Positions 1-64,000 of a DNA stretch of 64,000 nucleotides are shown in pieces. Within the stretch, counting starts at the first letter, position 1; every line of letters starts with the position of its first letter. A program made the position numbers and the translations under genes. Source of the stretch: Haliotis cracherodii (lineage: Eukaryota); assembly GCF_022045235.1 (NCBI RefSeq), contig NW_027266279.1, forward strand, positions 11,470,001 to 11,534,000, in the 5' to 3' direction. Under the pieces are notes generated by a model. The model saw only the letters and a list, made by a program, of their open reading frames with translations, was not told the origin of the DNA and did no database searches.

Positions 1-416
1 TTCGAAACATCCGCAAGGGGGATCACTCGAAACTGCTTTTTGTATTTAAGTCCATGGGCTACAAAAGCGAAAAGAAATGTCGTTTTAGGCCATGATATGA
101 AACACTGATGGAATTAAATGTTTTGTATACATTCATGGTAAGGTTGGGAGGTTACAGTGCATGTGTATCGTTAGTCATGCTATCAACCACTGGTTAGCAT
201 GGCCCAGACTGGTTAATTTACCAACTGTATTGGAAATACTTCTGACAGCGATGTAAAACAGCTAATTCACTTATTCCAGACATTTCAAGAGGGTAGATGG
301 ATTCTGTCCGACGCCACCCTTGTCTGGAGAAACACTCATGTTGTACTGTAACGGAAACAAAAAGAAACTTGGAATTTAATCGGAATAAGAAGAGAACATA
401 GTCTATCCACACTTTC

Positions 417-500
417 GAAGCCCATTTCTGGTGTCACTCGCCGTGATATTGCTGGAATATCGCTAAAAGCAGCGTAAAACCAAACTGACTCACTCACTCA
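417..500 (+). mobile_element. SINE family A, 5'-truncated
   Basis: 3' half of family A with 14-bp TSD ctatccacactttc (403-416, 501-514). Confidence 0.88.
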
Positions 501-2612
501 CTATCCACACTTTCAGGTCACGTTCTGACCATGAAGCAAGGCTTTGTGTATAACATGCACATGGCGAGTCCTTGGATGCACTTAGCGTGTAGTGTCATTA
601 TCCTGAATATATCGGCAACCTGTGATGTTATGATTTTGCCAAATGGCATTAGAAGCGAACATTATTTACATAATTTTTCATATTTCTATACATCTAATCT
701 GTCTGTTCTGAAGTTCTAATAAGGGGTCGTATAAAAACCAAACATGATGTATTATGCTCGAAATCGAGTATACCAACATTCGTGTTCTGTCGGCCTCACT
801 TGCATGTCACTATCTGATTATTCTGAAGAATTTTCAGAGGGAAAGAAACCGCTATTAAAAACCTCAGGGATATAGGCTAAATTATTTAAGAACTGAATTT
901 TGTGTGATTTTAACACAGAAACACCACACACGTATTTTGAGACGGCCACCAAGTTGCATGACGGAAAGCATTAGTGTGAAACGCAACACCTCGCCGTAAC
1001 CTACCACTTCAACAATACACTCATATTGAAAGGAAATACTGCTAAACAGTTGTTGTTAAGGCTTATCGGCCACTTCCAGTAAAACACATATACTTTGGTC
1101 GTTTGGATCAAACAAAAAGCTTAAATAGTCGACAGGTATATTTTCACCGCGACCGTGTGTTTGCGTCGTTAACTGAAGAAGGTCACGAGTTCACAAAAAT
1201 ATATCCCCCCCCCCCCCTCCCAACAGAGAGAGAGAGAGAGAGTTAAATCACTAAAATGTCAATCCTTGGTTTTTTTAGGTTGATGCACACAATAGTCTAA
1301 CATTTATCATTATTTTTTTAATGTTTGTAAACAGCCATACGATAAACTACTCAAAAGAGGTCAAGTGCCACCCGATTCGGGTAGTCGGGTATTTCTTTTG
1401 AGAAGTACATATATTCTAAGACAGAAGACAATATTTCCTTCTTCGCTTCCCACAAACCGTACATCTTTTGAAATATACGAGTATAAAGCTAGTTTGGGTT
1501 TTTTTAGGTGCAGAAGGGGTGTTCGTGTGAGTGAGTGGTTGTTAGTGTTGGAAGCAAATGCCTACTGCGCATGTGCAAGGAGCATTACGATGACGCAGTG
1601 TCAGCTGATTTTTCACTTCAGAAGGCGCAAATGGTCGAGCCTGCAAATGGTGACATAAATCCAAACCGACATTGTAAGAAGATTGATCAAGCCAGATCTT
1701 ATCTTTTCTTTAAAAAAATGTCTGGTTGGTGTCGTGTTCAGAGTTTTAAAAAACTGTTTAGACTTTCAAAGGATATGTATGTGTCTCGACAAACCTTACT
1801 CCCTTGGTACATTCGGCAACATGCGTATTCTGTTATGACCGAACACTTATCACTGATTATGCTGCGCAGTGTGGTGTTATTATAATTTCTTCTTAACAAT
1901 ACATCGCGCGAAACCACGAAATGAAACGTTTTGTTCGTAAACGCCCTATCCAGAAAAAAATCCAGATTAACTGATAAAACTGTTTTCGTTCCATGCATGG
2001 CAGTCTAAGCTGGCCTGTAGAACGTCAGGTCATTTCACAATCAAACAGGCTGCAATCAAAACAAGGGGAGGTAAGCACTGTTTCAGCAAAGATATTAACT
2101 TTGACCCAGGGCCAGTTATTTGTTGTGGTTATTATGAACGAGCACAGTATTACATCCACTTGAGTATGTTTATGTATCCATTAGCCATGTTTGGCGACCC
2201 AAGAGGAATATTTCAAAGTAACAAAAGGCATGTTTGAAACCTGTGAAATAATTCTCACCCTTCCGTTGTTGAGAAATTGTTTCCACAAAAAGAAAGCCGT
2301 TGTTCCGGTCATGTTATCGTGGATCTAGAGTGTGGTGTTTAATGTACAGCAGACCAGAGAGACTGGAAAACAGCCTAAGAAAAAAACCAACGGATGGTTG
2401 TGTCATTTGTCTAAAGAAACTTTACATTTTAACGCCGAACGAATTGATGAGGATATAAACCCTAGTATACAAAGGAGAAGGGCAAAATACACAAAACTTC
2501 GATGCGAAATAATAGCCTGATTACCGTACGGACAGTGAGAACGAAGTGTTGAACTTATTGGACAAGACCAAGGATTGATAACCAGCAAATACACACCAAC
2601 TATTTCTTCAAA

Positions 2613-5600
2613 ATGCACCACATTACTGTTGTCGTCTGCTTTTTACTCATCAAATCATCCATGCCCCTGAGCCAACCTGCTGGATGTAATTACAAAGATG
2701 GACTGTTCACCTGCGGGTTCAAAACTTCGATTCCTCTTAATGCCGTTGGGTTCGACCCTCGACCACAGAGACTAGTTATTAATGACGTGAACGGCCCCAT
2801 AACGGGATCGTCGTTTACAAACTTCGCTCAAGTAAACACCTCGACATTTGACCCTAACTACGCATCTTCCTTAACTATCGTCTGTGTCGCTGGTGGGTCA
2901 GCCGTGCTCAGTTTGTATAATTCCTCTTTTGAGGGCATGGGTTTTTATCAGGACGTCCGGATTATGAATTGCCAGTTCAACAGCGTCCCGCCTGGAGCTT
3001 TTACAAACCTTGGAACTGTCAATTTGTTAAGTTTAGAAGGCGGTACCATCGACAACCTCGACGTAAACGCGTTTCTTGGCGTGAACATCAAGAAAGATAC
3101 GACCATCCCTAACCCAAGGGGAGAATTCGCTTTGTCCAACACCAAACTTGCGCAGGGAGGTTTGAGTCGCGGTGTCCTTGACCCCTTCACGGAGGCCAGC
3201 GTTCTTACGTTGAACAATTGTCGTATTCGGGTCATAGACTTGGCGTTGTTTAGCAAGATGAAGTATCTCACTCGTATCAGCCTGGACAACAATCCTTTCA
3301 CCTACGTCGGCAACAACATCTTCAGCGGACTGGAGAGTCTGAGAAGGATCAGTATGGACAACGTGCCATGGAGATGTTCCTGTGCTGCGTTGTGGTTCCT
3401 GCAGTTTGCTGCGGACAAGGGGATTGACCTGCAGGGCGACATGATGTGTTCATTCCCAAAGGAATATGACCGTGAGTAATTTAATTATATATTACACGTT
3501 TATAGAACGCAACTGTCTGCTGAAATGCGCTGCTGTGAATACCTTTGTCAATACGCCGATCCTTTGTCAATACGCCTATCTATGAGGCGTGTTGCTTTTT
3601 CTGTAACTAGGTAGTTGAAGGTGTCACTTTCTCCACCATCTGGAGTCAGTGCCCAGTTCACATGGGATGAGATGGGTGAACATCTAGGATGCAACTACGC
3701 ACTGGTCCCTTAAGCCCCCTTTACACAGGGCAGCGACCTTTGTGCCATCTTTGAGCGATCAAAAACTGGCCAGGACGTTCAAAGGTCGCCTAAACCCAGA
3801 AAATCATGTTTCTATGTAATTGCTGAAGCAGGTGTTCAGCAGTAACTGCTCGAGTTGTGCAGCGTCTGCAATCACAATGAAACACTCAAGGGTTGCCGTG
3901 GTCACCGAATGGAGTCACGGCGGTCGCCACAGTCTTCGTTCAATGCACGTTGTTGGTCGCTCAAAGGAGGCACAAGGGAGGCAGAAGCATCACCCAGATA
4001 AAAGGGAAAACTTACCTGGCGACAATTGGGCGACCACTGTGCCTTCATTCTGCAACAACGGTAATGCTTATGCCTCCCTTCTGCTTCCTTTGAGCAACCA
4101 ATCTCCTCAACGACCTTTGTGCGACTGTTTTGAACATGTGCAAAAATTCACGGCGTCCATGGCGATGTCTGAACCTCCTGTGTACCACCTTGGAACGACC
4201 TAGGCAACCACTCTGCCTCCTGTGAGCCTCCAACGACGACCTGGCAAATTTTATGGTCGCACTCTGGAGGCACGAAGGTCGCCATCCTGTATAAAAGCCC
4301 CATTAGGAACCAACCATTTGATATTGTGTGCGTGCGCGCGCGCGTGTGTGTGTGTGCGCGTGCGAGTGCGAGTGCGTGTGCGTGTGCGTGTGGCTGGATT
4401 TCAGCGACAAAAAATTGTTCCCGAAAACTTTGGAAAAAAATAGATTCAGCATCATATTAGCTCGTGGTTTAACCATCCCTGACCTGCGTCACTTGACTTG
4501 CATTCGCGCGGTGAATCAGGGAATCTTGGTAGCCAAGGGACTTAACTCTACGCTGCTGCTTCTCGTTAGACAACTGGGTGCCGTTGAACAAAGCGATCTT
4601 AGCGCTAAGGTGATCGTAACTCCCATACCTTAACACTGACTTACGACAGTCATAGCGCTAAGGTGGTTTTGTACAACGGCACCCTGGGCGATCAGTGTCC
4701 ATTTTTAACATAAGGACTATTCTGGCTTAGAAACATTGCCATACCAGATATGATCGTTCGGAACGTCAGATTTCTAAATCAGCAATATTCGCTATCTGTA
4801 CCGTAATAATTATATCCTCCCTTTACAATGTTCTGTTCTGAAGCATGAATGTAAATAAGTCTCATGTCTGGATTGTTGCAGGGAGACGCATCACAACGTA
4901 TCAGACCAAGGAATGCGGGGCGGTGGTGGCTTGTCCTGCTGGGCTAATGCCGAGTGAGTACGCTTATACCTGTACAACAGACCCGTGAAGATCCGGGGTT
5001 GAATAGGTCTTCAGCAACCCATTCTTGCCGTAAAAGGTGACTATGCTTGTGGTAAGAGGTGACTTACGGGATCGGGTGGTCAGGCTCGCCGACTTGGTTG
5101 ATGCATGTCATCATGATATCAATCACTGGATTGTCTGGTCCAGACTCGATTATTTACAGACCGCCGTCGAATAGCTGGAATATTGCGGCGTTAAACAACA
5201 AACCAACCAACCAACCAACTAACCTGTACAACAACATGAGTGATCAGTGTTGTCATTACAGTATCATTGTTAACATCAACAATACCGAACAGCGCAACGC
5301 CTGTAGAGCTATGTTAAGTATGTGTGCGACCGTGTTTGGATTCTGGGCCCCCTTCCCAAAAGCGATCGTAGCGCTACGACTGCCGTAAGTCTATGTCAAA
5401 GTATGGGAGTTACGGTCGTCTTAGCGCTAATATCGCTTTGTGGAACGGGCCCCTGGTCAGAAGAGACTTCCATTACCCATGTTAATCGTATACAACTTGT
5501 GTCATTTTTACGCCAACGCTGAATATTCTTTTTGAAAACAGCCTCACACAAAACTCCTTTAATGCGTATTCTATAGAAGGACATATTAGGTATTATACCA

Positions 5601-6147
5601 TGAATTTGGAATTTACTCGATTCTGATTGGTCAACCAGGCTATTAAATCACAATAAACCCCTCTGATTGAAAAACCTGGTTTGACAGCTGCATTACCGCG
5701 GAAGCTAATATTCACAGAATAGTACTATTTTTCAGTCATTGTCGTTAGGCAATTACAGGTTACAAAGTGCACAGATGCGGTTACTACAATATTCAAAGGA
5801 TGTGTGGCAATACATTTCGTGCATAAAAACACGCTGCGCGTTCGGTTCCAAATTCAATTTAGCGGGGTTAAAGCTACAGGTAACCTAGCTCTACATTGAA
5901 AACACAGTATGTTCATCTCCTAAATGTGGCCTTCTATCGTGTGTTCGCAGTGTCCGGGATTTGTCTCACGTGGTTACAGATCCTCTCCTTCAGCATCACC
6001 TTCTTCTCCTTCACCGTCGTTGTCGCCTGCGTCGCCTTCATCCTCAAGAACAGACGCGACATATGCAAGAAGCTGCCCACGAAGACTCCAGTCAAGTCTG
6101 TGAACGGACACAGAGCCGCACCCAGAAGAGTCACACCCTATATATAA
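2613..6147 (+). CDS. Type I transmembrane leucine-rich-repeat protein, 3 exons (2613-3471, 4882-4953, 5951-6147), 375 aa
   Basis: Signal peptide MHHITVVVCFLLIKSS, N-terminal Cys cap, LRRs (LTLNNCRIRVI, ISLDNNPFTYV, ISMDNVPW), LRRCT (WRCSCAALWF...MMCSFP...KEC). Canonical GT-AG phase-1 introns join the exons in frame. TM helix WLQILSFSITFFSFTVVVACVAFIL, then a short basic tail with no TIR domain. AATAAA at 7135. Confidence 0.88.
3713..4302. mobile_element. Non-autonomous DNA transposon in LRR intron 1
   Basis: Imperfect TIRs tttacacagggcagcgacctt / aaggtcgccatcctgtataaa with TAA/TTA flanks; GC-rich interior with repeated ggtcgc/gcgacc motifs. Confidence 0.6.
4326..4392. repeat. Alternating purine-pyrimidine (TG/CG) microsatellite
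   Basis: gtgtgcgtgcgcgcgcgcgtgtgtgtgtgtgcgcgtgcgagtgcg...; Z-DNA-prone composition. Confidence 0.9.
4577..4683. mobile_element. Palindromic MITE of about 107 bp (PIF/Harbinger-like, CWG TSD)
   Basis: TIR ggtgccgttg/caacggcacc flanked by ctg...ctg. Relatives at 5346-5452 (also ctg TSD), about 58660-58765, and degraded at about 15920-16030. Confidence 0.8.
4980..5221 (+). mobile_element. SINE-like family C (no tRNA head; begins GACCCGTGAAGATCCGGGG; (AAAC/CAAC)n tail)
   Basis: 12-bp TSD acctgtacaaca. Other copies or fragments at about 13059-13318, 14284-14530, 29163-29392(-), 35488-35688(-), 38300-38425, 42480-42685(-), 43431-43690, 45015-45277, 45461-45605, 45770-45860, 46069-46259, 46527-46676, 54155-54332 and 54692-54898. 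Confidence 0.9.
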
Positions 6148-6706
6148 CAGTCAAACATTATGTCAGTTGATCAGTGTCCCTTAGTAAAACGGCCACTCTC
6201 AGTTTATCTGTCCCTCTCAGTAAAATTAGCTCTAGGTTTATCAGTGTCCTTCAGTAAAGCGGCTCCTCTCAGTAAAACAAACTCTCAGTCTTTCTTAGTT
6301 TGTCAGCCTCTCTCAGTAAAATAGTCTCTCTCTGTAAAATTGTCTGTCTCAGTTAAACAGTACCTCTCAGTAAAACGTTACCTTCGTTTATCAATGTCTT
6401 TCAGTAGAACAATACAACGGCCTTGTAAAAAACATTCCCTCACAGTAATACAACCCCAAGACAATATTTATCCAGTTCTAGTATAACATTCTTGGCGAAT
6501 ACAAACACGTAATTACTTTGGTTCAGTCTGGGATTATAATCGCCAGGACTCGTGAGAGGCGTCTAGTTGGACCGGTTGGTCAATGTCGTTGACGTGCTTA
6601 ATGATGTGGGACGTTCAACATGTCGACCACTAGATTGGCAGGCCCTTGACAATTTGTATTGTCGGACTATTGCTTAGTTCGGTGGGGTATGCTTCATATT
6701 GGTATA

Positions 6707-6842
6707 GGGGCGGTCGGGTAGCCTAGTGGTTGAAGCGTTCGCTCGTCACGGCGAAGACAATGTGTGAAGCCCATTTCTGGTGTCCCCCGCCGTGATATTG
6801 CTGGAATATTGCTAAAACTGGCGTAAAACCATACTTACTCAC
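6707..6842 (+). mobile_element. SINE family A with internal deletion, in the LRR gene 3' region
   Basis: 13-bp TSD tcatattggtata (6694-6706, 6843-6855); B box deleted. Confidence 0.88.
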
Positions 6843-7989
6843 TCATATTGGTATAATGTACTGCAAGGTGCGGAGGTAGGGGAGGGAACTCTAGTCAACT
6901 TAAGATAACCGAATGTTTACTGAAACCGCTGTCCTGATAAACTGACTTCCACTGTTTTTGACATCTTACATCTTTTCCTTGCCAATTCGGCATCCTTTGA
7001 TTTGGGCCTGTGGCACTTCTAAACCCTTTCTCCGACTAAATGACCAGTACTATATCGTGGAAAGCTTTCAACAAGGCCATGTTTGTTTGCAGTGAAAACT
7101 ATATTCAGATGTATCTAAATCTAGGTTGAGTGTCAATAAAGCAATACAGCATTAAGTGATTACTTTTCTCTTCTGTCGGACTTCCGTTATCAGACTGGGA
7201 GCACATACAGTAGAGCACCTAGGGAACTCTTACACGCCTTGAGGGGGCCACGGGCCACGGCCTCGTCTTTGGCGCCGCAATTCCGGCACGACAAAAAAAC
7301 TATGATTGTGGGTTCGAATCCCGGTTCGCCCCGATTATGTTCTAAGTTTGTCAGCACCAAACCCGTGCTCGTGGGTTTCACCCAAGTGGTAAACGTCTGA
7401 GACCTGCATCACTTCGGGCTTTCCTCCCACATTAAGCTGACACGCCGTGATATAAGCAGAATACTGTTGTCGTTCCTGGTAAGCATAGGTAAACAGAGCC
7501 CTATTTTTGGTCATGTGACTTGACGGATTGTGGTTTGTTCCCCCGATCACGTAGGACGTTGATCATCCTTTTAACCTATGTTGTTTCAGGTAAAGGATTT
7601 TTTACTGGCCACCGTTATATAAAATAAAAGCAATTCAGATACCGGTGTCATGTGCTTTTCATGGTAATTTGAAAAAAATGTTTTTCAAATATGTCTACGA
7701 TTCTCAATTTTATTGTCTCCATATATCTGAGTCACAGTAAAACAATTATGGCGCTTGTCATCATCATCTGTTTCCGTTTCTCTTCATTCAGTTGGAAGGA
7801 GGAGTATCCTGACAAAATGTTTAAGCGGCGCTCAATTTGATTCGTGCGGATGACAATTTTATTCAACGGCGACGCGCTGGTAATTTTAGCTTCAGAACAC
7901 CAAGCTCCACCCCAGCGCATGCTACCTTCATCTCTACCAAAGGGTGGAGAACATGGAAAGAGTTACGGCTGTGAGGAGCTTGCGATGAC

Positions 7990-8155
7990 ACATGCCGTGA
8001 CGTCACGACAATCAGACCGCCCTAGTGATCGCTGAGGCTTGGTTACGTTGCTGTCAGCTCTGTACCCAAAGCTGCGTTTTACGTGATTATTGAAGAGACT
8101 GGGTTGTATTAATTTGGAAAAGATATTTATTGATACACACCATCAACTTAGGACG
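7990..8155 (+). promoter_or_regulatory. Promoter plus non-coding first exon of paralog A (CRE palindrome TGACGTCA at 7998-8005; donor after 8155)
   Basis: Aligns with the reverse complement of 36374-36525 (tgacgtcacgacaatcagacc...tagtgatcgc...acgttgctg.cagctctgtacc...atacacaccatca...g|GTAAG), while the surrounding DNA does not align. The coding exon starts right after an AG acceptor, so an upstream exon is expected. Confidence 0.65.
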
Positions 8156-8498
8156 GTAAGATTAGCTTTAAATACTTTTTTTTCAAGAAACAGACACAAT
8201 CACGAGCCCTTGATTAGAATATGCTATTGAAAACAACATCTGCAACATTAATGCAATTATTAATCATAAAGAAGGTCTTTTTATAACTATATATTGACAT
8301 GGAAGATTGTTTAGATTATGTATTATTAAACAACGAAAGATTAGCCACAGAACCTTTAACCTCTGGTATACCGTTATATTTTGTTCATGTAAACTATTCT
8401 TAAACATCGTCAAAAACATTCAAATATTTAGAGGGTTAAAAAGTATGTTGTTATTTTTGTTTATTTGATTAATTCTATAATTTATGTGTCTCCTTTAG

Positions 8499-10968
8499 AT
8501 GGGTCGGTTGCTACGCAAGATAGCAATGAGAGCCGGGACACAGGTTCTGTCTCCCATACCGGAGTTGCCCGAAGGGTCCCGATCTCCTACCCCAGTGAAT
8601 GGTAAGTTGCTCGAAATATCCGCAAGGTCCATCAATGGGTGAGTTGTCAGGCAATAGAAACATCTATATCATATACTGTTTGAAAATAATAGATTAAAAT
8701 ATATATAAGCATGTGGTCTCAATTTTGAGATATACGATTCATTACCAGTTAAAATATCTTCATATTTTGTGCTCTTGACATAAAAAGCCGTCATCTGTTG
8801 ATAAAGTGAGATAAAATGCAAGTAAGATCATATTTGTTCAAAATCCATCGTTAGTGATGCTCCCGCAACCTTTAGTTTTTTGTTTTATGAATTGGTCATT
8901 AGGTTTGTGGCGATACTTTTTGCAAAGAAACATATGACAAGTTGTTTTAAACTGCATGTTCTTCATTATAACTACTCCAGTACTCGTGTCTAGTTGATGT
9001 TATTCTGTAATTAATTCAACCAATCATTGTTCTGTTTCACGCAGATGCTTTCAAGACAAGTCCAAAGAGGCCAGAAAGCCCAAAACTCAGCGAAGAGGAA
9101 TGGTAGGCTCTGTTGGCACTTTCAGTATTGGCAGACAGAACGATCATAAAATGTTTCTTGTCTTTGGCTACTTTAGTAGTTCTGAAGTAGTTCTAAAGTA
9201 GTTCTTTGGTAATAACTACTTTTTAGTTCTTCAGTAATAAGTAAAATGGGGGTTAAATTATTCTTGTCCCTTACCCCGCCCGTCAAGCAATATATGTCAA
9301 CTTTTTCCACATACTTTGTGACCATATTTGTCAACGCATCTGAATTCCAATTCAACATTTCACAAGCGCCATTTGAATTTGAGGAGATGCACCAAACGCA
9401 GAATTAACAAAATGTTTAATTTAGAATTGCTTTTGATTCTTGTGAACCATCCACGTGAGATCGTTAATTTCGATTGAGTGTGACAAGTCATGTCTAAAAC
9501 TTTGCAATCAATCTAGGGTTAGGTCATATTGCCCCCGCCCTGGCAAAGTGTCTCCAATACACCAGTTATTAACTTTAACATTAATCCTCAGTGTTATCTT
9601 ACGACTATTCGATCTTGTGTAACCCATTAGTTTGATATTTCAAGCTTAGAAAATAAGTTCGTTCATAAAGAAACAGTGTATTTTCGCTTATATAATGTTT
9701 TATTAAAATCTACCAACAACATGTTAATTTTTAAGTCTTGTTTTCTTTTTCTTATATTCGGTTGTTAAAAAATCTAAAGTCCTAGCTTTGTCTTTTACAT
9801 TTTTATATCTTGATGATGTCATCCCTACTTCATTTGTTTCATTGACCAGCAATCAAACTATAATTAAGACATGTCGCCTTTTCGCGAACACCTGGTATCA
9901 TCATTATTTTATAGTGATTCACGATAGTCGGAATCGTGCTATCGCCTCTGCTTTCAGCAGAGATTTCCTATGAATATGGAAAGGGTTTTGTCGCTTATAT
10001 TTACGTTGCTCATGTGTGTACTGATCATTTATAGTTCACTCTTTTCTTTGACCTAAAATCAGCGATAATTAAGACTGATCTTACGTTGCCCACATCTCTG
10101 TTGATTATTAAATGTTTATTCTTTTCATTGAGCAATAACCAGAAATGATTAAGACTTGTCTTCACGTTGCCAACTATCTGATGAAAACATCCCCGTCTGC
10201 TCTTACAGCTTCATGAAGCACCTTCAGAGTCTCGCTGCGGACTACAAAAAGGAGATGGAACAGGTGGGAAGACAACTCCGTGTGATGCAGAGAAGAAATG
10301 CCCGGATTGAGAAGAACGCCGAATTCTACCACGTAGAATACGACAACTACAAGCGGAACTGGGACAAAAACCAGGAGAAGATTCTGGGACTGAAGACGCG
10401 TCTGGACAAATACCAGCCGCTGAAGAAGGTCATTGACAGGTTGCATTCCCTCCAAGATGAAAACAAGCGGCTGAGGGCCTCTTATTTCCAGACTGTTCTG
10501 GACAACAATTTTCTGAGGAAAACCTGGAAGAACATGGAAGGGGAAGAGATTGAGAATGAGGAATTTCCGGATGTTGAGAACATGAGAGAGGCAATAGTTC
10601 CAAGACCTCCCACAGCTCCCGACAAGGGCCGGGCGGGATCAGCCAGACGACGCCCATACACTGGCAGGTCCAGGGAGGATCGGCCTCATCTGCCGCCTAT
10701 CACAGAGAACAACAAAACGGTCACACCTCACAAGCAGACGACAGCTGAATCACCTGAGAAGAAACAAAGCAAATCTCCGGTTCATCTGCCACAACTCGGG
10801 ACAATGGTCCCCACTCCTCCAACAGGTCCACGGAGAAATGCTCCCAGCAGACGACAGAGCAGAATTCCACTGGCCTTACCACCAATCCGTGGTGCGACTT
10901 CTGTGGATAGTCTTCGGCTTCCCCGCCAGGGTGTGCAGGATATTGGCCGCAAGTTCCGGGATCTGTAA
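8499..10968 (+). CDS. Uncharacterised coiled-coil / Pro-Arg-Ser-rich protein, paralog A; coding exons 8499-8601, 9045-9102, 10209-10968 (306 aa)
   Basis: The spliced frame MGRLLRKIAMRAGTQVLSPIPELPEGSRSPTPVND-AFKTSPKRPESPKLSEEEC-FMKHLQSL... is open with GT-AG introns. Exon lengths of 103 and 58 nt and splice phases are identical in paralog B. Most changed exon-1 codons between the copies are synonymous (6 of 9). Confidence 0.85.
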
Positions 10969-13900
10969 GGGACAAGGATGTCTCGTGATTAAAGATGGGT
11001 GGACTACTAAACATGGATGGATGACTTTATAATATACATTTCCTATACAGATATCTGACATCAGTCACATCAATCTTCTGAAATGATGTTTTAGCACACT
11101 AAATTCAAGATTAACGTAAAAATCCCAATTTGCCTTTCCATGCATCCTCAATACCCATCCACCCACCAACATCTATTTACCCACCCCTGTCGTTCCGCCA
11201 ACTATCAGGATTGCTATTGCTCTCGGGGAATAAATGACTACCTACAATATGATAATCCCCCATCTCTCCCCAACCAGATGCCAACATCAAAGTGTTGTCT
11301 GCTCAGTGCTCACAAAAGAATGAATTATCCCCCCCACCTCTGCCGCTTGGGTCATTCTCCGGCCTTTCTTTCTTGTTGATGAAAGATTATGTAATCTATC
11401 AGTAAAGTCTGAGATTACTTGATAGCTCAAATGAGCATACAGTTTACCTATGGTTTAATGTGTGGTGCCTCTGTTTTAGATTCATATCGCATGTGGGTTT
11501 CACACAGCCATATTATAACATGTTTCTTTGAGACATCTCATGCTCAAACGTGCGTATGTTGCCAATAGACATGCTCTCCAAATAATTCGGCAAACTACAA
11601 AGTTCGTGTCTTTGAAAGGCATTTAGAAGTGATACACTTAAGGAAGAGAATTAATGGATGTCAGCTTCTTTATTATGAGGAACACAAAGTTTCGGAAGTA
11701 TGCTTACTCCTTACGCAGCTTTTAGAAATAGCCCAGCAATATCACGGTGGGGCTCATCTGAAATGGTCTTCAGAAACGCGGGCCTTTGGCGAACGTTTGA
11801 AACAAAGACTGTCGCACCGTCTCAATTTAACAGTGCTTGTAGAATATAGTTTTACATTTTTCAATGTGCTTCTTGTTTTTATGAACGAATTTCCTTACAT
11901 TAGCGTTCATAGGAAGTATTGTTGAAAAGCTTTCCGCTATAATTTGTTAAAAATATATTTCTTTATATGAATGTTATAGTCTGTTGTTAATCAAGTTGTT
12001 AAATATTTTTGTATAATACGTTAAAAACATTTTCATCAGATTTTTGTGATTTATTGAATGTCCATGCTATTAACGTATACTTGTATATAACGCGTTGTTC
12101 AATGTATAAATTGTTGAATAAAAAACCCTAACATTACATATCTTGGGATATTCATTTCCGCAATGTTTAAGCTTTCTTGGCCTGTCTTCAGATTAGTTGT
12201 GGTCTGCTTTAATGTATTTATTGCAAATTCAAAATGTGAAACAGCTGATCTTCCAACCCCATTCTAGTTCAGGGCTTGAGAGTCAGTGTCCAGGTTGACT
12301 GGGCTCATGTGTACCTGAACTGGTCCACCACAACAGTGGAAGTCTTGGGTCTGGGGGACGTGAGCGAATCCGTTCCATTTGGTGACAAACCGGTTTACCG
12401 AAATGTCTCGCTTTATGAATATGGAATCCTTCGGTTTCTAACAGAATATCCGCCTTGATTGATAATGTATCTAAGTCTTCCTTGTCGATTGAATGAGGCT
12501 TTATTTGACACATGCTTCAAAATGCCTTGATAACAAAGAAAACCAAAATGCTAGCCGCCTAGCTACTGTAATATGTGCAATTCTGCAATCGTTTTCACTT
12601 CCCCCGAGTCCTTTCTTTGTGTAAAATCCATTGAAGTTTGTGTTACGTCATCTTGTTGCAAAGTCTGTTTGTTCAATGCTAAGCCAGTTTCAGAACGGAG
12701 GTTGGACTCGCCTTTTGTCAGCACTGTTCTGTATACTGAGTTCAACCTTGGGGAGATGCATGCACTTCCACATACGAGACCCGTGAAGATCCGGGGTAGA
12801 ATAGGTCTTCAGCAATCCCTGATTGCCGTATAAGGCGATCGATGCTCATGATGTCACTGACCTACTGCAAGTACCTGTTTTCTAAACCAAAAAAAAAATA
12901 CAATCCTCCAAAACCTTTAATATAAGCATGTGATTAATCCTGTTTTGTTTGTTTGAAGCATAAATTGTTTATTAAGCAAAATTATCTCTGCAGCCAACTT
13001 TTCTTGCATCAAAACATGGGCTGTGTACTTGCATGCAGATGACCATGGAGTACGCTGATCCCGTGAAGATCCGGGGTAGAATAGGTGTTCAGCAACCCAT
13101 GCTTGCCGAAAAAGGTGACAATGCTTGTCGTACGAGGCGACTAACGGGATCGGGTGGTCAAGCTCGCTGACTTGGTTGATGCATGTCATCGATACCAATT
13201 GCGTGGATCGATGCTCATATTAATCACAGGACTGCCTGTTCCAGACTCGATTACTTACAGACCGCCGTCATATAGCTTGAATATTGCTGAGTGTGGCGTT
13301 AAACAACAAACAAACAAACCACATACGACAAAGACCCCTTCAGCCAAAGCGGGAGCGATGGTATGATGAAAGAAACGAAGGTATCGCGCGCTGGTTTGTT
13401 CGGTTTTAATGAGAGACTAAGCAGTGAGCGGTTTATGCATGTTTTTTAGTTAGCGCAATATATGCAGTGTCGATAAGGGTGTGGCTTCATGGACCGCGCA
13501 CTGCCGATTTCAGTTCCCTGGGGTCCACCCGGTTTATTCGGCTACCTGCAAACTACATCGGTACGACTCATTGGATTTGAGGAGCCGTGCCTTTGATGGT
13601 CAAAGGGAAATAACTGTAAATTCTTATTACCTTTTGCTAAACAGACTTGTCTCCCTTCGTGACAAGGACGTCAAGCTCCTTCCCAGCGCGTGACAACTTC
13701 GTTACACTCTCGATAGAGAGCTCCGCGAATGCGAATCCGCTTGCAAGGACATAACTCATGATTTTTCATACCAGGTGAGCTCGCTTTGATTGGCGTGTGA
13801 AGTTTTAAGCGAGACACTATCTCACCATCGTTTACTCTTCCAGTAACATAAGTTCGATCGTAACTGTAGTTCCACGAACGGTCGATTTCTGGGAGGACTT

Positions 13901-14079
13901 TTGTAAACAAATCCACTCCCCACGTGGTCCTTTACGATGTTTTATCTCTGCCAAGTCCATTTTTCTGTGTTTAGGAGAAAAATATTCGCATAAAGGAGAA
14001 AAAATTCAAACGTGCACCTTGATTTTTAATTCACGTCACTGAAGCAGCTTTGTGGCAGTGGTGATATCGGAAGTTGCGA

Positions 14080-14226
14080 CAGTGTATCGGGATGGGAAGG
14101 AACTTGTTCAGTAAGTCAGTGTATCGGGATGGGAAGGAGCTTGTTCAGTAAGTCAGTGTATCGGGATGGGAAGGAGCTTGTTCAGTAAGTCAGTGTATCG
14201 GGATGGGAAGGAGCTTGTTCAGTAAG
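14080..14226. repeat. 4 x 37-bp tandem repeat
   Basis: cagtgtatcgggatgggaaggagcttgttcagtaagt at 14080, 14117, 14154 and 14191. Confidence 0.95.
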
Positions 14227-17200
14227 ACAAGGGGAAACAGCTCAATCAACGCTTTAATTCATGCATTCATATCACTAACACAGGATCCGTGAAGATTCCG
14301 GGGTAGAATAGGTCTTCAGCAACCCATACTTGCCGTAAAAGGCGACTAACGGGATCGGGTGGTCAGGCTTGCTGACTTGGTTGATGCATGTCATCGATCC
14401 CAATTGCGTGGATCGATGCTCATGATGTCATTAATTGGATTGTCTGGTCGAGTCGATTATTTTATAGACCGCCGTCATATAGCTGGAATATTGCTGAGTG
14501 CGGCGTTAAACAACAAACAAACAAACAAAACAAAATATGCTGATTGTACACATGTATGCTTTAATGGACCGTGCACTGACGATTTCAGTCGCAAGCTCAG
14601 ACGTTTAGGTTATACAGTTTGGCACTAACTCAATGAAGGTTCTTAATCCAATGAACTCATACAAAATGAAAGTCAATTCTTAAGTGTACACACCAAAATC
14701 ATTTTCTTTATTTGAAACAAAACGCAATTTTAGAATAGGTTGATATCAATGTTTGAAACTATACACTCATTTTTCTCACAATGAGAGTAGGAAGCTCCAA
14801 ATAAGTGGAAATGTTATGCCTTTGTGAGGCCTTCGTTTTCAGATCTAAACAGGCCAGAGTTATACCCCTTAGATTTTGATATGCCAATTTAACTGGGACC
14901 CTGTCTAGTCACAAGGCAAAAGATATTAAGTACCAATTTATGGTGAGACAACATGGCATCCGATATATAAAAAAAATGTTGAAAAAAATAAAATAAATAT
15001 TTGAAATTGGATAATATATTTTTTTCAAATTCTGACCTTCTCAGCTGAATTTCTGGGGGGGGGGGGAGAGAATCTGTAATGCCCACCCTCTAAAACTCGG
15101 TCCTAGCTGACTGGAAATATATACCCAATTATTATAATAACTAGCTTGATTTTATTTGTAGAGTCTTTCATACATCATGGATGCTATGCAGATACCCTGT
15201 GTTCAGTGTGTTCTTTTTGTTAAAATACCTTATATGACATCATAAAAATTATTTTTCCATAACAAAATACAGTATGTGCTATTGTTTAAATTGGCAAAAG
15301 CTATGAATACACAATGCCTTTTAGAAATCAAGTGTTGGTTTAAATCCTGGATGAATGCCTAGACAAAATTTGGTTTATCTTCCCTTTGAACAGTTTTCCC
15401 ATCACATGAAGATGTGTCAGACTAATGCATGAGTCAAATCTAAATCGACGCTGGTCCCTGATCAGTAGATCCTGCATGACAAAGGGACACAACTCCTTGT
15501 TGTACCCATCACCCATTGTACAAGTTCACAATGAAAACAAGTCCATGAAATTTAATGAATGTCACATAGCATTTCTACACAGAGTAAATATAATGCGATC
15601 CAAAATTCACCATAAAGGAGCCATGCTTTTGGCAAGAATATTCCTGATACACAGTATCTGTCAACCTAACCTCTTCATGCTAATACTGTTGCCTTGAACT
15701 CTGTGTTGAACTTTACAAACTTTACAAACTGAAAACACTCGTTGATAAAAGTCGAAAAACTCCTCGGCAAGCGTCAGAGATTTCCCACTTTTATCAACTT
15801 GTGTTGATATATTTTATATCAAATAACACTCGGGTGAGAATTTCATTGTCCAGTACCATTGAATTCCTTCAATTCTTATCACTATTTGATCTCTAATAAG
15901 TCGAATCAGGATTTGGACACATTTCTTTTATCTTAGGTCTCTTTTAGTTCTGACTATTGTCAGTCTGTTTAAGCATGGGAGTTCTGATTTGATGGGTAAG
16001 ATCGCTTTGTGGAACAATGACTCGGAGACTCCTAAGTACAAAACTGCCCTGATAATCAAACTGTATAAACTGGTGAAACTACAATGCATCATGTGAGTGA
16101 GTGAGTGAGTGAGTGAGTGAGTATGGTTTTACGCCACTTTTAGCAATATCACAGCGGGGGACACCAGAAATGGGCTTCACACATTGTACCCATGTCGGGA
16201 ATCGAACCTGGGTCTTCGGCGTGACGAGCGAACGCTTAAATCACTCTGCTACCCGACCGACCCTGTCAATGTTAGAACGCCTGTACATTGAGTAGAACTT
16301 GTCACAGGTAATTATCTCAACTGTTACTTCATGTTGTCAACTTTATTTGATTTTCGGGGAGGGGTGTTTTGTTTGGGATCAGCATTTTTTACTGTATATG
16401 TTTTTTTAGGAGCTCAGTTATTTTTCCAAACATAAACAGGTGCTCAATTGCTTATTTTATTACACAAAGATAAATAAGGAACTGTATTTTTTAGCAAAAA
16501 CAGAGGCCTGATTATTTTCTTATTACACAAATCCCTGAACCCCCCGCTGAAAATCAAATAGTTGCTCCCTAAGTAATCTTTTATTAACTCAACACTATAT
16601 TTGCTTGCTTAACATGAACTTCTCAATACTGTAATCTACTGTAGTTCTGAAATAATATTCAGGGTTAGAAATTGGCACTAGTCCTATTATTGTCCTTGCA
16701 AATCTGCCCAATAGTTAAAGTATCATGAGAGTGAGACGAAATTTGCCATTTTTAGGGGTTTTGCTATATATTATCATTATAAGGACTAGTGGACCAAAAA
16801 TGTTAAGTTAATACCGCTGATATTGTAATGCTTTGATATTGAGAATCTGTTTCAAATCTGTGCTTCACACTCAGATATGTCAAACCTTTTCTCAGGTCCA
16901 TGGAGTTCAAACCAACAGCGCTTAGCTGTGTGTATTTCAACATGTGTTCAATGCATTCAGTGCCAAACATATTTAGGGATACACGTTAAACAAGGCCTGT
17001 GTGGAACATTGTGGTGATAATGTGGAAGGAATAGAGCCACATCAACAAATATATAAATATTTACATATAATACAACAATAACAATGTTTAACAATTGTGA
17101 GTATGGTTTTTTGTTGCCTCTGGCAATATTTCATCAATATCCTGGCAGTGGACACCAATGCTTCACACACAACACCCATGTGGCAGACTGGGCACTTAAC

Positions 17201-17849
17201 CTTGGACCAGAGACCATATAACAGAGTATACTGTCTGGTCTCTGCTTGGACCATGACAAGCCAACGATTTAACCGCTTGGCTACCTCACAGCCCCATATA
17301 AAATATGAACACATGAGAAAGATTATCCAAACTTAATTTTAAAAATTCAAATCACTAACATTTAGAGATACATCATGACGGCCATGTTGAAAATGTCCTT
17401 TTCGGACATTACTCAGTCAATTTTGCATGTATTGTTGTGAAATTAGACATGCAGCAAGTATGTGATTTTCAGAATAAGATGTGAATACTTTGATTTTCCA
17501 TCCAGCTACGACCCATGACTGACTTTTCTGCCCGATGAACATTTTATCAAAGCATTAGAAAGAACTCCCAAAGTAGATAGACATGGGAAGGGAAGTAACT
17601 CTTGGACTCCAAGCAGCATGCTGCTTTCATGCCTCCACATTACTCTTTTGAATTGCTGTCCATGCATATAAGCAATACTTGAAAATTTACATGCAATTTT
17701 ATTTCATTTTGGTCCTTAAACCTCATTTCGTAAAAAAGAATCCTTGAAGATTGATCTACTCATACACCAAAGATCATGGAGAGTTAACCCTCATCACATA
17801 AGGCAGTAAGCCTTGTGAATGAGCTTGACCCATGAAATGATATATCAGT

Positions 17850-18280
17850 TAGGGCTGGGACGAGTCCAAATTTACTACCCGGATACCCACACCCTTATTA
17901 CCCGACCTGCTCAGATCATGCAGATACCCACTGTTGGTGTCAAAAGATAGGTACAAAATGTCCTATTGGGTATAGTTTGACAGTAGCCCTGGCAAAATGT
18001 ATTAAGATACACGTATAAAACGATGTGGTCATTCATACACTGAAGTTGACTGAAGTTTTAGCTTTGTTCAAACATATTTAAGTCAGAAGGAACGTGTTTC
18101 ATAGTCATAAAGAAATGCGAACATGAGAAATTGTCGTGTGACCATGTAGTTATATAGTGATTTTGTATCATGAAACAAAATATCACGTGACTAACCACGG
18201 GTCCGGGTAGTCCTGTGGGTACCCGGGTCCTACTCAGAACCCACCAGACCCGAGTACCCGAGTTACCCGTCCCAGCCCTA
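17850..18280. mobile_element. hAT-like MITE
   Basis: TIR TAGGGCTGGGACG/CGTCCCAGCCCTA, 8-bp TSD atatca(g/a)t, subterminal TACCCG repeats. Confidence 0.85.
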
Positions 18281-20279
18281 ATATCAATGTAATCAAAAAT
18301 ACTTCCCAGGGCAATCATGGTATATGCATGATACATGTTTGATATCCCTGTGACGATGATGTCCAAGCATCATATGGTTTCAAAAACAAATTGCGGAAGC
18401 AGTGATTCATATCTACATGGGGCTGTTTAATGAACAAATTTCAACAAAATCAAGTAAGGCCTTATTTTTTAAATAGTTTACAGATATTTGGCCAATACTA
18501 GAGGGACCATTAAAGGTTGGTCAAACTTAAAATAGAACACATTTTGTAAGTAAAGTATAGAAAAGATTTTTAAAAATACATCCAAATCAAGTCAAGCGGT
18601 CATTTTATGTGAATTGTTTTTGTCAGGGGATCTGTGAGCCAAATATTTGAAAACAAGTGTATTATCATGATTATCATGGCAATGTCAGGTCAAACTAAGA
18701 GTGAGTGAGTATGGTTTGACGCTGCTTTTAGCAATATTCCAGCAATATCAAGGCGGGGGACACCAGAAATGGGCTTCACACATTGTACCCATGTCGGGAA
18801 TCGAACCCGGGTCTTCGGCGTGACGCTTTAACCACTAAGCTACCTGACCACCCCTCATACAAAGAACATCAAAGACATTAGACACTGTGCAACAATGAAA
18901 TCTCATATGGCTCTTTCCTTCATGGCAGTGAAAGCTAACCTATTTAAATACATGAGTTTTTCTACTCGTACAACATCAATAAACTTTGAATACGAATAAC
19001 AAAAGCGAACATCCTTGGATCCAAAAATATGCAACATTCCCCAACTGACATTTTATTTGTTTTCCACTATTACCATATGTATGGTTTCTGTTGTCCACAA
19101 CACTCAAAATTCCACCTCCATGACAGTGGCCTCAATATAATCATTTCTGAACTGGACAAACCAGTGATTGATATTATGAGCCACCGTTGGGGTATGAAGA
19201 CAAAAAGTGGACCAAGTCACTGATTCTGACAACCCGAATCATTAAGTTGCCTGTTTGACAAGCATAGGCTGCATGGGACCTGTTCTTACCCGGAATCCCC
19301 ATGGGGACGATAAATAACGATAAGTAGAGGAGTCACAGAGTATCGCACAAAAAATCCCCTTCTTCGTCCCCCCTTTACCCCCCCCCCAGGTAAGAAAGAC
19401 TATAAACATGGTATACCATACGTACAGGTGGGTTAAAGACTATTATGAAACTGAAACAAATGTTAAAGAATACAAAGTGCTGACTGTTTCTAATTGGTGA
19501 CAAAAATTATATTTAATGCCAATACAAGATGGTTACCTGAGCACATTTTAAAATCCTACAAAATGTCTGTCAACATATCAAAGGTTATGATGATTGATGA
19601 ACAAAATGCCATCACAGAAGTGAGTGACTTTGATTTAATGCCATTTAAACAGTATTGCAGTACCACCTCAGCATGACGGCTTGATGTGGTAGGAAAATGA
19701 GGCATGTCGTAATGGAAACCCAGAGAATGTGTTTGGTGCAGACAAACCAAGGATCATAATCTGGTAGAATCGTGGACTCAAACCCATGATCATAGTATCA
19801 TGGCACCCTAAGCGACGCAATACATCACAGTGTATTTAGACCATTGGACCACACAGGCCCTGGGGATCACCGGAGTGCTCTTTTCTGAATATAATGTCAG
19901 CCCACCTCACACCCCTCCTTTTCATACAACTCACTCCAACACTACACAGTTTGTAACTCAAGACAATCTGCAGTGCAAATCCCCCATCCCCAATGTGGCT
20001 AGCACACCCCCTACCCTCTGGCCAGACTACCTGACAATACAGTCGTACTGCATTGCCTCTTTGCGATAATCATCCCCGATCTCCCATCAACTTGGACCAC
20101 AGTTTTGTTTCCAACATGTTTTTCTATCCCTCTTAGCATTACATCCTCTGAATCCAACCCATCCACTCTCTCTCAAATGAGTTTAATTTTATTCTCATTT
20201 TATTCAGACACAAAATGAAGCTGTGGTGGGTCCTGTGTATTTATAGTAATACAATGGAGAAATTCTACTGAAGATGCAC

Positions 20280-21326
20280 AATAGTCACTGTTAACATAGC
20301 TGAGAGCTGTGATGGGGTCCTACAGTCAAGACATGCCATACATCAGTCTGACTGTAGGGTCATGTCTTGACTGTAGGACCCCAATAGTCACTGTTGACAC
20401 AGCCGAGAGCTGTGATGGGGTCCTACAGTCAAGACATCACATACATCAGTCTGACAGTAGGGTCATGTCTTGACTGTAGGACCCCAATAGTCACTGTTGA
20501 CACAGCCGAGAGCTGTGATGGGGTCCTACAGTCAAGGCAAGACATACATCAGTATGACTGTAGGGTCTTGTCTTGACTGTAGGACCCCAATAGTCACTGT
20601 TGATACAGCCAAGAGCTGTGATGGTGTCCTACAGTCAAGACATCACATACATCAGTCTGACAGTAGGGTCATGTCTTGACTGTAGGACCCCAATAGTCAC
20701 TGTTGACACAGCCAAGAGCTGTGATGGTGTCCTACATTCAAGACATCACATACATCAGTCTGACAGTAGGGTTATGTCTTGACTGTAGGACCCCAATAGT
20801 CACTGTTGACATAGCTGAGAGCTGTGATGGTGTCCTACAGTCAAGGCAAGACATACATCAGTATGACTGTAGGGTCGTGTCTTGACTGTAAAATCCCAAT
20901 AGTCACTGTTGACACAGCCGAGAGCTGTGATGGGGTCCTACAGTCAAGACATGCCATACATCAGTCTGATAGTAGGGTCATGTCTTGACTGTAGGACCCC
21001 AATAGTCACTGTTGACACAGCCAAGAGCTGTGATGGGGTCCTACAGTCAAGACATCACATACATCAGTCTGACAGTAGGGTCATGTCTTGACTGTAGGAT
21101 CCCAATAGTCACTGTTGACACAGCCAAGAGCTGTGATGGGGTCCTACAGTCAAGACATCACATACATCAGTCTGACAGTAGGGTTATGTCTTGACTGTAG
21201 GATCCCAATAGTCACTGTTGACACAGCCAAGAGCCGTGATGGGGTCCTACAGTCAAGACAAGACATACATCAGTCTGACAGTAGGGTCATGTCTTGACTG
21301 TAGGACCCCATCTCTGCTCTCAGCTA
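20280..21326. repeat. 10 x 103-bp tandem array, each unit carrying a long hairpin; whole array bounded by inverted repeats
   Basis: Units start at 20280, 20383 ... 21207. The arm ggggtcctacagtcaagacatg pairs with catgtcttgactgtaggacccc. Confidence 0.97.
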
Positions 21327-21522
21327 TTGTCGTAATACTGACATCACAAGGACTGTTTTGATTGACATGACAAAACAATTAATCATTCCATGATTCCATT
21401 TGCAACCATGGTAACATCACAAGAAATCAATGAGATTTCAAATATCATGAATATACAACAAATGTGAATGACACTAAACGTCAACCTCTTTTTGATCATC
21501 TTGATAACTTGCCTATCAGCTG

Positions 21523-22019
21523 CAGAGCTCCAGATAAGCTGCGTATCTGCGTAAAATACGCATCAGAAATGCAGAAATATGCAGTAAAATAAAATCCAAC
21601 TAATACGAAACTAACATTACAGATACGCTACAAAAATAAAACTTGTGCGTATCATCAACATATTGTGAAGTAACCCTGCGTATTCGATTAGCAAATCAGC
21701 AACTTATTTTGAAATTATAAACAGGCATTCCGTCAATCTTGCCAAACTCCACGATGACAGTAACATCATGATCATTTGCCATCACACTTTCTTGTGGAAG
21801 TATCGTGGTATGTTTGAGTCCTATAAAGCTCTCGAACCCACACGACACCAGTTTGCAGGGACCAGATGAATAGTGTCTATAAATATTTAACTTAAATACC
21901 CACATGTGTAAAAACTAGTGGGTAACAGAAATTTGAATACCCAGATAGCATTACTGATATCCAATGATTTTAAAATGCATGGGTAAAATACCCACAACAC
22001 CAAAAGCTTTGGAGCTCTG
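21523..22019. mobile_element. Non-autonomous TIR element (hAT-like ends)
   Basis: CAGAGCTCCA/TGGAGCTCTG termini with cagctg on both flanks; subterminal tacgca/taccca repeats. Confidence 0.6.
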
Positions 22020-22903
22020 CAGCTGGTTTGTGACTCTTCGTGAAAACAAGTTTATACACCAAGTTGTAGACATGACAGGGCCGTAGCCACACTGTGTCAC
22101 AACAGGAAACATAAAGTGATTGCAGGTCGTGACACATGATGTGACATAGAACACATGAATACTCTGGTCTTACAAAGAGACAGATCCTGCATCCAATATG
22201 CACAAAAATGAAAATGGATGCACAAAAAATGCACAGTGCCTCCACTGGGATGCAGACAATTGTTATGCATTGAATGTTGCTATTTATTCATTTGGTACCA
22301 TTTTAAATAAATTCCCATATGTCCTGGTAATCATTTAAAAATTAGTAGATCCAGCCCCCCCTTTTGAAAACAAAATGTTGTATGTTGGAGGTAGTAAAAT
22401 TATCTGAAAGAGGATTTTGAGATTTTGGACCCTTCCCTCTTTAAAAATGCTGGATCCGTCCTGGCACAGTTGAATAAGTTCTAACATGGGCACTAGGGGG
22501 AAACTCCATATATATTTTTAACTTATAGCCCCTGAGCAAGCGAAATCTTACGTCACCTGGTGGAAGAGTAATGTATTCAATTTTTCACATTCTCTAGGAA
22601 CCACATTCTGAAGCTTTGGACCTCCATTTTTCAAAACTTGAGACCCATATGGCGTAAGGCTTTGAGTCAGCTTGACCCCCAAAATAAAAAACTCAGCTGG
22701 AGACCTAATCAAAACATGAAGAAGACCTACCATATATAAAGCAACAATGGTCTGAAAACTATACTATGCTTACAGTAAATTTTCCTACCAAAGAGGTGTT
22801 CATATTGATTCATGACCTTCACAATAAGATACCGATTTTGTGTCAGAATGTATCACAATGCACCAATATATCACTGAATCGTTCATGGGTTTTCAAAGCG
22901 TTC

Positions 22904-25294
22904 TCAAAAACCAAAATACGAGGCATTGGTGTCTCCTTGGACAGTATCATTGACCCCTGTGGCTGAGGAGCCTGGGACATTGTCTTGATCAACCGAGGAA
23001 TGGGAGCTGTTCTGTTCATCATGGTCATCTTGTTCATCATGGTCATCTTGTTCATCTTGTTCGTCCTGTTCATCTTGGTCTTCACTGTCACTTTTCTGTT
23101 TCTTCTTCATCTTCTTTCTCCCCTTCCTCCCCGGCTTCATCAGATGGCGAAAGGCGGGAATACCTGGCACAGCATTGTATGTGGCCTTCTCTTTCTCCTC
23201 CACCATATCAGGGTGGCGCTTCTTCATGTGCCAGTTCAACGAAGACTTCTGTCGACATCTATAATCACAGAAGTTGCACTGTACTGGCTTTGAATCTGAA
23301 TGGATTCTCAAATGAACATAGAGGTGTTTCTTGGCCATGAACCCTTTTCCGCACTGTTCGCACTTGTATTTCCGTATTTTGTAATGAGATATGTTCATGT
23401 GAATATCAAGTTCCGTCTTCTTCTTTGATCTAACGTTACAACCTTCGAAAGGGCATGGAAATGACCTTTTCCCAAGATGCACTCTGTCGTAGTGAAGATC
23501 AACAAGTCTTGACAACACAGACTTGTACTTACAACCTTCGAACTTGCAGTAGATGTACAACCCAGCATGCTTCTTCATATGGTTTCGGAAAGATGTTTTA
23601 CTCCCGGAAAGGTAGTTACAAATTGGGCACTTGAGGTCTCCTTCTCTTGCAATGTTGGTTATCCCATGAGCCTCTTCCATGTGGTTTCCCGCCGAGTCCC
23701 ACACTGTGAACGTCATCCCACAGATGTGGCACACACAGTTGTCAAACCGACTTGCACTGGATTCGTACGGATTGTGCACAGCTTTCACATGCCGCTGTAG
23801 TTTAGTAATCAGTGGGGTACTAAATGTACACCTTGTACAATACAGAACTTCCCCATGAGCAGTTTTGCGATGTTCCCGAAAGTCCCCAATGGTACCAAAG
23901 GTCCTACTGCAAACACTGCATCTGTATGGGTGATGGAGGTCCATGTGCGCAACTGCCTTTTCTTTATCAGGAAGAACCTCCTTGCAGTTCTTACACAAAT
24001 ACTCTGTCTCCGACTTCTCCTCAATGATGAGGCTATACAAAGTCTCAGTATCAAATTCCATGGCACCGATTCTGAAAGTTGATGATGTCTCGATCTCCTT
24101 CTTTGCAGGCTTTTCTTTCACTTCTTTTGGAGTCTTCTCAAAAGTCGGACTTGGTTGTCTGTGTACCAAGTCTTCATCCTGACCTAAAATAATACCACCT
24201 TCAACAGTATCCATGGTATCACAAACTGGAATTCCAATGGCTGGTCCAGTGTCAATATGAGTAAACTTTCGGACCAGATCATCGGAAAATGTCACTCTGA
24301 TCCCGGGGCTGTCCTCTTCTTCAGAGTCAGTATTCAAAGCACTATTACTGTAGGACTCATGAGACACCTCAGGGATTTTCTCAGTAGTTCCAGCTTGTTC
24401 TTCAGAACATCCTTCACTTGATGGCCTCCAAGAATTTCTTCCACTTTTCACACTGACTTCTTGAGGAGCCATACATGTTTTCTTTTGATCATCAGCACTG
24501 AAGTCAAATCTAGAGACTGTCGTATGATCAGAGGATGAATCCATCGGACTTATTGACTTTAAATAGTTCTGAATGATGTTGGTAATTTCATGCTTAGACA
24601 CAGCTGATGCTAGTTGTGAAGCTATGGCTGAGGTGTATGGTACTTTCCCATAATAACTTGCAGTGAAGGGGTATTGATCATCACAGAGCATATTGTGGAT
24701 ATCTGCCTGTCTGTTTGAACCTACAGTCTGAACTTTATCACAAATACCTTTTGACAATGACATGCCAGGAACTGTTTGTGTCACTGTAGGTTGAGCATTG
24801 GTCTGGAGAGTTGAGACATTCATAGGGATTGATTGTCCAGGAACCTCTAAAATTATTGGAGGTTGGGAATTTGAGTTTATAACACTCCCAGAGAGCGAAG
24901 ACTTTGGAACATGGGAGGTCATTTGCAGACTAGTCCCTTGTGCAGAATTTCTTAACAAAACACTCTTCCCAAAAGCTGTCATTTGCCCACTGGAGTTCAA
25001 AAGCAAAATGTTTCCCACAGGTTGCCTCTTGACAACAGTGGACATCTTTGGACTTTCAGGTTTGTTCTGAACTGACGGCATGGTCACTGAGAGTGCAGGA
25101 TCGCCAAACAGACCTGTTGATTGCTGGATTAATACTTCTGACTGTTGATTGGAATTTCTTGGTTTTTTTATGCTCATCTTTGTGCCCTTATTTGACGAGG
25201 GCTTGCTGCTTGTCGGTGTGACATACCTGTCCTGTGATTGATCAGTAATGTAGTAATCTGCTCCAAATACATTCAGGTCAGTGTCTTTTTCCAT
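22904..25294 (-). CDS. C2H2 zinc-finger protein, 9 fingers, 796 aa, single coding exon; ZFP91/ZNF653/ZNF692/ZNF276-like C-terminal fingers
   Basis: Nine CxxC/CxxxxC-H-H fingers. The last two (YKCEQCGKGFMAKKHLYVHLRIH, KPVQCNFCDYRCRQKSSLNWHMKKRH) match the CRQKASLNWHMKKH signature of that family. Basic NLS-like KPGRKGRKKMKKKQK and acidic DEQ repeat tail. Likely acceptor at 25607-25608 and upstream donor at 28532-28533. Confidence 0.92.
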   Translation of the reverse strand: MEKDTDLNVFGADYYITDQSQDRYVTPTSSKPSSNKGTKMSIKKPRNSNQQSEVLIQQSTGLFGDPALSVTMPSVQNKPESPKMSTVVKRQPVGNILLLNSSGQMTAFGKSVLLRNSAQGTSLQMTSHVPKSSLSGSVINSNSQPPIILEVPGQSIPMNVSTLQTNAQPTVTQTVPGMSLSKGICDKVQTVGSNRQADIHNMLCDDQYPFTASYYGKVPYTSAIASQLASAVSKHEITNIIQNYLKSISPMDSSSDHTTVSRFDFSADDQKKTCMAPQEVSVKSGRNSWRPSSEGCSEEQAGTTEKIPEVSHESYSNSALNTDSEEEDSPGIRVTFSDDLVRKFTHIDTGPAIGIPVCDTMDTVEGGIILGQDEDLVHRQPSPTFEKTPKEVKEKPAKKEIETSSTFRIGAMEFDTETLYSLIIEEKSETEYLCKNCKEVLPDKEKAVAHMDLHHPYRCSVCSRTFGTIGDFREHRKTAHGEVLYCTRCTFSTPLITKLQRHVKAVHNPYESSASRFDNCVCHICGMTFTVWDSAGNHMEEAHGITNIAREGDLKCPICNYLSGSKTSFRNHMKKHAGLYIYCKFEGCKYKSVLSRLVDLHYDRVHLGKRSFPCPFEGCNVRSKKKTELDIHMNISHYKIRKYKCEQCGKGFMAKKHLYVHLRIHSDSKPVQCNFCDYRCRQKSSLNWHMKKRHPDMVEEKEKATYNAVPGIPAFRHLMKPGRKGRKKMKKKQKSDSEDQDEQDEQDEQDDHDEQDDHDEQNSSHSSVDQDNVPGSSATGVNDTVQGDTNASYFGF

Positions 25295-28200
25295 AGCACA
25301 GTAATGAGGACACCAGGCAACACTATCAAAGTCACATTTTCAAGATAACAACTTTCTGTTCTTTATAAATATCATTTCTGGAGACACATACTGGGTATGT
25401 GCTTCACACAAAACTGACTGATTCATTATTTTCAGAATAAATGCATTTTGTATTTGCTTGGTGCAACCATATTTTCATCATCATCCTGTATGATGTATTT
25501 TCACAAATGGTTGCACAGTCATTCTGTTTCATTGTTTACCTTTGAACAACAAGGCAAACAATCCCTCACATCACTTGGGCCTGAATATTTGGGCACAGGA
25601 TATCATCTGAAATGAAATGAAAAATAACAACTTAGAAAATGAACTGTCTAAAACCATAAAATAAATGAGTGAGTTTTACACCGCTTGCAATATTCCAGCA
25701 ATATCGCGGCAGGGGACACCAGAAATTGGCTCCACACATTGTACCATGTCAGGAATCAAACCTGGGTCTTCGGCGTGACAAGCAAACGCTTTAACCACTA
25801 GGCTACCCGACCACCCCCAAAACCATTAAGAGTGTTAGTGGGTTACACTTTAGCATTATTCCAGCTGTATTTCCTGATAGGACTGATGAACCCATGTTGG
25901 GAATCCTACAGGAATGATGACCCATCAGGAAGAAGTGTTTCAGTGAATTTGGTTTCAGCGAATGTAAACATTGAAGATAATCAAACATTTTCAAAATAAA
26001 GTCAGCACCAACCATAGAAATGAATATGTATTAAATAATTAAATTTAAACAATGTTTCTCTGTGAGGGAGTGAGGGAAAGTTGTTTGACTCTAATTAGGC
26101 TAACCTGCAGCAAGCATGAGAAATGATCAGCCAAATCAATGATCAGTGTTGGGAAGCTCCTCTAACCCAGGTCCTGTACAGTTTTACAGTATTTTCTCAC
26201 AATAAACATCCTGTTGTTGCCAGGGTCAACTCTTAACATTACCAACAGCAGGGATTTATGTATAGGAAAAAGCACCCCTCTGTAATTTTGGTATAAATGG
26301 GTTTAACGCCGCTTTGAACAGTATTCCAGTTATATCACGGCGTGTCAGCTGAATGTGGGGGGAAAACCCGAAGCGATGCAGGTCACAGAAGTATGGTGCT
26401 GACAAACTTAGAAACATCATCAGCGCAAACCGGGATTCGAACCCATAAACACATGTTTCTGGCATACCCAAGGGACACAACTCTGCACAGCGAGTCACAG
26501 TGCCTGAGACGACTGGGCCACCTAATCCCCCAAAACACCTGGGGGGAGACAGGGATCACAATAGCAATATATATCATGTACCGGTGCAATCTATTATTGA
26601 AAAATGCAACCTAACATGTATGTCTATATTTTTTTTATTTCTGACTAACCACTACTTGACCATCAATCTTGCATTCAATAAATTTATCTGAACCAAAGGA
26701 CGAAAGCCTTTTCCTCTCCATAGGTCTGAGGTCCTGTTATCAGTGAAATACAAGTCACCTCTACAAGGCATAGCATTAGTTATTACTAAAAAACATGACT
26801 TGGGAACCTTTAATTCCATTTTTTCTGTATTGTTTTGCTTTTTTATTTAGCAAGAAAATAAATCTATAAATGTAAGCTTGAATCCTATGCCCTAGGTGAC
26901 CTGTTGTGGCTACACCCCCTTTGTGCCTCGATGTATGAAGAAGTCCACAGGCCATGGTGACCACAGCTATGTTAACCAAGTGGGTGTGTAGGTGCTTGTA
27001 CTAGTCCAGACTAGTGCTAATCCACTGATATACCGCTCTATGCACAAGATGCCCCTGTACATTTTACAGCTAGTCAGGAACGGTGAATTTTTATTAATCA
27101 TGACATCCACGTTTCCATGAAAACATTAAATCAGACTGAAATCATTAACACGATGAGAATATCAGGCACCTATCCTGGAAATTAAGTTTTGATGCAAGTT
27201 GATTGAGATGAAATGTGCTTTTCTGCCAAATAAACAAAATACATATTGATGTCCATAAAAAACACAGGCTTTAGAACTGAAATTAAGTTCTAATCTTAGC
27301 TTTTGTACTCTTTGCACTGCACTTCGTCATGTTTCATGATGTTCATTGATGCTCAATAAATAAGGGAAACTACCATATTTCCTCTTTTAGACACCCCTAT
27401 AAATTTCCTCATCCCAAATTCTACAGTCATACGAAAGGTACATAAAATTTGCAGGGAACAGTCATTGTAAATCACCAACACATCAGACTATAAAATAGGT
27501 AACTGTTACGTTAGGCATTCATTAATTTCATCACAGTGTGTGGGAGGAAAGACTGAAGTGATGCAGATCTCAGACGTTTACCACTTTGGTGAAAACCCAC
27601 AAACACAGGTATGGTGCAGAGCACTGCTGACAAACCAAGAAATAAAATCAGGCAAGCTTGAATTCGAACCCACAAAGGAATCTGGCGAGTCGAAGAGACA
27701 CTACACTGCACCGCAATAGTGGTTCCTTAGACAACTGAGCCACCAGTACCCCACAGCTTGTTTAACAACCTATAAGCTCATCTACCATGTGTAGTATTTG
27801 TCTACCTATTCAAATTACTATATTTGGTGCGGTCCAACAATATCTGATTATCCTAATTACACAATTACTATAACTCTCTTTCATAAAGGGCACTTATTAC
27901 AATGTCTAGACCTAAACTATCAATGATGCAGAGTGGAGTGCCATTTAACCAGCTATTTATTATATGAAACAAAAGTGAAGACAAGTTTGAAAACTATCCC
28001 TGCATATAATATAAAGCATCTAAAAGTCTGTTTCACATTTAACCAATGAAACATGAGAAGACATGTGCAGTGTATTAAGCAATTATTCTGTCTCTCTTGT
28101 CAGTTAGTTTACACCAGAACTGATCCTGACAGAATGAATTTGGCACACTCATAATATACACACACAAATATGAATTTATTTCAGAAATAATGCAATTCAT

Positions 28201-29530
28201 AATAAGGTCATATGACGGATGGTGGGTAGTTTATGTCCGCTTCTAACAGTTTAGCTCTACCTCAGTTTGACCAAAGATGGCAACTAGACTCTATTTCCAT
28301 TATTCCGATAGATGCAAAAGCCGATATTCCAAATGAGCGTTCTAAAACTCTAAAATCTTGCTCAGGCGTAATTTTCTATTTTCACTTGCACCATGCACGC
28401 TGAAGGCAGTGAAGCTGTCTGCAAGTCTGAAAATCTTGAATTCAAGATAATGTCACTCGGCTTGTGGCATCCAGCAAAACATTCGCGTTTGAAAAGAAAA
28501 AGCTTGCAAAAATGCAAAAAGAAACTTATCTACCTGCAGCTTTCGCGATTCCTGTAACTGTTGCGTCCTAATGTTTGCACTGGCGATCGAACTTTCGAAA
28601 GATTTATTTTATCCAACAAAAGCATTAAAGACTCTTTCGTGTTTCAAGGAAGATAACTCTAAATTAAGTGCTATTCGGTAATCGGTATACCACTAGTGAT
28701 AAAACTTGTCTCGCCCCCAGACAAGTACATGTATACCGTTCGTTATATTACCGTTGAGATAACATTTAATGGCACGAGTTAATTAAAAATATGACAATTC
28801 AAAATACATGTCCACCGAATAATGTCCTAAATCAGCTATAATAATATTTAAATAACAGTCTATTTAAATTTTGCTTGAGCTACCACTATATATCATGAGG
28901 GGCAGATGCCAGCTTATTATTGATTCAATTTTTTTTTCATTGTTCGCTCGATTCCACTCGACGGGTTGAGCCTGGTGTACTTTGTCGTGATATTGCTAAA
29001 AGAGGCGAAAAACTCACTGATAACCCATACTGGTAGAAAGGTATGTTCATTCACTAAATTAATTTCACATCAAACACATTCTTGATAGGATAATATAGAG
29101 ACAGAACTTTCTTGTAAGGAAGCTTTTACGGTAATGCAGACAAAGATATCAGTAGCATTGGTATGGTTGGTTGGTTGGTTGGTTGGTTGTTTACGCCGCA
29201 CTATTCAGGCTATATGACGGCGGTCTGTAAATAATCGAGTCTGGACCAGACAATCCAGTGATCAATATCATGAGCATCGATCCACGCGAGCCTGACCACC
29301 TAATCCCGTTAGTCGCCTTTTACGACAAACATAGTCACCTTTTACGGCAAGCATGGGTTGCTGAAGACCTATTCTACCCCGGAATCATCTGTATTTCTCC
29401 TACCCAGTCACAACATGGCTCCTTGCCCACCTTGGCTGATATACCCTGGAAGATATCCTTGATATTGGTATGGTGAGGTGAGGCGAAACGGGATTTAACG
29501 ATGAGTCCAAGACGCGTGCGTGCGTGCTTA

Positions 29531-30365
29531 AGTGAGTGAGTGTGCTTGTACTTATGCCGGTTTTTAGTGCTAGCCGGGTGAGTGAGTGTGCTTGTAGTAG
29601 TGGCGGTTTTTAGTGCTAGCCGAGTGAGTGAGTGTGCTTGTAGTAGTGCCGGTTTTTAGTGCTAGCCGAGTGAGTGAGTGTGCTTGTAGTAGTGCCGGTT
29701 TTTAGTGCTAGCCGAGTGAGTGAGTGTGCTTGTAGTAGTGCCGGTTTTTAGTGCTAGCGGAGTGAGTGAGTGTGCTTGTAGTAGTGCCGGTTTTTAGTGC
29801 TAGCCGAGTGAGTGAGTGTGCTTGTAGTAGTGCCGGTTTTTAGTGCTAGCGGAGTGAGTGAGTGTGCTTGTAGTAGTGCCGGTTTTTAGTGCTAGCCGAG
29901 TGAGTGAGTGTGCTTGTAGTAGTGCCGGTTTTTAGTGCTAGCGGAGTGAGTGAGTGTGCTTGTAGTAGTGCCGGTTTTTAGTGCTAGCCGAGTGAGTGAG
30001 TGTGCTTGTAGTAGTGCCGGTTTTTAGTGCTAGCGGAGTGAGTGAGTGTGCTTGTAGTAGTGCCGGTTTTTAGTGCTAGCCGAGTGAGTGAGTGTGCTTG
30101 TAGTAGTGCCGGTTTTAAGTGCTAGCCGAGTGAGTGAGTGTGCTTGTAGTAGTGCCGGTTTTTAGTGCTAGCCGAGTGAGTGAGTGTGCTTGTAGTAGTG
30201 CCGGTTTTTAGTGCTAGCCGAGTGAGTGAGTGAGTGTGCTTGTAGTAGTGCCGGTTTTTAGTGCTAGCAGAGTGAGTGAGTGTGCTTGTAGTAGTGCCGG
30301 TTTTTAGCGCTAGCGGAGTGAGTGAGTGTGCTTGTAGTAGTGTCGGTTTTTAGTGCTAGCCGGGT
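29531..30365. repeat. About 18 x 46-bp minisatellite inside a SINE-D copy
   Basis: Unit gagtgagtgagtgtgcttgtagtagtgccggtttttagtgctagcc, period 46. Confidence 0.97.
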
Positions 30366-31300
30366 GAGATACCAAGCCGCTCCTTCACATGGATACCCTT
30401 CTCCGACACAGAAAACTGAATCTGAGCCGACCATTCCTTTTTATGCGAGTTATAACAACAGAATAACAACATGTACCATTCTTTTGGAACGACGCGGCCA
30501 GGGATTAAACCACCGAACTTCCGCTCGCAGAGGAGACTCTCTGTTCACTGGGCCATGGAGGCGGTCGTACAATCAGTATACATAAGCAAGGTAAAGCAAC
30601 GCCGCTCATCCGTTAGTGAGTGAGTGAGTTGGGTTTAACGCCGCTTTTAAAAGTATTCCAGTCATATCGCGGCGTGTCAGCTTAATGTGGGAGGAAAGCC
30701 CGAAGTGATGCAAGTTTCAGACGTTTACCACTTCGGTGAAACCCACGAGCACTGGTATGGTGCACCTAGAAACATAATCGGGGCGAACCGGGATTCGAAC
30801 CTACAATCACAGGTTCCTGGCGTGCCCAAGGGACGCAACTTTGCACAGCGAATCGTGGTGCCTTGGACGACTGGGCCACCCGTGCCCCCCTTATCCTTTA
30901 GCCTCGGGGTGAGTGAAAATTTGTGCTACTGGGGATAACTTGTATTATATGACCAAATCTAGTTGAGTTCCGAAGTCCACTGGTTTGAAATGAACACTGG
31001 AATGGTTGTGTTTAACTCATGGTGTCTACCTCAATGTTGACTTATTATCAAAAACTTGAGAACTCATTAGAGAAGTCAGGTTCAGAATGTGCATGTATGA
31101 GATGAAAACAACATATTTTTAAACAACTATTCATTTAATTTTATTCAACATCTGTGTTTTTCTATATATATTATAGATCAAATGGTAAACATTGTAAATA
31201 CAACAGTAACAAAGTTGAAAATATATTTTTGTATAGGTAAATGTAAAGTTTTCCCAAACGTTCCATTGTAAAAAGTACTCAGGAACAGAACAAGTCCATA

Positions 31301-31543
31301 CAGTAGAACCCCGCTTATCCGGGCACTAGCGCTTTTCAAGGAATTGTCCTGATAAACGAATATAATGTTTTCGTTTTGCATTAAACTTGTCCGATGTGCA
31401 GGGTTCCGGATAAGTGGAATTGGGACAAGCGGTGTTCCAATATGCATCGGAAATTTTAAATTATTTTTTGGTTTTCTTTTTAAAACTTTTCCCGTTTGCG
31501 GGGTTTCAGGCTAAGCTGGATTCGGGCAAGCGGGGTTCCACTG
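31301..31543. mobile_element. Tc1/mariner (pogo/Tigger-like) MITE
   Basis: TIR CAGTAGAACCCCGCTT/AAGCGGGGTTCCACTG; left flank TA. Confidence 0.8.
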
Positions 31544-32220
31544 TGTATGATAAAAATATGCAAGCACCTTGTAAAATAGTTTTGCGCTCAACAGGTATTG
31601 GTCTCATGCATAACCAACACACATCTTTTTATAAATGACTCTCACATGTGCATTAATAATCAAAACAGCACTATAATACACCGGGAATCCAAATATAGAC
31701 AAAATGTATGTAAATATTGTTCCTTTCCCATCTCTGGACGTGAGTGCATTCGCCTTGCAACGCACCCAGTCGGGGACGCGGAGCCATTCCAAACAAGCAT
31801 TTCACAGATACATTACTGCCCTCTGTTTCAAAGGGTTCTTTTGTGCATCCTTGGTCGGTATAGCGTTAATAGACGAGGAGAAACTTAGAAATTAAATTTC
31901 AGCCTTGTAGTTCGGAGGTACGGAGATTTTACCTGTAGGGGTGGGGGATGAGTAGACAAGGGAGACTGTACAAAGATCTGACTCCGTGAGTAGACGGATC
32001 GATTGATTGACGGACGGATGGATGGATGGATGGATTGATGGATATACAGAATGGATGAAAAGAAACGATTCGGATGATTGACGGAAGCCGTTAGTGATAT
32101 GCGCATGAGGTTTGACTTTGTTGAAGGTTGATGTGTCTGATAAGACAACAGACGTCAGATATCTATATTGAAAATGTACATTATAAATTCATCCATCCAT
32201 GTTTACTAGTCGATCCACCT

Positions 32221-34925
32221 TTAATCACGAGACACCCTTGTCCCTTGCAGATCCCGAGACTTGCGACCAATATCCTGCACACCCTGGCGGGGAAGCCGAA
32301 GACTATCCACAGAAGTCGCACCACGGATTGGTGGTAAGGCCAGTGGAATTCTGCTCTGTCGTCTGCTGGGAGCATTTCTCCGTGGACCTGTTGGAGGAGT
32401 GGGGACCATTGTCCCGAGTTGTGGCAGATGAACCGAAGATTTGCTTTGTTTCTTCTCAGGTGATTCAGCTGTCGTCTTCTTGTGAGGTGTGACCGTTTTG
32501 TTGTTCTCTGTGATAGGCGGCAGATGAGGCCGATCCTCCCTGGACCTGCCAGTGTATGGGCGTCGTCTGGCTGATCCCGCCCGGCCATTATCGGGAGCTG
32601 TGGGAGGTCTTGGAGCTATTGCCTCTCTCATGTTCTCAACATCCGGAAATTCCTCATTCTCAATCCCTTCCCCTTCCATGTTCTTCCAGGTTTTCCTCAG
32701 AAAATTGTTGTCCAGAACAGTCTGGAAATAAGAGGCCCTCAGCCGCTTGTTTTCATCTTGGAGGGAATGCAACCTGTCAATGACCTTCTTCAGTGGCTGG
32801 TTTTTGTCCAGACGCGTCTTCAGTCCCAGAATCTTCTCCTGGTTTTTGTCCCAGTTCCGCTTGTAGTTGTCGTACTCTACGTGGTAGAATTCGGCGTTCT
32901 TCTCAATCCGGGCATTTCTTCTCTGCATCACACGGAGTTGTCTTCCCACCTGTTCCATTTCCATTTTGTAGTCTGCAGCGAGACTCTGAAGGTGCTTCAT
33001 GAAGCTGTAAGAGCAGACGGGGATGTTTTCAACAGATTTGTTGGCAACGTGAAGACAGGTCTTAATTATTTCTGGTTATTGCTCAATGAAAAGAATAAAC
33101 ATTTAATAATCAACAGACATGTGGGCGTAAGATAAGTCTTAATTATTGTTTGATTGTTGCTCAGTGAAACAAATGAACTATGGATATTTTACGACCGAAT
33201 GTGACATCCAAAACTTAACGTGACACATTAACATGGTTTTGTAGGTTTTAATGAAACATTATATTAACGAAAATAAACTGTTTCTAAATTTATACGCTTA
33301 ATTTTTTATTTTGATAAAATATAATGTGTATTAATTCCAAACTAATGTATAACACACAGATTGAATATTCTGAATATGACACAGAATTAACATTTAATGG
33401 TCGTTCTGTCTGCCAATCTCTATGTAATACTGCCTACGATGCCTACCATTCCTCTTCGCTGAGTTTTGGGTTTTCTGGTCTCTCTGGACTTGCGTTGAAA
33501 GCATCTGCTTGAAACAAAACAATGACCGGTGAAATAAATTAGAGAATTTCATCAACTAGATACATGTACTAAAGTATTTTTAATGAAGAACACGCAGTTG
33601 TATGTTTCTTTTTAAAAAAAGTATCGTCTCAACCGTATGGATATTAGTACCTTTAGTCTCTTTCATGATTGCCGTAATATTTCAACGAATATGTGCTTCT
33701 AGTGAGTGAGTGAGTGAGTATGGTTTTACGCCGCTTTTAGCAATATTCCAGCAGTATGACGGCGGGGTCACCAGAAATGGGATTCACACATTGTACCCAT
33801 GTCGGGAATCGAACCCAGGTCTTCGGCGTGACGAGCGAACGCTTTAACCACTAGGCTACCCGACCGCCCCATATGTGTTTCTAATGCACTCAACCGCTGT
33901 TACAGGGCGCATAGAAATTATTTCATCGAGATTTACGCTTAAGCCATAGACAGACCCTTATAAACTTAATATGAAATTAAGTAAGGATAGATAACACCGT
34001 TATCAAACAAGTGATATACAGTGCAAGGTAGACAATTATATATACAGGTCGGAGGCAATGTTTATACAGTAGAGTAGATATCAGATGTAGTTATACTTGA
34101 TTAGTGAAGCCTGATATGTACACAAGGGTAGTCATGACATTACCGGCGAAGTCAGTAACATAAATTTTTTTAAAAACTACAAAAAGCCATCAACATCAAA
34201 AGACTAAAAACGTCGATCAACCGTGACCAAGAAATTGTTAACCTTCACAAAGAGATATTCGGAAATGTACCAATTCATAAATGCTATCAAAAAAGAGAAC
34301 ACAATGTTGTGGATAAGCACCATAAAGGAAGGATTTTAAGTGAGTGAGTGAGTATGGATTTACGCCGCTTTTAGCAATATTCCAGCAATATCACAGCGGG
34401 GAACACCAGAAATGGGTTTCAAACATTGTACCCATGTCGGGTAACCGCTTTTACAACTAGGCTGCCCGACCGCCCCAGGAGGGATTTTGAACTGGTACGA
34501 TGTGTCTTGTACTGCATCTCGTTTTACAAGCAGATGACAGCTGTTCATTTCGAGAGCAAAAATATGAAGACTTTTAAACTGCTCTTTTATATTGTGTTCA
34601 TTTGTTATATTAGCTGATATTAATCTCTGTACATGAGAAAATACCTCGTAATTCATACACAACATAATGCGGTTATAACGATGACAATACAATGACGTAA
34701 CAAATAATGCTGGGTAATATTGCTTTGGATTGTAATTGTCACTTCACAATACACCGTAGATCTAAAAATTGCGTCCATATAATTAGACATTTTAATATAT
34801 TAATTTCAACAACATTACTTACCACTGACAGGCGTAGGAGATCGGGACTCTTCGGGCAACTCCGGGATGGGAGACAGAACCTGTGTCCCGGCTCTCATGG
34901 CTATTCTGCGAAGCAACCGACCCAT
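32221..34925 (-). CDS. Uncharacterised coiled-coil / Pro-Arg-Ser-rich protein, paralog B; coding exons 34925-34823, 33504-33447, 33004-32221 (314 aa)
   Basis: Inverted copy of 8499-10968 with the same exon structure: MGRLLRRIAMRAGTQVLSPIPELPEESRSPTPVSD-AFNASPERPENPKLSEEEC-FMKHLQ...RDLQGTRVSRD. Confidence 0.85.
33702..33870 (-). mobile_element. SINE family A (tRNA-derived, about 165 bp, (ACTC)n tail), full-length copy
   Basis: A box TAGCCTAGTGG, B box GTTCGATTCC, GTC anticodon-like loop; 13-bp TSD atatgtg(c/t)ttcta. Other copies at about 16093-16263, 18698-18854, 25666-25818, 34339-34476, 35809-35925, 44084-44244 and 49693-49853 (all -). Confidence 0.9.
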
Positions 34926-35938
34926 CTGAAAAGAACAAGAAGAAATATAAACTATTTTGAACTTGTGAGTAGAAACATATATGAAAATATATGATAATTC
35001 TATGTGTTGAAAGAAAGGAAAATTTCGAATTAGCGTTGGACCAGTAATCTCCCCGACAGAACTTCAATGATAATATCCCACATTCAAGGTCATTGGCTTC
35101 AACATCAGCAAAGTTCTGTTTATATTTGAAGAATCTATCAATAATGTAAAGGCAAAAAATAGACAGGAGACATGAATAATCGCTAGTCCGCCTGAAACAT
35201 GAATGTACACGAGACGGTAGACACACAAGGTAGCTTCCGCCGCCATGCTGTATCATAGGATAAAGTGGGATTAAGCCAATGAATTAATTTTACTGTACAT
35301 AAACTGTTTTATTGTGGGAACTGTATTATTTGAACAGATTGCTTAATATTAATTATATGTCACTCCCTCACAAGACACTAAGAATAATATTATTGTATAA
35401 TGATTTCAAATCTTTATATCATGTATACACATTTGTGGATATTTGTTTATATACAATAGTGCGATATATTTGCTTTGTTGGGTTAATTTTGTTTGTTTGT
35501 TGTTTAACGCCGCACTCAATATTATTCCAGCTATATGTAAATAATCGACAAGACAGTTCAGTGATTGACCCCATGAACATTGATCAGGGTGATTGGTATA
35601 CGATGACATGCATCAAACAAGTCGAATAGTCGCCCCTTGCGACAAGCGTGGGTTGCTGAAGACCAATTCTAATCTGGATCTTCACGGGAGAACTCGTGAT
35701 GTTCACAGCCATGATATCCGTATCCCAAACTGACGTGCTGGCAATAACTGAAGTACACATGTAGCTTCAAAACACGTGATGTTTTGAATTGTGTGTCCTG
35801 AAGTACTAAGTGAGTGAGTGGGTATGATTTTACGCAGCTTTTAGAAATATTCCAGCAATATAACGATGTGGGGAAGCAGACCTATGAAGTGACGAATGAA
35901 CGCTTTAACCACAAGGTCCCACCGTCCAAGTGCAGACT

Positions 35939-36292
35939 AGCCGCCTCCGTGGTCTTGTGGTAGAGCGCCCGCCCGGAGAGCGAAAAGTCCGGGGTTCGAT
36001 CCCCGGCCGCGTCATACCAATAGACGTTAAAAGATGGTACTTGTTGTTACCTTGTCTGGCGCTCGACATTAAGGGGCTAAAACAAGGACTGGTCGGCTTG
36101 GAGTCAGTATACTGTGTCTGAGTGGGGTATTCATGTTACACTGCGGCATGGTATCTCAGTGAGCTAGCACTATAAATCGGCATCAGCCCGGACTAGTACA
36201 AACAGCCACACACACACGTGCATGCACGTCGCTATATAAGTGCAATAATATTGGACTCGACGTTAAACCTAATTTCACCTCACCTCACCTCA
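35939..36292 (+). mobile_element. SINE family D (tRNA head, Meta/MESC-like central domain, (CACCT)n tail), intact copy
   Basis: A and B boxes (TGGTCTTGTGG, GTTCGATCCC); perfect 13-bp TSD ccaagtgcagact. Second copy at 55021-55368; diverged third copy at 29472-30566 (-). The Meta/MESC assignment is from recalled similarity only. Confidence 0.88.
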
Positions 36293-36373
36293 CCAAGTGC
36301 AGACTGAACAAGTGATTCTGTTTTTGGTTTCATTAATTCCTAAGAAATAAAACCTCTTTATATAAAAACTTAC

Positions 36374-36527
36374 CACTGTAAAGTGATGGTGTGTATCCAA
36401 TAAATATATTTATCCCAGTGTCTTCGATAATCAGGCAAAACGTCGTTTTAGGTACAGAGCTGGCAGCAACGTATCTACGCCTCCGCGATCACTAAGGGGT
36501 CTGATTGTCGTGACGTCATATCACGTG
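36374..36527 (-). promoter_or_regulatory. Promoter plus non-coding first exon of paralog B (CRE TGACGTCA at 36511-36518; donor after 36374)
   Basis: Homologous to 7990-8155; ends in G|GTAAGT on the minus strand. Confidence 0.65.
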
Positions 36528-39153
36528 ACGAGTTTGTTGCGGAAGTAGAGTTATCAGGGCGTCTCAGTTGAACATCCCGCGCTGCGAACTTTTCTGTTCA
36601 GACTCAAACCGTATGCTTGAGTTGGGAGGTCACCTTATAAAATTACACAGGCCAGTGTATTCTTATTTGTATTCCCAGACCTGTCAACTGTACAGGAGTG
36701 AGTCTCAATATATTCAATCTAATATGGCTCTAATATCAAGCCCTCAAATCAAGATTAATTAGTCTCAAGCCAAATCCAATTTTGTTTAAAGGAAAATATC
36801 TTTATCAATGATGCATAAAAGACTCTACGAGTCCTTGAATACAGTTGAATGAGGTATGTCATATTTTTCTTTCTGCATGTCCCTGGACACCGTAAATTAA
36901 AACTCAACGTGTACGTTTAAATGTTCTTCCTCCTTTATGCGATTAGTTTTCTTGTAAGAATCAATTTGGCATTGAAAAAAAACACATCGCAAAGGACCAT
37001 TTGTAGTGGGGAGTTGTCGCATATCTCAATATCAGAGCTGGTACAGGCCAAAGTGACGATGGCTTTAATGTTTCTCTGGTCCCTATTTTTAGACGAAGCG
37101 AACCCACTGAGAAACCTCCCAAACCTCTTTTTGTCGTTTTGTAAGATATGTCGTCATCAGGTGCTGGAAAGACCTTCAACATTTTAATTGTTCATATTTG
37201 TAGGAAATTTATTTTCCAAAATTAGTATTTCCATATATTAGACGTAAGTGTAAGTTTGTAAGAGAAATAATAGTCAACATGTGTAACGACTTCTTTGCGC
37301 AAACATTTCGCTGTTTTTCAAATACCCCCAATCTAGATCAATCTTAATACGCAAACAAAATTTATGATAATGGTTTCCCCAAAGACAAAAAGCTTTAACT
37401 ACATTTTGGATACGAGGGCAAGTTTCAAGATTAATGTAAATACCGCTTCCACACTGGTGGCAACGATGTAAGGGAGTGTAATGGGAGGAGCTTGTTTGTT
37501 TATGGTCAAGAAGGGTAATCGTGTTTGTACAAATGTTAAATCCTTTGCCTTATTTCCTCATAGTGTTTCGCTGAAAACTTCACACACGGGGCTAAGCTCC
37601 TTCCCAGCACGTGACACCCTTCTTACACTCAACCGTGCCGTTCATCAAGCTCCTCACAGCAATAGTCCGTTCGCGGAGCTCTCTATACCGAGAGTGTAAC
37701 GAAGGTGTCACGCGCTGGGAAGGAGCTTGGCCGTTCATGGTCAAAGGGAAGTAACTCTAGTTACGTCAATCAAACGGCGCTGACAGCATACAACACCTCG
37801 AGTGTTGTCCCCAAAGGTAGGTAAATGTGTTTAGAAAAAAGTAAACCGTTACTACATTTGGGGTTTCAAGATTCTTGTAATGGCCGTGCCCACACTGGTT
37901 GCAGCGATGTTACCGAGAGTGTAACGAAAGTGTCACGCGCTGGGAAGGAGCTTGGTTTGGTTATGGTCAAAGGGAAATAATCATGTTTGTACGAGAGTGT
38001 TTTTGCAGGAGTTAACTCCCTTGCCTGAACTCCGAACAGTGTCACCCTTAAAACTTCACACACTGCTTTAATCAAATGGAGCTAACCGCGTTAACAAAAA
38101 TCAATAGTTTTGTCCCCTGTTCCAATGGGAGGTAAGTGTGTTTAGCAAATGGTAAACAAGATTTACAGTTACTTCCCTTTGACCACTAATGGCACAGCTC
38201 CTCAAATCCAATTCGTCGTATGGATGTAGTATGAATGTAACGGAATAAGGTACCCGAGTTTATCTGAAATCGTTGGTGGGCGGCCCATGAAACCACATCC
38301 ACTTGGTTGATGCATGCCACCGTACCCCAGTGATGGATGCTCATGATGTCAATCACTGGATAGTCTGGTTCAGACTTGATCATTTACAGACTGCCGTGAT
38401 ATCGCTGGAATATTGCTGAGTGCACACACATATATCCCACTAACTTCGAAACACTGAGATCAGCGGTTGAAAGTCAGGAAACCGTTGGATGAGTTGTCTC
38501 CCTTTGACCGAACAAGCCCCTTCACTGGGCGTAAAACTTTCCTTTCACTTCCGATATCATCGCCTCCACAAAAGGTGAAGGGGTGTTAGTCGTTTGAGGT
38601 AGTACATAAATCTATCCGTGGTCGAAACGTATCTTGATGAAGAAACTCTTAGACATAATGCTTCATATAAACTGCATGTTCTCCTCCATAATCTATCCTT
38701 GCTTTGTCAGCACAGCTCGGTGAAGGGAAAAATTAATGTATGTGAGGCGCCGTTTTACTTTTTATTCGTGATTTTATCATATTAAATTAATAATATCACA
38801 AATCTGAATTGATGATATCATGAAATAGTTATTGATATCATGAAATAATTATTGATGTCATTCATTAGTATTTTAGATAGATCCTTCATAAAATGATTTG
38901 TAATATCTAAAAATGTATTTCATATTTCGAAAAAATTAAGTATTTTTTGTTTAAATTCAATTTTGTTATATCAATATTTCATTTTTGGATATATAAAAAT
39001 CGAATTTGAGATATAAATTGTTCATTTTGTGATATAAAATAATAGTGAAGTTTTATATCAATAAGTTGAATTTGTGATGTCATTAATTCCGTTTTCCACC
39101 ATAACTGCACCCTTGACCACACGTCGATCTTAACGAATATTCACTGCTGCACT

Positions 39154-39693
39154 CATCTTCCTGAGGCAAGAGAGTTAACTGACTATAAAAGTCCAGTTTC
39201 CACCCTTGCCGTACATTCTGGTATTATGGAGTTACATTTTGGCTGGACTAACGAGTCTGTGCATAGTCCAATCAAAATCGCGCACCGAAATCGAAATCCG
39301 GTTCGTAAAGTGTCATGCAGATTTCGGTCGACTGCAGCATTTGCAAAACATGTGCACCGCCAACTCGTTGTCAACAGATATTTTCTATATCTTTTCATGT
39401 TTTTTATCAAGGTGCTCACGCGATTTGATGCACTTCGCGATGTAAGACTCGTTTTATCACAATATAGATTTTGATTATCGATCAGATCGTCTTGACTGGG
39501 CGCCACCGTTTTGTTTGAAGCAATTGCAAGCGACACGAGAGGTTGAATCTGATTGGTCAATAGGAGAGGCAGGGAAAGGACATAACTCGTAATAGCCACT
39601 GGTGGCACTCCGATCGAGCCCAGGACTTCGAGCGTAGTTCAGCAAGGGTGGAATCTGGACTTAGTCAGTTAACTCTCTTGCCTCGGGAAGATG
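39154..39693. mobile_element. 540-bp non-autonomous DNA transposon with about 55-bp TIRs and 9-bp TSD
   Basis: CATCTTCCTGAGGCAAGAGAGTTAACTGACTA.. / ..TAGTCAGTTAACTCTCTTGCCTCGGGAAGATG; TSD tgctgcact at 39145-39153 and 39694-39702. A solo end lies at 44650-44690. Confidence 0.9.
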
Positions 39694-40519
39694 TGCTGCA
39701 CTGAATATTCCCTTTGTGTGAAGGTGTCGAGTCTGGACGGGGAATACTACCCCTCCCACCCCCACCAATATAAAACACCCCCATCTCCACCTGCTTACAA
39801 AACAAAAAGCAAACACGACACAACCCACACCAAACCAAAGATTAAATGTTAGAAACCATGTTAAATGTATTTTGATTCCAACAAAGGCGCTTCTTGACCT
39901 TTGTGTTTTGTGGGGACATTCTTTCGTTGCAATTGGACAACACAAACTACGCTGGTGATACAAGTCTTTTGTTCAATAACTACATTTGCTCGATGCACAG
40001 TTATACATCGGGAAAATTTAGTCCTCTCATTGTATCGAAAAAGAATTGTTGCAGAGTATCAAAGTAGATCCGAGAGTGAATGAAATGACAATTTGACGAA
40101 TTTGCCACCTTTGCTGCAAAGCTTTAAAGAGTGGAACTCTGACCTGACAGTTCTATTGATGGTTCGCCAAGCCGAGCAACAGACCTTGGACGTTATTCTT
40201 CAGGGAAAATCGTATGCAGTTGGATATGTTGTCATTAACAATACAATATCAGATTTGCCACGCGTGTTTATTTGAACCGACACGACATGAATAAATGTTC
40301 GTCTTTAGGAGTAATTATGCAGTAAGTACTGTGTTCCTGTGCAATCGTGGACACACGTGTCATTTCGCGGGACTAGCACATTTAGGGGTTATGGAATGGG
40401 CCAGAGGTTTCGATTGTCGCAATGAGGAAGACATATTCAGGATACTTCAGGCTGCACTGCGAATGGGTTTGCTTTAGGTTTGTGTTAAGGAATAGAGTCA
40501 GAACTCACCGAAGTTATAC

Positions 40520-41990
40520 ATTAAACATTTTCAAGTACATATAGTCTGCAAGTATTGGTTATATGTCTGCGAATGTAGAAGGATGACCCAAAGAAATACA
40601 ATTTGGCCTGATTACCGCCAGATAACACAAAGTATCTAATCTTATAATAATTTTCTATTTCTTCCTGAATTGTTGGAAATAGGGCTAATGTATAATTTTT
40701 CAATTTCGTTCATAAATATACTGTTTTACAGCTGATAATATGGTGTATAAGGGATTCAATATTTTTACCTTACAAAGTTATGTTTTCATTGGTAAATGTG
40801 GCAGTCTTCATATATTTCCAAGCCCGCTGATCAATCTACTTAATTACATGTACATTAGCACATCAACATTAAATGTGTATAACTATTTCAATTCCAATAA
40901 TGCAAAATGAACAAGGGCTGGAATCTTCACATCCGGTTTTGTACAGGAAGTTGTTTGCTGTGAGGATATTATGAATGACTTTGAACTGGATCCACTTCAT
41001 ACTTCGTGCTCTGTGTACACCAATAGTTGCCCTTAAATACAAATGCTCCAATTCTTTATCTTCACGCTTGTGAAGGGGGCACGGGTGGCCCAGTCGTCTA
41101 GGGCGCCGCTATTTGCTGTGCAGAGCTGTGTCCCTTGGACACACCAGAAACCTATGAAACCAGAAACCCGAAGTGGTAAACGTCTGAGATCTGCATCACT
41201 TCGGGCTTTCCTCCCACATTAAGCTGACACGCCGTGATATAACTGGAATAATGTTAAAAGCGGGCGTTAAACCCAACTCACTCACTCACTCACTCACTCA
41301 TGCTTGTGAACTCATTTTCCCATTTATCATGGCTATGTGTTCTTGTGATCTGATAAGTCTGATAAATATTTTCCAACTTTTTACGTGTTTATTTTTTCAG
41401 GACAGCGACGTCAAATGATTGAAAGGGCATTGGGCATGTTACTTATAAAGTATTCTCCACTTTTGACAATACGACATGCCTAATGCCCTGAGATGTGAAG
41501 AAATCTGTTTAATACTTCATTAAAAAAATGATTCATCAAAATCAGTCTGTTCCATTTTCTTGCAGTATAGAAGTAATAAAATTTATTCCTACACCTACCT
41601 TACCTACAATATTACTGTTATCCCATAACGACTGTGAAATGATCTCCTCACAACTTACCTGTACAGCGGTACAAACTAATAATGTTAGTCCACTAGTCCT
41701 CATGACGATAACATACAGCAAAACCATTAGAGAGGGCAAATTTCTACTAGTCCAATGATACAATAGTAAATTGCGCAGTTTGGCAAGGACTATAGGATTA
41801 GTGCCAATTTCTGATGCTGCTGTATAAGATAACTATTCAAGTATAATGACCATGTTTTCAGTACATCCTTCCAAAAAGCATTTGAAACAGTTGGAATAAC
41901 AATATCATAATTATAAACACCATATTTTCTAATAAAGTCTATAATGGCATTTGATGAAAGATTTGTTTAAACAAAATATGGTTTTCACGT
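40520..41990 (-). mobile_element. Degraded L1/Tx1-like LINE 3' region (zf-RVT), interrupted by a SINE at 41075-41297
   Basis: Fragments SNAFWKDVLKTW, SLWDNSNI and WIQFKVIHNILTANNFLYKTGCEDSSPCSFC...IHI are typical of the ORF2 C-terminus. Confidence 0.75.
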
Positions 41991-44399
41991 CTTTCTGGTG
42001 CAAGGGAGAGAACTCCAAGGGATGCAACGGGGAATAAGTCCCACTGGTGTGGTTTTGTTTTTTTGTCACTAAGGGGCGCTGGCTGGTGCCATGTGCTTTG
42101 GATCGTTCGCCGTGTATTTTCCCTCCCCCCTCTTACCACGGGAGAACATACGTTGTCATTTTTTTGTTATTTTAATAAATAGTTAATGACCATTTCCGCC
42201 ACTCACCAGCTTTGTGGATTTTCTGTCATACGGTTATGTAACGGTAGTTCTCACTGTGAGTTTTTGAAGTTTAACATAATCATGAGGGCTCGCAAATTTC
42301 ATTTCCATGGGGTACCAATCTAGTTCAAATTATTTTCAGTTTCGTAATATGTTTGTGACTGGCTTTATTTAAGACATCTTGAAAACATCACGTGACAGTT
42401 TACGTTTCACAAGCAAGGTTACAGTAACAGCAGACTATCCTTGTCTATTTTAGAAGAATATGCTGTTATAAATTATCATTTGTTTGTTTGTCGTTTAACG
42501 CCACACTCACCAATATTACAGCTATGTGACGGAGGCCTGTAATTAATCGAGTCTGGACCAGACAATCCAGTGATTGACACCATGAGAATCGATCCACGCA
42601 GTTTTGATGCGATGACATGCATCAACTAAATCAGCGAGTTTGACCATCCAATCCCGTTGGTCGCCTCTCACAAGCATGGATTGCAGAGGGACAGCGTATT
42701 ATTCATTCTATTCAAACGACTTTTTGATGACATTCAAGAACTCGCTTTTTAGATATCACAAAATAAGTTATTGATATCCCAATTCGAATTTTAGATATCA
42801 TGGAAATGATTGAATGAAATCACAAATTTGATTTCAGAATGATATAAAATTATTATTGATATCAATAATTCGAATTTCATAAAAATGATTTTTTGATGTA
42901 AAAAATCGATTTATAGATTGAAGACAAGGGATGTGGGGAATCTAACTTATTCTCAGAATGTCATGTCGAGCATAATTAAACAGCATAAAGTCTTTAAGTC
43001 TGAAAGTGTATTTTCAACAATTCGCCATCCCCAAATCAATATATCCAATGTACTTTAAGCGTGATAAGCGTGTCAGACAATATATTAACTTCGATATGAC
43101 CTAAGGGAGAAGTCTTTTTTTCATGAGCCTTGAAGTGAATTATTGATATCACTCATTCGATTTTTATATCAATAACACATTTAGAATTTATGATACCTAA
43201 AATTAATTTAGTGATTTAAAAAAAATCGGATTTGCGATATGACATGTTCATTTTTTTAAGAGTTTAGATTTCGTGATATCTGAATCTACATTGGATTAGG
43301 TGATCTCTCAAACTGAATTTGTGATATCAATAAATGAATTATTGATAACATATAATAGGGAATAATTGTAAACGGCGCCTCATATAATGACCTGCATCAC
43401 GTCGGGCCTTTCTTTCACTTTAATACTATTGACTCGTGTAAGATCCGGGTCAGAAAAGGTCTTCAGCAACCCATGCTTGCTGTAAAACTACGCTTGTCGT
43501 AGGAGGCGACTAATGGGATCGGGTTGTCAGACTCTGTGATTTGGTAAGTGCATATCATCGTATCCCAATTGCGTGGATCAATATATGATGTCAATCACTG
43601 GATTGTCTGGTCCAGACTCGATTATTTACAGACCGCCATTATTTAGCTTGAATATTGCTGAGTGCGGCGTTCAAGAACAAACAAACAAATAATACTCTTC
43701 AATGACTAAAGCTTAGTTGCACGATTCATCAACACTGACTACTGTAATCAGCAACGGTACAAACTTCGTGGGCATTCCAGGTAAAAACACAGCTCTGGCA
43801 GATACAGAACGAGGAGGCAGCAAGAAGACGCCAGTCTGTAACTTTGACGTCGCATCATGGCGATACAAGACAATTAGGAAAATAGAGGATGTTGACATGT
43901 TGATGATACGCATATCAGAGTTACTGCCCCTGTTTTACGGAGCTTCATTTGACTCGTTAAACAAATTCATGCGGGGGATGTTGTGCTCTCAGAGCACTCT
44001 TGTTTTAAGAGTCTAGATTTCGTGATATCTGGATCTACATTGGATTTGGTGATCTCTCAAATTGAATTGGTGATATCAATAAATGAGTGAGTGAGTTTGG
44101 TTTTACGCCGCTTTTAGCAACATTCCAGCAATATCACGGTGGGGAACACCAGAAATGGGCTTCACATATTGTACCCCTGTCGGGATTCGAACCCGGGTCT
44201 TCGGCGTGACGAGCGAACGCTTTAACCACAAGGCTACCCGACCTCTGAAATTTAACAGATGACATGGCAGCATGCTTGACTCTGTTGTATCCAAGCATTG
44301 CCTTTGTTAATGAACAGCTTGTTCCGAAATATGCCCTTATTGAATAGTTTGTTCGCAGTGGTCTGACAATGAATAGTTTATTTAGTGGAAAAACGTCAG

Positions 44400-47300
44400 A
44401 ACTATCAAATGTCAATTTATGCGTGTTTTTTTGTGAAACTTAACAGATTGTTTGATGGAGTCCAGTAAATATACAGTTTCTTGTTCCTTAATGATATCCA
44501 TTGTCCTATAATATCATCCATGTGAACCTGACTGTTGGATTTCTCAATGCTTTGTATCATCTCATGAGATGTCCCCAGTGTGCCCTGTCTTTGAAAGTCT
44601 TCATTAAAGGTCAACTCAATCTGGGATACTTGCGTTCCTACCTTCTTCCATCTTCCCGAGGCAAGGGAGTTAACTGACTATAAATGTCCTGTGGAGTGCA
44701 ACTGACGGCGCACGTCATCCCACGTGCCTCCATCAACAACAGCAAGGAAGACGCAGCACCCAACACAACGGCTACACTGACACCTGCAATCACTGCTTCT
44801 GTCTTCTTGTATTGCTTCCGTGTTAATGTCTGGACCTTTTTAGATCAGCTGGATGTTAATACACACAGACTGAGCATTGAGGATAATTCCAAATATCCAT
44901 TGATACGTATTTACTGTACTGTATCTCCAGAATCCCTCCAGTCAACTGCATCCCCAGATTCTCTCAACTGTGTCCTCAAATTCTCTTCACTCTCAACGTT
45001 GTCAGTTCACAATAAGACCCGTGAAGATTCCGGGGTAGAATAGGTTTTCAGCAACCCATGCTTGCCGTAAAAGGTGACTATGCTTGTCGTAAAAGGCGAC
45101 TAACAGGATCGGGTGGTCAGGCTCGCTGACTTGGTTGATGCATTTCATGGATCGATGTTCATGATATTAATCACTGGATTGTCTGGTCCAGACTCGATTA
45201 TTTACAGAACGCCGTCATATAGCTGGAATATTGCTGAGTGCGGCGTTAAACAACAAACCAACCAACCAACCAACCAACCCTCCAGTCAACTGCTTCCCCA
45301 GATTCTCTCAAATGTGTCCTCAAATTCTCTTCACTCTCAACGTTGTCAGTTCACAATACATTTTGACTCGACAGTAAAAGTTGTCTTTGATCTTGACGCG
45401 ACCTCTCACGAAGGATTTGTCGGTACAATGAGATATAAATGGTCGGTCCCTGAAAACTTAAGGCTCACTGACTTGGTTGCTGCATGTCATTGTATTCCGG
45501 TTGCGTAGATCGATTCTCATGACGTCAATCACTGGATTATTTCGTCCAGCCTCGATTATTTACTGACCGTCGTCATATAGCTGGAATATTGCTCAGAACG
45601 GCGCTCAGCCACGTCAAGGTCTTCGGCTGGCGTCTTCTCTTCTCTGATAGTCCTGTAGTTTTCAAAGCAGCATGTCTGATTTCTATATCTCAAAAACGAA
45701 TATAAACGGTTGGTTCCGAATGGATATAATAAATGCTATCGTATTCTTGTGGTGTCTGAGCGTTATGGTCACGTGAAGATCCGGATTAGAATTGGTCTTC
45801 AGTTGCCCATGCTTGTCGTAAGAGGCGATTAACGGGATCAGGTGGTCAGGTTCGCTGACTTTCAATTTCAATATAAATATCAGTAAAACTCACTCATTTT
45901 CGGGTTGAGACATCCTTGTTGCAGTCATCTTCATCTAAGTGAAGGTATGTGCCATAATAGGTGTGATATACTCTAACTTGTAAATTATTTCTTTTCTTGA
46001 TACGATGGCTCAAAGACCTGATCTGAAGGCTAGTCTGAAGGTTTTACAGCAGCTTTCAGAGAAAAGTGAAGAGGTGACTAACGGGATCGGGTGGTCAGTC
46101 TCGCTGACTTGGTTGATGCATGTCATCGTATCCAAATTGCGTGGATCGATGTTCATGATGTCAGTCACTGGATTGTCTGGTCCAGACTCGATTATTTACA
46201 GACCGCCGTCATACAGCTGGAATATTGCTGAGTGCGGCATTAAACAACAGACAAACAAATCAGAGAAAAGTGAAGAGGCGACTAACGGGATCGGGTGGTC
46301 AGTCTCGCTGACTTGGTTGATGCATGTTAGTCTGTCTTACAGACCCTGATACAAATATATATCAAATACAGCCCATGCAAGTCTATAATGTTTGGCAAGT
46401 CTAGATCACTACAGTATCAGGAAATGAAGAGTCACTGGGCTCCTTTTTATTATATTTTTATTAAGATAACTGAACAACTGTTTTTTATGTAAGATGTGTT
46501 CATTTCAGAGACTAGATGTTAGTCTAGATGCATGTCATCGTATCCCAATTGTGCGGATCGATGTACATGATGTCAATCACTGAACTGTCTGGCCCAGACT
46601 CGATTATTTACAGACCACCGTCATATTACTGAAATATTGCTGAGTGCGGCGTTCAAGAACAAACAAGCGAACCAACTGAGTGTTATGGCTTCCATGTCCC
46701 AAAGGGTGTAGCATGGAAGGGATATCTGCATTCTTTGGATTATATTTTGTCAAGATCGAGATTTAACTTGTCTTGTCCAGAGTCGACATTTTTTGTAGAC
46801 CTCGAATGTTGCTGAAAACACAATCAAATATATATCCCAGTAGTGCTTATCACTCTTCCAAATGCATTTTCGATATTTGTAGTTTTTAAAACCGTTTAAC
46901 CATGTAAGGGATGTTCCTATCATTTTTTATCATTTTGGAACGTATGAATCAAATATTCTCGAGGGCCTTTCTCTTTGAAGACGTTTAGCATTCGTTAATT
47001 TTTTCACAAAGACGAGAACAGTTATCCAAGACATATATTTTGTTACATGTATATCTTCAACAGTTTCATATTCCTCTGTTTATATCTGTTGGTTGGTTCG
47101 TTGGTTTGTTTGTTGTTTAACGCCGCACTCAGCAATATTCCAGCTATATGACGGCGGTCTGTAAATAATCGAGTCTGGACCAGACAATCCAGTGATTAAT
47201 ATCATGAACATCGATCCACACAATTGGGATCGATGAAATGCATCAACCAAGTCAGCGAGCCTGACCAACCGATCCCGTTAGTCGCCTTTTACGACAAGCA

Positions 47301-47700
47301 TAGTCGCCTTTTACGGCAAGCATGGGTTGCTGAAGATCTATTCTACCCCGGATCTTTACGGGTCTTATATCTGATGTGAATCGACTTGTGTGTATGTCAT
47401 CATGCGCTCTCCACCTACTGGTTTATCGTGTAATAATCTTGATGTGTATAATTATCATAACTCATCCATAGGTTATTATCGTCACAGTAAGTATCCCCTT
47501 TTTCCTGTCGATGTGTGGTAATTGCCCACTTCATCATTGAGAAGCACGCACTGAACTTGACTTGAAAACGATCCCTCCGTATCAGATTGTACGCATGCTC
47601 ACCCCCTGTGACCTAACTGTCACTGTTCTTCCGGCGTCATTCCCAATCTCAATAGAGTGCGACAATGAAGAAGAACACTCTCACGTCCACAGGTAATGCC
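44400..47700 (-). pseudogene. Probable decayed Toll-like receptor gene (LRR-LRRCT-TM-TIR remnants) broken by stops, frameshifts and many SINEs
   Basis: Minus-strand fragments occur in the correct order: LRR-like LGYIFDCVFSNIRGLQKM and LEYITPIMAHTFT; LRRCT-like DNFYC..YCEL and WNYPQCSVCVY*HPADLK; TM AVIAGVSVAVVLGAASSLLLL; TIR-like NEDF..QG...HEMIQSIEKS and LRNKKLYIYW. Confidence 0.5.
47089..47364 (-). mobile_element. SINE-like family C, full-length
   Basis: 9-bp TSD ttatatctg (47080-47088, 47365-47373). Confidence 0.9.
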
Positions 47701-48237
47701 TGTATTCGACATGACACCTTGTGCATCAATATACTTTCATTTCTTTCAGTGCTTTTCTGAGAATCTGCACTGGGTGGAAGTGTGGCAATGCCACAAAACG
47801 CACGTAGCGCGTTATGCTCTCGAATTGCGACAAGCAGAAACAGGGTATGTGATCACATAACCCATTGGACTGTGAAGTATTTATGGTGTGTATACATTGG
47901 CGACGCGTTATCTCGTAGTTTAGAGGGAGACAATGGTCCACGGCTTTTTCCAGTCCAGATTTGTGCTGTGTGTGAAGCTGGCACATTGTCTGTGTGTGAG
48001 CAAGTACTGTCTGTTTAGAGCCTGTTCCTGGGCGCCCCAACCCCTCCCCGACCTGGCACGATAACAATAAACGTGCTAGAATAAGCGGAGTGAAAGTTAA
48101 TACCTTTGTTCTGTGAGATACTCTATTCAAAGCAAATACTTAGTCTGGATGTACCCAAGGCAGTACCCTGCGTGTAACAAAAAAGATCATTAGTATATTG
48201 AACTTCAGAGAGAGAATTTATGGAGGGCAACTTCTTT

Positions 48238-48285
48238 GAGGAACACAACGTTTCGGAGTACTCTTTCATCAGATGGATGTTCCTC
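48238..48285 (-). ncRNA. Minimal type I hammerhead ribozyme motif of Penelope-like-element type
   Basis: Minus strand GAGGAACAUCCAU-CUGAUGA-AAGAGUACUCC-GAAA-CGUU-GUGUUCCUC: both core boxes, complementary stem I arms, and palindromic ACGU stem III. Confidence 0.6.
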
Positions 48286-49060
48286 TCTCTTGTTTGTATA
48301 AATTCTAACTGACACTCATTGACTTAATTTGAACTTGATAATACAATCTGGAGAGACAAGTTATGCTTGAAATGCCGACTGACGTCACGTATGACCTAGA
48401 CTGGCTCATCTTTAAGACGCCCAACCCGTGTATTTAGAAGCATGGATTACAATATCAATAACAAGACAACTTGACCACCGTTGTTAACGTATACACGTAC
48501 ACAGACCGGTATATTCAGTGAAACCCTGTTCGTACAGGAACCTGACAATTCGAAAACCCTGTTTAACCGGAAACTTGACATTCTGGACGATTCCTGTTAA
48601 GAACGTGTGTATAGTTATTACAAATTACCATATACCAATGATTTGCTCCTCCGGAAATTAGTTCGTATTTACGATTTTGTTCGAACCGAAACCGCCGGAT
48701 TAATTACCGCGAACAAATGCACAACGTTATATTGTGTGTTGCTAGACTGTACGTGATATCAGTGAGTGAGAGTTGTGCTGGGTCGGACAAACCAGTGCTT
48801 GACAGCATTAGCAACGATATTCGCCGTAGGGGCACTGTAACACGAGGTCACACATTAAACAACCCGATCTTCACTCGTGGAAGTATAGGTTCTGGAGACG
48901 TATTGTGCCCCGGTAACCGCGAATGCTTAGTTATAACCTGTAACACACATCAACTAATTAGTTTATGTCAAACGTAAAATGCGCAACTGACTACCTAACC
49001 AAGAAGTATTGAACGTTTCTTTCTTCTAAAAGCATTTTGCATGGAATCTCTCAAATTGAA

Positions 49061-49344
49061 AGGGACATGGGTGGCCCAGTCGTCTAAGGCGCCACGATTC
49101 GCTGTGCAGAGTTGCGTCCCTTGGGCACGCCAGAAATCTATGTTTGTGTGTTCGAATCCCGGTTCGCCCCAATTATGTTTCTAAGTTTGTCAGCACCATA
49201 CCCGTGCTCGTGGGTTTCACCGAAGTGGAAAACGTCGTAGACCTGCATCAATTCGGGCTTTCCTCCCATATTAAGCTGACACGCCGTGATATAACTGGAA
49301 TAATGTTAAAAGCCGCGTTGAACCCAACTCACTACCTCACTCAC
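49061..49344 (+). mobile_element. SINE family B (tRNA-Leu-like head, about 280 bp)
   Basis: TGGCCCAGTCGTCTAAGGCGCCA...GTTCGAATCCC head, shared 3' tail and (ACTC)n. Other copies at 7242-7465 (+), 26296-26534 (-), about 27530-27752 (-), 30615-30889 (-) and 41075-41297 (+, TSD tca(c/t)gcttgtgaa). Confidence 0.88.
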
Positions 49345-50364
49345 TTAAATTGAACACTGAAATGAAATATGGTTATAAACCTATTCGAAATATACAGAGG
49401 CAAAATGTAACTTAACGATATCGGCAGAGTCAGCACTGTGATCCAATATCGACTCTCCGCTTGTCTCGAAATACGTTTAAATCGATGTGTTCTTGAATGA
49501 ACATATATAGATACATATTCAAAAAAGAACACTGACGGGGGATGGATAGAACGTATATTCCCAAAGTAATTCAAAATCTTTATTTCCGTAACTGCGATAT
49601 ATTTTGATTCAATGATTCACTTGGGTGTGCATCAGCACTGTGAAACAGTTTTATTGTTTATCTGAATGCATAATTTTAGGAAGTAAATTCGCGAGTGAGT
49701 ATGATTTTACGCCGCTTTTAGCAATATTCCAGCAATAATACGGCGGGGGACACCAGAAATGGGCTTCACACATTGTACCCATGTCGGGAATCGAACCCTG
49801 GTCTTCGGCATGACGAGCGAACGCTTGAACCACTAGGCTTCCCGACCGCCCCTGATTCGTGACAAAGCCGGTGTGATTAAATGCTCCGTAAAACACACCT
49901 GCATTTTAAATCGTGTTTCTTATCTCAGTAATGGTCAACAAAGGCTAAAGTCTTTATTTCCTCTCTTGACAAACAATGTGCGACATACCTAAATCCCGAT
50001 CAAGGCCTGACCGCAAGACGTGAAGACAGATATCCCATTAAGTGTAATCGGGCGTTAGGCCACACTTCCCATTGAACCGGCCAGTCACGATGACAGTGTA
50101 CCTGAAGCACTGCTGTTGGTGATTATATTCGCCCCCGACCCTCACCACCACCACAGACAACCTCTCCTTTCTCTTCCCTGTATGCTCTGGCTATCTTTCC
50201 GTTTCTTTCCGTCTGACTTTCTCCCTCCTTCTTACCTGACTCTCTCCTCTCTCCGTCTGACTCCCTGCTCTCTTTCACTCCTTCCGACTCTTTCTCCTCA
50301 TTCCCTCCTTTTGACTCTCTCCCCTCTTCGCTCCTGCCTCTCTCCCCTCTTTCTCTCCTCCTGT

Positions 50365-51800
50365 CTTTCTCCCCGTCTGACTCTCTCCCCTCTTGACTCT
50401 CTCCTCTTTCTCCCCGTCTGACTCTCTGCCCTCTTCCTCTCCTGACTCTCTCCTCTTTCTCCCCGTCTGACTCTCTCCCCTCTTCCTCTCCTGACTCTCT
50501 CCTCTTTCTCCCCGTCTGACTCTCTCCCCTCTTCCTCTCCTGACTCTCTCCTCTTTCTCCCCGTCTGACTCTCTCCCCTCTTCCTCTCCTGACTCTCTCC
50601 TCTTTCTCCCCGTCTGACTCTCTCCCCTCTTCCTCTCCTGACTCTCTCCTCTTTCTCCCCGTCTGACTCTCTCCCCTCTTCCTCTCCTGACTCTCTCCTC
50701 TTTCTCCCCGTCTGACTCTCTCCCCTCTTCCTCTCCTGACTCTCTCCTCTTTCTCCCCGTCTGACTCTCTCCCCTCTTCCTCTCCTGACTCTCTCCTCTT
50801 TCTCCCCGTCTGACTCTCTGCCCTCTTCCTCTCCTGACTCTCTCCTCTTTCTCCCCGTCTGACTCTCTGCCCTCTTCCTCTCCTGACTCTCTCCTCTTTC
50901 TCCCCGTCTGACTCTCTGCCCTCTTCCTCTCCTGACTCTCTCCTCTTTCTCCCCGTCTGACTCTCTCCCCTCTTCCTCTCCTGACTCTCTCCTCTTTCTC
51001 CCCGTCTGACTCTCTCCCCTCTTCCTCTCCTGACTCTCTCCTCTTTCTCCCCGTCTGACTCTCTCCCCTCTTCCTCTCCTGACTCTCTCCTCTTTCTCCC
51101 CGTCTGACTCTCTCCCCTCTTCCTCTCCTGACTCTCTCCTCTTTCTCCCCGTCTGACTCTCTCCCCTCTTCCTCTCCTGACTCTCTCCTCTTTCTCCCCG
51201 TCTGACTCTCTCCCCTCTTCCTCTCCTGACTCTCTCCTCTTTCTCCCCGTCTGACTCTCTCCCCTCTTCCTCTCCTGACTCTCTCCTCTTTCTCCCCGTC
51301 TGACTCTCTCCCCTCTTCCTCTCCTGACTCTCTCCTCTTTCTCCCCGTCTGACTCTCTCCCCTCTTCCTCTCCTGACTCTCTCCTCTTTCTCCCCGTCTG
51401 ACTCTCTCCCCTCTTCCTCTCCTGACTCTCTCCTCTTTCTCCCCGTCTGACTCTCTGCCCTCTTCCTCTCCTGACTCTCTCCTCTTTCTCCCCGTCTGAC
51501 TCTCTGCCCTCTTCCTCTCCTGACTCTCTCCTCTTTCTCCCCGTCTGACTCTCTCCTCTCTTCCTCTCCTGACTCTCTCCTCTTTCTCCCCGTCTGACTC
51601 TCTGCCCTCTTCCTCTCCTGACTCTCTCCTCTTTCTCCCCGTCTGACTCTCTGCCCTCTTCCTCTCCTGACTCTCTCCTCTTTCTCCCCGTCTGACTCTC
51701 TCCCCTCTTCCTCTCCTGACTCTCTCCTCTTTCTCCCCGTCTGACTCTCTCCCCTCTTCCTCTCCTGACTCTCTCCTCTTTCTCCCCGTCTGACTCTCCT
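50365..51800. repeat. About 29 x 49-bp polypyrimidine minisatellite with degenerate CT-rich flanks
   Basis: Unit ctctctcctctttctccccgtctgactctctcccctcttcctctcctga, period 49. Confidence 0.97.
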
Positions 51801-52206
51801 CGCTCTGACTCCCATCTTTCTCTCGTGACTCCCTCCCCTCTTCGCTCCTGACTCTCTCTCCTCTTTCCCTCCGATTCTCACCCTCTTTCTCTCTTACCGT
51901 CGTTCTCCCCGTCTGACCATCTGCTCTCTTTCTTTCCGTCGCTCCTGGCCCTCCCCCTTCTTCGCACCTGGTTCTCTCCCTCATTCACGCCACCCGACCT
52001 TCCCCTCTTTCTCTCCTGACTCTCTGCACGCTTTCTCTTCTGACTACCTCCCTTCTTTCTCTCCTGATCCTCTTCCCTCTTTCACTCCATTCCACTCCAT
52101 TCCACTCTCACCTCATTCTCTCCTTCTGGCTCTCCGCTTTCAATTCACTCTCCCCTCTTTCACTCCTTTCGACTCCCGATTCAGAGCGAACGGCACACAC
52201 ATAATA

Positions 52207-52283
<77 letters not shown>

Positions 52284-52287
52284 GAGA
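52207..52287. repeat. (AT)n(AG)n compound microsatellite
   Basis: Directly visible. Confidence 0.95.
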
Positions 52288-52979
52288 CGGTCAGTAGAAG
52301 AGAGGGGTGGATGGGAAGGGGGCGCCTCACATACATTACAATTTAATTACACACACCATTTTAACATAGTGTAATTGTTATTACATATATTTCAGGCAAT
52401 ATCGGAGAGGCGTGACGTTCTATAATTATAAATAATAAATTTTACAATAGATGAATAAATATATAAAGTAAAACATCACTTCATGTACTTTTAGCTTGGG
52501 TTATACTGACTTCATTTAAACTTAGTTCGTAGTGACCGTCGTCTTTAGCCTGGAATGATGGTGAGGACGACGTCAATGATGATGCATAGATGGGAAGGTG
52601 TAACGTGCGAGTATAGTAGGCATCCCGATGATGAACTGGGACCGTCCTTCGCGACAACAGATATGCATCTACACTTCTCCAATTTCATAGGCTTGGGTTT
52701 TATCACCCATAAACAAGGGAGGGTACATTGTCACCTACTTTTATTCATAGATATTTTACCCTTTACTGTGCTACAAATGAAATAAGCATTCACGTCACAT
52801 ACCCATGACATTGTCAGTCCGAGTGCTCTTCCATTTACCTTACTGATTTAGTACAAATCTTGCACCCGGGATATATATGTCAAAAGAGGGCCGAGTTCTC
52901 ATCTTGAACAATCCGATATATAAGTGGATGATTATGAACAAAATGTCGTCGAATTGTGTCTAGAATACAATGTTATGTA

Positions 52980-53161
52980 CGGTTAACTACGGTTATAACG
53001 AACTCGAAGGCACACTAATAACTAATTTTAGTTCGTTATAACCGCAGTTCGTTATAGGCATATACCACAGCATTTATACAACAAATGTTCGAGACTAGAA
53101 AATAAGGTTGTTATATCGGTCAGTTCGTTATAAGCGTGTTCGTTATAAACGTTGTTTACTG
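52980..53161. mobile_element. Tc1/mariner (Tigger-like) MITE, diverged
   Basis: Imperfect TIRs with repeated ttataacgaac/gttcgttataa motifs. Confidence 0.65.
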
Positions 53162-53655
53162 AAGTTATTTTCCCTGTCTTAATGTCTACGTGGAATCAGT
53201 CTTTTATTATTCATTACCATATCCTGTCGTCTTAGACTTGAGTCCATAGAATCAGTATTTAGTTTCAGGATGAACAGATGACAACCAATGTCATTACTGT
53301 TTACGTGATTAAAGGCACAGTTATTGTTGAACAAAAACAGTTATTAAGAGAGCAGACGTGATTTCCCATGCACAAAGAGAGATTCGGTATCGTCTCAACA
53401 CAACTGTGTACCAGATACGATCTTTCTGCATAACACGAGGCTAAGAAATCATATCACCACGCGATTACCGAGCGAGCCCTGCTCGAGTCACGTTCCAAAG
53501 GGCCCCCGTATTGCTGGGATTTGAAGTATGATCCTCGAGCTGTGGCAGGTTCGTGACTCGACAAACATATCTGGTTTATTGGACGGAGAGCGTTACCTAT
53601 CTGGATTACCGTATCGGGTGAGGGGAGGTGTGTACGCGCTCTCGAGTTCGAACCT

Positions 53656-53765
53656 GTGACGTCACGTGAGTCACAATTCCGGAAAAATAGAAATCATTGA
53701 CTTTGTTTATCATGATACACTTTTGGAAATTGATACGATCTGGGCGTGTCGGTTCGGAGTATAAA
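53656..53765 (+). promoter_or_regulatory. LPMO promoter: overlapping CRE/E-box/AP-1 element and TATA box
   Basis: TGACGTCA at 53657-53664, CACGTG at 53663-53668, TGAGTCA at 53667-53673; TATAAA at 53760-53765, 140 nt before the ATG. Confidence 0.55.
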
Positions 53766-53899
53766 TGGAACCCATTTCCAGTCCGGATCACAAAATCTCT
53801 ACGTGTCCTGAGGAGAATTATCCAGTTTCAAGGCACGCTGAAAGAAACGGTTTCTCGTAACCCAGACGACAGCTTCACTGCGGCAGACGACAGTTCAAA

Positions 53900-54099
53900 A
53901 TGCGTCCCACTCTCTTCACTCTGGTCGTCTGCATTTGTCTGATGGCCCTCCCCGACGCTCAAGGGCACGGGCGTCTGGTGGAACCCCCCTCCCGCTCCAG
54001 TATGTGGCGGTACGGCTTTGACAACCCCACCAACTACAACGATCACGAGCTCTACTGCGGAGGATTTCAGGTGAGCTAGATGTCAAATGTACCGTAAAT

Positions 54100-54154
<55 letters not shown>

Positions 54155-57100
54155 TGTTTGTCGTAAAAGGCGACAAACGGGATCGGTTGATGCATGTCAT
54201 CGATCCCAATTGCCTGGATCGATGCCTAATCAATCACTGGATTGTCTGGTCCAGGCTCGATTACTTACAGACCGCCGTCTTATAGCTGGAATATTGCTGA
54301 GTGCGGCGTTAAACAACAATCAAACAAACAAATAGGGTTCATGGGCCGTGTTTAGAACGATACGTTGATTCGCTTTGTAAATGGTAAAGATGAAAATTAT
54401 GCTCTGTTTCAAGAATTGATTAATTTTGCTGAGAAGTGGGAGTGTCCTGCCCCAGCTTCATTTTATCAGTGTGACTTGCAATAGATTTGATACCATTTGG
54501 AGTTTTTTCCATCACGATATACACTATTTGAAAGCATGGTTTCATTATATTGGCCGAGTCAACATTCGTCAGCCACAATGTTGCAACAAATGGCCTCACA
54601 CATTTTGAAAGATCAAGAATTCAGTTTTTGTCTGAAGAAGCAACGCTAGAACAACCAAGGCGCTCATCTCGCTCATGCTCACACAAAAAACGTAGAATAG
54701 GTCTTCAGCAACCCATGCTTGGCGACTAACGGGATCCGGTGGCTCGCTGACTTGGTTGACGCATGTCATCGATCCCAATTGCGTGGATCGATGTTCATAA
54801 GGTCAATCAGTGGACTGTCTGGTCCAGGCTCGATTATTTACAGACCGCCGTCAAATAGCTGGAATATTGCTGAGTGCGGCGTTAAACAACCAACCAACAT
54901 ATCTTTAGGTTTGTTATTTTTAATCTTGGGTCTATTTAGAAATGTAACTCTGCAGAATAGTCCACTTACCGTCTTGGACAAACTGAATGAGAACTATTTC
55001 TGAAATTCCAGCATATGAATGGGGTGGTCTAGTGGTAGAGCGTCCGCCCGGAGAGCGGAAGGTCCGGGGTTCGATCCCCAGTCGCGTCATACCAAAAGAC
55101 GTTAAAAGATGGTACTTGTTGTTACCCTGTCTGGCGCTCGGCATTAAGGGGCTAAAACAAGGACTGGTCGGCTCGGAGTCAGTATACTGTGTCTGAGTGG
55201 GGTATTCATGTTAAACTGCGGCATGGCATCTGAGTGTGCTAGCACTATAAATCGGCATCAGTCCGGACTAGTACAAGCAGCAACACACACACATATACAC
55301 GTGCATGCACGTCGCTATATACGTGCAATAATCTTGGATGTGACGAAAAACCCCATTTCACCTCACCTACATGCTCCACAATCCTTGTGTAATCTGAGGC
55401 GCCGCAAATCGCTGTGAAGGGTTGAGTCCCTTATGCGTGCCAGGATCCTGATAGTGGGTTCCAATCTTAGATTGATCATTGCTTTGTCAGCACCATACCT
55501 CGGTCTTGACACGCTCTGATATAATTGAAACTTGCCACTGTTTGAATCGGCGTTAAACCCGACTTACCCCTTCACTTAAAACCCCCAACACCTTGGCAAA
55601 CATACAAAAGATACCAAAAATGTTGTCTGGAAATGAGACAAAAACTGAAATGACATTTTGACACTTTTGGAATGTGTAGTCTGATCAGTCATTAGTACCG
55701 CAAATGCTATTGAAGTATAGCCACTTTCATTTTCACTTAAAAATCACAGAAGTTAGCACGATACGGTTATATCCAATAGGTTAATATTTCTATTAAGGGA
55801 GTCTGTATAACAGGCATTCGGCACTAACGAGATTTTCTTATGTAGACTCCTGGGAATATTACAATTGCACTCATCTTAAAACGCCCGAGACTTTCATAAA
55901 AACATACATCTGTATATGTCATGGTTGTACTGTTTTCAGAGACAATGGGGTGTGAACGGCGGGAAGTGTGGTGTTTGTGGTGATCCCTGGGACGGAAAAC
56001 GCGAAAACGAGGCTGGGGGGAAATACGCCAATGGAATCATTGCCCGGAAGTACAAACCAGGGGAGACAATCACCGTTAACGTGGACCTTACAGCCAATCA
56101 TTTGGGTAAGCTTAACATTGGCTGCCTGTGGCCACAATACAATGGGCAATACAAATATAGTCACAGTACAAGTAGAGAATGTAACAATAATCTCATTCAA
56201 GGTTCTTTAAAGTCATTTTCACGTGTAAATTCTCAATCACATATACCCTTAACTGGTGTAGCATATCAGATTTCTATAGTATCTCCTACTTTTTTTTGGC
56301 TTTCTTGGCATATATTATCAGTCTGTTATGGCATGTTTTTCAGGGTAACATTAAAAGCATATTTCTTTCATTTGTTAGGGTACTTCCAGTTCCGCTTGTG
56401 CCCCCACAATAGCCCGCAGACTCCGGTTAAACAGGAATGTTTGGACAGACATCTTCTCAGGCACACAGACGGAAGTGACCGCTTCAGTGTCACTACTGCA
56501 TGTCGGGGAATATACTCTATGGCTGTCGTACTTCCGGCGAATGTCACTTGCTCCCAGTGTGTCCTTCAATGGAGATATAATACAGGTACTATCATGCATC
56601 GTCATAAATGTACATACACCAATTTCTCGACTTTCCAAACTTGTAAAGAGGGTTACATATGTATTGCGATTCAAGGGACGTTATCTCCCACACCAGAGAC
56701 CATATACCGGCATATGGTCTCTGCCCACACGAACAGTTTGTCAGCATTGTTTAGCATAACAGATTCTAGCGGCTCCGTTTTTTTCCAGAAAGACTCGGAA
56801 TAGTTCTTTCTGTGGCGTAACAGCCTTCGTTCCCCGTGAATTCTATCGATATACATACCATACACCACTCCCGTCTCACAGACCTCGTATTCTCGTGGGG
56901 ATGTCGGGATATGATAAGTTTTCAGCATCCAATGTTTGTCGTGAATGCATGAATGTACGGGTTGTCAGGCTCGGTGATTTGGTTGATTGCCTGCCATCGT
57001 GCCCCGGCGGCGTGGGACGTTGTTCATAATATCAATCACTGGTTTGTCTGGACCAGACGAATTGCAGGCCGCTGTCATATGGCTAGAATGCTGATTGCGG

Positions 57101-57918
57101 CTTTAAGCATCAAACAAACATCGCATCGGACAATGTTAAGCGTCGGGCAAAAGAAAGTATACACCCATGTTTGATGGTGGCTAGAAATTTAACCAACAAC
57201 AAATTGTTCTTTGATGATAATGTATTTGATACGGGTATCATAGTTGTGTTTTGAATCTTATGTTTGCTGTTTCTGTGACTGTTTTCAGGCTGGTAAAGTT
57301 TTGAGAACGTTTGTAACTTTTTGGTCAAATCCAATTTTCAATTAGCCCAGCAGTTTACAATGCACGTGCCTCGTACTTATTACGGGGTGTTGAGAGTACA
57401 ATGCCTTGGTGATAGTTACTTCATTGACTCATTTGATTCCAGGTAACTCCTGGGGATGTGATGGCCCAACTTGTTGCGTGGGTTGCGGGCCACAGGAACA
57501 GTTCTATGGCTGCGCGGATGTCGCAATCTCTGCAGACTCCGAAGACCAGACGAAATCGCCAACCTCCACATTCAACGTCCACAGTGCAACGTCACTGTGT
57601 CACGTGGCCACGAAACCCGTCGAGCAGACGACATCTGAAGCTCGAAATATCACAACAGCGGCCAATACCACTACGACCTCCACCGCAACGACAACAGTCA
57701 CTGCATCCCCAACATCAGCTACGACGTCTGAGACCACCACTAGCGTTGCCGACAGCCCAACAGCGGACGATAGCGATGAAAACAGCGGCGACTGTAAAGC
57801 CACGGGGGTTTGGGAAGGGAACTCAAGAATCACTGTCTGGTGTATTGCCAACTGTCGACGTGGTTACTGTCCTGAATATTATTGTTCAGACGCCTGTCGC
57901 CATCAGACCGAGTATTGA
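53900..57918 (+). CDS. AA15 lytic polysaccharide monooxygenase (chitin-binding type-4 domain) + Thr-rich linker + 6-Cys C-terminal module; exons 53900-54070, 55940-56105, 56379-56585, 57443-57918 (339 aa)
   Basis: Signal peptide ...PDAQG followed by His1 (HGRLVEPPSRSSMWRYGF...CGG). Motifs NGGKCGVCGDPW, LTANHLGYFQFRLC (second His of the brace), CSQCVLQWRYNTGNSWG, GCGPQEQFYGCADVAI (axial Phe). All introns are GT-AG and in frame. AATAAA at 58064. Confidence 0.95.
54101..54153. repeat. (GATA)n microsatellite in LPMO intron 1
   Basis: About 13 tetranucleotide units. Confidence 0.95.
55021..55368 (+). mobile_element. SINE family D in LPMO intron 1
   Basis: Collinear with 35939-36292. Confidence 0.88.
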
Positions 57919-59199
57919 CGAGAACCGTTGCCCTCAACATCGATCAGACAGTTTGCCAGTCACGTTTGCTCAATCATCTTTTGTACACGTTTTGTAGTCT
58001 TTTTTATCATTCCTTGAGATATTATATTTTATGTTTTTATATGTTTATTTTTTTATATTCTCTAATAAAAAGCAGTATTTGCTACACTTTTGTTTTTGTT
58101 CAGTTTTAATTGTGTTGAAATCAGCATGTATCAGCATGGCCAAACACGACAGTTCCTCTTGCCTTGTGTGAGTCACGGTTCATCCTAGCGCCGCAGATTC
58201 CGGGGTAGACAATCCAGTGATAGACATCTTGAACATCGATCTACGCAAATCGGGAATGATAACATGCATCAACCGAGTCAGCGAGTCTGACCACCCGATC
58301 CTGTTGGTCACCTCTTAGGATGTAGGATGTTATGTACCATTTTAATAGTACAGAAAATTTAAAGTTACACTATTTAGGGACCGGTCATTTATTATAGGGG
58401 CGGTGGTTCAGAGGGAATCAAGGGAGGGTCATGAAAACATGATACACATTTTCGGGAAGGGTCATGAAAAAATATAGATTTAATAATGAAATATACAGTG
58501 CTTTTGAATTTTGTCTTTTCAGGGAGGGGCACGAAAACATTACAAGGACATGGGGAGGGTCGTCCAAAATATGACAAGTATTTGGGGAGGGTGTTTTTTT
58601 TTTAGTACATTAGAGCATCAGAAACCTCTTTAACAAACTTTTTAACATGTCAGACATGTTCCCCGTTCCACAAAGCGATCTTAGCGCTACGACTATCGCA
58701 AGCCAGTGTTAAAGTATGGGAGTTACGATCAACTAAGCGCTAAGATGGCTTTGTGGAATGAGGCCCTGTACCTTTCCTGCCACTGAAATACTGTCCAAAG
58801 TGACACACACTCACTGACTCAATTAAGACAACGCACTCAAATATGTTTGACATATTTACACATGAGATTTACAACTGACGTAAACGACACGCCCTGTGTC
58901 GGTTACCCTGACGCAAGTGCTGGCTCAGCAGAATGAAGAGTCAATATTGATGACAACGTTAAAGTGTTTACCATGATGAACGTTAATAACAACAAACAGT
59001 GGCTCATACATACCCCTCAGCCCTAAACGTTCAACCGACGATTCTTATCCGACATGGAAATATTGAACTGATCCCAGCGAGTTGACGCGTCATTTCAGTC
59101 TGAGTGTTTGAAAGTAATACAAGATAATTCCTTTGTTCGTCCAAAAGTCCGAGACGTTCCCAGAATCACGGTCAAAATGTTTACTTACCTGTTTTTATA

Positions 59200-61178
59200 C
59201 TATACTAAGACAGCCAGGCTATGCATGGCTATGGTGTGATTGTGATGCTACACTAAGACAACCTGGCCATGGTGTGATTGTGATGCTACACTAAGACAAC
59301 CTGGCCATGGTGTGATTGTGATGCTACACTAAGACAACCTGGCCATGGTGTGATTGTGATGCTACACTAAGACAACCTGGTTATGGTGTGATTGTGATGC
59401 TACACTAAGACAACGTGGCCATGGTGTGATTGTGATGCTACACTAAGACAACCTGGTTATGGTGTGATTGTGATTGTGATGCTACGCTAAGCCAACCTGG
59501 CTATGGTGTGATAGTGATGCTAGACTAAGAAAACCTGGCTGTGGTGTGATTGTTGTGCTACACTAAGACAGCCTGGCAATGGTGTGATTGTGATGCTACG
59601 CTAAGACAACCTGGCTATGGTGTGATTGTGATGCGACACTAAGACAACCTGGCTGTGGTGTGATTGTGATGCTACACTAAGACAACCTGGCCATGGTGTG
59701 ATTGTGATGCTACACTAAGACAACCTGGTTATGGTGTGATTGTGATGCTACACTAAGACAACGTGGCCATGGTGTGATTGTGATGCTACACTAAGACAAC
59801 CTGGTTATGGTGTGATTGTGATTGTGATGCTACGCTAAGACAACCTGGCTATGGTGTGATTGTGATGCTAGACTAAGAAAACCTGGCTGTGGTGTGATTG
59901 TTGTGCTACACTAAGACAGCCTGGCAATGGTGTGATTGTGATGCTACGCTAAGACAACCTGGCTATGGTGTGATTGTGATGCGACACTAAGACAACCTGG
60001 CTGTGGTGTGATTGTGATGCTACACTAAGACAACCTGGCTATGGTGTGATTGTGATGCTATGCTAAGATAACCTGGCTATGGTGTGATTGTGGTGCTACA
60101 CTAAGACAACCTGGCTATGGTGTGATTGTGATGCTACGCTAAGACAACCTGGCTATGGTGAGATTGTGGTGCTACACTAAGACAACCTGGCTATGGTGTG
60201 ATTGTGATGCTACACTAAGACAACCTGGCTATGGTGGTGTGATTGTGATGCTACACTAAGACAACCTGTCTATGGGGTGATTGTGATGCTAAGCTAAGGC
60301 AACCTGGCTATGGTGTGATTGTGGTGCTACACTAAGACAACCTGGCTATGGTGTGATTGTGATGCTACGCTAAGGCAACCTGGCTATGGTGTGATTGTGA
60401 TGCTACGCTAAGATAACCTGGCTGTGGTGTGATTGTGAATTCTACGCTAAGACAACCTGGCTATGGTGTGATTGTGATGCTACGCTAAGACAACCTGGCT
60501 GTGGTGTGATTGTGATGCTACACTAAGACAACCTGGCTATGGTGTGATTGTGATGCTAGACTAAGACAACCCGGCTATGGTGTGATTGTTGTGCTACACT
60601 AAGACAACCTGGCTGTGGTGTGATTGTGATGCTACGCTAAGACAACCCGGCTATGGCGTGATTGTGATGCTACGCTAAGACAACCTGGCTATGGTGTGAT
60701 TGTGGTGCTACACTAAGACAACCTGGCAATCGTGTGATTGTGATGCTAGACTAAGACAACCTGGCTATGGTGTGATTGTGATGCTACACTAAGACAACCT
60801 GGCTGTGGTGTGATTGTGATGCTACACTAAGACAACCTGGCTATGGTGTGATTGTGATGCTACACTAAGACAACCTGGCTATAGAGTGATTGTGATGCGA
60901 CACTAAGATAACCTGGCTATGGTGTGATTGTGATGCTACGCTAAGATAACCTGGCTGTGGTGTGATTGTGAATTCTACGCTAAGACAACCCGGCTATGGT
61001 GTGAATGTGATGCTACGCTAAGACAACCTGGCTATGGTGTGATTATGATCCTTGACTAAGACAACCTGGCTATGGTGTGATTGTGATGCTAAACTAAGAC
61101 AACCCGGCTATGGTGTGATTGTGATTCTACGCTAAGACAACCTGGCTATGGTGTGATTGTGATTCTACACTAAGACAA
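59200..61178. repeat. About 52 x 38-bp minisatellite with higher-order blocks
   Basis: Unit ctacactaagacaacctggctatggtgtgattgtgatg, period 38. Confidence 0.97.
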
Positions 61179-62465
61179 TATTATATTTAATGGTATCTGA
61201 ACTCACCAAATTACTCTTTTAAAGTGTGTAGATCTGATTTAGATCTGTTTTAAAAAACTGTGATTATTTCCAAACGGTTCCTCACTCACTGATATTGATA
61301 ACAGTTATTAACGACATAAGATAATAAAAAATTCCGAAGTGTCGGCAGCAAATACAATATTGAAATCCGTATTCATTGCTGTGTCGTTCCTACTTTTACA
61401 CAACTAGCACTTCCGTCTGCACACTTCCTGTTGATAAGATCTGTAAACAAATCAGGAAGATCAGTGTTCCAAGTTCAGAAATGTTGTTGTACCACCTGAC
61501 ATTCTGATATTATCAATCACATGTTCCTGACCATAAGGTAAATTTCTATCAGGTTAGCTTCAGTATTTTTTACAATATATGTTTTATGCACCGCACCGGT
61601 CTCGTTTTGTGGGAGGGGCGGTAATCTACGGATCAGCTGCGGATGTAAACCAAAACAGAGACTGAAGTAGACCTTGATTAAAATTAAAAATGGCGCTTAT
61701 CCGACAAGTCATTTCCGGGGGATTTCCGGTGTTGATCCTGACCAAGGGTTTGTCCACATAATTTCATGAAATAATGACAGAAAACGCTTGGATGTCATAT
61801 TATCATTATTGTTGTTATTGCGAAATCAGTTTGTGATATTCATTCCGTACTGACCATTCGTGGTCTTTTTAAAATAAGCCCACTTACCCGCTGGAATCCG
61901 AGGTTTTTTTTCTGATGCACATTTTCCTTAGATCGGAAAAGTGAAGGTGTGCAAGAACTGCGGTCACACGGCACTGGATCTACCTCCGGCTGTAAAATTA
62001 CGCAGAGATGTAGAATATTAAATTTCCTATCTGATGATGGAAATTTAACTGTAAGTATTAAACCAGTTTGAAAAAAATAAGCTGACAAGTGTTGTCTGAG
62101 AAAAACAGAAAATTTCTCCGCTTTTTATTGTACACCGATAAAAGTATTGTGCAACAATATCTTTAAACTGTGAGCGAACAAAACACTGCCTAATATCAGG
62201 ACAACATAAATATATATCAAATGGAGTAATATGTATGTATAACAACATACATTCAATGCAAAAAATAGCCTGCCATAAATAACGAAAACTGATTTTCCTC
62301 TATGACGTCAAAAGGCGACAGAGAGGTTACACAGTACAAAGAACAGGGGGCATAACACCACTATTGCTTAGCGCTAGTTTATTGTAACTCATGTCACAAA
62401 GACCATTTGTCATTTGATTCTAAAATGTATGAGGAATTCAAGGATATCTGTTTCGCAAAACCGAT

Positions 62466-64000
62466 TGTCATAGAGTAACAGTTTAAACAATAAGCCACTC
62501 CCTGTAATAACTGCTCCCTTAGCAGGGAATGCTGGGAACCTCGCGACGGCTGCTTCCGCCATGATCTAAACACTCAAGAAGAGTAAATACATGACTATCC
62601 CTCTAATACCGGGTTGTCCTGTTAATTATATAACTGTATGTAGTATGGGGTTACCACATATATTGGCGACGAGGTCAATTTAGTGCGTTTGTCGTGCCGG
62701 CGAGTAGTAACAACGATCTTGGTCAGACCACGTGCGTTCGCCCGGTATTCAAAACAACATGGCTACCTTCGGCAAAATAGATGAATATGATTCTCAGACT
62801 GATGACTGGAATGAATATGTTGAGAGACTTGGACATTATTTCGAAGCAAACGAAATTACAGATCAGGGTAGGAAGCGTGCTATTCTATTGAGTGTGATTG
62901 GTGCGAAGTCATACAAGTTAATACGGAACTTGTCTACGCCACAGAAACCTGGCGATCATTCTTATGATGCGTTAGTACACCTGATGAAGTCACATTTACA
63001 CCCAAAACCCACTATTATGATGGAAAGGAGGAGGTACAATATGCGTGATAGACAGCCAAATGAAACTGTATCAGCATATGTGGCTGAGTTACGTCGTTTG
63101 GCATCGACATGTGAATACACTGATTTAGAGACTCAGTTAAGGGATCGTCTAGTGTGTGGTATCAACAATGAAGCAATGCAAAAAAAGACTGTTAACTGAG
63201 AAAACATTGGACTTTGCTAAGGCTTACTCCTTGTGTTTGGGAATGGAAATGGCTGCTAAGGAAGTGCATGATATTAAAGGGGGAGATCAGATGCCAAGGC
63301 CAGTGCACAAGATTAGAGAGGATAACAGGAGAAATAATACAGGCAGGAAGTGTGATCGCTGTGGGGGCTCAAATCATGTCAGTAGTCAGTGCTATTACAA
63401 AAACGCTGTGTGTAACAATTGTAATAAGGTTGGTCATATCCAGCGTGCTTGTCGCTCTCGCAGCGCCATGAATGATAGATCTTCAGGTCGTGGTCACAGC
63501 CGTGGTCGTGGTCGCGACAGGGGCCGTGGTCGTGGTCGTGGTACCCATTACAAGGACAACAGATCTTCCACTAATCATGCTAATCGTATTGACGATGTAT
63601 CTCAGGAAGATGAGAACAATGAATATGGACTTTTTAAGGTAGAAACTCAACATGCTCAAAATGGAATGAGTGGTAAGCGACACAGAGTGGAGCCCTATCT
63701 CATTGAAGTGTTAGTTAATGGTAAAAAGCTAACTATGGAGATAGACACTGGCGCAGCAACTTCAGTGATCAGTTCAAGTACTTTCCATTCAGTGTGGAAG
63801 GAGGGTGATAACAGGCCCAAGTTAAGTGAGACCAATGCTATTCTTCGGTCCTACAACCGAGAGAGAATACCGATAGTAGGCACTACAGACGTTCAAGTAA
63901 ATTATGGAAATCAGTCGGCTACTCTCCCGCTGACAGTGGTGGAAGGTGATGGCGAGAACTTGCTTGGCAGGGATTGGCTTCAGGCCATCAGACTAGATTG
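62466..64000 (+). mobile_element. Ty3/Gypsy LTR retrotransposon (Mag-like), 5' part: LTR about 62466-62658, PBS 62664-62673, gag-protease from 62759, truncated by the window end
   Basis: TGT...ACA LTR (5' boundary uncertain) and PBS TGGCGACGAG. Gag MATFGKIDEY..DWNEYVERL..LRDRLVCGI, two CCHC knuckles (CDRCGGSNHVSSQC, CNNCNKVGHIQRAC), protease MEIDTGA and LLGRDWL. One extra A in the A7 run at 63180-63186 shifts the frame. Confidence 0.93.

Follow-up and report, generated by a model that had tools for sequence, protein, structure and literature searches.

The window, i.e. the whole stretch of 64,000 nucleotides of Haliotis cracherodii DNA analysed here, carries a tandem array of ten 103-bp units (20280..21309) close to a gene for a C2H2 zinc-finger (ZF) protein. 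The ZF coding sequence is a single minus-strand exon encoding ~796 aa (22904..25294, stop codon at 22904-22906), and the protein has two matches only at E <1e-30, namely the 'zinc finger protein 639-like' of Haliotis rubra (82% identity) and a protein of H. asinina (79%). The minus-strand AATAAA pair that the original prediction placed just beyond the array is present at 20188 and 20199 (20188..20204), as is the ZF stop codon upstream on that strand. Another minus-strand AATAAA, not named in the original prediction, separates the array from the ZF stop (22283..22288), and others lie at 16342-16580 and 17698 (four) and at 19052 (one). By TRF, at least four other minisatellites with periods of 37-49 bp are located in the window: 37 bp x 4 (14080-14226), 46 bp x 18 (29531-30368), 49 bp x 32 (50202-51798) and 38 bp x 51 (59226-61178). 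The ZF locus is also bracketed by an inverted duplicate (10031-11065 / 32148-33181), 95% identical over 1037 bp, whose two sides hold open frames of 271 and 284 aa, the second without a Pfam match.

The claim of ten 103-bp tandem units is borne out by TRF, which reports 10.0 copies with a period of 103 bp, 93% matches and no indels over 20279-21310. The mean pairwise difference between units is 6.7%. The anticipated relationship between the two ends is also seen: over 40 nt, the left part of unit 1 recurs at the right end in reverse-complement form, with 2 mismatches. The proposed ancestor, a single palindrome of which the left part was amplified, is supported. Each unit consists of 17 bp of left host flank followed by the first 86 bp of a 103-bp palindromic element, and the inclusion of non-element flank is an addition to the original description, in which it had not been mentioned. 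The captured flank (20280..20296 in unit 1) has no counterpart in the dispersed copies found by a search of the same genome, where matches outside the array never begin before query position 15 and seldom before 23. The left terminal inverted repeat (TIR) of the original element begins with TAG (20297..20336, plus strand), while the outermost 17 bp of the right TIR are represented once (21310..21326, plus strand). Unit 10 and this outer right TIR together form the sole complete 103-bp palindromic element, which ends in CTA (21224..21326). The two breakpoints of the amplification share ~2 bp of microhomology.

Candidate decayed target-site copies flank the element in the form of the last 9 bp of the captured flank and the 9-mer to the right (21327..21335). 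These 9-mers agree at 4-5 of 9 letters (5/9 in nine of the ten units), and 5/9 is too weak an agreement to call a duplication; no target duplication is clearly left at the array locus. Pairwise, the units differ by 1-14 bases with derived variants in common, and the four-gamete test failed for 31 of 66 pairs of informative sites, indicating exchange between units or recurrent mutation. The units are thus mosaics sharing variants, and the array has the head-to-tail repeats of ~10-100 bp with exchange between them by which a minisatellite or VNTR is recognized.

The expectation that the monomer belongs to a mobile element with solo copies elsewhere in the genome was confirmed. A search of the same genome with the last unit yielded at least 105 matches, with 40 of 77 candidates scored; outside the array, the family is present in at least 37 stretches distributed over 17 contigs. 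Exact copies of a 22-nt core number 33, of which 26 lie outside the array on 13 contigs, while the reversed control does not occur at all. Most of the 37 stretches are short palindromes with TAG...CTA ends and some are one-ended; the short palindromic copies measure 78-117 bp, and longer members of 380-3440 bp carry the same ends with TIR matches of ~120-330 bp. In a scan of 45 loci, 37 two-ended copies were paired automatically with extrapolated ends, and 10 of them displayed a 9-bp target-site duplication with at most 2 mismatches, compared to 0.38% of mismatched flank pairs. These 10 represent 9 independent copies, two rows being one local duplication, and in the remaining 27 of 37, many with decayed ends, no duplication was present at the extrapolated ends. 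The length of 9 bp stands out: at this length mean flank identity was 0.51, compared to 0.21-0.35 for all other lengths between 2 and 12. The family is thus short and non-coding, bears TIRs, makes a target duplication of fixed length and is dispersed, as MITEs are. It looks old and of modest size, the copy counts being lower bounds. Eighteen hand-picked solo copies folded at a mean of -0.67 kcal/mol/nt on the minus strand, within the range of the array hairpins (-0.39 to -0.73), and it must be noted that these copies were found by their likeness to a palindrome and are therefore biased to fold well. The hairpin is inherited from the inverted ends of the element and did not newly arise in the array.

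TAG...CTA termini are a mark of Academ elements. Among these, AcademH is described with a 9-10-bp target duplication and a helicase, and AcademX with a duplication of 3-4 bp (PMC10045372). Features of the AcademH type are present in the family, i.e. the 9-bp duplication and the TAG...CTA ends; the same ends are found in three DUF6589-coding elements of ~6.3 kb in this genome, there with 3-bp duplications, and helicase-carrying DUF6589 loci exist in this genome as well. The source element is on these sequence features probably an AcademH-like MITE. It differs from AcademH in that the family is without coding capacity and has no TIR in common with any of 20 DUF6589 neighbourhoods (20 kb each, chosen from 47 matches). 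Likewise, tblastn of the open reading frames from these neighbourhoods against 8 longer family members gave no match, and 14 stretches of 10 kb next to copies with a single end, together with 4 more, contained only host genes and unrelated transposon pieces where an autonomous partner was sought. We infer the superfamily, since the array locus lacks a clear target duplication and the search for a coding partner with these ends was negative. Elements of the Foldback/Mutator type make target duplications of 9-11 bp, a length that the 9-bp duplication of the family also fits, and a Mutator-type parent may be an alternative. The foldback origin originally proposed holds in so far as a palindromic mobile element is concerned, but not as to the foldback type: modular TIRs with sub-repeats were not seen in the one member tested, where TRF detected nothing within the initial 214 nt of element L049, and 'foldback' was rejected as the family name. 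Academ elements were rare outside bivalves in one survey (PMC10294476), and the array documents what is probably an AcademH-type MITE family in a gastropod.

The DUF6589 loci of this genome also displayed structures of their own. A young, AcademX-like family of ~6.3 kb codes for DUF6589 at L118/L119, L126/L127 and L136/L137 (G000:C67, C1 and C4), with TAG...CTA ends, 485-bp TIRs that are >99% alike and 3-bp duplications. A block of 13.2 kb, 99.6% identical at two sites (L102:3073 to L103:6231 on G000:C8, and L104/L105 on G000:C13) and with further copies on C3 and C12, contains DUF6589 and helicase frames head to head; neither a TIR nor TAG...CTA was found at the ends of the block shared by C8 and C13. 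At G000:C12:46065420-46204157, at least 16 DUF6589 fragments with a spacing of ~5.2 kb constitute a tandem array of a transposase-like piece.

Tandem amplification of this family has taken place independently at other loci too. At L016:1549-1938 (G000:C80) the right arm only is repeated in tandem (65 bp x 6.0, unit -16.5 kcal/mol), at L035:516-676 (G000:C45) the left arm only (57 bp x 2.8, unit -10.9 kcal/mol), and L017:1500-1748 (G000:C17) is a 162-bp dimer of the whole element and its flank. The one-arm arrays show that amplification does not need a hairpin unit, and the window itself is rich in further minisatellites.

A hairpin of about 70 nt had been predicted for each unit, and this stands. 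In unit 1 it comprises 69 nt (20314..20382), with a 23-bp stem built from the inner parts of the TIRs around a weakly paired centre of 23 nt, and it recurs in every unit. It folds at -50.4 kcal/mol in unit 1 (z -9.1) and at -26.7 kcal/mol in unit 6, the most decayed one (z -4.8), and none of 200 shuffles was as good in either case. The complete element (21224..21326) folds at -69.4 kcal/mol, z -11. A stem of up to 22 bp, as originally described, applies to half of the units: 22 of 23 positions form Watson-Crick pairs in five of the ten, 17-21 do so in the others, and in none are all 23 paired. Outer TIR pairing is missing from units 1-9, and ~37 pairs before the centre are reached in the last unit only. 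When the whole array is folded on the minus strand, equilibrium pairing is predicted to be mostly across units (252 long-range against 154 local pairs), with an energy of -590 kcal/mol compared to -516 kcal/mol for local-only folding. The picture of ten separate hairpins is accordingly valid only if local folding wins during transcription.

If the hairpins were important, their pairing should be protected, and pairing broken as often as expected by chance had been named beforehand as the result that would speak against a functional array. This is what the substitutions display. With the unit consensus as ancestor (column 56 set to the state of 5 units and the dispersed family), 21 distinct substitutions were counted, of which 12 fall in the stem (46 columns, 9.4 expected), 6 in the spacer and 3 in the loop; the one-sided p for a deficit in the stem is 0.91, on 21 events and thus with low power. 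Of the 12 stem changes, read on the minus strand, 8 break a pair, 2 lead to G-U and 2 form the single compensated pair, located in unit 3. The presence of this pair and the absence of compensation in units 6 and 10 agree with the earlier reading. Both arms of the hairpin are struck, leaving no conserved 22-nt arm. The polarity of the substitutions is supported by a locus-specific contig of run X5, where the first unit has the ancestral, fully paired state (20336 C>A). The stems decay uncompensated and about as fast as the adjoining DNA. A test on 21 events is small and compatible with weak selection, and imperfect duplex is tolerated by miRNA precursors and ADAR substrates. Nevertheless, hairpins that are inherited element ends and decay at the pace of neighbouring DNA point to a probably ordinary transposon-born repeat and not to a source of small RNA.

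Evidence on transcription comes from contigs only (22 runs, 5 of them aligned to the window), the RNA nature of which is presumed. At 25609, beside a minus-strand CAG acceptor, contigs of X1, X4 and X5 depart from the window sequence and continue for another 94-102 letters, as expected of spliced RNA. In X5 the ZF exon has a depth of 17.5-20.7, compared to 0 for the bin 25976-26242; the piece 21978-23062 (17.5) includes the stop codon and crosses the AATAAA at 22283, and it is accompanied by pieces at 21543-21718 (20.2), 21286-21549 (14.1) and 20179-20383 (15.3). In X1 the exon has a depth of 11.1, with ~2 upstream of the acceptor, and values of 11.5 and 31.8 are found at 21178-21549 and 18830-20382, respectively. 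The X4 depths of 3-9 against 10.5 and 4.4 are ambiguous. X1 and X5 lack cover of the central part of the array, which carries no evidential weight, and no contig joins the ZF coding exon to the array, high-copy repeats intervening. The unstranded, presumed-RNA contigs suggest that the array is transcribed at the level of the ZF exon. The proposal that the ZF gene has a long 3′ UTR to which the array belongs thereby becomes probable from the cover on both sides by these unstranded contigs.

A ZF isoform ending near 20170 had also been envisaged. The X5 contig ends at 20179, which is 9-20 nt beyond the AATAAA pair, whereas X1 and X13 run on, and one of three presumed RNA runs therefore agrees with such an end, which is too little to count even as a faint indication. 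Beyond the pair, the segment 18500-20280 has presumed RNA cover (X1 18830-20382 at 31.8, X5 18854-19222 at 20.8). This cover to the left of the array may reflect a longer ZF 3′ UTR or a convergent transcript.

Unit-to-unit junction sequence was found in contigs of X1 and X17 (both organism A), X5 (C) and X13 (D). None of the junction contigs has the 31 letters on both sides needed to count as a bridge, the best reaching 29/223 (X1), 42/29 (X13) and 29/54 (X5). In X17, which is DNA-like, the junction piece has a depth of 112.9 against 35-38 for the flanks, a rough comparison of the longest pieces only, suggesting an array of ~4 units. In X1 the first unit carries the variant of window unit 10, and that of window unit 1 is found in the last unit. 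The array accordingly seems to predate the split of organisms A, C and D and to vary in copy number. Its apparent retention in at least three organisms speaks against a very recent origin and shows that it was not eliminated, a point that counts against the passenger reading favoured below. Forty of 69 differences in the contigs of X1, X17 and others were examined, and the X1 differences at places covered by X17 were all found in X17. The spectra of changes also resembled each other, with 7 T>C and 5 A>G compared to 8 and 7. Rare variants are lost from contigs, and the comparison is no test of editing.

Inverted Alu pairs in transcripts provide an analogue for a regulatory role of double-stranded RNA, and one may speculate that the array is such a module in the ZF 3′ UTR, with inter-unit duplexes edited by ADAR or bound by protein and with copy number tuning ZF expression. 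A contig depth resembling that of the exon to either side of the array (14.1 and 15.3 against 17.5-20.7 in X5, 11.5 and 31.8 against 11.1 in X1) and the predicted predominance of cross-unit pairing are in line with this. Furthermore, ADAR1 has been reported active in abalone (PMC6651903), which makes passive editing of array dsRNA plausible, and the transcript may contain several hundred bp of predicted duplex editable by ADAR1. However, passive editing would not demonstrate function, the pairing is not conserved, and the contigs are unstranded, only presumed to be RNA and do not bridge exon and array; we consider a regulatory module unlikely. The polycistronic source of small RNAs, either MITE-born miRNAs made by Drosha and Dicer-1 or an hpRNA silencing element-bearing transcripts, is very improbable in our judgement, despite the strength of the 69-nt hairpins. 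The miRNA precursors of animals have a stem of ~35 bp including a lower stem for Drosha, and units 1-9, with a 23-bp stem, a weak centre and no lower stem, are devoid of this long stem, which is present in the last unit only. Nor is the conservation of a mature arm observed, the stem having received 12 of the 21 changes with 9.4 expected, at low power. An Rfam scan of 19000-23000 gave 16 weak matches and none at the gathering score; the complete element scored 35.6 bits against mir-999, whose gathering score is 58 bits. Precedents for the miRNA and hpRNA variants do exist, since hsa-mir-548 derives from the MITE Made1 (PMC1784062) and a single hp-CG4068 transcript contains 9-20 tandem copies (PMC10317233), and copies of the family in other presumed-RNA contigs imply that targets would be available. 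On the other hand, the endo-siRNA machinery is reported lost in molluscs (PMC11114477; PMC12479628, the latter with abalone among the sampled animals), and in this genome one locus, one of 7 candidates, matched the Dicer dimerisation domain at E 6e-4 in a weak, exon-wise search. A selected polycistronic set of small RNAs or hpRNAs, as originally put forward, is for these reasons, together with the chance rate of stem changes, not upheld. Both ideas meet in the notion of an RNA rheostat in abalones, where unit number would set ZF output via ADAR or Drosha/Dicer-1, or the array would yield small RNAs against element-bearing transcripts. We find this quite improbable; if true, a lineage that has lost the endo-siRNA pathway would possess a locus of hpRNA type.

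Could the array instead matter as DNA, being a cruciform-forming, unstable element that acts as a hot spot of recombination or breakage or as a sink for transposase binding? Every unit is a quasi-palindrome, the units are mosaic and copy number seems to vary between organisms. A spacer between palindrome arms, here 23 nt, nevertheless disfavours cruciform extrusion, arrays built by this family from non-palindromic units expanded too, and a single 1-kb array is no satellite block, all of which makes such a role highly improbable. Assembly is difficult for palindromes and tandem repeats, and no aligned contig spans the array, yet an assembly artefact is hardly credible when units differ by 1-14 bases with shared derived variants and unit-to-unit junctions are found in contigs of four runs.

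The most plausible explanation of these observations, to which we assign a probability of about three in four, is that the array is a MITE-derived minisatellite, a neutral passenger probably residing in the ZF 3′ UTR, whose hairpins are the inverted ends of the element. An AcademH-type transposase would have placed the short palindromic element at the locus, and the first duplication may have occurred by slippage or template switching at ~2 bp of microhomology, perhaps aided by the hairpin. Copy number would then have changed through unequal exchange and gene conversion, and the compensated pair in unit 3 could stem from template switching within the palindrome or from chance. Any dsRNA formed in the transcript would be a by-product. 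As such, the array is a clean, small example of a tandem repeat born from a transposon end, in which breakpoints, parent family and sister amplifications are all visible, and a warning that tandem hairpins of pre-miRNA size arise without selection. Processing or editing, if seen in reads, would raise its importance, since two mollusc surveys (PMC11114477, PMC12479628) contain no known hpRNA loci.

The closest counterparts are other tandem repeats derived from MITEs, such as Xstir from Xmix in Xenopus laevis, miDNA4 in X. tropicalis and pearl/CvA in bivalves, among which Xstir is listed as derived from the TIR region (PMC9659126). The likeness consists in a non-autonomous element with TIRs giving rise to a tandem repeat, while the abalone array is confined to one locus and is not inside a mobile carrier. 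It also differs from repeats of the Xstir type in that the unit holds both arms and 17 bp of host flank, so that every unit keeps a hairpin. Tetris/TIR-220 of Drosophila virilis is similarly a non-autonomous element whose inverted ends feed tandem arrays, but its modular TIRs have internal repeats that spread as satellite (PMC4079207), whereas no sub-repeats could be seen over the initial 214 nt of the abalone element L049. The Drosophila locus hp-CG4068 resembles the abalone array in its tandem hairpins within one transcript and in a copy number (9-20) that differs between sister species, and it is distinguished by its need for Dicer-2, reported lost in molluscs, and by demonstrated small RNAs and a target (PMC10317233). 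The abalone unit, known here from sequence and contigs, is by comparison a decaying transposon end. The hsa-mir-548 copies are dispersed and have cloned mature miRNAs, whereas the abalone copies are tandem and their hairpins predicted. What the human family and the abalone array share is a short palindromic MITE that, on read-through, gives a hairpin like that of a pre-miRNA (PMC1784062).
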